Assembly (NCBI GenBank): GCA_964187785.1
Contig: OZ076409.1
Location: forward strand, 73,286,001 to 73,350,000
Direction of reading: 5' to 3'
Origin: Amphiscolops sp. MND2022
Lineage: Eukaryota
Length of the DNA: 64,000 bases
The notes under the pieces were generated by a model. The model was not told the origin of the DNA. It did not search any database and saw nothing but the letters and a program-made list of their open reading frames with translations. The translations under genes and the position numbers were made by a program. Within the stretch, counting starts at the first letter, position 1; every line of letters starts with the position of its first letter. Below, in pieces: positions 1 to 64,000 of the stretch.

Positions 1-958
1 CACCCCCCGTTACCCCTTGGGACCGGAAATGACCGTTATGTGGGTAAAATTGCAATATATGTACTTTTTAAAGGACTTTTAGATGCGGAAGGAGTGGTAA
101 TAGGTGCTTGGACACTATATGATGATAGGGAGGACGTGAGGCGAGCATTCGGAAATAACCGTTATGTTGACCCTGAAGTCCCCCTGGTACCGGAAGTGAC
201 CCGTAATGGTCAAATTTTGTGTTTAAAGGGTACAAATGTTTGGTGTTTTTTGGATAACAGTACCTATTAGGTGTTTCGACGGTCTGCAGTCGTGAACATA
301 GTCATGAAACCTTGTGGGGGGTAACGGTATATAGCACCTTAAGTGCAAACCGTTGGAGACAGGATAAGTTTTTTGGTTTTAAAATGTCTTTCGGCCTACT
401 TTTGTTGACTATTATGGACTATTTTTGAAAAAAAAAGTTTTTCCATATAGTTTCAGAGACTCCGAAACCTCAACCAACATAACCGTTACCTTATGATAGC
501 CTTTCAAGTTGGCCTGGTGTCAACTTGGAAGGGCTATCCTTCAAAAATCATTAATCAAGTGTGTTTTTGAGTATGTTTGTTTTACTTTAGAATCAATTAG
601 AGCTTCAAGAAAAGTTTGCCAACGATAAAAACTATGTCGTGATGATTCCGTTATTAGAATAATAGTTAACAAAATATTGATAAAGTTGATTTTTTACATT
701 TCAAATGTGTCCTAAATGCCAGAAAAACTCTTTACCAAACAAATGGTATTGATTGGATTGTATATAACAGCTAATAAAAGTTCAAATTGAATATTACGTT
801 TCATTATGGAAGCTGAAACGTCAAATTATAGTTTAATTAACGTCAACGCCACATACTTTACATCAACGCCCACCGTCTGTGGGCATGCCGAGGCATGCCC
901 TTCGACGACGTATACCAAATTCCTCCAACACAACACCCTCGAGCGCGGTAGCAGCTAG
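1..958 (+). mobile_element. Partial non-autonomous unit X (right part; CCGGAA-rich body, type-1 palindrome)
   Basis: Ends in the conserved right end and CTAG. GATAGCC...GGCTATC palindrome at 495-538. Body shares motifs with unit G (ggacXggaaatgaccgttatg). Confidence 0.75.
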
Positions 959-962
959 GTGG
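841..962 (+). other. Conserved right-end signal (example copy): CAACGCC/CGACG iterons, 20-bp palindrome, TTCGACGACGT, core CTAGGTGG
   Basis: The same motif order precedes 24 of 25 junctions. Palindrome GGGCATGCC-GA-GGCATGCCC at 881-900. Confidence 0.9.
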
Positions 963-1014
963 GCGGGGGTAATTCCCCTTCAAAAAATTCGGCCGGCGGG
1001 TTGGGTCCTGCCGG
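959..1014 (+). other. Conserved left-end double hairpin (example copy)
   Basis: GGGG-TAATT-CCCC at 966-978 and CCGGCGGG-TTGGGT-CCTGCCGG at 993-1014. Structurally equivalent stems occur in other families. Confidence 0.85.
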
Positions 1015-2498
1015 ACGTCAAATAGTGTGAAACATCCAGTAGGAAACGGCGACATAAATCAGCGATTTTAAAATTTAACCGTTAGAATTCGGACTTGGAG
1101 TGCATGCGGCCCCAAAATGCCCATACGAATCGAAGTTCCTGCTGACGTTAAGCGATAAAAACACTTTATAAAAAGTTATGGCCCATTTTACGTTCACTTA
1201 GAGAGGTAAAATGAGGAAAATTTTAACAAAGTTGCTGATAACTCAAAATACATTAGTTTTTGGACTTTGACTGTGAAACAAGCTTGGAACCTTCATTTCG
1301 TGGCTGTGGCATTGCACTGAACACAAAAGATGTGAAATTTTCACATTTTTTGAAAATTCGACATTTTTTGATTTTTTTTTCACTACTATCAGTACACTAT
1401 ATGTCAAAAACACCTCTGAAAAAATTTTTATTTGCTCAAATTTAGAAACCTCGGTATCCATGGTTTCCGTCAGTACCTACTCGCTGCAAAACGCTCAACA
1501 GTTTGCATCCAATGTGAAAATAAAATTTTTTTGGAGGTCTTAGGTGTTTCACAAGGATTTCTCAACTTAGTATCAATTTACAAATTGGTCATTTTGAACA
1601 CATTATTTCCATCGAAGCTTGTCGGCTATAGCCTTAATGTTCTAGAACGGTCTCACTGGCAACGTAGGAACCATTTATAGTAATAGAAAGTTTTAAAAAA
1701 ATTTTTTCACCCGGTCTTCAGTCATTTTTCAGTCATTCGGAACTTAACTTAGAAAAATTTCGACCAAAATACCCATTTTTTGTCAGGTCGAAAAATCAAA
1801 TTCAACTTTTTAAGCAAAATTATTAACTCTGACGTAACCCATGGGGCCCATGATACTCAAAACAACGATTGACACTGGTATCAGTGGCTCCAATAACATT
1901 TGAGTTGCGATAAGACGTTACTTTGAGCAATACGTCTCAATTGAGGTAAAGATCTCGCAAGCCAGCGATCACTGTGAAATGTGATTTCATCAAAAATTTA
2001 CTCATTTTTGTCAATCACTATGTGCACAGAATGCGTAGGGTGCGTTTCAGCACTATAATGAGGTTTTTGAAGGTATCGAGTTGCTCAAGGGGTGGTATGA
2101 GACATTTTTGTCCCATATACTACTGTATTTTCCAAAATTTTTAGCCCAATATCTGGAAATACAAACTTGACAAAATACTTTCAACTACTTTATTCAAAGG
2201 TTACATTATAGATGAACACTGTGGTTGATCAGAAACTTTCATCTCTTTCGTTTTCCGAAATATTTCCCTTCGCATGTGTTACATTTGTAGCAGAAAAAAA
2301 AATCGAAACTGAAAAATACGCTTTTTTGCTAATATAGAAACGCAATGATTGTGTCTAAAAACTCTTTAAACACTTCTAACGCAACCTTACGCACCCAAAA
2401 TGATCAAAACTGCTATTCACAATGGTGACATGTGCTCTTTCAACGATCCTGACTGAACAATTTTCGCAAATTATTCAAGTACCTGTTAACTGAATCTC

Positions 2499-2546
2499 GT
2501 GATAGCCTTTTCAGTTGGCCTTGTGTCAACTTGGGAAGGCTATCAC
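2499..2546. other. Type-1 subterminal imperfect palindrome (example copy)
   Basis: GTGATAGCCTT..AGTTG..CAACT..AAGGCTATCAC; present in all A units, X and E. Confidence 0.85.
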
Positions 2547-2941
2547 ATCAAAAAATTTTCAACAAAATTTTTTTTGTTCATTGGAAATGACAGTCGATAT
2601 ATAATTTCGTGATTCTATACTACCGTTAGTACCTTCCATTAAGTCACCTGACGATTGCATTCAGTCTTTGATAAATACCTATGAACTCGAATTCATATTT
2701 ATTAATTTTGTGCTAAAAATAAACATCAAAATTATCCAAATTATTCAAAATTGAGTCTTTACCGTTTTTGTTTTTCTTTTTCTACTGTTATTAGGCCCAT
2801 CAACTTCCTACAGCCACGCTCTCTGTCATTAGTACAACGCCACATAGTGTTGCGACGTGCACAGTCTGTGGGCATGCCGAGGCATGCCCTTCGACGACGT
2901 ATGCCGAATACCGCGGGCCTACGCCCGCGCTCCCCGGCTAG

Positions 2942-4929
2942 GTGGGCGGGGGTAATTCCCCAACAAAAATTACGGCCGGCGGGTTGGGTCCTGCCGGACG
3001 TTCAAATAGCGCGAAGCATCTAGTAGAAAACAAGGAGTCCTGAAACAGCGATTTTAAAATTGAACCGTTAGAATTTGGTTTTAGATTGCATGCGGCCCTA
3101 AAATCCCCATACGAATGGAAGTTCCTGCTGGCGTTAAGCGATTGAAATAATATATAAAAAGTTATGGCCCATTTTTGGGTCACCGAGAAGGTCAAAATGA
3201 AGAAAATTTTAACTAAGTTGCTGATAACTCAAAATGTGTTAATTTTTGGACTTTGACTGTGAAACAAGCTTGGAACCTTCATTTCGTGGCTGTGGCATTG
3301 CACTGAACACAAAAGATGTAAAGTTTTCTCATTTTTTGAAAATTCGACATTTTTGAATTTTTTTTCACTACTATCAGTACACTATATGTCAAAAACACCT
3401 CTGAAAAATTTTTTTATTTGCTTAAATTTAGAAACCTCGGTATCCATGGTTTCCGTCAGTACCTACTCGCTGCCAAACACTCAACAGTTTGCATCCAATG
3501 TGAAAATAAAATTTTTTTCGAGGTCTTAGGTGTTTCACAAGGATTTCTCAACTTAGTATCAATTTACAAATTGGTCATTTTGAACACATTATTTCCATCG
3601 AAGCGTGTTATATACCGCCCTAATGCTCACGAACGGGCCCACTGGCAACGTTGGAACCATTTATAGTAATAAAAAGTTTTAAAAAAATTTTTTCACCCCG
3701 TCTTCAGTCATTTTACACACTTTCGGAACTTAACTTAGAAAAATTTCAACCAAAAACCCATTTTTTGTCAAGTCGAAAATTCAAATTCAGCTTTTTAAGC
3801 AAAATAAATAAATCTGACATAACCAGTGGGGCCCATGAAACTCAAAACCACGATTGAGACTGGTATCAATGGCTCCAATAACATATGAGTCGCGATAAGA
3901 CGCTATTTTGAGCAAAACATCTCAATTGAGGTAAAGATCTCGCAAGCCAGCGATCACTGTGAAATGTGATTTCATCAAAAATTTACTCTTTTTTGTCAAT
4001 CACTATGTGCACAGAATGCGTAGGGTGCGTTTCAGCACTATAATGAGGTTTTTGAAGGCATCGAGTTGCTCAAGGGGTGGTATGAGACATTTTTGTCCCA
4101 TATACTACTGTAGTTTCCAAAATTTTTACCCCAATATCTGGAAATACAAACTTGACAAAATACTTTCAACTACTTTATTCAAAGGTTACAATATAGATGA
4201 ACACTGTGGTTGATAAGAAACTTTCATCTCTTTCGTTTTCGGAAATATTTCCGTTCGCATGTGTTACATTCATAGCAGAAAAAAAATCGAAACTGAAAAA
4301 TACGCTATTTTGCTGATATAGAATCGCAATGATTGTGCCTAAAAACTCTTTAAACACTTCTAACGCAACCTTACGCACCCAAAATGATCGAAAATGCTAT
4401 TCACAATGGTGACATGTGCTCTTTCTACGATCCTGGCTGGACAAGGTTTGCATATTTTTCAAGTACCTGTCAGCTAAATCTTGTGATAGCCTTTTCAGTT
4501 GGCCTTGTGTCAACTTGGGAAGGCTATCACATCAAAAAACCATCAACAAAAATACTTTTTGTTTATTAGATCTTACAGTCGATACTTTTTTTCGTGATTT
4601 TATACTACCGTTAGTATATTTCATCAGGTCACCTTACGATTGCATTCAGTCTTTGATAAAAACCTATGAACTCAAAGTCACATTTATATATTTTTTTGCC
4701 AGAAAATAACATCAAAAATATCTAAAATATATAAAGTAGAGTCTTTAACATTTTTACGTTTCAAGTTTTTGCCGTTATTAGGCCAATCAACGTCCTAGAG
4801 CCACATCCTGCCACATACTGTACAACGCCACATAGTGTTGCGACGTGCACAGTCTGTGGGCATGCCGAGGCATGCCCTTCGACGACGTATGCCGAATACC
4901 GCGGGCCTACGCCCGCGCTCCCCGGCTAG
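2942..4929 (+). mobile_element. Family A unit (1988 bp)
   Basis: Bounded by cores; near-identical to 44689-46676. Confidence 0.8.
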
Positions 4930-6207
4930 GTGGTCGTTAGCATGGGATTTTCTTTATGAGCGTAGTCCACTTTTTTTAGGCCGGGGTAGGGTCCCGGGCC
5001 GTTACCAATTTCTTACGGAGGAAAAATGTGAAAATCTGCGAGTTTAAAAAATTGGCCCGTACGATTTGGCTGAAAATTGGCATACAGCATCGTCTTGGTA
5101 AACAAATGACTTTGTCCTAGTGACATTTTGCCCAGAAAATTCAAAAAGTTGGTCAAATTGAAAATTTTTTGACCGTCTAAGGCTAAAATTTGACTTTTTC
5201 GCTTTTTTTTGGTCAATTTCCTCAGAACTGGTTGATTTTGGTGAAGTAAGTCATAAGAGGTTATAAGGTCTGCAAATAGCCATCAATTGGCTTGCATAAT
5301 CAGATTTTGTCAAAAGTGTTTAGTTTTTTCAAAATTTCACACTTTTTTTCATTTCAGTGTTTTTTGATACAATTTATTGAATTTTTACTAAGTTCCACTA
5401 AATATTTTTAAAATGTTTTTAAAAAACCTTTTTTTGCACGTTTTTGATGTTTTTTGCTCTCCCATATAGGTTTTCGCATACGGGGAACCTGAATCTGACA
5501 ACGAAATAATTTTATTCCGCAGTTCAACTTACGCCATTTTTAATAGTGAAAAATCACTCATTTTCAATCTAACGAGTGAAAATATCAGAATTTAAAAACC
5601 TAAAGTTGAGTTTAAGGCGACTTACAGGTAGAAACAAATGCTCAGAAACAAACGGATTTCTTGTATTAGCTAAAGAAAGCCTTTAAAATTCTTTTTACTT
5701 TCTTTAAATCAAAATTCGACACTTTTCATGAAATTTGTCAGTGGAAAAAATTTATCATTTTTTAAATTAAAAACTTGCTTTGTTGGTCATTTCCGTTAGT
5801 CATTAGTAGCTGTGTAATGCTCCAAAGCCTTTCAAGTTCTTTTGACCCTATTTGAAAATTTTTGATACTGCATAATCAATCCGAGAGAACGAAACAGTTG
5901 TGTACATTCCATCTCCCTCTTGGGGGAGATGAGAATGTACTTCCTAAAGTCCAGGTACTACAGATCATATTTGGTTTTATGCGACGCCCTCTATGCTAGT
6001 GCATATAAATACAAGTTGTTTGGCTGGATTTTGCTTCTGACTTGACGTATACTGTACGTTTGGTACTGACAATACCCATCATTTACATAACAAACGTCAA
6101 CGCCACATACCCTTACCAACGCCCATAGTCCGTAGGCATGCCGAGGCATGCCTTTCGACGACGCGCGCCAAACACAAGCGCGCCCGCACTTTTGCGGTAG
6201 CGGCTAG
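4930..6207 (+). mobile_element. Singleton unit C (1278 bp)
   Basis: Distinct body but shared left box (ccgtacgatttggctgaaaatt), type-2 palindrome at 5902-5940 and conserved right end. Confidence 0.75.
5902..5940. other. Type-2 subterminal imperfect palindrome (example copy)
   Basis: GTACATTC-CATCTCCC...GGGAGATG-A-GAATGTAC; also in D and all B units. Confidence 0.85.
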
Positions 6208-8194
6208 GTGGGCGGGGGTAATTCCCCAACAAAAAAATCGGCCGGCGGGTCGGGTCCTGCCGGACGTCAAATAGTGTGAAACATCCAGTAGGAAACGGCG
6301 ACATAAATCAGCGATTTTAAAATTTAACCGTTAGAATTCGGACTTGGAGTGCATGCGGCCCCAAAATGCCCATACGAATCGAAGTTCCTGCTGACGTTAA
6401 GCGATAAAAACATTTTATAAAAAGTTATGGCCCATTTTACGTTCACCTATAAGGGTAAAATGAGGAAAATTTTTACAAAGTCGCTGATAACTCAAAATAC
6501 ATTAATTTTTGGACTTTGACTGTGAAACAAGCTTAGAACCTTCATTTCGTGGCTGTGGCATTGCACTGAACACAAAAGATGTAAAGTTTTTACATTTTTT
6601 GAAAATTCGACATTTTTGATTTTTTTTTCACTACTATCAGTACACTATATGTCAAAAACACCTCTGAAAAAAATTATTATTTGCTTAAAATTGGAAACCT
6701 TGGTATCCATGGTTTCTGTCGGAACCTACTCGCTGCCAAACACCCAACAGTTTGCATCCAATGTGAAATTAAAATTTTTTTCGAGGTCTTAGGTGTTTCA
6801 CAAGGATTTCTCAACTTAGTTTCAATTTACAAATTGGTCATATTGAACACAATATTTTCATCGAAGCTTGTCAGATACCGCCCTAATGCTCACTAATGGG
6901 CCTACTCGCAACGTTGGAACCGTTTATAGTAATAGAAAGTTTTAAAAAAATATTTTCACCCGGTCTTCAGTCATTTTTCAGTCATTCGGAACTTAACTTA
7001 GAAAATTTTCGACCAAAATACCCATTTTTTGTCAGGTCGAAAAATCAAATTCAGATTTTTAAGCAAAATTATTTACTCTGACGTAACTAGTGGGCCCCAT
7101 GATACTCAAAAACACGATTGGGACCGGTACCAATGGCTCCAATTTCATATGAGCCGCGATAAGACGTTATTTTGAGCAACACGTCTCAATAGAGGTAAAC
7201 ATCTCGCAAGCCTGGGGTCACAGTGAAAAGTAATTTCATCAAGATTTTACTCATTTTTGTCAATCACTATGTGCACAGAGTGCGTAGGGTGCGTTTCAGC
7301 ACTTTATTGAGGTTTTTGAAGGCATCGGTCTGCTCAAGGGGTGGTATGAGACATTTTTTTCCTGTATACTACTGTATTTTCCAAAACTTTTAGCCAATTA
7401 TCTGGAAAAACTAACTTGACAAAATACTTTCAATTACTTTATTCAAAGGTTACAATATAGATGAACCCTGTGGTTGATCAGAAACTCTCAACTATTTTGT
7501 TTTCCGGAAAAAATCACTTCGCATCTGTTACATTTGTAGCATGAAAAAAAGCAGAATCTAAAAAATACGCAATTTTGTTAAGATAGAATCGCGTTGATTG
7601 TGCCTAAAAAGTTAATAAACACGTCTGACGCCACCATACAGACCCAAAATGATTGAACATGTCAATCAGAATGCTGACATGTTTTCTATCTACGATCATG
7701 GTTGGACAATTTTTGCATTATTTTCAAGTACCTGTTAACTGAATCTTGTGATAGCCTTTTAAGTTGGCCTTGTGTCAACTTTGGAAGGCTATCACATCAA
7801 AAAATTATCAACAAAAATGCTTTTTGTTTATACAATGTTGTTTTCGATAAACATTTTTGCGATTCTAAGCTACCGTTAGTACCTTCCATGAGGTCAGCTA
7901 ACGATAGCATGCAGTCTCTGATAAAAAATTATGAACTCAATTACATTTTTCTAAAATTTTTCTTAGAGAAAAGTACAAATAAAAAAAAACAATATAAAAT
8001 TCTAATCTCAAACAACTATAAATTGTTTGTTTTTCACCGTAATTAGTTTACGACCCATCACCCTATGTCACGGCACCGTCATTAGTACAACGCCACATAG
8101 TGTTGCGACGTGCACAGTCTGTGGGCATACCGAGGCATGCCCTTCGACGACGTATGCCGAATACCGCGGGCATACGCCCGCGCTCCCCGGCTAG
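6208..8194 (+). mobile_element. Family A unit, divergent subtype (1987 bp)
   Basis: Bounded by cores; colinear with other A units but with a more diverged right half. Confidence 0.8.
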
Positions 8195-10177
8195 GTGGGC
8201 GGGGGTAATTCCCCAACAAAAATTACGGCCGGCGGGTTGGGTCCTGCCGGACGTCAAATAGCAAAGAATATCTAGTAGGAAACGGCGACACAGAATCGCG
8301 ATTTTTAAATCTAACCACAATTTTTTGGACTTGGAGTGCATGCGGCCCTGAAATGCCCATACGAATCGAAGTTCCGGCTGACGTTAAGCGATTGAAATAA
8401 TATATAAAAAGTTATGGCCCATTTTTCACTCACAAAGAAGGGTAAAATGAGGAAATTTTTAACAAAGTCGCTGATAACTCAAAATGTGTTAATTTTTGGA
8501 CATTGACTGTGAAACAAGCTCGGAACCTTCATTTCGTGGCTGTGGCATTGCACTGAACACAAAAGATGTAAAGTTTTTACATTTTTTGAAAATTCGAAAT
8601 TTTTGAAATTTTTTTCACTACTATCAGTACCCCATATGTCAAAAACGCCTCAGAAAAAATTTTTTATTTGCTTTAAATTGGAAACCTTGGTATCCATGGT
8701 TTCTGTCGGATCCTACTCGCAGTCAAACACCCAACAGTTTGCATCCAATGTGGAAATAAAAATTTTTTCGGGGTCATAAGCGTTTCACAAGGATTTCTCA
8801 ACTTAGTTTCAATTTACAAATTGGTCACATTGAACACATTATTTTCATCGAAGCGCGTCAGATACCGCCCTAAAGCTCACGAACGGTCCTACTGGCAACG
8901 TAGCAACCATTTATAGTAATATAAAAGATTAAAAAATTTTTTCACCCGGTCTTCAGTCATTTTTCAGTCATTCGGAACTTAACTTAGAAAAAATTCGACC
9001 AAAATACCCATTTTTTTTCAGGTCGAAAAATCAAATTCAGATTTTTAAGCAAAATTATTAACTCTGACGTAACTCATGGGGCCCATGATACTCAAAACAA
9101 CGATTGACACTGGTATCAATGGCTCCAATAACATATGAGTCGCGATCGGACGTTATTTTGAGCAATACGTCTCAATTGAGGTAAAGATCTCGCAAGCCAG
9201 CGATCACTGTCAAATGTGATTTCATCAAAAATTTACTCATTTTTGTCAATCATTATGTGCACAGAATGCGTAGGGTGCGTTTCAGCACTATAATGAGATT
9301 TTTGAATGCATCGAGTTGCTCAAGGGGTGGTACGAGACATTTTTGTCCCATATACTACTATATTTTCCAAAATTTTTAGCCCAATATCTGGAAATACAAA
9401 CTTGACAAAATACTTTCAACTACTTTATTCAAAGGTTACAATATAGATGAACACTGTGGTTGATCAGAAACTTTCATCTCTTTCGTTTTCCGAAATATTT
9501 TCCTTCGCATGTGTTATATTTGTATCAGAAAAAAAATCGAAACTGAAAAATACGCTATTTTGCTAATATAGAATCGCAATGATTGTGCCTAAAAACTCTT
9601 TAAACACTTCTAACGCGACCTTACGCACCCAAAATGATCGAAAATGCTATTCACAATGGTGACATGTGCTCTTTCAACGATCCTGGCTGGACAAGGTTTG
9701 CATATTTTTCAAGTACCTGTCAGCTGAATCTTGTGATAGCCTTTTAAGTTGGCCTTGTGTCAACTTGGGAAGGCTATCACATCAACCAACCATCAACAAA
9801 AATATTTTTTGTTTATTGGATATTACAGTTGATACCTTATTTTGTGATTCTATACTACCGTTAGTATATTCCATGAGGTCACCTTACGATTGCATTCAGA
9901 CTTTGATGAAAACCTATGAACTCAAAGTCACATTTATATATTTTTTGCCCAAAAAATCATCAAAAACATCTAATATATATAAAATTGAGTCTTTAACTTT
10001 TTTACGTTTCAAGTTTCTGCCGTTATTAAGCCAATCAACTTCCTACAGCCACGCTCTCTGTCATACTGTACAACGCCACATAGTGTTGCGACGTGCACGG
10101 TCTGTGGGCATGCCGAGGCATGCCCTTCGACGACGTATGCCGAATACCGCGGGCCTACGCCCGCGCTCCCCGGCTAG
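8195..10177 (+). mobile_element. Family A unit (1983 bp)
   Basis: Bounded by cores; near-identical to 18514-20496. Confidence 0.8.
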
Positions 10178-12361
10178 GTGGAGGTTATTTTATAATAATT
10201 AAAGTGTTTTTTTCCGGAGTTTGTGGCTTTGGAAAAAACAAAAGGCGAGAAATTGGGCACTCCGGGCTGAACCGTATACACTCAAAATTCGCCCAATATT
10301 TATACGATCTCGAAACCCAGCCGTACGATTTGGCTGAAAATTTGCATGCGTCTAAAAAATCAGATTCTAAGAACTATTTCCTGCTGACATTTTTTTGAAA
10401 TTTTTGTGTACGTTTCCCCCCCGCCCCCTAAAGGGGTCAATTTTCCCCAATTTTGCACTTATGAGTCAAATTCTCAAAACTGGTGGATCTGAGCGTATTC
10501 CCGGCGGGGACAACTTTTAACGAGCGCTCCTCAGTAGACCTTTTTGACTTTTTACTTTGGTGGTACGTTCACCCCCCGAGGAGGAAATGGCGTTTTTGTG
10601 ACTTCCGGTCGAGGCTTTTTTCACCCAAAAAATAGAATTAAGCCAATTTTGAGCAGGAAGGAGTGGATTTAAAGTGCCTGTACCCTGCTAAAAATTTGTT
10701 GGGCTTGTAGCGATATATCTCATACCAAGTCTGGTTTTCACCCCCAAACCCCCCTTGGGACCAAAATTCACCCAAACTTTTTTTACCTCTGTTTGTAGTT
10801 TTTTGCAAAATGTCGTCATTTCCATGGGTAAGGAGTTGAATTAGGGGCTCCTAATAGGGTACCAATGTTCAAGTACACTTGCAGTGCAACTGAGTGACCC
10901 TTTTGGGGCCTCTCCTGTGTTCGGCAAGGACCGGAAGTGAGGTAAACCCCCCTTTTTTGACGTTTGTTGACCTTGAGACTCGCGCTTAGATGACGTTTAT
11001 GTCGCGCAAATCCTACAAACCAGTATTAGGATGACATGCTAGCCAACTAGAGAGCACTAAGGGAAACTATACTATACCGGAAGTAACCCCCCGTGACCGG
11101 AAGTTGTCATTTTTGACCGGAAATGGTCCAAAACATAGCGTAAAAGCAGTTTTCATTGCTTTTAAAGTCAACTCATTACTTTTTTCAGTCTGCGCGAGCT
11201 TGTCTTCAGATTCGTTTTTGTTGTCCGTGCACACTACAACAAATATACATCTGTAGAAATTTTGCTATAATATCGTCGGAGAGAGAAATAACGGGTTTTC
11301 GGAATTTTTTTTCAAAAATGTTTGTCTATATCTATCATTTTTACCCAACGTTATTCAACAGTAGAACCACAGGGGTTAGTATCTGCCAAAATATATGCCT
11401 AACAAAACCACTCGTCCCATTGGTTGCAGTTTGAGCGTTCTAGCTTTGCTTGGTCACAAGTTGAGGGACTTCAAAAAGTTTCAAATTTTTTTGGAAATTT
11501 TTTTTTAAACGTCACGTCTCCCAAAGTTAAGAATTTTCCACACAACTAGGATTGCAAGAGAATGCACATGGTAAGACCTATAAATGGAGAGAAAAATTCC
11601 GTTCAGAACGTCTCTTTATCGTTACGTGACGTTAAAAGATGTTGCTTTGAATGTGAATTTGATAATGCGTCGAGAAGTAAAAGTGTGAATGGATCCTATG
11701 TCTCGACAAATACTCATCGCAATACATACGATGAACCCCAATTACCCTCACTTTCAGTTGGCTAGTACATCAGCGTCTTCCAAGGACCGTTTACCTATTT
11801 GAAAATTGTCAAAATCATTATTAATATCAGTTAGCAAGAAATATTTCAGTACATTGTCATCTCTCCCCATCGGGTGAGATGAGAATGTTCTTGCTAAAAG
11901 TCAAGTACTACGGCCCATTTTTGTTTTATTGCGACGTTTTCTGTGCCTTAGCACAAGGATACTTTTATGTCATCTCACTTTTGTAATACAATCTGACTTG
12001 TTGTTATAAATTTCTCGTCATTACTTTACCTAAACTTACTACCATGCATCTTTAACGTCAAAGCCAAATTCATTTAGACGCCCACCATTCCGTAGGTATG
12101 CCGAGGTATGCCTTTCGAAGACGTATGGCAAAACACAAACGGGCAAATGAAAAGGGCTGAAATTCAGAAACAGTCACAAACAATTTTGACTATTTGACCG
12201 ATGGTAGGTTTTTATATGGAACTTACACATCACTGACATTTCAAAACATTCCAGCTGACGCCCACTTACAAACATCAACGCCCACGGTCCGTGGGCATGC
12301 CGAGGCATGCCCTTCGACGACGTATGGCAAATACCTTTTACGACGTCCCAACTTTCCCTAG
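10178..12361 (+). mobile_element. Singleton unit D (2184 bp) with duplicated right end
   Basis: CCGGAAGT-rich body homologous to E; type-2 palindrome at ~11848-11891; degenerate end at ~12054-12145 and intact end at ~12255-12361. Confidence 0.75.
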
Positions 12362-13750
12362 GTGGTTGGGGCGGTCCCCAGAACGCACAAGGAGGCGCGG
12401 GGAGGGTCCTGCGCCGACGTAGAATAATTTCATATAATACTAGTATCCTACATGGGTGTTTTAGAGGCGATTTTGGAATCTAACCGTAGGATTTGGATAA
12501 TTTTTTGCATGCGGCCATAACTAAAAATTCTAAGAACTTTTTCTTACTGTCATTTTCCCCGCAAATTGTTTTTTGTTGACTTATGGCCGAAAAACCGGAA
12601 ATAACGTCCTTTTTAGACGTTATATCCGAAGTGTCGTCATAACTTTTTTCCAGGGCATGCTAGCGTTCTCGTTCACTTTTACACTTAGTTGCAGCATCTC
12701 AAAATACAACTGGTGGAAAATTTTGGTTGCATTCGGATCACCCCCCACCGAGATAGAAGGGTTCCCCCCTCCAGTTTTACCCCCCAAATTTGCAAAATAG
12801 CCAATTTTGAGCATGAAGCCGAGGATTTAGCGTACCCATACCCTCCTGATGTTTTGTTGTACGTATTGGGGTCAATCTGACGACATGTGTGGTTTTCACC
12901 CCCAACCCCCCCTTGGACCGGAAATGACACTTTTTTGTGTTTTTTGGCAGAATTTAGCCTTTTTCATTATTAGGCAGTCGTTTTAGGGACTCCTAGCAGA
13001 ATATCGAAATTGAAATACAACCTGATCACAACCCAGTGACAACATAGTGGCCACTTGGAGGTATCATCATGACCGGAAGTGGGGTCAACCCCCCTTTTTG
13101 TGACCGCTTTTTGACCTTGTGCACCAAAATGCCAACATCTTGAGGCCTAATGAGGCATTCAAATCTGTACCAAGATAAAATGTTAGAAAACCCAAGTCCC
13201 GGAAGATCTTTAGCATATACCGGAAGTTACCCCCCACGACCGGAAGTTACCCAATGTGACCGGAAATGGTCCAAAAATTAATGTAAAGTTGAATTTTTCA
13301 CTATTTCAAGACCACTTAATTGAAACTTTTCAATCTATAAACTAGCGTACTGGCTTGTTTTGCTGAATTTATGGAAATTGATGAGCTCTATCGCCCCCGA
13401 TAGCCTTCGAAGTTGACCTTGCGTCAACTTTGTAGGCTATCGATAAAGAAAAATGAACAACAAAGTACATTGTTGCTCTCGTTTTTTTCCCGTTGTTTTT
13501 CCTCAAACATTCTTGAGACATATACATGGCCGTTAGTTGAAATCAATATTTAGCCCATGTTATAGCTGGAGCAGCGAAGCGTTACACAGACTAGTGTGGT
13601 TTTGAAATCACACTATTTAAATTAACAACTGACCGTCGTAGTCAACTCCACACATTCATACCAACGCCCACCGTCTGTGGGCATGCCGAGGCATGCCCTT
13701 CGACGACGTATGACGAATCCACTCCAACGACACCCGCAGTCCTCAGCTAG
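12362..13750 (+). mobile_element. Singleton unit E (1389 bp)
   Basis: Co-varied left hairpins; body homologous to D; type-1 palindrome at 13398-13442; conserved right end. Confidence 0.75.
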
Positions 13751-16700
13751 GTGGGCGGGGGTAATTCCCCAACTAAAAAATCGGCCGGCGGGTTGGGTCC
13801 TGCCGGCCGTCCAAAATCAAAAATATACTAGTAGAAAACGGCCGGTCAAACGAGCTATTTTTTTATTTAACCGTTAGAATTTGGGTTTAGATTGCATGCG
13901 GCCATGAAATGGCCATACGAATGGAAGTTCCTGCTGACGTTTTGCGATTGAAACACTTTATAAAAAGTTATGGCCAATTTGTCATTCACCTAGAAGGGCA
14001 AAATGAGGAAAATTTTAACAAAGTCGCTAATAACTCAAAATGTGTTATTTTTTGGACTTTGACTGTGAAACAAGCTTGGAACCTTCATTTCGTGGCTGTG
14101 GCATTGCACTGAACGCAAAAGATGTAAAGTTTTTACATTTTTTGAAAATTTGACATTTTTGAAATTTTTTTCACTACTATCAGTACCATATATGTCAAAA
14201 ACACCTCAGAAAAAAATTTTATTTGCTTTAACTTGGAAACCTTGGTATCCATGGTTTCTGTCGGAACCTACTCGCAACCAAACAACCAACAGTTTGCATC
14301 CAATGTGAAAATAAAAAATTTTTCTGGGTCATAAGCGTTTCACAAGGATTTCTCAACTTAGTATTTATTTACAAAATGGTCATTTTGAACACAATATTTT
14401 CATCGAGGCTTGTCGGCTATAGCCTTAATGTTCTAGAACGGTCCCACTGGCAACGTAGGAACCATTTATAGTAATAGAAAGTTTAAAAAATATATTTTCA
14501 CCCTGTCTTCAGTCATTTTTCAGTCATTCGGAACTTAACTTAGAAAAATTTCGACCAAAATACCCATTTTTTGACAGATCGAAAATTCAAATTCAACTTT
14601 TTAAGCAAAATTAGTAACTCTGACGTAACCAGTGGGGCTCATGATACTCAAAAACACGATTGGGACTGGTACCAATGGCTCCAATATCATATGAGCCGCG
14701 ATAAGACGTTATTTTGAGCAATACGTCTCAATTGAGGGAAACATCTCGCAAGCCTGGGATCACAGTTAAAAGTGATTTCGTCAAAAATTTACTCTTTTTC
14801 GTCAATCACTATGTACACAGAGTGCGTAGGGTGAGTTTCAGCACTATAATGCGGTTTTTGAAGGAATCGGTCTGCTCAAGGGGTGGTATGAGACATTTTT
14901 TTTGCATGTAGTACTATATTTCTCAAAACTTTTAGCCCAATATCTCGAAAAGCTCACTTCGCAAATTACTTTCAGTTACTCTATTCGAAGCTTAGAATAT
15001 ATATGAACACTGTGGTTGATCAGAAACTCTTGACTATTTTGTTTTTGGAAAAAAACTGCCTTGCATGTGTTACATTAGTGGCAGGAAAAATACCAGTAGC
15101 TCCAAAAATCACAATTTTGGACGGACAGACCTGCAATGATGCAAAGCAAAAACGTTTCAACAACTTCTGGCGCCACTTTTTTTACCCAAGAGGTTCGAAA
15201 TTACTATTAACAATGCTGACATTCGCTATAAATAAGATCGAGGTCAATTTACTAACACTTAGGTTATACATTTATATCTGAGAAACCATTCTTTGTCAGG
15301 TCGCTATTTTAAATTTAGTTTGGGAAGCAATACTTTTCACTCTGAAGCAAACCGTTGGGCCCAAATTACTCAAAAACTACAAAAAGACTGTCACCATATG
15401 CCCTAATAGCATATGAGATTCGACCGTATGTTTTTAACACAAAAACTCTCATCCGAAGTAAACATGTTGAAAGCCTTGAATCACCGTGAGAAATGATTTC
15501 ATCAAAAAATATTCCTTTTTCGTCAATCTTTATCTACACAGAACACGTTGTGTCATTTTCAGCCGTGAAATGAGCTTCTACCGTAATATGGGTTGCTCAA
15601 GGTGTTGTATAAGACAAAAACTTCCTCTTTTCTACTATCTTCTTCAAATATTTCAACCCTTTGTCACAAGAAGTTAATATTCAAAATCTCTTTGAAATGT
15701 TTCTTTAGGTTGGGGTGAAGTGTTAGAACAATAATTATGATCGAAGAATGATAGTATTGGTGTTTGGACCATGTCCGGATGAACAAATTGCAAAATCATG
15801 AAAAATTTCTTACCATTTTTGGTCAGTTTGTCAGTACTAAAAATGTTAGCTGAAAAAGAATTTTTTTGATGGCACCATTGGATTCCTCTCAAAAAGTTAG
15901 CTATATGAACTGTGTAATAACCCCGTATCTTTTCAATTTAAATAATTTTAAAAAGCAAACTTTTTTGACTAAAATCCTAAAAATCATACCATTTCCTAAA
16001 AAATTTCAAATGCCCCCCATTTGACGTATAAGAATAGCACAGAAAACTATCACATACCGATCGACTCTACTTCCATTGTAGATTACCAGAATTTTGTTTA
16101 GAACAATTTTTGACGGATGCAAAAAAAATTTAAACCCTCCAAAAAAGAGCAAAAATTACACGAAAAAATTGACCTTAAAATTTTAAAATGTCGAAAAATC
16201 ATCAAAACCACAGCTTCTTGGGGTTCTATCAACTCCACGTGGTCCACAGAGTTTGTTAAAACAAGTTTTACCCGTATTTGAGCAATATGTGAAAAAGCCG
16301 ACTTTTTTGGGAATGAAAAACATACCATTTCCTAAAAAATTTCAAACGCACCCCATTTGACGTATAAGAATAGCACAGAAAACTATCACATACCGATCGA
16401 CTCTACTTCCATTGTAGGTTACCAGAATCTTGTTTAGAACAATTGTTGACGGATGCAAAAAAAAAATTAAACCCTCCAAAAATGGGCCAAAATTACACGA
16501 AAAAATTGACCTTAAATTTTTAAAATGTCAAAAAATCATCAAAACCACAGCTTCTTGGGGTTCTATCAACTCCACGTGGTCCACAGAGTATGCTAAAACA
16601 GGTTTTACATGTTTCTGAGCTATATGTGAAAAAACCGACATTTTGGGGAAGAAAAACATACCATTTCTTAAAAAATTTCAAATGCACGCCATTTGCCGTA

Positions 16701-18513
16701 TGAGAATAGCACAGAAAACTATCACATACCGATCAACTCTACTTCTATTGTAGATTATCAGATTTTTGTTTAGAACAAATTTTTATGGATATAAAAAATT
16801 TTTAAACCCTCCAAAAATGAGCCAAAATAACACGAAAAAATGGACCCTAAGTTTTTAAAATGTCAAAAAATTATCCAAACCACAGCTTCTTGGGGTTCTA
16901 TCAGCTCCACGTGGTCCACAGAGTATGCTAAAACAGGTTTTGCCCGTTTTTGAGCAGTATATGAAAAAGCCGACATTTTTGGGGAAGAAAAACATACCAT
17001 TTCCTAAATAATTTCAAATGCAGGCAATTTGCCGTATGAGAGTAGCACAGAAAACTATCACACACCGATCAACTCTACTTCTTTTGTAGATTATCAGAAT
17101 TATGTTTAGAGTAAAGTTTTATGGATATGAAAAATTTTTATACCCTCCAAAAATGGGCCAAAATGACACGAAAAAATTGACCTCAAATTTTTAAAATGTC
17201 AAAAAATTATCCAAACCACAGCGTCTTGGCGTTCTATCAACTCCAAATGACCTTCAGAGTATACCAAACCACGTATTGCCAATCTTTTGAGCAATATTTA
17301 AAAACACCGACTATTTGGCAAGAACACCATAATATGTTCCATATAAGAAGTGAATCATTCCACATATATACCCGGTCTAATATTTCCAAATTAGCGATAA
17401 CATTTATACATGATGGTTTTTGAAAGTGAGCTTCATAAGAGGTTGAGATGTAATAATACGTAAATGGACCCTAAGTTTCATTGAAATCTCAATGGAATAC
17501 GTCCAATCAACTTCAATCCTAACTATTATATAACAAAAAACACTTGAGTACATTCCATCTCCCCATCGGGGGAGATGAGAATGTACTTTTCAAAAGCCAA
17601 AAACTTCGAATTTTAAATCTTTTGTAACATTGTATGTAACTGTTGAAACGATGAACGAATGAAAATGCTTCTAGTACCTTCATCAATTTTTGCTTCAGCT
17701 CCTATTTCTGCAGAACAAAACCAAAAGACACACTTACAGCAGTTAAGTTCGATTGTATAACTCAGTGAGTAAAGGTATGACTGAGGAAGTTCACAAGTTG
17801 TTTCAAAAGTTTCCGGCCTTCCAAAATCATGAAACGTCCACACAACCAAGATAGCAAGTGAAAGAATGCTGAATGCACCTTATTAGATGAGATAAATAAT
17901 GTGTGGAACTTGCCATTATCTCAAGATGACGTTGATTTATGATCTTTTAAGGATAGTTCGATATGTGACCACAATAGTGGAAAACTTATTACTATTTGAA
18001 GAACACCGTGGAAAGCGTTCAGAAAGGACAGTATATTTGTTTCGAGCATGCATGCGTGTGTTCCTTTGGTGACGTTAGCTTAGTGTACATGACGGAGGTA
18101 TTCGAGAGATTATGATAGAGTTTACTCACAAGTCTTTGTTTTTTTAAACTTTCTATGCCGTTGAGTACATTCGTAAGGTACATCCATCCCCTTCTCTGGG
18201 AATGTACGTTTGCCAAATGACTGTCATCCAAAATTCGTAATCCGGACGAGTTTAACTACATAAACATGTGATGAGCGTTTTCAATTCACAACCGAATAAC
18301 ATTTTTTTTCTCGAAAATGATGATGGTTTTGATTTTGATGTCTTCTACTTTTATCATCATGCAAACGACCTTACCATGTCTCTCTTCTGTCGTCATTTGT
18401 ACAACGCCACATAGCGTTCCGACGCCCACCGTCTGTGGGCATGCCGAGGCATGCCCTTCGACGACGTATGCCAAATGAGCCATACCCGCACTCTGGAGTG
18501 CGGTAGCGGCTAG
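13751..18513 (+). mobile_element. Family B unit, subtype B1 (4763 bp)
   Basis: First ~1.3 kb homologous to family A, then an internal duplication, a 4x336-bp array and a type-2 palindrome at 17547-17587. Confidence 0.8.
15985..17330 (+). repeat. Internal tandem repeat, 4 x ~336 bp
   Basis: cataccatttc.taaa recurs at 15985, 16321, 16657, 16993. Confidence 0.9.
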
Positions 18514-20496
18514 GTGGGCGGGGGTAATTCCCCAACAAAAATTACGGCCGGCGGGTTGGGTCCTGCCGGACGTCAAATAGCAAAGAATATCTAGTAGGAA
18601 ACGGCGACACAGAATCGCGATTTTTAAATCTAACCACAATTTTTTGGACTTGGAGTGCATGCGGCCCTGAAATGCCCATACGAATCGAAGTTCCTGCTGA
18701 CATTAAGCGATTGAAATAATATATAAAAAGTTATGGCCCATTTTTCACTCACAAAGAAGGGTAAAATGAGGAAATTTTTAACAAAGTCGCTGATAACTCA
18801 AAATGTGTTAATTTTTGGACATTGACTGTGAAACAAGCTCGGAACCTTCATTTCGTGGCTGTGGCATTGCACTGAACACAAAAGATGTAAAGTTTTTACA
18901 TTTTTTGAAAATTCGAAATTTTTGAAATTTTTTTCACTACTATCAGTACCCCATATGTCAAAAACGCCTCAGAAAAAATTTTTTATTTGCTTTAAATTGG
19001 AAACCTTGGTATCCATGGTTTCTGTCGGATCCTACTCGCAGTCAAACACCCAACAGTTTGCATCCAATGTGGAAATAAAAATTTTTTCGGGGTCATTAGC
19101 GTTTCACAAGGATTTCTCAACTTAGTTTCAATTTACAAATTGGTCACATTGAACACATTATTTTCATCGAAGCGCGTCAGATACCGCCCTAAAGCACACG
19201 AACGGTCCTACTGGCAACGTAGCAACCATTTATAGTATTATAAAAGATTAAAAAATTTTTTCACCCGGTCTTCAGTCATTTTTCAGTCATTCGGAACTTA
19301 ACTTAGAAAAATTTCGACCAAAATACCCATTTTTTGTCAGGTCGAAAAATCGAATTCAGATTTTTAAGCAAAATTATTAACTCTGACGTAACTCATGGGG
19401 CCCATGATACTCAAAACAACGATTGACACTGGTATCAATGGCTCCAATAACATATGAGTTGCGATCGGACGTTATTTTGAGCAATACGTCTCAATTGAGG
19501 TAAAGATCTCGCAAGCCAGCGATCACTGTCAAATGTGATTTCATCAAAAATTTACTCATTTTTGTCAATCATTATGTGCACAGAATGCGTAGGGTGCGTT
19601 TCAGCAGTATAATGAGATTTTTGAATGCATCGAGTTGCTCAAGGGGTGGTACGAGACATTTTTGTCCCATATACTACTGTATTTTCCAACATTTTTAGCC
19701 CAATATCTGGAAATACAAACTTGACAAAATACTTTCAACTACTTTATTCAAAGGTTACAATATAGATGAACACTGTGGTTGATCAGAAACTTTCATCTCT
19801 TTCGTTTTCCGAAATATTTTCCTTCGCATGTGTTATATTTGTATCAGAAAAAAAATCGAAACTGAAAAATACGCTATTTTGCTAATATAGAATCGCAATG
19901 ATTGTGCCTAAAAACTCTTTAAACACTTCTAACGCGACCTTACGCACCCAAACTGATCGAAAATGCTATTCACAATGGTGACATGTGCTCTTTCAACGAT
20001 CCTGGCTGGACAAGGTTTGCATATTTTTCAAGTACCTGTCAGCTGAATCTTGTGATAGCCTTTTAAGTTGGCCTTGTGTCAACTTGGGAAGGCTATCACA
20101 TCAAACAACCATCAACAAAAAAATTTTTGTTTATTGGATATTACAGTTGATACCTTATTTCGTGATTCTATACTACCGTTAGTATATTCCATGAGGTCAC
20201 CTTACGATTGCATTCAGACTTTGATGAAATCCTATGAACTCAAAGTCACATTTATATATTTTTTGCCCAAAAAAATCATCAAAAACATCTAATATATATA
20301 AAATTGAGTCTTTAACTTTTTTACGTTTCAAGTTTCTGCCGTTATTAGGCCAATCAACTTCCTACAGCCACGCTCTCTGTCATACTGTACAACGCCACAT
20401 AGTGTTGCGACGTGCACGGTCTGTGGGCATGCCGAGGCATGCCCTTCGACGACGTATGCCGAATACCGCGGGCCTACGCCCGCGCTCCCCGGCTAG
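18514..20496 (+). mobile_element. Family A unit (1983 bp)
   Basis: Bounded by cores; same subtype as 8195-10177. Confidence 0.8.
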
Positions 20497-22730
20497 GTGG
20501 GCGGGGGTAATTCCCCAACTAAAAATTCGGCCGGCGGGTCGGGTCCTGCCGGCCGTCCAAAATCAAAATCCTACTAGTAGAAAACGGCATGTCAAACGAG
20601 CTATTTTTTTATTTAACCGTTAGAATTTGGGTTTAGATTGCATGCGGCCATGAAATGGCCATACGAATTGAAGTTCCTGCTGACGTTTTGCGATTGAAAC
20701 ACTTTATAAAAAGTTATGGCCAATTTGTCAGTCACCTAGAAGGGCAAAATGAGGAAAATTTTAACAAAGTCGCTGATATCTCAAAATGTGTTAATTTTTG
20801 GACTTTGACTGTGAAACAAGCTTGGAACCTTCATTTCGTGGCTGTGGCATTGCACTGAACACAAAAGCTGTAAAGTTTTCACATTTTTTGAAAATTCGAC
20901 ATTTTTGAAATTTCTTTCACTACCATCAGTACCCCATATGTCAAAAACACCTCAGAAAAAAATTTTTATTTGCTTTAAATTGGAAACCTTGGTATCCATG
21001 GTTTCTGTCGGAACCTACTCGCAGCCAAACACCCAACAGTTTGCATCCAATGTGAAATAAAAAAATTTTTCGAGGTCATAAGCGTTTCACAAGGTTTTCA
21101 TGATTTAGTATTAAATTACATAGTGGTCATTTTAAACATAAAATTTTGGTCCAGGCATGTCGGATATAGTCTGAATGCTCACGAACGGTCCTACTGGCAA
21201 CGTATGAACCATTTATAGTAATAAAAAGTATTAAAAAAATTTTTTCACCCGGTCTTCAGTCATTTTTCAGACATTCGGAACTTAACTTAGAAAATTTTCG
21301 AACCAAATACCCATTTTTTGTCAGGTCGAAAATTGAAATTCAGCTAATAAAGCAAAATTTTTTACTCTGACGTAACCAGTGGGGTCCATGATACTCAAAA
21401 ATACGATTGGGACTGGTACCAATGGCTCCTATATCATATGAGCCGCGATAAGATGTTATTTCGAGCAATACGTCTCAATTGAGGTAAACATCTCGCAAGC
21501 CTGGGATCACAGTGAATTGTAATTTTATCAAAATTTTACTCATTTTTGTCAATCACTATGTGCACAGAGTGCGTAGGGGGAGTTGTAGCACTATAATGAG
21601 GTTTTTGAAGGCATCGGGTTGCTCAAGGGGTGGTATGAGACATTTTTTTCCTATATACTACTGTATTTTCCAAAACTTTTAGCCCATTATCTGCAAAAAC
21701 TAACTTGACAAAATACTTTGAGTTACTCTACTCAAAGCTTAGAACATAGATGAACACTGTGGTTGATCAGAAACTATTTACTATTTTGTTTTTAGAAAAA
21801 ACTGCCTTGCATGTGTTACACTAGTGGCAGGAAAAATACCAGTAGCTCCAAAAATCACAAATTTGGACGGACAGACTTGCAATGATGCAAAGCAAAAACG
21901 TTTCAACAACTTCTGACGCCACTTCTTTTACCCAAGAGGTTCGAAAACGCCATTAACAAGGCTGACATTCGCAATAAATAAGATCGAGGTCCATTTACTA
22001 ACACTTAGGTTTCAAATTTGTTTCTGAGAAACCCGTTTTTGTCAGGTCGCAATTTCAAATTTAATTTGGGAAGCAAAATTTTTCACTCTGAAGCAAACCG
22101 CTGGGCCCAAATTACTCAAAAACAACAAAAAGACTATCACCATATGCTCTAATAACATATGAGATGCGACAGTATGCTTTTAACACAAAAACTCTCATCC
22201 GAAGTAAACATGTTGAAAGCCTTGAATCACCGTGAGAAGTGATTTCATCAAAAAATATTTCTTTTTCGTCAATCACTATATACACAAAACCCGTTGTGTT
22301 AGTTTCAGCCGTGAAATGAGGTTCTACCGTAATATGGGTTGCTCAAGGTGTTGTATAAGAGAAAATCGTCCTCTTTTCTACTAACTTCTTCAAATATTTC
22401 GACCCTTTGTCACACGAAGTTAAAATTCAAAATCTCTTTGAATTGTTTCTTTAGGTTGGGATGAAGTGGTAGAACAATAACTTTGATCCAAGAATGCTAG
22501 TATTGGTGTTTGGACCATGTTTGGATGAACAAATCGCAAAATCATGAAAAATTTGTTTCTTTTTTTGGTTATTTTGGCAGTACTAAAAATGTTAGCTGAC
22601 AAATAATTTTTTCGATAGCACCATTGGATTCCGCTCAAAAAGTTGGTTATATGACATGTGTAATAACGCCGTATCTTTTCAATTTAAATATATTTAAAAA
22701 GCCAACTTTTTTGACCAAAATCCTAAAAAT

Positions 22731-24075
22731 CATACCATTTCCTAAAAAATTTCAAATGCACCCCATTTGACGTATAACAATAGCACAGAAAACTATCATA
22801 TACCGATCAACTCTACTCTCATTGTGGATTATTAGCATTTTGTTTTGAACGAATTTTGATGGATATTAAAAAATTTTGAACCCTCCAAATATGGGCCAAA
22901 ATTACACGAAAAAATTGACCTTAAAATTTTAAAATGTCAAAAAATCATCAAAACTACAGCTTCTTGGGGTTCTATCAACTCCACGTGGTCCACAGAGTAC
23001 GCTAAAACAGGTTTTACCCGTTTTTGAGCAATATGTGAAAAAGCCGACATTTTTGGGAAAGAAAAACATCCCATTTCCTAAAAAAATTCAATTGCACGCC
23101 ATTTGCCGTATGAGAATAGCACGGAAAACTATCACATACCGATCAACTCTACTTTTATTGTAGATGATTAAAAATTAGTTTAAAACAAATTTTGACGGAT
23201 ATTAAAAAATTTTAAACCCTTAAAAAATGGGCCAAAATTACACGAAAAAATTGACCTTAAAATTTTAAAATGTCACAAAATCATCAAAACCACAGCTTCT
23301 TGGGGTTCTATCAACTCCACGTGGTCCACAGAGTACGCTAAAACAGGTTTTACCCGTTTTTGAGCAATATGTGAAAAAGCCGACATTTTTGGGGAAGAAA
23401 AAATAGGCATTTCCTAAAAAAATCAAATGCACGCCATTTGCCGTATAAGAATAGCACAGAAAACTATCATATACCGATCAACTCTACTCCCATTGTAGAT
23501 TATTAGAATTTTATTTTGAATGATTTTTGATGGTTATTAAAAAATTTTGAGCCCCCCAAAAGCGGGCCAAAATTACACGAAAAAATTGACCTTAAAATTT
23601 TAAAATGTCAAATAATCATCGAAACCACAGCTTCTTGGGGTTCTATCCACTCCACATGGCCCACAGAGTATGCCAAACCAGGTTTTGCGCGTTTTTGAGC
23701 AATATTTGAGAAAGCCGAGTTTTTTGGGGAAGAAAAACATAACATTTCCTAATAAAATTCAAATGCACGCCATTTGGCGTATGACAATAGCACAGAAAAC
23801 TATCACATACTAATCAACTCTACTCTCTTTGTAGATCACCAGAGTTTTGCTTAGAATAAATTTTGATGAATATTTGTAAATTTTAAACCCTCCTAATATG
23901 GGCCAAAATCACACGGAAAAATTGACCGTAAGGTATTAAAATGTCAGAAATTCATCAAAACCACAGCTTCTTGGGGTTCTATCATTTCTATATGACTTTC
24001 AGAGTATACCAAACAAGGTATTAACATTGGGCGATAATTAAAAACACCAATTTTATTTTAGAAGAAAACCATAAT
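22731..24075 (+). repeat. Internal tandem repeat, 4 x ~336 bp
   Basis: Unit starts near 22731, 23067, 23403, 23738. Confidence 0.9.
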
Positions 24076-24458
24076 AAGTTCAATATAAGAAGTGAATCAT
24101 TCCATATATATACCCTGTCTTATATTTTAAATTAGCGATAATATATATACTTGATGTTTTTTGAAAGTGAGCTTCATAAGTGGTTGAGATGTGATAATAC
24201 GTAAATGGATTCCAAGTTTCATCGAAATGTCAATGGAATACGTCCAATCAACTTCAATCTTAACAATTAGATAACAAAAAACCTAAGTACATTCCATCTC
24301 CCCATCGGGGAGATGAGAATGTACTTTTCAAAAACCAAAAACTTAGATGTTTTTTTTTTGTAACACTTACTGTAACTGCTGAAATGATGAAAGAATAATT
24401 ATGCTTCTAATAACTCCATGATTTTTTGCTTCAGCATTTTTTTTGCAGAACAAAACCA

Positions 24459-24782
24459 TCAGACATATTTTTCGCAGTTAAGTTCGATCGTATTACCCAG
24501 TGAACAAAGGTATGGAAGGATGTTTACAAGTTGTTTCAAAACTTTCCCGCCTTCCAAAATAATGAAACGTCTACACAACCAAGATAGCAAATGAATGAAT
24601 GCGGAATGCATCTTATTAGATAAGATAAATAACGTGTAGAACTTACCTTTATCTGAAGTTGACGTTGATTTATGATCTTTAGAGGATAGTTTGATTTTTG
24701 ACCATAATAGTGGGAAACTAATTATTATATGAATGATGGCGTGGAAAGCGTTCAGAAATTGTAGTATTTTGGATTCGAGCAT
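24459..24782 (-). pseudogene. Possible small ORF or coding remnant in the family B right arm (unknown product)
   Basis: Open in B2 (107 aa, also 41914-42237) and B3 (118 aa, 31177-31533). The same frame in B1 has a stop and a frameshift. B1/B2 substitutions are depleted at codon position 2. No recognisable domain. Confidence 0.25.
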
Positions 24783-25246
24783 GTATGCGTGGGTTCCTTT
24801 GGTGGCGTTAGCTTAGTGTACATGATGGAAGTTTTCGATCTGTTATGATTAATTTTACTCACGAGTCTTTGTTTTTCCTATTTTTTTGCCATTAAGTACA
24901 TTCATTCTATCCCCTTTTCTGAGAATGTACGTTTGTCAAATGACTGTCATCCAAATTTTGCATTCCCGAAGAGTTTAAATACATAACACGTGTTTAGCGT
25001 TTCCAAATCACAACCGAGTAACATTCTATTTTTTTTTCTCAAAATTGATAATGGTTTTGATTTTGGTGTCTTCTACTTTCATCATCCATCATAACAACCA
25101 CCTTACCATGTCTCTCGCTTGTCTTCATTTTACAACGCCACATAGTGTAGCGACGCCCACAGTCTGTGGGCATGCCGAGGCATGCCCTTCGACGACGTAT
25201 GCCAAATTTAGCGTTAGCCCGCGGTCACTACCGCGGTAGCAGCTAG

Positions 25247-27229
25247 GTGGGCGGGGGTAATTCCCCTTCAAAAAATTCGGCCGGCGGGTTGGGTCCTGCC
25301 GGACGTCAAATAGTGTGAAACATCCAGTAGGAAACGGCGACATTTATCAGCGATTTTAAAATTGAACCGTTAGAATTTGGACTTGGAGTGCATGCGGGCC
25401 CAAAATGCCCATACGAATCGAAGTTCCTGCTGACGTTAAGCGATAAAAACACTTTATAAAAAGTTATGGCCCATTTTACGTTCACTTAGAGAGGTAAAAT
25501 GAGGAAAATTTTAACAAAGTTGCTGATAACTCAAAATACATTAATTTTTGGACTTTGACTGTGAAACAAGCTTGGAACCTTCATTTCGTGGCTGTGGCAT
25601 TGCACTGAACACAAAAGATGTAAAGTTTTCACATTTTTTGAAAATTCGACATTTTTGAATTTTTTTCACTACTATCAGTACACTATATGTCAAAAACACC
25701 TCAGAAAAAAATTTTTATTTGCTTAAATTTAGAAACCTCGGTATCCATGGTTTCCGTCAGTACCTACTCGCAGCCAAACACTCAACAAATTGCATCCAAT
25801 GTGAAAATAAAATTTTTTTCGGGGTCATAAGCGTTTCACAAGGATTTCTCAACTTAGTATTAATTTACAAAATGGTCATTTTGAACACAATATTTTCATC
25901 GAGGCTTGTCGGCTATAGCCTTAATGTTCTAGAACGGTCCCACTGGCAACGTAGGAACCATTTATAGTAATAGAAAGTTTTAAAAAAATTTTTTCATCCG
26001 GTCTTCAGTCATTTTTCAGTCATTCGGAACTTAACTTAGAAAAATTTCGACCAAAATACCCATTTTTTGTCAGGTCGAAAATTCAAATTCAGATTTTTAA
26101 GCAAAATTATTAACTCTGACGTAACTCATGGGGCCCATGATACTCAAAACAACAATTGACACTGGTATCAATGGCTCCAATAACATATGAGTCGCGATAA
26201 GACGTTATTTTGAGCAATACGTCTCAATTGAGGTAAAGATCTCGCAAGCCAGCGATCACTGTGAAATGTGATTTCATCAAAAATTTACTCATTTTTGTCA
26301 ATCACTATGTGCACAGAATGCGTAGGGTGCGTTTCAGCACTATAATGAGGTATTTGAAAGCATCGAGTTGCTCAAGGGGTGGTATGAGACCTTTTTGTCC
26401 CATATACTTCTGTATTTTCCAAAATTTTTAGCCCAATATCTGGAAATACAAACATGACAAAATACTTTCAACTACTTTATTCAAAGGTTACAATATAGAT
26501 GAACACTGTGGTTGATCAGAAACTTTCATCTCTTTCGTTTTCCGAAATATTTCCCTTCGCATGTGTTACATTTGTAGCAGAAAAAAAATCGATACAGAAA
26601 AATACGCTATTTTGCTAATATAGAATCGCAATGATTGTGCCTAAAAACTCTTTAAACACTTCTAACGCGACCTTACGCACCCAAAAAGATCGAAAAGGCT
26701 ATTCACAATGGTGACTTGTGCTCTTTCAACGATCCTGACTGAACAATTTTCGCAAATTATTCAAGTACCTGTTAACTGAATCTCGTGATAGCCTTTTAAG
26801 TTGGCCTTGTGTCAACTTGGGAAGGCTATCACATCAAAAAATTTTCAACAAAAATACTTTTTGTTTATTGAAAATGACAGTCGATATATAATTTCGTGAT
26901 TCTATGCTACCGTTAGTACCTTCCATTAAGTCACCTGACGATTGCATTCAGTCTTTGATAAATACCTATGAACTCGAAGTCATATTTATAAATTTTTTGC
27001 TAAAAATAAACATCAAAATTATCCAAATTTATTAAAATTGAGTCTTTATTGTTTTTGTTTCTCTTTTTCTACTGTTATTAGGCCCATCAACTTCCTACAG
27101 CCACGCTCTCTGTCATACTGTACAACGCCACATAGTGTTGCGACGTGCACGGTCTGTGGGCATGCCGAGGCATGCCCTTCGACGACGTATGCCGAATACC
27201 GCGGGCCTACGCCCGCGCTCCCCGGCTAG
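25247..27229 (+). mobile_element. Family A unit (1983 bp)
   Basis: Bounded by cores; same subtype as 959-2941 and 35972-37952. Confidence 0.8.
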
Positions 27230-30200
27230 GTGGGGGGGGATATATCTCCACTTTTTTTGCGACCGCGGGTAGGGTCCTGTCGGGAGCTTCTATTTACCAA
27301 GCTTACGGCGCTATATACTAGAGAAAATTTTTCCGGCACCGAACTTTTTTTTGAACCATAGGATTTGTACCATTTTTTGCATGCGGCCCTAATTTGGGCA
27401 TACAAGACGAAGTTCCTGCTGACGTTAAGCGATGGTTTCATTGTGTAACGAGATATAGCCACTTTTTGGTGCGAATTTTGAGGTATTTTTGAGAAAAATT
27501 TTACAAACAGCTCGAATGCAAAAAATTGAAAAACTTGTGACAATCGACCTATCACTGGTTTAAACCTTCGATTCTTTGCCCTAGCAATGCACTAGACCCA
27601 AAAGATCTAAAACTTTTACATTTTCCAAAAATTTGACCAAATTGACTCGGGTTTCACTACTATATGTAACCAATGTGACAAAAACACCTCAGAAAAAAAT
27701 TTTTATTTGCTTAAATTTAGAAACCTTGGTATCCATGGTTTCTGTCGGAACCTACTCGCAGCCAAACACTCAACAGTTTGCATCCAATGTGAATTTAAAT
27801 TTTTTTTCGAGGTCATAGGTGTTTCACAAGGATTTCACAACTTAGTTTCATATTACAAATTGGTCATTTTCAACATCATATTTCCATCGAGGCATGTCGG
27901 ATAGAGTCTTATTGCTTACGAACGGTCCTACTGGCAACGTGTTAACCATTTATAGAAATACAAAGTTATAAAAAAATTTTTTCACCCGTTCTTCCATCAT
28001 TTTTCAGACATTCGGAACTTATCTTTCCGAGAAAAATTTCGTCTCAAAAACCCATTTTTTGTCAGGTCGAAAACTTAAATTCAGCTTTTTAAGCACAATT
28101 ATTAACTCTGACGTAACCAGTGGGGCCCATGATACTCAAAACAACGATTGGGGTTGGTACCATTGGCTCAAATAACATATGAGTCGCGATAAGACGTTAT
28201 TTTTAGCCATACGTCTCAATTGAGGTAAACATCTCGCAAGCCAGGGATCTCTGTGAAATGTGATTTCATCAAAAAGTTACCCATTTTCGCCAATTACTAT
28301 GTGCACAGAGTGCGTAGGGTGAGTTTCAGCACTATAATGAGGTTTTTGAAGGATTCGGGTTGCTCAAAGGGTGGTATGAGACATTTTTTTCCCATATACT
28401 ACTGTATTTTCCAAAAACTTTAGCCCATTATCTGGAAAAACTAACTTGACAAAATACTTTCAGTTACTCTATTCGAAGCTTAGAATATAGATGAACACTG
28501 TGGTTGATCAGAAACTATTAACTATTTTGTTTTTAGAAAAAAACTGCCTTGCATGTGTTACATTAGTGGCAGGAAAAATACCAGTAGCTCCAAAAATCAA
28601 AAATTTGGACGGACAGACTTCCAATGATGCAAAACAAAAACGTTTCAACAACTTCTGACGCCACATTTTTTACCCAAGAGGTTCGAAAACACCATTAACA
28701 ATGCTGACATTCGCAATAAATAAGATCGAGGTCTATTTACTAACACTTAGGTTTTAAATATTTTTCTCGGAAACCCATTATTGTCAGGTCGCAAATTCAA
28801 ATTTGGTTTTGGAAGCAATACTTTTCACTCTGAAGCAAACCGTTGGGCCCAAAATACTCAACAACAACAAAAAGACTATCACCATATGCTCTAATAACAT
28901 ATGAGATGCGACTGTATGTTTTTAACACAATAACTCTCATTCTGAAGTAAACATGTTGAAAGCCTTGAATCACCGTGAGAAGTGATTTCATCAAAAAATA
29001 TTTCTTTTTCGTCAATCACTAAATACACAGAACCCGTTGTGTTAGTTTCAGTCGTGAAATGAGGTTCTACCGTAATATCGGTTGCTCAATGTGTTGTATA
29101 AGGCAAAAACTTCCTCTTTTCTACTAACTTCTTCAAATATTTCAACCCTTTGTCACACGAAGTTAATATTCAAAATCTCTTTGAAATGTTTCTTAAGGTT
29201 GTGGTGAATTGTTAGAACAATTACTATGATCGAAGAATGCTAGTATTGGTGTTTGGACCATGTCCGGATGAACAAATCGCAAAATCAAGAAAAAATTGTT
29301 TCCTTTTTTGGTTATTTTGGCAGTAATAAAAATGTTAGCTGATAAATAATTTTTTCGAAGGCACCATTGGATTCCGCTCAAAAAGTTGATTATAAGACAT
29401 GTGTAATAACCCCGTATCTTTTCAATTTAAATAAATTTAAAAAGCAAACTTTTTTGACGAAAATCCTAAAAATCATACCATTTCCTAAAAAATTTCAAAT
29501 GCACTCCATTTGACGTATAAGAATAGCACAGAAAACTATCATATACCGATCAACTCTACTCCCATTGTAGACTATTAGAATTTTGTTTTGATTGAATTTT
29601 GAAGAATATTAAAAAATTTTGAACCCTCCAAAAATGGACCAAAATTACACGAAAAAATTGACCTTAAAATTTTAAAATGTCAAAAAATCATCAAAACCAC
29701 AGCTTCTTGGGGTTCTATCAACTCCACGTGGTCCACAGAGTACGCTAAAACAGGTTTTACCTGTTTTTGAGCAATATGTGAAAAAGCCGACATTTTTGGG
29801 AAAGAAAAACATACCATTTCCTAAAATATTTCAAATGCACGCCATTTGCCGTATGAAAATAGCACAGAAAACTATCACATACCGATCAACTCTACTTTCA
29901 TTGTAGATGATTAGAAATTAGTTTAAATGAAAATTAGACGGATAATAAAAAAATATAAATCCTCCAAAAGTGGGCAAAAATTACACGAAAAAATTGTCCT
30001 TAAAATATTAAAATGTCGAATAATCATCAAAACCACAGCTTCTTGGGGTTCTATCAACTCCACATGGTCCACAGAGTACGCTAAAACAGGTTTTACCCGT
30101 TTTTGAGCAATATGTGGAAAAGCCGACATTTTTGGGAAAGAAAAACATAACATTTCCTAAAAAAATTCACATGCACGCCATTTGGCGTATAAGAATAGCA

Positions 30201-32002
30201 CAGAAAACTATCATATACCGATCAACTCTACTCCTATTGTAGATTATTAGAACTTTGTTTTGAATGAATTTTGATGGATAATAAAAAATTTTGAACCCTC
30301 CGAAAATGGGCTAAAATTACACGAAAAAATTGACCCTAAAATTTTAAAATGTCTAAAAATCATCAAAACCACAGCTTCTTGAGGTTCTATCAACTCCACA
30401 TGGCCCACAGAGTATGCCAAACCAGGTTTTGCGCGTTTTTGAGCAAAATTTAGGAAAGCCGATTTTTTTGAGGAAGAAAAACATATCATTTCCTAAAAAA
30501 CTTCAAATGCACGCCATTTGGCGTATAACAATAGCACAGAAAACTATCACATACCAATCAACTCTACTCTTTTTGTAGATTACCAGAAGTTTGCTTGGAA
30601 TAACTTTTGATGAATATTTATAAATTTTAAACCCTCCTAATATGGGCCAAAATCACACGGAAAAATTGACCCTAAGTATTAAAATGTCAGATATTCATCA
30701 AAACCCCAGCTTCTTGGGGTTCTATCATTTCCATATGACTTTCAGAGTATACCAAACAAGTTATTAACATTGGGCGATAATTAAAAAGACCAATTTTATT
30801 CTGAAGAAAACCATAATATGTTCAATATAAGAAGTGAATCATTCCACATATATACCCTGTCTAATATTCTAAATTAGCAAAAAAATATATACTTGATGTT
30901 TTTTGAATGTGAGCTTCATAAAAGGTTGAGATGTGATAATACGTAAATGGATTCCAAGTTTCATCGAAAAGTCAATGGAATACGTCCAATCAACTTCAAT
31001 CTTAACAATTCGATAACAAAAAACACTTAAGTACATTCCATCTCCCTATCGGGGAGATGAGAATGTACTTTTCAAAAACTAAAAACTTAGATCTTTCTAT
31101 CTTTTGTAACACTTACTGTAACAGCTGAAATGATGAAAGAATAATTATTCTTCTAATAACTTCAAGATTTTTTGCTTCACCTTTTATTTCTGCAGAACAA
31201 AACCATGAGACATACATATTTTTCGCAGTTAAGTTCGACTGTATTACCCAGTGAACAAAGGTATGACAGGAAGATTACAAGTAGTCTCAAAACTTTCCCG
31301 CCTTCCAAAATCATGAAACGTCTACACAACCAAGATAGTAAAGGAATGAATGTGGAATGCATCATTTTAGTTAAAATAAATAACGTGTAGAACTTACCTT
31401 TATCTGAAGATGACGTTGATTTATGATCTTTAGAGGATAGTTCAATTTTTGACCATAATAGTGCGAAACTAATTATTATATGAATAATGGCGTGGAAAGC
31501 GTTCAGAAATTGCAGTATTTTCGATTCGAGCATGTATGCGTGGGTTCCTTTGGTGGCATTAGCTTAGTGTACATGATGGAAGTTTTCGATCTATTATGAT
31601 AAAATTTACTCACAAGTCTTTGTTTTTCCTATTTTTTTATGCCATTAAGTACATTCATTCTATCCCCTTCTCTGGGAATGTACGTTTGCCAAATGACTGT
31701 CATCCAAATTTTGCATTCGCGAAGAGTTTAAATACATAAACACGTCTTTAGCGTTTCCAAATCACAACCGATTAACATTTTTTAAAATTTTTTTATGAAA
31801 ATTGATAATTTGTTTTGATTTTGGTATCTTCTACTTTTATCATCCATCATAACAAGCACCTTACCATGTCTCTCGCTTGTCTTCATTTTACAACGCCACA
31901 TAGCGTTCCGACTCCCACCGTCTGTGGGCATGCCGAGGCATGCCCTTCGACGACGTATGCCAACTACTTTTTATATCTACACCCGATTGCGGTAGCGGCT
32001 AG
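27230..32002 (+). mobile_element. Family B unit, subtype B3 with divergent left arm (4773 bp)
   Basis: First ~450 bp strongly diverged from other A/B units; remainder B-like. Confidence 0.8.
29474..30815 (+). repeat. Internal tandem repeat, 4 x ~336 bp
   Basis: Unit starts near 29474, 29810, 30146, 30482. Confidence 0.9.
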
Positions 32003-33984
32003 GTGGGCGGGGGTAATTCCCCTTCAAAAAATTCGGCCGGCGGGTTGGGTCCTGCCGGACGTCAAATAGTGTGAAACATCCAGTAGGAAACGGCGACATA
32101 AATCAGCGATTTTAAAATTTAACCGTTAGAATTCGGACTTGGAGTGCATGCGGCCCCAAAATGCCCATACGAATCGAAGTTCCTGCTGACGTTAAGCGAT
32201 AAAAACATTTTATAAAAAGTTATGGCCCATTTTACGTTCACCTATAAGGGTAAAATGAGGAAAATTTTTACAAAGTCGCTGATAACTCAAAATACATTAA
32301 TTTTTGGACTTTGACTGTGAAACAAGCTTAGAACCTTCATTTCGTGGCTGTGGCATTGCACTGAACACAAAAGCTGTAAAGTTTTTACATTTTTTGAAAA
32401 TTCGACATTTTTGATTTTTTTTCACTACTATCAGTACACTATATGTCAAAAACACCTCTGAAAAAAATTATTATTTGCTTAAAATTGGAAACCTTGGTAT
32501 CCATGGTTTCTGTCGGAACCTACTCGCTGCCAAACACCCAACAGTTTGCATCCAATGTGAATTTAAAATTTTTTTCGAGGTCATAAGTGTTTCACAAGGT
32601 TTTCATAACTTAGTATTAAACTACAAACTGGTCATTTTCAACATAATATCTTTGTCGAGGCATGTCGGATATAGTCCTATTGCTCACGAACGGTCCTACT
32701 GGCAACGTAATAACCATTTATAGAAATGTAAAGTTATAAAAAAAAATTTCACCCGGTCTTCAGTCATTTTTCTGTCATTCGGAACTTAACTTAGAAAAAT
32801 TTCGACCAAAATATCCATTTTTTGTCAGGTCGAAAAATCAAATTCAGATTTTTAAGCAAAATTATTAACTCTGACGTAACCCATGGGGCCCATGATACTC
32901 AAAACAACGATTGACACTGGTATCAATGGCTCCAATAACATATGAGTCGCGATAAGACGTTATTTTGAGCATTACGTCTCAATTGAGGTAAAGATCTCGC
33001 AAGCCAGCGATCACTGTGAAATGTGATTTCATCAAAAATTTACTCTTTTTTGTCAATCACTATGTGCACAGAATGCGTAGGGTGCGTTTCAGCACTATAA
33101 TGAGGTTTTTGAAGGCATCGAGTTGCTCAAGGGGTGGTATGAGACATTTTTGTCCCATATACTACTGTATTTTCCAAAATTTTTAGCCCAATATCTGGAA
33201 ATACAAACTTGACAAAATACTTTCAACTACTTTATTCAAAGGTTACAATATAGATGAACACTGTGGTTGATCAGAAACTTTCATCTCTTTCGTTTTCCGA
33301 AATATTTCCTTTCGCATGTGTTACATTCGTAGCAGAAAAAAAAATCGAAACTGAAAAATACGCAATTTTGCTAATATAGAATCGCAATGATTGTGCCTAA
33401 AAACTCTTTAAACACTTCTAACGCGACCTTACGCACTCAAAATGATCGAAAATGCTATTCACAATGGTGACAAGTGCTCTTTCTACGATCCTGACTGGAC
33501 AAGGTTAGCATATATTTCAAGTACCTGTCAGCTAAATCTTGTGATAGCCTTTTCAGTTGGCCTTGTGTCAACTTGGGAAGGCTATCACATCAAAAAACCA
33601 TCAACAACAATAATTCTTGTTTATTGGATCTTACAGTCGATACTTTTTTTCGTGATTCTATACTACCGTTAGTATATTTCATCAGGTCACCTTACGATTG
33701 CATTCAGTCTTTGATAAAAACCTATGAACTCAAAGTCACATTTATATATTATTTTGCCAAAAAAACATCCAAAATATCTAAAATATATGAAATAGAGTCT
33801 TTAACATTTTTACATTTCAAGTTTTTGCCGTTATTAGGCCCATCAACTTCCTACAGCCACGCTCTCTGTCATTAGTACAACGCCACATAGTGTTGCGACG
33901 TTCACGGTCTGTGGGCATGCCGAGGCATGCCCTTCGACGACGTATGCCGAATACCGCGGGCCTACGCCCGCGCTCCCCGGCTAG
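32003..33984 (+). mobile_element. Family A unit, mosaic (1982 bp)
   Basis: Left ~570 bp matches the 6208 subtype; the remainder matches other subtypes. Confidence 0.8.
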
Positions 33985-35971
33985 GTGGGCGGGGGTAATT
34001 CCCCAACAAAAATTACGGCCGGCGGGTTGGGTCCTGCCGGACGTCAAATAGCAAAGAATATCTAGTAGGAAACGGCGACACAGAATCGCGATTTTTAAAT
34101 CTAACCACAATTTTTTGGACTTGGAGTGCATGCGGCCCTGAAATGCCCATACGAATCGAAGTTCCTGCTGACGTTAAGCGATTGAAATAATATATAAAAA
34201 GTTATGGCCCATTTTTCACTCACAAAGAAGGGTAAAATGAGGAAATTTTTAACAAAGTCGCTGATAACTCAAAATGTGTTAATTTTTGGACTTTGACTGT
34301 GAAACAAGCTCGGAACCTTCATTTCGTGGCTGTGGCATTGCACTGAACACAAAAGATGTAAAGTTTTTACATTTTTTGAAAATTCGAAATTTTTGAAATT
34401 TTTTTCACTACTATCAGGACCCCATATGTCAAAAACGCCTCAGAAAAAATTTTTTATTTGCTTTAAATTGGAAACCTTGGTATCCATGGTTTCTGTCGGA
34501 TCCTACTCGCAGTCAAACACCCAACAGTTTGCATCCAATGTGGAAATAAAAATTTTTTCGGGGTCATAAGCGTTTCACAAGGATTTCTCAACTTAGTTTC
34601 AATTTACAAATTGGTCACATTGAACACATTATTTTCATCGAAGCGCGTCAGATACCGCCCTAAAGCTCACGAACGGTCCTACTGGCAACGTAGCAACCAT
34701 TTATAGTAATATAAAAGATTAAAAAATTTTTTTCACCCGGTCTTCAGTCATTTTTCAGTCATTCGGAACTTAACTTAGAAAAATTTCGACCAAAATACCC
34801 ATTTTTTGTCAGGTCGAAAAATCAAATTCAGATTTTTAAGCAAAATTATTAACTCTGACGTAACTCATGGGGCCCATGATACTCAAAACAACGATTGACA
34901 CTGGTATCAATGGCTCCAATAACATATGAGTCGCGATCGGACGTTATTTTGAGCAATACGTCTCAATTGAGGTAAAGATCTCGCAAGCCAGCGATCACTC
35001 TCAAATGTGATTTCATCAAAAATTTACTCACTTTTGTCAATCATTATGTGCACAGAATGCGTAGGGTGCGTTTCAGCACTATAATGAGATTTTTGAATGC
35101 ATCGAGTTGCTCAAGGGGTGGTACGAGACATTTTTGTCCCATATACTACTGTATTTTCCAAAATTTTTAGCCCAATATCTGGAAATACAAACTTGACAAA
35201 ATACTTTCAACTACTTTATTCAAAGGTTACAATATAGATGAACACTGTGGTTGATCAGAAACTTTCATCTCTTTCGTTTTCCGAAATATTTTCCTTCGCA
35301 TGTGTTATATTTGTATCACAAAAAAAAATCGAAACTGAAAAATACGCTATTTTGGTAATATAGAATCGCAATGATTGTGCCTAAAAACTCTTTAAACACT
35401 TCTAACGCGACCTTACGCACCCAAAATGATCGAAAATGCTATTCACAATGGTGACATGTGCTCTTTCAACAATCCTGGCTGGACAAGGTTTGCATATTTT
35501 TCAAGTACCTGTCAGCTGAATCTTGTGATAGCCTTTTCAGTTGGCCTTGTGTCAACTTGGGAAGGCTATCACATCAAAAAACCATCAACAAAAATAATTT
35601 TTGTTTATTGGATCTTACAGTCGATACTTTTTTTCGTGATTCTATACTACCGTTAGTATATTTCATCAGGTCACCTTACGATTGCATTCAGTCTTTGATA
35701 AAAACCTATGAACTCAAAGTCACATTTATATATTTTTTTGCCAGAAAATAACATCAAAAATATCTAAAATATATAAAATAGAGTCTTTAACATTTTTACG
35801 TTTCAAGTTTTTGCCGTTATTAGGCCAATCAACGTCCTAGAGCCACATCCTGCCACATACTGTACAACGCCACATAGTGTTGCGACGTGCACAGTCTGTG
35901 GGCATGCCGAGGCATGCCCTTCGACGACGTATGCCGAATACCGCGGGCCTACGCCCGCGCTCCCCGGCTAG
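33985..35971 (+). mobile_element. Family A unit, mosaic (1987 bp)
   Basis: Left part 8195-type; right end 2942-type (aacgtcctagagccacatcctgcc). Confidence 0.8.
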
Positions 35972-37952
35972 GTGGGCGGGGGTAATTCCCCAACAAAAAA
36001 TTCGGCCGGCGGGTTGGGTCCTGCCGGACGTCAAATAGTGTGAAACATCCAGTAGGAAACGGCGACATTTATCAGCGATTTTAAAATTTAACCGTTAGAA
36101 TTCGGACTTGGAGTGCATGCGGCCCCAAAATGCCCATACGAATCGAAGTTCCTGCTGACGTTAAGCGGTAAAAACATTTTATAAAAAGTTATGGCCCATT
36201 TTACGTTCACTTAGAGAGGTAAAATGAGGAAAATTTAAACAAAGTTGCTGATAACTCAAAATACATTAATTTTTGGACTTTGACTGTGAAACAAGCTTGG
36301 AACCTTCATTTCGTGGCTGTGGCATTGCACTGAACACAAAAGATGTAAAGTTTTCACATTTTTTGAAAATTCGACGTTTTTGAATTTTTTTCACTACTAT
36401 CAGTACACTATATGTCAAAAACACCTCTGAAAAAATTTTTTGTTTGCTTAAATTTAGAAACCTCGGTATCCATGGTTTCTGTCGGAACCTACTCGCAGCC
36501 AAACACTCAACAGTTTCCATCCAATGTGAAAATAAAATTTTTTTCGGGGTCATAAGCGTTTCACAAGGATTTCTCAACTTAGTATTAATTTACAAAATGG
36601 TCATTTTGAACACAATATTTTCATCGAGGCTTGTCGGCTATAGCCTTAATGTTCTAGAACGGTCCCACTGGCAACGTAGGAACCATTTATAGTAATAGAA
36701 AGTTTTAAAAAAATATTTTCACCCGGTCTTCAGTCATTTTTCAGTCATTCGGAACTTAACTTAGAAAAATTTCGACCAAAATACCCATTTTTTGTCAGGT
36801 CGAAAAATCAAATTAAGATTTTTAAGCAAAATTATTAACTCTGACGTAACCCATGGGGCCCATGATACTCAATACAACGATTGACACTGGTATCAATGGC
36901 TCCAATAACATATGAGTTGCGATAAGACGTTATTTTGAGCAATACGTCTCAATTGAGGTAAAGATCTCGCAAGCCAGCGATCACTGTGAAATGTGATTTC
37001 ATCAAAAATTTACTCATTTTTGTCAATCACTATGTGCACAGAATGCGTAGGGTGCGTTTCAGCACTATAATGAGGTATTTGAAAGCATCGAGTTGCTCAA
37101 GGGGTGGTATGAGACATTTTTGTCCCATATACTTCTGTATTTTCCAAAATTTTTAGCCCAATATCTGGAAATACAAACATGACAAATAACTTTCAACTAC
37201 TTTATTCAAAGGTTACAATATAGATGAACACTGTGGTTGATCAGAAACTTTCATCTCTTTCGTTTTCCGAAATATTTCCCTTCGCATGTGTTACATTTGT
37301 AGCAGAAAAAAAATCGATACTGAAAAATACGCTATTTTGCTAATATAGAATCGCAATGATTGTGCCTAAAAACTCTTTAAACACTTCTAGCGCGACCTTA
37401 CGCACCCAAAATGATCGAAAATGCTATTCACAATGGTGACATGTGCTCTTTCAACGATCCTGACTGAACAATTTTCGCAAATTATTCAAGTACCTGTTAA
37501 CTGAATCTCGTGATAGCCTTTTAAGTTGGCCTTGCGTCAACTTGGGAAGGCTATCACATCAAAAAATTTCCAACAAAAAACTTTTTGTTTATTGGAAATG
37601 ACAGTCGATATATAATTTCATGTGTCTATACTACCGTTAGTACCTTCCATTAAGTCACCTGACGATTGCATTCAGTCTTTGATAAATACCTATGAACTCG
37701 AAGTCATATTTATAAATTTTGTGCTAAAAATAACCATCAAAAGTATCCAAATTATTTAAAATTGAGTCTTTACCGTTTTTGTTTTTCTTTTTCTACTGTT
37801 ATTAGGCCCATCAACTTCCTACAGCCACGCTCTCTGTCATTAGTACAACGCCACATAGTGTTGCGACGTGCACGGTCTGTGGGCATGCCGAGGCATGCCC
37901 TTCGACGACGTATGCCGAATACCGCGGGCCTACGCCCGCGCTCCCCGGCTAG
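35972..37952 (+). mobile_element. Family A unit (1981 bp)
   Basis: Bounded by cores; 959/25247 subtype. Confidence 0.8.
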
Positions 37953-40900
37953 GTGGGCGGGGGTAATTCCCCAACTAAAAATTCGGCCGGCGGGTCGGGT
38001 CCTGCCGGCCGTCCAAAATCAAAATCCTACTAGTAGAAAACGGCATGTCAAACGAGCTATTTTTTTATTTAACCGTTAGAATTTGGGTTTAGATTGCATG
38101 CGGCCATGAAATGGCCATACGAATTGAAGTTCCTGCTGACGTTTTGCGATTGAAACACTTTATAAAAAGTTATGGCCAATTTGTCAGTCACCTAGAAGGG
38201 CAAAATGAGGAAAATTTTAACAAAGTCGCTGATATCTCAAAATGTGTTAATTTTTGGACTTTGACTGTGAAACAAGCTTGGAACCTTCATTTCGTGGCTG
38301 TGGCATTGCACTGAACACAAAAGCTGTAAAGTTTTCACATTTTTTGAAAATTCGACATTTTTGAAATTTCTTTCACTACCATCAGTACCCCATATGTCAA
38401 AAACACCTCAGAAAAAAATTTTTATTTGCTTTAAATTGGAAACCTTGGTATCCATGGTTTCTGTCGGAACCTACTCGCAGCCAAACACCCAACAGTTTGC
38501 ATCCAATGTGAAATAAAAAATTTTTTCGAGGTCATAAGCGTTTCACAAGGTTTTCATGATTTAGTATTAAATTACATAGTGGTCATTTTAAACATAAAAT
38601 TTTGGTCCAGGCATGTCGGATATAGTCTGAATGCTCACGAACGGTCCTACTGGCAACGTATGAACCATTTATAGTAATAAAAAGTATTAAAAAAATTTTT
38701 TCACCCGGTCTTCAGTCATTTTTCAGACATTCGGAACTTAACTTAGAAAATTTTCGAACCAAATACCCATTTTTTGTCAGGTCGAAAATTGAAATTCAGC
38801 TAATAAAGCAAAATTTTTTACTCTGACGTAACCAGTGGGGTCCATGATACTCAAAAATACGATTGGGACTGGTACCAATGGCTCCTATATCATATGAGCC
38901 GCGATAAGATGTTATTTCGAGCAATACGTCTCAATTGAGGTAAACATCTCGCAAGCCTGGGATCACAGTGAATTGTAATTTTATCAAAATTTTACTCATT
39001 TTTGTCAATCACTATGTGCACAGAGTGCGTAGGGGGAGTTGTAGCACTATAATGAGGTTTTTGAAGGCATCGGGTTGCTCAAGGGGTGGTATGAGACATT
39101 TTTTTCCTATATACTACTGTATTTTCCAAAACTTTTAGCCCATTATCTGCAAAAACTAACTTGACAAAATACTTTGAGTTACTCTACTCAAAGCTTAGAA
39201 CATAGATGAACACTGTGGTTGATCAGAAACTATTTACTATTTTGTTTTTAGAAAAAACTGCCTTGCATGTGTTACACTAGTGGCAGGAAAAATACCAGTA
39301 GCTCCAAAAATCACAAATTTGGACGGACAGACTTGCAATGATGCAAAGCAAAAACGTTTCAACAACTTCTGACGCCACTTCTTTTACCCAAGAGGTTCGA
39401 AAACGCCATTAACAAGGCTGACATTCGCAATAAATAAGATCGAGGTCCATTTACTAACACTTAGGTTTCAAATTTGTTTCTGAGAAACCCATTTTTGTCA
39501 GGTCGCAATTTCAAATTTAATTTGGGAAGCAAAATTTTTCACTCTGAAGCAAACCGCTGGGCCCAAATTACTCAAAAACAACAAAAAGACTATCACCATA
39601 TGCTCTAATAACATATGAGATGCGACAGTATGCTTTTAACACAAAAACTCTCATCCGAAGTAAACATGTTGAAAGCCTTGAATCACCGTGAGAAGTGATT
39701 TCATCAAAAAATATTTCTTTTTCGTCAATCACTATATACACAAAACCCGTTGTGTTAGTTTCAGCCGTGAAATGAGGTTCTACCGTAATATGGGTTGCTC
39801 AAGGTGTTGTATAAGAGAAAATCGTCCTCTTTTCTACTAACTTCTTCAAATATTTCGACCCTTTGTCACACGAAGTTAAAATTCAAAATCTCTTTGAATT
39901 GTTTCTTTAGGTTGGGATGAAGTGGTAGAACAATAACTTTGATCCAAGAATGCTAGTATTGGTGTTTGGACCATGTTTGGATGAACAAATCGCAAAATCA
40001 TGAAAAATTTGTTTCTTTTTTTGGTTATTTTGGCAGTACTAAAAATGTTAGCTGACAAATAATTTTTTCGATAGCACCATTGGATTCCGCTCAAAAAGTT
40101 GGTTATATGACATGTGTAATAACGCCGTATCTTTTCAATTTAAATATATTTAAAAAGCCAACTTTTTTGACCAAAATCCTAAAAATCATACCATTTCCTA
40201 AAAAATTTCAAATGCACCCCATTTGACGTATAACAATAGCACAGAAAACTATCATATACCGATCAACTCTACTCTCATTGTGGATTATTAGCATTTTGTT
40301 TTGAACGAATTTTGATGGATATTAAAAAATTTTGAACCCTCCAAATATGGGCCAAAATTACACGAAAAAATTGACCTTAAAATTTTAAAATGTCAAAAAA
40401 TCATCAAAACTACAGCTTCTTGGGGTTCTATCAACTCCACGTGGTCCACAGAGTACGCTAAAACAGGTTTTACCCGTTTTTGAGCAATATGTGAAAAAGC
40501 CGACATTTTTGGGAAAGAAAAACATCCCATTTCCTAAAAAAATTCAATTGCACGCCATTTGCCGTATGAGAATAGCACGGAAAACTATCACATACCGATC
40601 AACTCTACTTTTATTGTAGATGATTAAAAATTAGTTTAAAACAAATTTTGACGGATATTAAAAAATTTTAAACCCTTAAAAAATGGGCCAAAATTACACG
40701 AAAAAATTGACCTTAAAATTTTAAAATGTCACAAAATCATCAAAACCACAGCTTCTTGGGGTTCTATCAACTCCACGTGGTCCACAGAGTACGCTAAAAC
40801 AGGTTTTACCCGTTTTTGAGCAATATGTGAAAAAGCCGACATTTTTGGGGAAGAAAAAATAGGCATTTCCTAAAAAAATCAAATGCACGCCATTTGCCGT

Positions 40901-42701
40901 ATAAGAATAGCACAGAAAACTATCATATACCGATCAACTCTACTCCCATTGTAGATTATTAGAATTTTATTTTGAATGATTTTTGATGGTTATTAAAAAA
41001 TTTTGAGCCCCCCAAAAGCGGGCCAAAATTACACGAAAAAATTGACCTTAAAATTTTAAAATGTCAAATAATCATCGAAACCACAGCTTCTTGGGGTTCT
41101 ATCCACTCCACATGGCCCACAGAGTATGCCAAACCAGGTTTTGCGCGTTTTTGAGCAATATTTGAGAAAGCCGAGTTTTTTGGGGAAGAAAAACATAACA
41201 TTTCCTAATAAAATTCAAATGCACGCCATTTGGCGTATGACAATAGCACAGAAAACTATCACATACTAATCAACTCTACTCTCTTTGTAGATCACCAGAG
41301 TTTTGCTTAGAATAAATTTTGATGAATATTTGTAAATTTTAAACCCTCCTAATATGGGCCAAAATCACACGGAAAAATTGACCGTAAGGTATTAAAATGT
41401 CAGAAATTCATCAAAACCACAGCTTCTTGGGGTTCTATCATTTCTATATGACTTTCAGAGTATACCAAACAAGGTATTAACATTGGGCGATAATTAAAAA
41501 CACCAATTTTATTTTAGAAGAAAACCATAATAAGTTCAATATAAGAAGTGAATCATTCCATATATATACCCTGTCTTATATTTTAAATTAGCGATAATAT
41601 ATATACTTGATGTTTTTTGAAAGTGAGCTTCATAAGTGGTTGAGATGTGATAATACGTAAATGGATTCCAAGTTTCATCGAAATGTCAATGGAATACGTC
41701 CAATCAACTTCAATCTTAACAATTAGATAACAAAAAACCTAAGTACATTCCATCTCCCCATCGGGGAGATGAGAATGTACTTTTCAAAAACCAAAAACTT
41801 AGATGTTTTTTTTTGTAACACTTACTGTAACTGCTGAAATGATGAAAGAATAATTATGCTTCTAATAACTCCATGATTTTTTGCTTCAGCATTTTTTTTG
41901 CAGAACAAAACCATCAGACATATTTTTCGCAGTTAAGTTCGATCGTATTACCCAGTGAACAAAGGTATGGAAGGATGTTTACAAGTTGTTTCAAAACTTT
42001 CCCGCCTTCCAAAATAATGAAACGTCTACACAACCAAGATAGCAAATGAATGAATGCGGAATGCATCTTATTAGATAAGATAAATAACGTGTAGAACTTA
42101 CCTTTATCTGAAGTTGACGTTGATTTATGATCTTTAGAGGATAGTTTGATTTTTGACCATAATAGTGGGAAACTAATTATTATATGAATGATGGCGTGGA
42201 AAGCGTTCAGAAATTGTAGTATTTTGGATTCGAGCATGTATGCGTGGGTTCCTTTGGTGGCGTTAGCTTAGTGTACATGATGGAAGTTTTCGATCTGTTA
42301 TGATTAATTTTACTCACGAGTCTTTGTTTTTCCTATTTTTTTGCCATTAAGTACATTCATTCTATCCCCTTTTCTGAGAATGTACGTTTGTCAAATGACT
42401 GTCATCCAAATTTTGCATTCCCGAAGAGTTTAAATACATAACACGTGTTTAGCGTTTCCAAATCACAACCGAGTAACATTCTATTTTTTTTTCTCAAAAT
42501 TGATAATGGTTTTGATTTTGGTGTCTTCTACTTTCATCATCCATCATAACAACCACCTTACCATGTCTCTCGCTTGTCTTCATTTTACAACGCCACATAG
42601 TGTAGCGACGCCCACAGTCTGTGGGCATGCCGAGGCATGCCCTTCGACGACGTATGCCAAATTTAGCGTTAGCCCGCGGTCACTACCGCGGTAGCAGCTA
42701 G
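37953..42701 (+). mobile_element. Family B unit, subtype B2 (4749 bp)
   Basis: Near-identical to 20497-25246. Confidence 0.8.
40187..41530 (+). repeat. Internal tandem repeat, 4 x ~336 bp
   Basis: Same array as 22731-24075. Confidence 0.9.
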
Positions 42702-44688
42702 GTGGGCGGGGGTAATTCCCCAACAAAAATTACGGCCGGCGGGTTGGGTCCTGCCGGACGTTCAAATAGCGCGAAGCATCTAGTAGAAAACAAGGAGTCC
42801 TGAAACAGCGATTTTAAAATTGAACCGTTAGAATTTGGTTTTAGATTGCATGCGGCCCTAAAATCCCCATACGAATGGAAGTTCCTGCTGGCGTTAAGCG
42901 ATTGAAATAATATATAAAAAGTTATGGCCCATTTTTGGGTCACCGAGAAGGTCAAAATGAAGAAAATTTTAACTAAGTTGCTGATAACTCAAAATGTGTT
43001 AATTTTTGGACTTTGACTGTGAAACAAGCTTGGAACCTTCATTTCGTGGCTGTGGCATTGCACTGAACACAAAAGATGTAAAGTTTTCACATTTTTTGAA
43101 AATTCGACATTTTTGAATTTTTTTTCACTACTATCAGTACACTATATGTCAAAAACACCTCTGAAATTTTTTTTATTTGCTTAAATTTAGAAACCTCGGT
43201 ATCCATGGTTTCCGTCAGTACCTACTCGCTGCCAAACACTCAACAGTTTGCATCCAATGTGAAAATAAAATTTTTTTCGAGGTCTTAGGTGTTTCACAAG
43301 GATTTCTCAACTTAGTATCAATTTACAAATTGGTCATTTTGAACACATTATTTTCATCGAAGCGTGTTATATACCGCCCTAATGCTCACGAACGGGCCTA
43401 CTGGCAACGTTGGAACCATTTATAGTAATAAAAAGTTTTAAAAAAATTTTTTCACCCCGTCTTCAGTCATTTTACACACTTTCGGAACTTAACTTAGAAA
43501 AATTTCAACCAAAAACCCATTTTTTGTCAAGTCGAAAATTCAAATTCAGCTTTTTAAGCAAAATAAATAAATCTGACATAACCAGTGGGGCCCATGAAAC
43601 TCAAAACCACGATTGAGACTGGTATCAATGGCTCCAATAACATATGAGTCGCGATAAGACGCTATTTTGAGCAAAACATCTCAATTGAGGTAAAGATCTC
43701 GCAAGCCAGCGATCACTGTGAAATGTGATTTTATCAAAAATTTACTCTTTTTTGTCAATCACTATGTGCACAGAATGCATAGGGTGCGTTTCAGCACTAT
43801 AATGAGGTTTTTGAAGGCATCGAGTTGCTCAAGGGGTGGTATGAGACATTTTTGTCCCATATACTACTGTAGTTTCCAAAATTTTTACCCCAATATCTGG
43901 AAATACAAACTAGACAAAATACTTTCAACTACTTTATTCAAAAGTTACAATATAGATGAACACTGTGGTTGATAAGAAACTTTCATCTCTTTCGTTTTCG
44001 GAAATATTTCCGTTCGCATGTGTTACATTCATAGCAGAAAAAAAAATCGAAACTGAAAAATACGCTATTTTGCTGATATAGAATCGCAATGATTGTGCCT
44101 AAAAACTCTTTAAACACTTCTAACGCAACCTTACGCACCCAAAATGATCGAAAATGCTATTCACAATGGTGACATGTGCTCTTTCTACGATCCTGGCTGG
44201 ACAAGGTTTGCATATTTTTCAAGTACCTGTCAGCTAAATCTTGTGATAGCCTTTTCAGTTGGCCTTGTGTCAACTTGGGAAGGCTATCACATCAAAAAAC
44301 CATCAACAAAAATAATTTTTGTTTATTGGATCTCACAGTCGATACTTTTTTTCGTGATTCTATACTACCGTTAGTATATTTCATCAGGTCACCTTACGAT
44401 TGCATTCAGTCTTTGATAAAAACCAATGAACACAAAGTCACAATTATATAATTTTTGCCCAAAAAAATCATCAAAAACACCTAAAACATATAAAATAGAG
44501 TCTTTAACTTTTTTAAGTTTCAAGTTTCTGCCGTTATTAAGCCAATCAACTTCCTACAGCCACGCTCTCTGTCATACTGTACAACGCCACATAGTGTTGC
44601 GACGTGCACAGTCTGTGGGCATGCCGAGGCATGCCCTTCGACGACGTATGCCGAATACCGCGGGCCTACGCCCGCGCTCCCCGGCTAG
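42702..44688 (+). mobile_element. Family A unit (1987 bp)
   Basis: 2942 subtype with a different terminal ~270 bp. Confidence 0.8.
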
Positions 44689-46676
44689 GTGGGCGGGGGT
44701 AATTCCCCAACAAAAATTACGGCCGGCGGGTTGGGTCCTGCCGGACGTTCAAATAGCGCGAAGCATCTAGTAGAAAACAAGGAGTCCTGAAACAGCGATT
44801 TTAAAATTGAACCGTTAGAATTTGGTTTTAGATTGCATGCGGCCCTGAAATCCCCATACGAATGGAAGTTCCTGCTGGCGTTAAGCGATTGAAATAATAT
44901 ATAAAAAGTTATGGCCCATTTTTGGGTCACCGAGAAGGTCAAAATGAAGAAAATTTTAACTAAGTTGCTGATAACTCAAAATGTGTTAATTTTTGGACTT
45001 TGACTGTGAAACAAGCTTGGAACCTTCATTTCGTGGCTGTGGCATTGCACTGAACACAAAAGATGTAAAGTTTTCACATTTTTTGAAAATTCGACATTTT
45101 TGAATTTTTTTTCACTACTATCAGTACACTATATGTCAAAAACACCTCTGAAAAATTTTTTTATTTGCTTAAATTTAGAAACCTCGGTATCCATGGTTTC
45201 CGTCAGTACCTACTCGCTGCCAAACACTCAACAGTTTGCATCCAATGTGAAAATAAATTTTTTTTCGAGGTCTTAGGTGTTTCACAAGGATTTCTCAACT
45301 TAGTATCAATTTACAAATTGGTCATTTTGAACACATTATTTTCATCGAAGCGTGTCATATACCGCCCTAATGCTCACGAACGGGCCTACTGGCAACGTTG
45401 GAACCATTTATAGTAATAAAAAGTTTTAAAAAATTTTTTTCACCCCGTCTTCAGTCATTTTACACACTTTCGGAACTTAACTTAGAAAAATTTCAACCAA
45501 AAACCCATTTTTTGTCAAGTCGAAAATTCAAATTCAGCTTTTTAAGCAAAATAAATAAATCTGACATAACCAGTGGGGCCCATGAAACTCAAAACCACGA
45601 TTGAGACTGGTATCAATGGCTCCAATAACATATGAGTCGCGATAAGACGCTATTTTGAGCAAAACATCTCAATTGAGGTAAAGATCTCGCAAGCCAGCGA
45701 TCACTGTGAAATGTGATTTCATCAAAAATTTACTCTTTTTTGTCAATCACTATGTGCACAGAATGCGTAGGGTGCGTTTCAGCACTATAATGAGGTTTTT
45801 GAAGGCATCGAGTTGCTCAAGGGGTGGTATGAGACATTTTTGTCCCATATACTACTGTAGTTTCCAAAATTTTTACCCCAATATCTGGAAATACAAACTT
45901 GACAAAATACTTTCAACTACTTTATTCCAAGGTTACAATATAGATGAACACTGTGGTTGATAAGAAACTTTCATCTCTTTCGTTTTCGGAAATATTTCCG
46001 TTCGCATGTGTTACATTCATAGCAGAAAAAAAATCGAAACTGAAAAATACGCTATTTTGCTGATATAGAATCGCAATGATTGTGCCTAAAAACTCTTTAA
46101 ACACTTCTAACGCAACCTTACGCACCAAAAATGATCGAAAATGCTATTCACAATGGTGACATGTGCTCTTTCTACGATCCTGGCTGGACAAGGTTTGCAT
46201 ATTTTTCAAGTACCTGTCAGCTAAATCTTGTGATAGCCTTTTCAGTTGGCCTTGTGTCAACTTGGGAAGGCTATCACATCAAAAAACCATCAACAAAAAT
46301 AATTTTTGTTTATTGGATCTTACAGTCGATACTTTTTTTCGTGATTCTATACTACCGTTAGTATATTTCATCATGTCACCTTACGATTGCATTCAGTCTT
46401 TGATAAAAACCTATGAACTCAAAGTCACATTTATATATTTTTTTGCCAGAAAATAACATCAAAAATATATAAAATATATAAAATAGAGTCTTTAACATTT
46501 TTACGTTTCAAGTTTTTGCCGTTATTAGGCCAATCAACGTCCTAGAGCCACATCCTGCCACATACTGTACAACGCCACATAGTGTTGCGACGTGCACAGT
46601 CTGTGGGCATGCCGAGGCATGCCCTTCGACGACGTATGCCGAATACCGCGGGCCTACGCCCGCGCTCCCCGGCTAG
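44689..46676 (+). mobile_element. Family A unit (1988 bp)
   Basis: Near-identical to 2942-4929. Confidence 0.8.
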
Positions 46677-47741
46677 GTGGTCGGGTGTTTTACCTTTACA
46701 GAGTAGTGCGAGGCCGGGTAGGGTCCCGTGACGAGCTTGAAGAATAGCCTGCTAAAAATATACATGTTGGGGGGGGGGGGGGGTCTACGGAGACGATCTC
46801 GAAAATGAACCGTTAGAATTTATTCAAACTTTGCATGCGGACATAGAATCAAAATGTAAGAACTTTTTCCTACTGGCACTTTTCGCTCCATACCCTGTGA
46901 CGGAAGTTATGAGCAAATGTATGTCGAAATCACCCATTTTTCGCATCTTTTCAATCGCTGCTCCTCAGCCATTGGAGCCAATAGGCCGAAACTTTTTGTG
47001 TGAGGTACAAATGAAGTGGGCTACAAGATGGCCAAAAATTTTTGGCCAGGTCCTAATACATCGGGAAATATGATAGAAAATATACACCAAAAAAGGTGAT
47101 TTTTTGACACTTTTTATCATGACTTCCGAAGTGCCCAATGGAATAGGTAGTGCCTATGGATAAAAATGAATGGTTTTATGTTTAATCGAAAGAGGAAAAA
47201 ATTTTGGTTTTTTTGGCCGAAAAAAAAGTTCTACAAAAGTTCTACAAAAATTCGAAAAATTTAGAATTTTTCCAAAAAAAAGGTTTTTTCGTCTTTTTTG
47301 ATGTTTTTTCACATTTTGAGGTCAAAAATGAGGTACCCGAGCACTTACGCTGACTTTTTAGGGGAATTTGACACATTTAATTTTTATTTTTGGTTAATGA
47401 TTACACTTTTAAAGTTTTAATCCCAAATTACTGCAATCTTTTCTCAGTTGTTGGAATTCTATGTTTTTTGTTAAATGACTTGTAGAAAGATCGCCGATGT
47501 TCCGGAAGAACGCGAAGCGTTTCGGAGGAAGATTGGCGACAAACGATAAAAGTCTGTGCAACTTATGTGCTTCCAATGAGGTGCTTGGTAGAATTATCAA
47601 GATGAAAAAATAACTTTTTTGAGTTAGTTTGTTGTGAAATGAAAACGATTAAAGTTTACAATTTTAAGTTACACCAATTTCAGTTTCAATCAAGTATTGT
47701 CTGAATAGGCCTTACTGGTAGTTGGTACCTGCCTCCACTGG
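46677..47741 (+). mobile_element. Singleton unit F (1065 bp), lacking the right end
   Basis: Has the left hairpin (CGGG-TAGGGT-CCCG) and left box, but no palindrome or right-end motif; stops at CTGG|GTGG. Confidence 0.7.
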
Positions 47742-50700
47742 GTGGGCGGGGGTAATTCCCCAACTAAAAATTCGGCCGGCGGGTTGGGTCCTGCCGGCCG
47801 TCCAAAATCAAAAATATACTAGTAGAAAACGGCCGGTCAAACGAGCTATTTTTTTATTTAACCGTTAGAATTTGGGTTTAGATTGCATGCGGCCATGAAA
47901 TGGCCATACGAATCGAAGTTCCTGCTGACGTTTTGCGATTGAAACACTTTATAAAAAGTTATGGCCAATTTGTCAGTCACCTAGAAGGGCAAAATGAGGA
48001 AAATTTTAACAAAGTCGCTGATAACTCAAAATGTGTTATTTTTTGGACTTTGACTGTGAAACAAGCTTGGAACCTTCATTTCGTGGCTGTGGCATTGCAC
48101 TGAACGCAAAAGATGTAAAGTTTTAACATTTTTTGAAAAATTGACATTTTTGAAATTTTTTTCACTACTATCAGTACCATATATGTCAAAAACACCTCAG
48201 AAAAAAAATTTTATTTGCTTTAACTTGGAAACCTTGGTATCCATGGTTTCTGTCGGAACCTACTCGCAACCAAACAACCAACAGTTTGCATCCAATGTGA
48301 AAATAAAAATTTTTTTTGGGTCATAAGCGTTTCACAAGGATTTCTCAACTTAGTATTAATTTACAAAATGGTCATTTTGAACACAATATTTTCATCGAGG
48401 CTTGTCGGCTATAGCCTTAATGTTCTAGAACGGTCCCACTGGCAACGTAGGAACCATTTATAGTAATAGAAAGTTTAAAAAATATATTTTCACCCTGTCT
48501 TCAGTCATTTTTCAGTCATTCGGAACTTAACTTAGAAAAATTTCGACCAAAATACCCATTTTTTGACAGATCGAAAATTCAAATTCAACTTTTTAAGCAA
48601 AATTACTAACTCTGACGTAACCAGTGGGGCTCATGATACTCAAAAACACGATTGGGACTGGTACCAATGGCTCCAATATCATATGAGCCGCGATAAGACG
48701 TTATTTTGAGCAATACGTCTCAATTGAGGGAAACATCTCGCAAGCCTGGGATCACAGTTAAAAGTGATTTCGTCAAAAATTTACTCTTTTTCGTCAATCA
48801 CTATGTACACAGAGTGCGTAGGGTGAGTTTCAGCACTATAATGCGGTTTTTGAAGGAATCGGTCTGCTCAAGGGGTGGTATGAGACATTTTTTTTGCATG
48901 TAGTACTATATTTCTCAAAACTTTTAGCCCATTATCTCGAAAAGCTCACTTCGCAAATTACTTTCAGTTACTCTATTCGAAGCTTAGAATATATATGAAC
49001 ACTGTGGTTGATCAGAAACTCTTGACTATTTTGTTTTTGGAAAAAAACTGCCTTGCATGTGTTACATTAGTGGCAGGAAAAATACCAGTAGCTCCAAAAA
49101 TCACAATTTTGGACGGACAGACCTGCAATGATGCAAAGCAAAAACGTTTCAACAACTTCTGGCGCCACTTTTTTTACCCAAGAGGTTCGAAATTACTATT
49201 AACAATGCTGACATTCGCTATAAATAAGATCGAGGTCAATTTACTAACACTTAGGTTATACATTTATATCTGAGAAACCATTCTTTGTCAGGTCGCAATT
49301 TTAAATTTAGTTTGGGAAGCAATACTTTTAACTCTGAAGCAAACCGTTGGGCCCAAATTACTCAAAAACTACAAAAAGACTGTCACCATATGCCCTAATA
49401 GCATATGAGATTCGACCGTATGTTTTTAACACAAAAACTCTCATCCGAAGTAAACATGTTGAAAGCCTTGAATCACCGTGAGAAATGATTTCATCAAAAA
49501 ATATTCCTTTTTCGTCAATCTTTATCTACACAGAACACGTTGTGTCATTTTCAGCCGTGAAATGAGCTTCTACCGTAATATGGGTTGCTCAAGGTGTTGT
49601 ATAAGACAAAAACTTCCTCTTTTCTACTATCTTCTTCAAATATTTCAACCCTTTGTCACAAGAAGTTAATATTCAAAATCTCTTTGAAATGTTTCTTTAG
49701 GTTGGGGTGAAGTGTTAGAACAATAGTTATGATCGAAGAATGATAGTATTGGTGTTTGGACCATGTCCGGATGAACAAATTGCAAAATCATGAAAAATTT
49801 CTTACCATTTTTGGTCATTTTGTCAGTACTAAAAATGTTAGCTGAAAAAGAATTTTTTTGATGGCACCATTGGATTCCTCTCAAAAAATTAGCTATATGA
49901 ACTGTGTAATAACCCCGTATCTTTTCAATTTAAATAATTTTAAAAAGCAAACTTTTTTGACTAAAATCCTAAAAATCATACCATTTCCTAAAAAATTTCA
50001 AATGCCCCCCATTTGACGTATAAGAATAGCACAGAAAACTATCACTTGACGATCGACTCAACTTCTATTGTAGATTACCAGAATTTTGTTTAGAACAATT
50101 TTTGATGGATGCAAAAAAAATTTAAACCCTCCAAAAAAGGGCCAAAATTACACGAAAAAATTGACCTTAAAATTTTAAAATGTCGAAAAATCATCAAAAC
50201 CACAGCTTCTTGGGGTTCTATCAACTCCACGTGGTCCACAGAGTATGTTAAAACAAGTTTTACCCGTATTTGAGCAATATGTGAAAAAGCCGACTTTTTT
50301 GGGAATGAAAAACATACCATTTCCTAAAAAATTTCAAACGCACCCCATTTGACGTATAAGAATAGCACAGAAAACTATCACATACCGATCGACTCTACTT
50401 CCATTGTAGGTTACCAGAATCTTGTTTAGAACAAATGTTGACGGATGCAAAAAAAAATTAAACCCTCCAAAAATGGGCCAAAATTACACGAAAAAATTGA
50501 CCTTAAATTTTTAAAATGTCAAAAAATCATCAAAACCACAGCTTCTTGGGGTTCTATCAACTCCACGTGGTCCACAGAGTATGCTAAAACAGGTTTTACC
50601 TGTTTCTGAGCTATATGTGAAAAAACCGACATTTTGGGGAAGAAAAACATACCATTTCCTAAAAAATTTCAAATGCACGCCATTTGCCGTATGAGAATAG

Positions 50701-52509
50701 CACAGAAAACTATCACATACCGATCAACTCTACTTCTATTGTAGATTATCAGATTTTTGTTTAGAACAAATTTTTATGGATATAAAAAATTTTTAAATCC
50801 TCCAAAAATGAGCCAAAATAACACGAAAAAATGGACCCTAAATTTTTAAAATGTCAAAAAATTATCCAAACCACAGCTTCTTGGGGTTCTATCAGCTCCA
50901 CGTGGTCCACAGAGTATGCTAAAACAGGTTTTGCCCGTTTTTGAGCAGTATATGAAAAAGCCGACATTTTTGGGGAAGAAAAACAAACCATTTCCTAAAT
51001 AATTTCAAATGCAGGCAATTTGCCGTATGAGAGTAGCACAGAAAACTATCACACACCGATCAACTCTACTTCTTTTGTAGATTATCAGAATTATGTTTAG
51101 AGTAAAGTTTTATGGATATGAAAAATTTTTATACCCTCCAAAAATGGGCCAAAATGACACGAAAAAATTGACCTCAAATTTTTAAAATGTCAAAAAATTA
51201 TCCAAACCACAGCGTCTTGGCGTTCTATCAACTCCAAATGACCTTCAGAGTATACCAAACCAGGTATTGCCAATCTTTTGAGCAATATTTAAAAACACCG
51301 ACTATTTGGCAAGAACACCATAATATGTTCCATATAAGAAGTGAATCATTCCACATATATACCCGGTCTAATATTTCCAAATTAGCGATAACATTTATAC
51401 TTGATGGTTTTTGAAAGTGAGCTTCATAAGAGGTTGAGATGTAATAATACGTAAATGGACCCTAAGTTTCATTGAAATCTCAATGGAATACGTCCAATCA
51501 ACTTCAATCCTAACTATTATATAACAAAAAACACTTGAGTACATTCCATCTCCCCATCGGGGGAGATGAGAATGTACTTTTCAAAAGCCAAAAACTTCGA
51601 ATTTTAAATCTTTTGTAACATTGTATGTAACTGTTGAAACGATGAACGAATAAAAATGCTTCTAGTACCTTCATCAATTTTTGCTTCAGCTCCTATTTCT
51701 GCAGAACAAAACCAAAAGACACACTTACAGCAGTTAAGTTCGATTGTATAACTCAGTGAATAAAGGTATGACTGAGGAAGTTCACAAGTTGTTTCAAAAG
51801 TTTCCGGCCTTCCAAAATCATGAAACGTCCACACAACCAAGATAGCAAGTGAAAGAATGCTGAATGCACCTTATTAGATGAGATAAATAATGTGTGGAAC
51901 TTGCCATTATCTCAAGATGACGTTGATTTATGATCTTTTAAGGATAGTTCGATATGTGACCACAATAGTGGAAGACTTATTACTATTTGAAGAACACCGT
52001 GGAAAGCGTTCAGAAAGGACAGTATATTTGTTTCGAGCATGCATGCGTGTGTTCCTTTGGTGACGTTAGCTTAGTGTACATGACGGAGGTATTCGAGAGA
52101 TTATGATAGAGTTTACTCACAAGTCTTTGTTTTTTTAAACTTTCTATGCCGTTGAGTACATTCGTAAGGTACATCCATCCCCTTCTCTGGGAATGTACGT
52201 TTGCCAAATGACATGACTGTCATCCAAAATTCGTAATCCGGACGAGTTTAACTACATAAACATGTGATGAGCGTTTTCAATTCACAACCGAATAACATTT
52301 TTTTTCTCGAAAATGATGATGGTTTTGATTTTGATGTCTTCTACTTTTATCATCATGCAAACGACCTTACCATGTCTCTCTTCTGTCGTCATTTGTACAA
52401 CGCCACATAGCGTTCCGACGCCCACCGTCTGTGGGCATGCCGAGGCATGCCCTTCGACGACGTATGCCAAATGAGCCATACCCGCACTCTGGAGTGGGGT
52501 AGCGGCTAG
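47742..52509 (+). mobile_element. Family B unit, subtype B1 (4768 bp)
   Basis: Near-identical to 13751-18513. Confidence 0.8.
49977..51322 (+). repeat. Internal tandem repeat, 4 x ~336 bp
   Basis: Same array as 15985-17330. Confidence 0.9.
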
Positions 52510-54493
52510 GTGGGCGGGGGTAATTCCCCAACAAAAATTACGGCCGGCGGGTTGGGTCCTGCCGGACGTCAAATAGCAAAGAATATCTAGTAGGAAACCG
52601 CGACACAGAATCGCGATTTTTAAATCTAACCACAATTTTTTGGACTTGGAGTGCATGCGGCCCTGAAATGCCCATACGAATCGAAGTTCCTGCTGACGTT
52701 AAGCGATTGAAATAATATATAAAAAGTTATGGCCCATTTTTCACTCACATAGAAGGGTAAAATGAGGAAATTTTTAACAAAGTCGCTGATAACTCAAAAT
52801 GTGTTAATTTTTGGACATTGACTGTGAAACAAACTTGGAACCTTCATTTCGTGGCTGTGACATTGCACTGAACACAAAAGAAGTAAAGTTTTTACATTTT
52901 TTGAAAATTCGACATTTTTGAAATTTTTTTCACTACTATCAGTACACCATATGTCAAAAACGCCTCAGAAAAAAAAATTTATTTGCTTAAATTTAGAAAC
53001 CTCGGTATCCATGGTTTCCGTCAGTACCTACTCGCTGCCAAACACTCAACAGTTTGCATCCAATGTGAAAATAAAATTTTTTTCGAGGTCTTAGGTGTTT
53101 CACAAGGATTTCTCAACTTAGTATCAATTTACAAATTGGTCATTTTGAACACATTATTTTCATCGAAGCGTGTCATATACCGCCCTAATGCTCACGAACG
53201 GGCCTACTGGCAACGTTGGAACCATTTATAGTAATAAAAAGTTTTAAAAAAATTTTTTCACCCCGTCTTCAGTCATTTTACACACTTTCGGAACTTAACT
53301 TAGAAAAATTTCGACCAAAATACCCATTTTTTGTCAGGTCGAAAAATCAAATTCAGCTTTTTAAGCAAAATTATTAACTCTGACGTAACCCATGGGGCCC
53401 ATGATACTCAAAACAACGATTGACACTGGTATGAATGGCTCCAATAACATATGAGTCGCGATCGGACGTTATTTTGAGCAATACGTCTCAATTGAGGTAA
53501 AGATCTCGCAAGCCAGCGATCACTGTCAAATGTGATTTCATCAAAAATTTACTCATTTTTGTCAATCATTATGTGCACAGAATGCGTAGGGTGCGTTTCA
53601 GCACTATAATGAGGTTTTTGAATGCATCGAGTTGCTCAAGGGGTGGTATGAGACATTTTTGTCCCATATACTACTGTATTTTCCAAAATTTTTAGCCCAA
53701 TATCTGGAAATACAAACTTGACAAAATACTTTCAACTACTTTATTCAAAGGTTACAATATGGATGAACACTGTGGTTGATCAGAAACTTTCATCTCTTTC
53801 GTTTTCCGAAATATTTTCCTTCGCATGTGTTATATTTGTATCAGAAAAAAAATCGAAACTGAAAAATACGCTATTTTGGTAATATAGAATCGCAATGATT
53901 GTGCCTAAAAACTCTTTAAACACTTCTAACGCGACCTTACGCACCCAAAATGATCGAAAATGCTATTCACAATGGTGACATGTGCTCTTTCAACGATCCT
54001 GGCTGGACAAGGTTTGCATATTTTTCAAGTACCTGTCAGCTGAATCTTGTGATAGCCTTTTAAGTTGGCCTTGTGTCAACTTGGGAAGGCTATCACATCA
54101 AACAACCATCAACAAAAATAATTTTTGTTTATTGGATATTACAGTTGATACCTTATTTCGTGATTCTATACTACCGTTAGTATATTCCATGAGGTCACCT
54201 TACGATTGCATTCAGACTTTGATGAAAACCTATGAACTCAAAGTCACATTTATATATTTTTTGCCCAAAAAATCATCAAAAACATCTAATATATATAAAA
54301 TTGAGTCTTTAACTTTTTTACGTTTCAAGTTTCTGCCGTTATTAGGCCAATCAACTTCCTACAGCCACGCTCTCTGTCATACTGTACAACGCCACATAGT
54401 GTTGCGACGTGCACGGTCTGTGGGCATGCCGAGGCATGCCCTTCGACGACGTATGCCGAATACCGCGGGCCTACGCCCGCGCTCCCCGGCTAG
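52510..54493 (+). mobile_element. Family A unit, mosaic (1984 bp)
   Basis: 8195 subtype with an internal ~52980-53300 tract of the 2942 subtype. Confidence 0.8.
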
Positions 54494-56485
54494 GTGGGCG
54501 GGGGTAATTCCCCAACTAAAAATTCGGCCGGCGGGTCGGGTCCTGCCGGCCGTCCAAAATCAAAATCCTACTAGTAGAAAACGGCATGTCAAACGAGCTA
54601 TTTTTTTATTTAACCATACGAATTTCACCATTTTTTGCATGCGGCCCTGAAATGGCCATACGAGACGAAGTTCCTGCTGACGTTTTGCGATGTAAATGTT
54701 TTATATAAAGTTGTGGCCGATTTGTCACTTACCTAGAAGGGCAAAATGAGGAAAATTTTTACAAAGTCGCTGATAACTCAAAATGTGGTAATTTTTGGAC
54801 TTTGACTGTGAAACAAGCTTGGAACCTTCATTTCGTGGCTGTGGCATTGCATTGAACACAAAAGATGTAAGGTTTTTACATTTTTTGAAAATTCGACATT
54901 TTTGAAAATTTTTTCACTACTATCAGTACCCCATATGTCAAAAACACCTCAGAAAAAAATTTTTATTTGCTTTAAATTGAAAACCTTGGTAGCCATGGTT
55001 TCTGTCGGAACATACTCGCTGCCAAACACCCAACAGTTTGCATCCAGTGTGAATTTAAAAATTTTTTCGAGGTCTTAGGTGTTTCACAAGGATTTCTCAA
55101 CTTAGTATCAAATTACAAATTGGTCATTTTAAACACATTATTTTCATCGAAGCGTGTCAGATACCGCCCTAATGCTCACGAACGGGCCTACTGGCAACGT
55201 TGAAACAATTTATCGTAATAGAAAGTTTTGAAAAAAATTTTTCACCCGGTCTTCAGTCATTTTTCACACATTCGGAACTTAACTTAGAAAAATTTCAACC
55301 GAAAAACCCATTTTTTGTCAGGTCGAAAATTCAAAGTCAGATTTTTAAGCAAAATTATCAACTCTGACGTAACCAGTGGGGCCCATGATACTCAAAACAA
55401 CGATTGGGGTTGGTACCAATGGCTCCAATAACATATGAGTCGCGATAAGACGTTATTTTGAGCAATATGTCTCAATTGAGTTAAAGATCTCGCCAACCAG
55501 TGATCACTGTGAAATGTAAATTCATTAAAAATTTACTCATTTTCGTCAATCACCATGTGCACAGAGTGCGTAGGGTGAGTTCCAGCACTATAATGAGGTT
55601 TTTGAAGGCATCGGGTTGCTCATGGGGTGGTATGAGACATTTTTTTCCTATATACTACTGTATTTTCCAAAAGTTTTAGCCCATTATCTGGAAAAACTAA
55701 CTTGACAAAATACTTTCAATAACTTTATTCAAAGGTTACAATGTAGATGAACCCAGTGGTTGATCAAAAATTTTCATCTCTTTCGGTTTCCGAAATAATT
55801 CCCTTCGAATGTGTTACATTTGTAGCAGGAAAAAAACCGAAACTAAAAAATACGCGATTTTGCTGAGATAGAATCGCAATGGTTGCCCCTAAAATCTCTT
55901 TAAATACTTCTAACGCGACCTTATGGACCCAAAATGATTGAAAATGCCATTCACAATGCTGACATGTGCTCTTTCGACGATCCTGGCTAGACAAGTTTTG
56001 CATATTTTTCAAGTACCTGTTAACTGAATTTTGTGATAGCCTTTTAAGTTGGCCTTGTGTCAACTTGGGAAGGCTATCACATCAAAAAACTTTCATCAAA
56101 AAGACTTTTTGTTTTTACAATAATGTAGTCGATAGTTATTTTCGTGATTTTACAATACCGTTAGTACCTTCCGCCAGGTCAGCTGACGATTGCATGCTGT
56201 CTTTGATAAAAACGTATGAACACCAAGAAAATTTTGTTGTATTTTTGTTGAAGAAAAGTATTAATAAATAATAAAAATATAATTCTAACCTTAAACAACT
56301 ATAAATTTGCTTAACCGTTATTAGTCCTACCATCTATCATCAGCCTATGCCATGGCCCGGTGATTAGTAGTACAACGCCACATAAAGTAGCGACGCCCAC
56401 AGTCTGTGGGCATGCCGAGGCATGCCCTTCGACGACGTATGGCAATTTTAGCGTAGCCCGCGGTCACTACCGCGGTAGCAGCTAG
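54494..56485 (+). mobile_element. Family A unit, divergent subtype (1992 bp)
   Basis: Near-identical to 61248-63239; carries the B2-type terminal hairpin CCGCGGT-CACT-ACCGCGG. Confidence 0.8.
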
Positions 56486-59400
56486 GTGGGCGGGGGTAAT
56501 TCCCCAACAAAAAAATCGGCCGGCGGGTCGGGTCCTGCCGGCCGTCCAAAATCAAAATCCTCCTAGTAGAAAACGGCATGTCAAACGAGCTATTTTTTTA
56601 TTTAACCATTAGAATTTCACCATTTTTTGCATGCGGCCCTGAAATGGCCATACGAGACGAAGTTCCTGCTGACGTTTTGCGATGTAAATGTTTTATAAAA
56701 AGTTATGGCCGATTTGTCATTCACCTAGAAGGGTAAAATGAGGAAAATTTTAACAAAGTCGCTGATAACTCAAAATGTGTTAATTTTTGGACTTTGACTG
56801 TGAAACAAGCTTGGAACCTTCATTTCGTGGCTGTGGCATTGCACTGAACGCAAAAGATGTAAAGTTTTTACATTTTTTGAAAATTTGACATGTTTGAAAT
56901 TTCTTTCACTACTATCAGTATCATATATGTCAAAAACACCTCAGAAAAAAAATTTTATTTGCTTTAACTTGGAAACCTTGGTATCCATGGTTTCTGTCGG
57001 AACCTACTCGCAACCAAACAACCAACAGTTTGCATCCAATGTGAAAATAAAAACTTTTTCTGGGTCATAAGCGTTTCACAAGGATTTCTCAACTTAGTAT
57101 TAATTTACAAAATGGTCATTTTGAACACAATATTTTCATCGAGGCTTGTCGGCTATAGCCTTAATGTTCTAGAACGGTCCCACTGGCAACGTAGGAACCA
57201 TTTATAGTAATAGAAAGTTTAAAAAAATATATTTTCACCCTGTCTTCAGTCATTTTTCAGTCATTCGGAACTTAACTTAGAAAAATTTCGACCAAAATAC
57301 CCATTTTTTGACAGATCGAAAATTCAAATTCAACTTTTTAAGCAAAATTATTAACTCTGACGTAACCAGTGGGGCTCATGATACTCAAAAACACGATTGG
57401 GACTGGTACCAATGGCTCCAATATCATATGAGCCGCGATAAGACGTTATTTTGAGCAATACGTCTCAATTGAGGGAAACATCTCGCAAGCCTGGGATCAC
57501 AGTTAAAAGTGATTTCGTCAAAAATTTACTCTTTTTCGTCTATCACTATGTACACAGAGTGCGTAGGGTGAGTTTCAGCACTATAATGCGGTTTTTGAAG
57601 GAATCGGTCTGCTCAAGGGGTGGTATGAGACATTTTTTTTGCATGTAGTACTATATTTCCTAAAACTTTTAGCCCATTATCTCGAAAAGCTCACTTCGCA
57701 AATTACTTTCAGTTACTCTATTCGAAGCTTAGAATATATATGAACACTGTGGTTGATCAGAAACTCTTGACTATTTTGTTTTTGGAAAAAAACTGCCTTG
57801 CATGTGTTACATTAGTGGCAGGAAAAATACCAGTAGCTCCAAAAATCACAATTTTGGACGGACAGACCTGCAATGATGCAAAGCAAAAACGTTTCAACAA
57901 CTTCTGGCGCCACTTTTTTTACCCAAGAGGTTCGAAATTACTATTAACAATGCTGACATTCGCTATAAATAAGATCGAGGACAATTTACTAACACTTAGG
58001 TTATACATTTATATCTGAGAAACCATTCTTTGTCAGGTCGCAATTTTAAATTTAGTTTGGGAAGCAATACTTTTCACTCTGAAGCAAACCGTTGGGCCCA
58101 AATTACTCAAAAACTACAAAAAGACTGTCACCAAATGCCCTAATAGCATATGAGATTCGACCGTATGTTTTTAACACAAAAACTCTCATCCGAAGTAAAC
58201 ATGTTGAAAGCCTTGAATCACCGTGAGAAATGATTTCATCAAAAATATCCCTTTTTCGTCAATCTTTATCTACACAGAACACGTTGTGTCATTTTCAGCC
58301 GTGAAATGAGCTTCTACCGTAATATGGGTTGCTCAAGGTGTTGTATAAGACAAAAACTTCCTCTTTTCTACTATCTTCTTCAAATATTTCAACCCTTTGT
58401 CACAAGAAGTTAATATTCAAAATCTCTTTGAAATGTTTCTTTAGGTTGGTGTGAAGTGTTAGAACAATAATTAAGATCGAAGAATGATAGTATTGGTGTT
58501 TGGACCATATCCGGATGAACAAATTGCAAAATCATGAAAAATTTCTTACCATTTTTGGTCATTTTGTCAGTACTAAAAATGTTAGCTGAAAAAGAATTTT
58601 TTTGATGGCACCATTGGATTCCTCTCAAAAAGTTAGCTATATGAACTGTGTAATAACCCCGTATCTTTTCAATTTAAATAATTTTAAAAAGCAAACTTTT
58701 TTGACTAAAATCCTAAAAATCATACCATTTCCTAAAAAATTTCAAATGCCCCCCATTCGACGTATAAGAATAGCACAGAAAACTATCACATACCGATCGA
58801 CTCTACTTCCATTGTAGATTACCAGAATTTTGTTTAGAACAATTTTTGACGGATGCAAAAAAATTTAAACCCTCCAAAAAAGGGCCAAAATTACACGAAA
58901 AAATTGACCTTAAAATTTTAAAATGTCGAAAAATCATCAAAACCACAGCTTCTTGGGGTTCTATCAACTCCACGTGGTCCACAGAGTATGTTAAAACAAG
59001 TTTTACCCGTATTTGAGCAATATGTGAAAAAGCCGACTTTTTTGGGAATGAAAAACATACCATTTCCTAAAAAATTTCAAACGCACCCCATTTGACGTAT
59101 AAGAATAGCACAGAAAACTATCACATACCGATCGACTCTACTTCCATTGTAGGTTACCAGAATCTTGTTTAGAACATTTGTTGACGGATGCAAAAAAAAA
59201 TAAAACCCTCCAAAAATGGGCCAAAATTACACGAAAAAATTGACCTTAAATTTTTAAAATGTCAAAAAATCATCAAAACCACAGCTTCTTGGGGTTCTAT
59301 CAACTCCACGTGGTCCACAGAGTATGCTAAAACAGGTTTTACCTGTTTCTGAGCTATATGTGAAAAAACCGACATTTTGGGGAAGAAAAACATACCATTT

Positions 59401-61247
59401 CCTAAAAAATTTCAAATGCACGCCATTTGCCGTATGAGAATAGCACAGAAAACTATCACATACCGATCAACTCTACTTCTATTGTAGATTATCAGATTTT
59501 TGTTTAGAACAAATTTTTATGGATATAAAAAATTTTTAAACCCTCCAAAAATGAGCCAAAATAACACGAAAAAATGGACCCTAAATTTTTAAAATGTCAA
59601 AAAATTATCCAAACCACAGCTTCTTGGGGTTCTATCAGCTCCACGTGGTCCACAGAGTATGCTAAAACAGGTTTTGCCCGTTTTTGAGCAGTATATGAAA
59701 AAGCCGACATTTTTGGGGAAGAAAAACATACCATTTCCTAAATAATTTCAAATGCAGGCAATTTGCCGTATGAGAGTAGCACAGAAAACTATCACACACC
59801 GATCAACTCTACTTCTTTTGTAGATTATCAGAATTATGTTTAGAGTAAAGTTTTATGGATATGAAAAATTTTTAAACCCTCCAAAAATGGGCCAAAATGA
59901 CACGAAAAAATTGACCTCAAATTTTTAAAATGTCAAAAAATTATCCAAACCACAGCGTCTTGGCGTTCTATCAACTCCAAATGACCTTCAGAGTATACCA
60001 AACCAGGTATTGCCAATCTTTTGAGCAATATTTAAAAACACCGACTATTTGGCAAGAACACCATAATATGTTCCATATAAGAAGTGAATCATTCCACATA
60101 TATACCCGGTCTAATATTTTCAAATTAGCAATAACATTAATACATGATGTTTTTTGAAAGTGAGCTTCATAAGAGGTTGAGATGTAATAATACGTAAATG
60201 GACCCTAAGTTTCATTGAAATCTCAATGGAATACGTCCAATCAACTTCAATCCTAACTATTATATAACAAGAAACACTTGAGTACATTCCATCTCCCCAT
60301 CGGGGGAGATGAGAATGTACTTTTCAAAAGCCAAAATTTTCGAATTTTAAATCTTTTGTAACATTGTATGTAACTGTTGAAACGATGAACGAATAAAAAT
60401 GCTTCTAGTACCTTCATCAATTTTTGCTTCAGCTCCTATTTCTGCAGAACAAAACCAAAAGACACACTTACAGCAGTTAAGTTCGATTGTATAACTCAGT
60501 GAATAAAGGTATGACTGAGGAAGTTCACAAGTTGTTTCAAAAGTTTCCGGCCTTCCAAAATCATGAAACGTCCACACAACCAAGATAGCAAGTGAAAGAA
60601 TGCTGAATGCACCTTATTAGATGAGATAAATAACGTGTGGAACTTGCCATTATCTTAAGATGACGTTGATTTATGATCTTTTAAGGATAGTTCGATATGT
60701 GACCACAATAGTGGAAAACTTATTACTATTTGAAGAACACCGTGGAAAGCGTTCAGAAAGGACAGTATATTTGTTTCGAGCATGCATGCGTGTGTTCCTT
60801 TGGTGACGTTAGCTTAGTGTACATGACGGAGGTATTCGAGAGATTATGATAGAGTTTACTCACAAGTCTTTGTTTTTTAAAACTTTCTATGCCGTTGAGT
60901 ACATTCGTAAGGTACATCCATCCCCTTCTCTGGGAATGTACGTTTGCCAAATGACTGTCATCCAAAATTCGTAATCCGGACGAGTTTAACTACATAAACA
61001 TGTGATGAGCGTTTTCTATTCAAAACCGAATAACTTTTTTTTTCTCGAAAATGATGATGGTTTTGATTTTGATGTCTTCTACTTTTATCATCATGCAAAC
61101 GACCTTACCATGTCTCTCTTCTGTCGTCATTTGTACAACGCCACATAGCGTTCCGACGCCCACCGTCTGTGGGCATGCCGAGGCATGCCCTTCGACGACG
61201 TATGCCAAATGAGCCATACCCGCACTCTGGAGTGCGGTAGCGGCTAG
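56486..61247 (+). mobile_element. Family B unit, B1 body with 61248-type left arm (4762 bp)
   Basis: Left ~300 bp resembles the 54494/61248 units; the rest is B1. Confidence 0.8.
58721..60065 (+). repeat. Internal tandem repeat, 4 x ~336 bp
   Basis: Same array as 15985-17330. Confidence 0.9.
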
Positions 61248-63239
61248 GTGGGCGGGGGTAATTCCCCAACAAAAATTTCGGCCGGCGGGTCGGGTCCTGC
61301 CGGCCGTCCAAAATCAAAATCCTCCTAGTAGAAAACGGCATGTCAAACGAGCTATTTTTTTATTTAACCATACGAATTTCACCATTTTTTGCATGCGGCC
61401 CTGAAATGGCCATACGAGACGAAGTTCCTGCTGACGTTTTGCGATGTAAATGTTTTATAAAAAGTTATGGCCGATTTGTCATTCACCTAGAAGGGTAAAA
61501 TGAGGAAAATTTTAACAAAGTCGCTGATAACTCAAAATGTGTTAATTTTTGGACTTTGACTGTGAAACAAGCTTGGAACCTTCATTTCGTGGCTGTGGCA
61601 TTGCATTGAACACAAAAGATGTAAGCTTTTTACATTTTTTGAAAATTCGACATTTTTGAAAATTTTTTCACTACTATCAGTACCCCATATGTCAAAAACA
61701 CCTCAGAAAAAAATTTTTATTTGCTTTAAATTGAAAACCTTGGTAGCCATGGTTTCTGTCGGAACATACTCGCTGCCAAACACCCAACAGTTTGCATCCA
61801 GTGTGAATTTAAAAATTTTTTCGAGGTCTTAGGTGTTTCACAAGGATTTCTCAACTTAGTATCAAATTACAAATTGGTCATTTTAAACACATTATTTTCA
61901 TCGAAGCGTGTCAGATACCGCCCTAATGCTCACGAACGGGCCTACTGGCAACGTTGGAACAATTTATCGTAATAGAAAGTTATAAAAAAAATTTTTCGCC
62001 TGGTCTTCAGTCATTTTTCACACATTCGGAACTTAACTTAGAAAAATTTCAACCGAAAAACCCATTTTTTGTCAGGTCGAAAATTCAAAGTCAGCTTTTT
62101 AAGCAAAATTATCAACTCTGACGTAACCAGTGGGGCCCATGATACTCAAAACAACGATTGGGGTTGGTACCAATGGCTCCAATAACATATGAGTCGCGAT
62201 AAGACGTTATTTTGAGCACTATGTCTCAATTGAGTTAAAGATCTCGCCAACCAGTGATCACTGTGAAATGTAAATTCATTAAAAATTTACTCATTTTCGT
62301 CAATCACCATGTGCACAGAGTGCGTAGGGTGAGTTCCAGCACTATAATGAGGTTTTTGAAGGCATCGGGTTGCTCAAGGGGTGGTATGAGACATTTTTTT
62401 CCTATATACTACTGTATTTTCCAAAAGTTTTAGCCCATTATCTGGAAAAACTAACTTGACAAAATACTTTCAACAACTTTATTCAAAGGTTACAATGTAG
62501 ATGAACCCAGTGGTTGATCAAAAATTTTCATCTCTTTCGGTTTCCGAAATAATTCCCTTCGAATGTGTTACATTTGTAGCAGGAAAAAAACCGAAACTAA
62601 AAAATACGCGATTTTGCTGAGATAGAATCGCAATGGTTGCCCCTAAAATCTCTTTAAATACTTCTAACGCGACCTTATGGACCCAAAATGATTGAAAATG
62701 CCATTCACAATGCTGACATGTGCTCTTTCGACGATCCTGGCTAGACAAGTTTTGCATATTTTTCAAGTACCTGTTAACTGAATTTTGTGATAGCCTTTTA
62801 AGTTGGCCTTGTGTCAACTTGGGAAGGCTATCACATCAAAAAACTTTCATCAAAAATACTTTTTGTTTATACAATAATGTAGTCGATAGTTATTTTCGTG
62901 ATTTTACACTACCGTTAGTACCTTCCGCCAGGTCAGCTGACGATTGCATGCTGTCTTTGATAAAAACGTATGAACACCAAGAAAATTTTGTTGTATTTTT
63001 GTTGAAGAAAAGTATTAATAAATAATAAAAATATAATTCTAACCCTAAACAACTATAAATTTGCTTAACCGTTATTAGTCCTACCACCTATCATCAGCCT
63101 ATGCCATGGCCCGGTGATTAGTAGTACAACGCCCCATAAAGTAGCGACGCCCACAGTCTGTGGGCATGCCGAGGCATGCCCTTCGACGACGTATGGCAAT
63201 TTTAGCGTAGCCCGCGGTCACTACCGCGGTAGCAGCTAG
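61248..63239 (+). mobile_element. Family A unit, divergent subtype (1992 bp)
   Basis: Near-identical to 54494-56485. Confidence 0.8.
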
Positions 63240-64000
63240 GTGGCGGGGGGCTGTCCCCAATAGAATATAGTGAGGTAGGGTAGGGTTCCCTACCGAACAT
63301 TCAGTACTGAAAGACTCTTGTAGTATGAAAATTTTCCGATGTTTTGAGACCGATTTCGGATTCCACCCGTCAGAAGTTTATGATTTTTTGGCCCCCACCC
63401 AGATTTTGGGCACTGATCGCCCCCCACCAGGTTCCATACCCGTGGTTTCGTTGTGACGGGTACACGAGCGACCGTTAGGGGTCAATCAGGGGGTAAAATT
63501 TATAAAAGTGTGAATAACTTTTCCCCCCGTCGTTTTAGCAGGTCCGGTCACTAGTAAAGGTTTGTTGGGCATCATGCAGTGGGTACGGGGGGCCAAACAA
63601 AAATTTTCTATCATGCACCGTTACGGACTTGGCCCCCCGCCCAAACCGCTATTTTACCGGAAATTGCACTTTTTGAACGGGAAGGAGTCGTCTGAGCGCG
63701 GAGTCGTTTGGTAATGTTTTGTAGAGCATCTGAAGACGTGGTGGGGGACATGTAGTTTGCCGACCCCAGTTTACCCCTCGGACGGGAAATGACCGTTATG
63801 TTAGTTTTAAAATTGCCCCCCGTCAACTTTAACCGCTATTTCTGGTGTGAAGGAGTCGGAACAGCGTGTCGGGTGCTATATATCAAAAGTAGCTTTAAAC
63901 AAGGACCTATCAGAAACATGTGGTTTGGGACCCTTTGAACGGACCCGTTAGCCGGAAATAGGGTGACCGCCTCCTTTTTTTGGTGTTAAAACCGTAAAAC
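63240..64000 (+). mobile_element. Partial unit G (left part)
   Basis: Starts at the core. Hairpins GGGG-CTGT-CCCC and GGTAGGG-TAGGGTT-CCCTACC (63274-63294). Body motifs shared with unit X. Confidence 0.7.

Follow-up and report, generated by a model that had tools for sequence, protein, structure and literature searches.

What is the double hairpin at positions 959 to 1,014 of this stretch of DNA, and which kind of enzyme would read it? An earlier note had described it as a left end conserved by structure and had favoured its recognition, as folded single-stranded DNA or RNA, by an HUH/rolling-circle or attC-like mechanism. The window, by which the whole stretch of 64 kb is meant, consists of one head-to-tail array of 26 units, all on the plus strand and two of them cut by the window edges (Table 1). 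The units follow one another in the order X A A C A A D E B1 A B2 A B3 A A A B2 A A F B1 A A2 B1 A2 G, with no spacer, TSD or TIR between them. The G+C content of the window is 37%, and the longest open reading frame with a start codon encodes 222 aa. None of 55 window frames, comprising 54 of the 81 stop-to-stop frames of at least 60 aa in positions 1-18,513 and the 222-aa reading frame, matched Pfam at the cut-off. No Rfam family matched at gathering scores in the 64 kb or at an E value of at most 1 in positions 1-18,600, and a tRNA search of the window found none. Public sequencing runs compared with positions 8100-13900 contained only short, mostly low-depth pieces (three runs, shares 0.06-0.10).

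The bodies of units X, C, D, E, F and G are largely unrelated, save for a 500-bp stretch of D and E (66%) and short motifs at the ends, and the first 1.47 kb of unit B is ~85% identical to A. An older internal duplication of 330 bp is also visible in the B units (unit positions ~815-1146 and 1536-1866, ~68%). In A2 an A body is combined with a left end and a tail of the B2 type, the first 500-600 bp of the third B1 copy are A2-like, and mosaic units were noted at 54494-56485, 56486-61247 and 61248-63239. A G run is present in unit F near 46770-46784.

Table 1 Features of the array, in window positions (a slash in a sequence marks the joint between two units)
Feature	Position	Strand	Remarks
Unit X	1..958	+	cut by window start; has inner hairpin, right block and CTAG end
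Junction core CTAG/GTGG, unit X/unit A	955..962	+	crossover inside core
Unit A	959..2941	+	~1,985 bp; A-type units are 14/26, 84-99% identical
Left-end stem 1, unit A	966..978	+	arms 966-969/975-978; weak alone
Left-end stem 2, unit A	993..1014	+	arms 993-1000/1007-1014, loop TTGGGT 1001-1006
Left subterminal block	1079..1145	+	sequence conserved among families, weakest in G; from alignment
Inner hairpin, class 1	2501..2544	+	44 nt; found in A, X and E
Right-end conserved block	2836..2903	+	ACGCC-type repeats ~18-20 nt apart, then CGAG-loop hairpin 2870-2889
Terminal hairpin	2912..2941	+	ends 12 nt before end, then CTAG-3'
Unit C	4930..6207	+	left end 15 nt longer; stem 2 at 4979-5000 with G.G mismatch; class 2 inner hairpin
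Unit D	10178..12361	+	left-end sequence unrelated; stem 2 at 10208-10238, offset as in A
Decayed second right-end block in D	12040..12130	+	~200 bp before the end in use
Unit E	12362..13750	+	stem 2 at 12394-12415
Unit B	13751..18513	+	~4,760 bp; 6/26 units
Central 336-bp tandem repeat of B	15980-17316	+	3.8-4 copies; also in the other five B units
Unit B3	27230..32002	+	B body, own left end; bulged stem 2 at 27258-27288
Unit F	46677..47741	+	normal left end; no inner hairpin or right block; weak hairpin, then CTGG end
Unit G	63240..64000	+	cut by window end; stem 2 at 63274-63294, 7-nt loop

The hairpins proposed earlier in units A, E, G and D read as described at the positions given in Table 1; in unit A the third pair from the loop is G.T. 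The claim that the structure of stem 2 is kept while its sequence changes was borne out by arm-swap, shuffle and alignment tests. With the three conserved apical pairs excluded and one bulge allowed, 35 of 40 distal pairs were formed in eight distinct ends (A, B3, C, D, E, F, G and L002, a relative outside the window; B was omitted as a near copy of A), a level reached by 20 of 40,320 arm swaps between families. Without L002, 30 of 35 pairs were formed and 8 of 5,040 swaps reached this number; without bulges the values were 27/35 and 12/5,040. Shuffling of each 3' arm reached the observed pairing in 4 of 20,000 cases. The same helix was recovered by RNAalifold from a sequence-only MAFFT alignment of eight ends (D out, B in), in which 82.8% of stem 2 cells were paired compared with 68.3% after shuffling (0/500 shuffles reached this value, in a test whose caveat is that related sequences may beat its shuffles). 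Slid registers of this alignment were paired at 39-58%. Double changes were present at four of the eight stem 2 pairs, a count reached by 115/500 shuffles. Over 70 nt the left ends of distinct families are 36-66% identical, the exceptions being A/B (84%) and E/L002 (74%).

Unit D, as had been claimed, folds in spite of its unrelated sequence. Its stem has 12 bp and the loop lies at nt 43, the offset also seen in A and F. This stem was equalled by 6 of 20,000 shuffles, and among 12,381 interior positions none had a stem of at least 14 and 0.02% had one of at least 10. The loop NNGGGT, described as conserved, is present in seven of the eight distinct ends (G carries an extra T, giving 7 nt) but not in D, where it reads TTTGTGG. 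By eye, stem 2 of F can be extended beyond 4 bp if a T is bulged out at the position of the bulge in B3, and five of the eight ends (E, G, B3, F and L002) have GA opposite GA where stem 2 begins at its foot. Tandem G.A pairs are stable in folded DNA and RNA. A reading of the loop as a telomeric repeat was rejected, there being no telomeric arrays among the tandem repeats of the window.

Stem 1 had also been said to co-vary, but the three examples given contain the same G-C run with different loops, which is not covariation. Genuine changes in stem 1 were found in D (all A-T), F and B3. Shuffled sequences reached stem 1 in 37-291 of 1,000 cases per family (Fisher p = 0.03 over the seven window families, with a search range chosen after the data had been seen), and 23% of interior windows hold at least five stem-1-like pairs. 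Whole-end folding energy was lower than that of shuffles (p < 0.05) in 13 of 16 distinct ends, but in only four of the seven independent families, B3, C and F being the others. The plus strand folded lower than the minus strand in eight of nine ends, with one tie. The left stems contain 18 G.T and 2 A.C pairs, where composition alone predicts 72% G.T (p = 0.053), several of the pairs are inherited and F and L002 were scored in another register by script; the corresponding counts are 12 and 0 in the inner hairpins and 9 and 10 around the right block. The proposal that G.T pairs are tolerated and that a folded single strand is recognised thus gains from the G.T excess and the lower folding of the plus strand, but is weakened by the p value and by the inherited pairs, and the plus-strand bias is only suggestive. 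Judged from the sequences, the left end is likely to be recognised as a single strand. Because the shape of stem 2 is kept as its sequence changes, it is likely to be read as single-stranded DNA by an enzyme that is probably Helitron-like.

These results also bear on an explanation that involves no single-stranded step, in which the hairpins would be palindromic protein-binding sites or relics and the array would be the product of local target preference and homologous exchange. Such exchange is evident in the A and B mosaics, stem 1 is weak, three of the seven families fail to beat shuffles in total energy, and double insertion at preferred sites gives tandems in Drosophila (PMC5932611, in part). 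Against it stand the covariation of stem 2 and the fold of D at the same offset, as well as the bulges and G.T pairs, which would leave the minus strand mismatched. Moreover, a crossover core of 7-8 bases is too short for homologous recombination, and the units have no target duplication between them, unlike the tandems in the parts of PMC5932611 compared. We regard this explanation as distinctly unlikely.

The junctions between units read CTRG/GTGG (R, A or G) in 25 of 25 cases, and each of the 25 CTRGGTG sites on the plus strand of the window coincides with one of them. The 3' end is CTAG in 24/25 and CTGG in 1/25, and L002 has CGAG. The 8-base core is identical at 24/25 junctions; counting F and L002, only G/GTG is contiguous and invariant. 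Tails travel with the upstream body and left ends with the downstream body, and the A tail was found on 12 of 12 typical A units irrespective of the unit that follows. Because the tail always goes with the upstream body, the crossover is placed in the 7-8-base core and not in the shared 60-bp block. Stem 1 starts 5-12 nt past the crossover and the right block ends 39-49 nt ahead of it; the loop lies 41-58 nt from the junction and the right block 45-55 nt from the end, and these variable distances fit flexible single-strand recognition. Inverted arms flanking the junctions scored 5.9/11 in 16 distinct junctions, compared with 5.7 +/- 1.0 when shuffled.

A core of this kind would also suit non-autonomous Crypton-like elements, for which a tyrosine recombinase would excise circles and integrate them at the 7-8-bp core, perhaps reading folded single strands in the manner of integron integrases. 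The core identical at 24/25 junctions, the fixed orientation and the lack of TIR and TSD agree with this, and the 7-8-base core could be read as terminal direct repeats of the Crypton type. In the parts of the sources compared, Cryptons have 4-6-bp terminal direct repeats and no TIR, are proposed to pass through a circular form and include non-autonomous families in animals (PMC3212892), and some CryptonV families are target-specific (PMC8869645). The arm scores, however, reveal no 11-13-bp inverted arms round a 6-8-bp spacer at the crossover, an arrangement to be expected from PMC3212892, the conserved blocks lie at variable distances from it, and F and L002 reduce the invariant core to G/GTG. 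Structured ends are absent from the Crypton descriptions compared (PMC3212892, in part), and on an integron-like reading of such a recombinase a hairpin would span the crossover as in attC, which was not found. A Crypton-like origin is accordingly considered unlikely.

Two further enzymes, a serine recombinase like that of IS607 and a Y1 peel-and-paste enzyme like that of IS200/IS605, could act at the central GG or 3' of CTAG. The junction centre is G/G in 26/26 cases including L002, the right end has ACGCC-type repeats ~18-20 nt apart and hairpins are present at both ends, all of which would suit such enzymes. The left and right hairpins are, however, unrelated and variably spaced from the crossover, and a target of two or four bases would not restrict insertion to junctions, at which only 24 of the 83 CTAG sites in the window lie. 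Pairing of the loop GGGT with RCCC in the tail, possible in 8/9 tails, was rejected as being at chance level (14-85% of shuffles). We hold either enzyme to be very unlikely.

A block at nt 110-190, common to the left ends, is likely to be a protein-binding site. Pairing of GTGGGCG at the left with a subterminal CGCCCAC as an asymmetric repeat was discarded, since it spans 7 bp and was found in only three of nine units. The right block is present on every complete unit but F, giving 24 units and, with the second copy in D, 25 matches. For its CGAG-loop hairpin, RNAalifold gave a single G-C/A-U double change, carried by 3 of 11 rows. Past the block, a family-specific tail of 39-49 nt leads to CTAG, and a hairpin 10-12 nt before the 3' end is strong in 5 of 11 distinct tails and weak or absent in the other 6. 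Unit F was likely shortened at a cryptic site. In the decayed block of D both C-to-T changes keep the hairpin as G.T, and the region around 12040-12130 resembles the right part of C (72-77%).

Left ends were intact in 25/25 cases and the sole truncation affects a 3' end, which argues against reverse transcription. This observation concerns the possibility that the hairpins fold in the RNA of non-autonomous retroelements with a specific target, where they could form a 5' ribozyme or a leader that binds protein. The G.U and tandem G.A pairs are typical of RNA, and the two ends and the inner hairpin all fold on one strand. On the other hand, no left end is truncated where one right end is, the Rfam and tRNA searches gave no match, and neither a poly(A) tail nor a TSD was found at the junctions. 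Non-LTR and SINE-like retroelements are marked by 5' truncations, a 3' tail, a TSD and a known RNA head, none of which the window units show. An RNA origin of the hairpins therefore has little probability in our estimate.

An inner hairpin of ~44 nt, 270-930 bp from the right end, was found in all family representatives examined except F, and also in L002; one guess is that it may be a second-strand origin. Inner hairpins were noted at 2501-2544, ~5900-5941, 11850-11890 and 17548-17586, and at 567-605 of L002. They fall into two classes, one per unit, that are common to otherwise unrelated families, and B has a second, decayed one ~310 bp from the unit end.

Growth of the array was followed in nine near-identical pairs of units (98-100%). 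Identity ended 1-9 bases upstream of the junction in seven of the nine and within 4-7 bases downstream in five of the nine; for the remaining pairs, the adjoining units are A-type relatives too. The units downstream of two B2 copies that match at 100% diverge from nt 21, and two B1 copies (99.2%), one after E and the other after F, differ 2 bases ahead of the junction. Of two A copies that agree at 99.1%, one is flanked by A and D and the other by B1 and B2. Only one near-identical pair is adjacent (98.1%), indicating that concatemers of the same circle are not the main source of the array. The different neighbours and the sharp stops of identity point to site-specific insertion of single units at junctions, and the units were thus likely added one at a time. 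The A and B bodies are mosaics, indicating that homologous exchange acts on top of insertion.

Relatives were sought outside the window. The right-end motif alone, used as a query against metagenome contigs, gave three matches (L001, L002 and L003), of which L001 and L003 were dropped as GC-rich chance hairpins. L002 has a CGAG/GTGC junction followed by both left stems and a TAGGGT loop. At the left end it resembles E (67% over 211 bp), and it therefore serves as an out-of-sample check and not as a new lineage. A covariance model built from the left ends of A, B, B3, E, F and G (R1) gave held-out scores of 44.8 bits for L002 (E = 8e-12), 23.4 for C and 16 for D, the match in D spanning the junction and stem 1 only and so being no test of its stem 2; the best non-junction match scored 11.6. 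No true relative was found in the prokaryotic, viral and phage collections searched, which suggests a eukaryotic nuclear origin of the window. The sole match in a viral contig, L004, was rejected as a chance match that lies inside a long ORF without right block or left stems; BLAST found no match between L004 and the listed units, and R1 gave 10.2 bits on its bare core. Positions 1-3743 of L004 contain three long ORFs and by eye resemble an RNA-phage genome. A literature search whose scope lay outside Repbase, Dfam and subscription journals found no description of this element, and the three window motifs occurred in 0 papers.

We propose that the double hairpin, with which the non-coding repeat units begin at their 5' end, is a single-stranded-DNA signal for an HUH (Helitron-like, rolling-circle) transposase encoded elsewhere in what is probably a eukaryotic genome, a proposal for which we see about as much chance of being right as of being wrong. 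The enzyme would nick the plus strand at G/GTG and peel it off 5' to 3'. Transfer would stop at CTAG behind the right-end hairpins, and a circle would close with the joint CTAG/GTG. A chromosomal junction, with its right block and hairpin followed by the double hairpin, would mimic this joint and become a preferred target, so that junctions could take up circles one by one from any family with these ends; subsequent exchange among the similar A and B bodies would give the mosaic sequences. The CTRG 3' end, the hairpin in 5/11 tails, the variable 3' ends, the lack of TIR and TSD and a spacing that is flexible speak for an HUH enzyme rather than a tyrosine recombinase. Of the two mechanisms named in the earlier note, HUH/rolling-circle transposition therefore gains from the 3' end, its variability and the spacing, and the attC-like one finds no support, since no inverted arms flank the junction and no single hairpin spans the crossover. 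Against an HUH enzyme, the 5' end is GTG and not TC, there is no A/T target, the terminal hairpin is weak or absent in 6/11 tails and no enzyme was found among the 55 frames. The constant 8-base core at 24/25 junctions would equally suit the overlap of a tyrosine recombinase, and the end conserved in sequence is the right end. The intact left ends and variable right ends, for their part, parallel Helraiser, which by the parts of the source compared cannot do without its left end but tolerates bypass or replacement of its right end (PMC4778049).

The units were compared with known systems as described in parts of PMC10288648, PMC5148889, PMC13085455, PMC11417382, PMC4067079, PMC3212892, PMC8869645, PMC4778049, PMC9587614 and PMC5932611. 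They resemble HLE1 elements such as Helraiser in the CTRR-3' end (25/25), in the hairpin 10-12 nt before the 3' end of part of the tails (strong in 5/11), a geometry given for HLE1 (PMC5148889, PMC4778049, in part), in variable 3' ends and in having no TIR or TSD. Their junctions also resemble a circle joint of CTAG and the start of the element, Helraiser circles having exact CTAG/TC joints (PMC4778049, in part). In contrast to HLE1, a 5' TC is found in 0/25 units, all of which start GTGG, and there is no A/T target, 25/25 junctions in the array being G/G. The structured 5' end, the mixed arrays built at junctions, the extra right block and the inner hairpin set the window units further apart. 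The portions of the Helitron literature compared describe neither targeting of own junctions nor a 5' double hairpin in HLE1, and Helraiser inserts at AT.

Like HLE2/Helentron/HINE/DINE-1 elements, the units have hairpins at each end and no TSD, and some copies contain central tandem repeats. By the parts of the sources compared, HINEs carry central tandem repeats (PMC4067079) and the proto-Helentron has a 3' CTAG and a 5' stem-loop, as do the window units (PMC11417382, PMC4067079). The units differ in having no 11-18-bp subterminal inverted repeat (the longest is 5-7 bp in nine units), no T-rich target and a 5' end that is neither T nor TT. The telomere-targeted Helitrons of Paramecium, for which targeting by sequence has been proposed, are absolute in their orientation and have non-autonomous copies rich in satellites (PMC13085455, in part); they are flanked by telomeric repeats, whereas the window units abut without a spacer. 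Replitrons are HUH elements with a right-end hairpin, and Replitron-1 inserts in an oriented manner 3' of RG (PMC10288648, in part). AG or GG likewise precedes 25/25 left ends, as well as that of L002, but the units have no direct repeat at both termini (the longest is 2-4 bases and non-terminal, in nine units), no fuzzy ends and no TSD. By their termini, the units are not HLE1, HLE2/Helentron or Replitron, the 3' end being the most HLE1-like part. Integron cassette arrays share with the window the mixed array on one strand and the structure-conserved unit ends. An attC site is one bulged hairpin with the crossover at its foot; the window units are gene-less, no integrase is nearby and the crossover is not at the foot of a spanning hairpin. 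It is possible, if rather doubtful, that the units represent eukaryotic DNA transposons of a group not yet described, marked by GTG...CTAG termini and by ends folded as single strands, whose enzyme targets the junctions between the elements and builds integron-like mixed arrays.

The double hairpin is a real, structure-conserved left end of non-autonomous elements in a mixed array that is likely junction-targeted, and the enzyme is most likely of the HUH type. The tandem transposons compared in the literature, as far as the sources were covered, are concatemers of one element, share long repeats or arose from two insertions that left a duplicated target separating the copies. The window units, whose bodies of 1-4.8 kb are unrelated, have nothing in common but their end signals and meet directly, without intervening sequence, at a single exact site. 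Were an HUH enzyme responsible, the terminus rules of Helitrons (TC/CTRR, TT) would be widened, and tools built on these rules would miss such elements; the enzyme would also be a site-specific integrase that restores its own target with every insertion. For finding the enzyme in the source genome, the conserved ends offer a direct bait. If the self-targeting group is real, the array would be a natural self-regenerating landing pad for kilobase cargo.

Follow-up and report, generated by a model that had tools for sequence, protein, structure and literature searches.

How do whole units of several kinds come to lie end to end in one direction, and how do near-identical copies among them come to have different neighbours? 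Both questions are raised by the window, the apparently eukaryotic stretch of 64 kb analysed here, the whole of which is a head-to-tail array containing 24 complete non-coding units of 1.1-4.8 kb each (Table 1). Shared ends, combinatorial joining at an 8-letter core, hairpins and mosaic units are directly visible in this array. We give an even chance to the reading that the units move by rolling circle in the manner of Helitrons, with the junction of their own ends as the insertion site, and that gene conversion patches them later.

Array layout and the 8-letter core

All joints of the array lie on the + strand; 24 of the 25 read CTAG|GTGG, and the odd one, F|B1 at 47738, reads CTGG|GTGG (CTGGGTGG). 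The core 8-mer CTAGGTGG was counted 24 times on the + strand of the window and not once on the - strand, and no copy with a single mismatch was found on the + strand of the window away from the joints. Every left end (25/25) begins with GTGG, or with TGG if the cut falls one base later, and the base directly after CTAG is G in 24/24 cases; cuts at CTAG|GTGG and CTAGG|TGG are indistinguishable from sequence. GG is central in 26/26 joints, comprising the 25 in the window and one in L001, a metagenome contig of the same architecture with the core CGAGGTGC and a right end in CGAG. Each unit is bounded by a directly repeated 8-mer, with no terminal inverted repeats (TIRs) and no other duplication.

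Nine kinds of right end and seven kinds of left end were met in combination, giving 15 distinct joint types (counted by hand) with 5-11 identical bases at those joints that were measured. As the sequence-only reading had listed, the right end CTCCCCGGCTAG (12 copies) meets A/B left ends and also those of C (4930), D (10178), B3 (27230) and F (46677), while B1 is preceded by E (13751), F (47742) or the A variant A4 (56486). Because right and left ends combine so freely with so few identical bases, joining at the core must have occurred repeatedly, and the claim that whole units were joined there holds.

Table 1. Units and features of the window, by position. Right-end motif: direct repeats plus palindrome.
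Feature	Position	Strand
U00, partial unit of a further family; X hairpin near 495-535, right-end motif, ends CTAG	1..958	+
U01, family A subtype A1, 1983 bp	959..2941	+
U02, A3; 99.25% to U18	2942..4929	+
U03, family C, 1278 bp; H hairpin near 5902-5940	4930..6207	+
U04, divergent A (A6)	6208..8194	+
U05, A2; 99.04% to U09	8195..10177	+
U06, family D, 2184 bp; two right-end motifs	10178..12361	+
Inner degenerate C-like right end within D, possibly a bypassed 3' end; palindrome at 12094 with two C>T changes, CTGA at 12157	12054..12160	+
U07, family E, 1389 bp; X hairpin near 13399-13440	12362..13750	+
U08, B1, 4763 bp; four 336-bp internal repeats at 15980-17316	13751..18513	+
U09, A2	18514..20496	+
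Core CTAGGTGG left of B2 copy 1	20493..20500	+
Core CTAGGTGG, starts at 24 joints	955, 2938, 4926, 6204, 8191, 10174, 12358, 13747, 18510, 20493, 25243, 27226, 31999, 33981, 35968, 37949, 42698, 44685, 46673, 52506, 54490, 56482, 61244, 63236	+
U10, B2 copy 1, 4750 bp	20497..25246	+
Left end of U10: GTGG, hairpin 1 (GGGG/CCCC), hairpin 2 with loop TNGGGT/TAGGGT; structure kept across families	20497..20556	+
B2 internal tandem repeat, 336 bp, 3.8 copies	22726..23984	+
Internal bulged hairpin H of U10; also in B1, B2, B3, C, D, L001	24287..24324	+
Right-end motif of U10: two CAACGCC(C)AC-type repeats, palindrome GGGCATGCCGAGGCATGCCC (25168-25187), then TTCGACGACGTATG	25132..25205	+
U10 terminal 18-nt hairpin, then 10 nt ending in CTAG (Helitron-type 3' geometry)	25219..25246	+
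U11, A1	25247..27229	+
U12, B3, 4773 bp; left-end type of its own	27230..32002	+
U13, A5	32003..33984	+
U14, mosaic: A2 body, last ~650 bp A3-type	33985..35971	+
U15, A1	35972..37952	+
U16, B2 copy 2, 4749 bp	37953..42701	+
U17, A3; last ~240 bp swapped	42702..44688	+
U18, A3	44689..46676	+
U19, family F, 1065 bp; normal left end, no right-end motif, ends CTGG	46677..47741	+
U20, B1	47742..52509	+
U21, A2/A3 mosaic	52510..54493	+
U22, A4; right end B2-like	54494..56485	+
U23, B1, probably recombinant; first ~206 bp outside the near-identical tract that it shares with U08 and U20, left end A4-like	56486..61247	+
U24, A4; 98.7% to U22	61248..63239	+
U25, partial unit of a further family (G)	63240..64000	+

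The order of subfamilies is indistinguishable from random, with one adjacent same-type pair against 1.4 expected, and stringent alignment of the window yielded no near-identical tract spanning two full units; on both counts a satellite with higher-order repeats was rejected. Spliceosomal introns, suggested by units that start with GT and end with AG, were rejected for want of exons and of a pyrimidine tract before AG, and DDE transposons stacked in one 8-bp target site duplication (TSD), as for hAT or P, for want of TIRs in the units.

Only two open reading frames of at least 150 residues occur in the window, both inside A units. Among 20 longer frames searched against Pfam, none matched above the curated cut-off (best E 0.003, sub-threshold); no transposase or remnant was found in the window, and these frames contained no serine recombinase TnpA and no TnpB/Fanzor2. 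The window likewise gave no Rfam match at E up to 1 and no tRNA. Outside it, pattern scans of viral contigs and blastn against phages and plasmids gave no match; the one hit among genome contigs (L002), in a bacterium of 77% GC, has none of the array's other motifs and was taken as chance. A search of sequencing runs returned one matching run (X1, 7% of words), with no RNA run listed and 32 short low-depth pieces holding no informative joint.

Near-identical copies and switches of identity

The B2 copies are 99.94% identical, with three differences in 4750 positions (21065, 22035 and, as a gap of 1 nt, 24350), yet their A neighbours are only 91.3% alike on the left and 90.8% on the right, as had been claimed. 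It had also been proposed that identity switches at the core. For B2 the switch can be pinned only to the junction zone, since A ends are common to the neighbours of both copies, and exact identity extends 110 nt left and 20 nt right beyond the cuts. Other pairs, such as U05/U09, U22/U24 and the left side of U08/U20, do switch within 1-7 nt of the cut. The cleanest whole-unit pair is U05/U09, whose exact match stops 7 nt to the left and 4 nt to the right of the cuts.

Of 82 stringent-alignment ends, 61 are not in the junction zone, and real mosaics are among these. Of the five tract ends with homologous flanks, four fall inside the zone, which makes up ~8.5% of the flank (binomial 2e-4) and is also the best recombination substrate. 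Identity switches also occur inside A units, and the near-identical tract of U08/U20 runs on for another 465 nt, into the A that follows. In 11/12 copies of A the final 46 nt are the same, independent of the unit that comes after.

Simple unequal crossover does not explain the order of units, in agreement with the sequence-only reading: among nine unit pairs of at least 98% identity, seven lie apart and have non-sister neighbours on either side, against 8-33% when tandem duplication and deletion were crudely simulated. The further description of the families as unrelated fails, as they share terminal motifs, and the first ~1470 bp of A and B are ~85% alike. Near-identity can also be obtained by conversion, or by loop-out via the ~170-bp junction shared by A and B; where neighbours are non-homologous, every mechanism must stop at the core. 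The proposed recent movement of units is likely.

Structured ends and competing mechanisms

The families have in common the right-end motif and, at the left end, two hairpins and a box, as expected of non-autonomous elements moved in trans. On the rolling-circle reading, the units are non-autonomous members of one mobile-element clade without TIRs; enzyme class, strand, circle, target preference and exact cut are inferred. An HUH single-strand (rolling-circle, Helitron-like) transposase, encoded elsewhere, would read the left-end hairpins and nick the + strand inside the core. This strand would be peeled away up to the right-end hairpin and CTAG, and its ends joined into a circle carrying a re-formed CTAG|GTGG. 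The circle would then be pasted into a joint-like site, in practice a junction of the existing array. Each insertion would regenerate the target, so that orientation-fixed mixed arrays would grow by single units, and ordinary gene conversion would afterwards patch the A and B copies.

Several observations favour such Helitron-like movement, beginning with the fixed orientation of the cores. Most right ends have Helitron geometry: A, A4, B1, B2 and C carry a terminal hairpin of 14-18 nt, of differing stem sequence, that stops 10-12 nt short of where CTAG ends, which equals the geometry of Helitron1, where a short hairpin lies 10-12 nt before the 3' CTRR (PMC5148889); the CTGG end of F also fits CTRR. 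Left-end hairpin 2 covaries: across nine sequences 77.8% of cells are paired, against 64.0 +/- 4.0 when shuffled (0/500), and 4/8 pairs have changed on both sides. Among the 168 pairs of 24 stems, delimited by eye on the + strand and with homologous positions counted repeatedly, there are 16 G.T against one A.C. Strand-biased deamination was rejected as the source of this + strand excess, as singleton mutations are unbiased (C>T 60, G>A 55). The distance from palindrome to cut varies (69-79 nt), in better agreement with loose recognition of a single strand than with a rigid duplex site. A left end occurs in every unit, and the right end is absent in F and double in D, as would be expected if the start is precise and the stop leaky. 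Tandem repeats in the centre of a unit, a frequent trait of non-autonomous Helitron-like elements, and the same architecture in L001 point the same way.

Against Helitron-like movement stand the 5' GTGG in place of TC, the G rather than T after CTAG, and the CGAG of L001, which is not CTRR. D and E lack the terminal hairpin, and that of B3 and U00 is weak. Folding of the right ends is slightly better on the - strand, and shuffle z-scores do not clearly separate the strands. No two-sided changes were seen in the X hairpin, and neither a transposase nor a remnant of one was found in the window. The 8-bp shared core, moreover, is equally typical of tyrosine recombinases (YRs). A candidate 'guide', CCACATAG, which lies ~95 nt before the cut and pairs 7/8 with the core, was dismissed for its lack of covariation in C, D, E and L001.

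More tentatively, the array may represent an undescribed eukaryotic class of self-targeting DNA, in which an HUH enzyme or recombinase would read the structured joint, build one-way, integron-like cassette arrays of many non-autonomous families, and add or remove single units at the 8-bp site, possibly controlled by a candidate near-perfect p53-type site at every right end.

The main rival is a tyrosine recombinase acting on Crypton-like cassettes, which would excise double-stranded circles by crossover in the 8-bp core and re-integrate them at any junction of the same core, in the manner of integron cassettes. We regard it as fairly unlikely. The direct 8-mer around each unit, free of TIRs or other duplication, agrees with the 4-6-bp terminal direct repeats of Cryptons and the 6-8-bp spacers of YRs (PMC3212892, PMC13465315). 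An asymmetric core would likewise fix orientation, and the right-end direct repeats, ~21 bp apart, and palindrome resemble duplex binding sites. However, joints compared across families lack the 11-13-bp inverted arms of a typical YR site, and the bases beside the core differ freely between them. The core is longer than described for Cryptons, its left half tolerates change (CTGG, CGAG), and its distance from the palindrome is variable. Neither the hairpin-plus-CTAG geometry nor the + strand G.T bias is expected of such a recombinase.

An old array, built by past site-specific insertions and now altered solely by homologous recombination, is unlikely. Whole-unit conversion, or loop-out and re-entry with the shared A/B junction acting as a mini-LTR, would account for the internal switches of mosaic A and B1 units, for the U08/U20 tract that runs on into the next A and for B2 identity beyond the cuts. 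It cannot produce the 15 distinct end joints with 5-11 bp shared, and the constant A end whatever adjoins it and the tract ends clustered in the junction zone also speak against it, though that zone is where recombination is best served.

We consider IS607-type serine recombinase elements, with crossover at the central GG of the core, very doubtful. GG centres all 26 joints, and IS607 elements lack TIR/TSD too, with short direct-repeat motifs lying inside their ends (PMC6188088, PMC10711439). The IS607 target needs (G)GG alone (PMC6188088), which would not restrict insertions to joints; the described mollusc Fanzor2 elements have TIRs and TSDs (PMC10711439), helically phased motif arrays are not seen at the left end, and the covarying hairpins would be left unexplained. 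Target-primed reverse transcription of RNA-based elements (of non-LTR, Penelope-like or retrozyme-like kind) into their own end is highly improbable: single orientation, G.T(U) wobbles, one truncated unit and the origin of R1 tandem arrays by double insertion (PMC5932611) agree with them, but 23/24 units are full-length, there is no poly(A) or other tail, Rfam match or tRNA head, and the wobble-favoured strand makes F 3'-truncated, the wrong polarity. An assembly artefact of collapsed or shuffled repeats is barely credible: 2/3 B2 differences sit in homopolymer runs, but most copies are 1-15% apart in coherent subfamilies, B2 mis-joins would still require both flank types, and the same joint type recurs in the independent L001.

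If the rolling-circle reading holds, transposons can give rise to long tandem DNA in a third way, in addition to the insertion of concatemers and to unequal exchange: such elements make their own safe harbour by regenerating their target. Accounts of Helitron target choice usually name no more than a dinucleotide; in a lineage whose 8-bp target is self-derived, recognition of end and target would become testable. The enzyme of such a lineage would act in a eukaryote as a scarless integrase for multi-kb cargo, specific in sequence and fixed in orientation. If a recombinase is responsible instead, the array would be a eukaryotic counterpart of cassette arrays.

Comparison with known systems

The array most invites comparison with non-autonomous Helitron1 (HLE1) elements, including their tandem and self-insertions, which likewise have no TIR/TSD and show internal tandem repeats, termini that are multiple or bypassed, and orientation-specific insertion; their 3' hairpin, 10-12 nt from CTRR, has its like in A, A4, B1, B2 and C. 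The Helitron1 3' CTRR is present as CTAG at 24/25 right ends and CTGG at 1/25, with CGAG in L001. Unlike Helitron1, the units have no TC start or A|T target, and they carry two structured left-end hairpins in a pure, multi-family, one-way array with 24/25 exact joints. Hairpins at both ends and central repeats also recall Helitron2/Helentron (HLE2), HINE/DINE-1, Cg_HINE and FoHeli, of which FoHeli3-5 start with TGCCT, so non-TC 5' ends exist. Unlike HLE2/Helentron/HINE, the units have no 11-18-nt asymmetric or subterminal inverted repeat and no T|T or T-rich flanks, and no microsatellite was found. In 12 representatives the longest match between the first 80 and last 130 nt is 5-7 exact, or 8-9 with one mismatch. 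Telomere-targeting Helitrons of Paramecium show that target-driven strand bias exists. Double insertion of stacked elements, including TIR transposons, has been described (PMC5932611).

Cryptons resemble the units in a short terminal direct repeat shared with the target and no TIR; they differ in its length (4-6 bp against 8 bp), no YR was found in the window, and mixed arrays are not among the features given in the available part of the Crypton description. Replitrons (Y1 HUH) share a short direct terminal repeat, a right-end palindrome and orientation-specific insertion. The available part of their description covers algae, plants and protists, gives Replitron-1 an RG target with fuzzy ends, and, unlike the array here, includes no arrays. 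The IS607 family shares the central GG at both ends. Integron cassette arrays, in which cassettes of varied content are separated by one structured site, offer an analogy of layout. Unlike IS607 and integron cassettes, the window contains no recombinase or cargo genes, and the units carry both ends themselves.

A mixed array of non-coding units

The window is a single array from end to end (36.8% GC, no N), in which CTAGGTGG occurs 24 times on the + strand and never on the - strand, and a 25th joint, at 47738, reads CTGGGTGG. Dividing each unit-unit boundary between CTAG and GTGG (the cut; the 8-mer across it is the core) yields 24 complete and two partial units (U00 and U25, the latter of family G). 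The complete units comprise 14 A units of about 1985 bp, six B units of about 4760 bp and one each of families C, D, E and F; of the B units, three are B1, two are B2 and one is B3. The units are non-coding; two ORFs of at least 150 aa occur in the window, 20 selected frames gave no Pfam match above cut-off, and neither Rfam nor tRNA matches were found in it. Contig pattern scans and phage/plasmid blastn returned no prokaryotic or viral matches to the array. Together with the non-coding content, this points to a probable eukaryotic host. With the cut so placed, every unit starts with GT and all but F end with AG, as introns do; no further splice features were seen at the 25 joints. B units also contain an older internal duplication of ~330 bp (unit positions ~815-1146 and ~1536-1866, ~70%), and F has a possibly sequencing-prone run of ~14 G soon after its left-end hairpins (46770-46784).

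The sequence-only reading had singled out near-identical units with different neighbours, and proposed that whole units move. The two B2 copies (U10 and U16) differ at 3 of 4750 positions, their flanking units are 91.3% and 90.8% alike, and every neighbour relation it listed is correct. Nine pairs of units share at least 98% identity, seven of which are non-adjacent with non-sister neighbours on either side; in the case of U22/U24, U24 is followed on its right by the partial G unit, judged different by its left end. The exceptions are the adjacent U17/U18, and U08/U20, whose identity continues for 465 nt inside the following A. In a crude null model, in which blocks of 1-6 units were duplicated in tandem or deleted without conversion, 8-33% of pairs were non-adjacent with non-sister neighbours (the observed pairs are not independent), and at most 0.6% of the runs with 6-12 pairs reached 75%. 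The proposal of unit-level movement largely stands; that the movement was recent, as was also proposed, is likely rather than proven. Nine right-end types (ten if B2 and A4, an A variant with a B2-like right end, are split) and seven left-end types occur in 15 combinations by hand count. The last 46 nt of the A terminus are identical in 11 of 12 copies, and this identical terminus precedes five left-end types. Exact sharing at measured pairs of combinatorial joints spans 1-7 nt to the left and 4-7 nt to the right of the cut. Irrespective of the enzyme, repeated joining at the core is very probable.

Shared ends and internal hairpins

The families had been described as unrelated, which their ends correct. 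All right ends except that of F feature two CAACGCC(C)AC-type repeats, a palindrome (RGGCATGCC-GA-GGCATGCCY) and TTCGACGACGTATG, with 69-79 nt from palindrome start to cut. Every left end features a pair of hairpins, of which the second has a loop resembling TAGGGT, together with a box lying roughly between +110 and +200 (mean column identity 57%, eight types). These common ends place the families in one clade. A and B have their first 1470 bp in common at about 85%, and D and E are 66% alike over one region (10932-11120 and 13072-13270) that contains repeated ACCGGAAG motifs; CCGGAA motifs related to these are found in U00 and U25. Hairpin 2 is conserved in structure although its sequence varies: in its alignment, where D and G are out of register, 77.8% of cells are paired against 64.0 +/- 4.0 when shuffled (0/500), four of eight pairs show two-sided change, and covariation is 0.375 (4/500 shuffles).

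The p53-family response element consists of two copies of the consensus RRRCWWGYYY. The right-end palindrome matches it at 19/20 positions in 23 right ends and 18/20 in one, and only three sites elsewhere in the window reach 18/20. It may act as a p53/p63 site of the host, or as a site recognised by the transposase itself. In A and B only, the inverted CTATGTGG, which differs from the core at a single base, is found ~95 nt ahead of the cut. Each family also features one long bulged hairpin 260-970 bp upstream of the right end. In families with a full right end the distance is 300-970 bp, and the hairpin belongs to one of two unrelated sequence types, X (A, A4, E, U00) and H (B, C, D). Hairpin X is 94% paired, with no two-sided change. 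We take the shape of the X, H and F hairpins to resemble the 5' hairpins of DINE-1/HINE, but those described here have no inverted partner.

Sequence features of the array units (L001, metagenome contig of like architecture)
Feature	Positions	Strand	Location
CTATGTGG sites	2847, 4835, 8100, 20402, 25145 and other right ends	-	A/B units
p53-type palindromes	881-900 and, among 23 more right ends, 20425, 25168, 37881		
Hairpin X	2499-2545, 13399-13440, 495-535		
Hairpin H	5902-5940, 11850-11893, 17548-17586, 24287-24324, 31021-31068; L001:567-605		
Long bulged hairpin	47482-47540		F
336-bp repeat, 3.8-4 copies	15980-17316, 22726-23984, 29469-30727, 40182-41440, 49972-51322, 58716-60065		B units

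Polarity of the units and candidate mechanisms

A, A4, B1, B2 and C feature a terminal hairpin of 14-18 nt, ending 10-12 nt before the last CTAG base. Helitron1 is described as having 5' TC, ending in 3' CTRR and carrying a hairpin 10-12 nt from its end (PMC5148889), and as having a target between A and T (PMC11417382); its 3' half matches these five types of unit, whereas its 5' half and target do not. The left end is missing from no unit. F lacks the right end and terminates at CTGG, and in D (12054-12361) the right-end motif occurs twice, at a spacing of 199 bp. The inner copy is degenerate: the two halves of its palindrome carry an identical C>T change, giving G.T on the + strand in both, and CTGA lies 67 nt downstream of where the palindrome begins. 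A constant left end with a defective right end is the polarity of rolling-circle elements whose terminator is leaky; PMC5148889 describes bypassed ends as well as multiple termini. We therefore favour, at about an even chance, a predicted Helitron-like HUH enzyme that would act in trans on the units, with the element's own joint as its target. Of the 168 pairs in a set of 24 stems delimited by eye, G.T on the + strand accounts for 16 and A.C for one, or about 7 to 1 without terminal and homologous positions (hand count), an excess that is suggestive only. No strand bias of mutation was seen, and a + strand reading is countered by right ends folding slightly better on the - strand, with z-scores that do not separate the strands.

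A tyrosine recombinase moving the units would fit the 8-bp core (PMC3212892; PMC13465315), but conserved arms are absent and we consider it unlikely. Of 82 segment ends from a stringent self-alignment, 12 fall no more than 12 nt from a cut, where 1.0% would be expected, and 21 fall in the junction zone, against an expectation of 8.2%. The remaining 61 ends are internal, and comprise the conserved A middle, small B1 indels and true mosaics; core-bounded and internal breakpoints therefore both exist. Between non-homologous neighbours, identity must end at the core whatever the mechanism; the informative observations are the combinatorial joints given above and the tract ends in homologous flanks. 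In such flanks, the junction zone holds four of five tract ends (binomial 2e-4 at 8.5%), an excess qualified by this zone also being the best homologous-recombination substrate. Recombination alone accounts for the mosaics and may account for the B2 pair as well, but leaves the joints unexplained, and is rated below the tyrosine recombinase. IS607-type elements fit less well and are improbable, RNA-based elements still more so, and an artefact is least credible of all.

Relation to known systems

One search returned a sole match, the metagenome contig L001 (OBOP01004400.1, 1172 bp). It is a head-to-tail joint whose core is CGAGGTGC; hairpin H, the right-end motif and the box are all present, as are the two left hairpins, with an interior unlike every window unit. 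The array is not assigned to Helitron1, HLE2, Crypton, Replitron or IS607, since every one of them has a defining feature not demonstrably present here. Target-specific Helitrons with a strand bias are known from Paramecium (PMC13085455), double insertion gives tandem elements in Drosophila (PMC5932611), and transposon arrays have grown as 100-200-kb blocks in Papilio (10.64898/2026.07.30.741882); in none of these is a mixed array built unit by unit at a self-derived core. Full-text literature searches turned up no description of such an array, and the unit families may already be deposited in Repbase or Dfam. Overall, the array is a real, unusual structure, for whose layout we take the integron to be an analogy.
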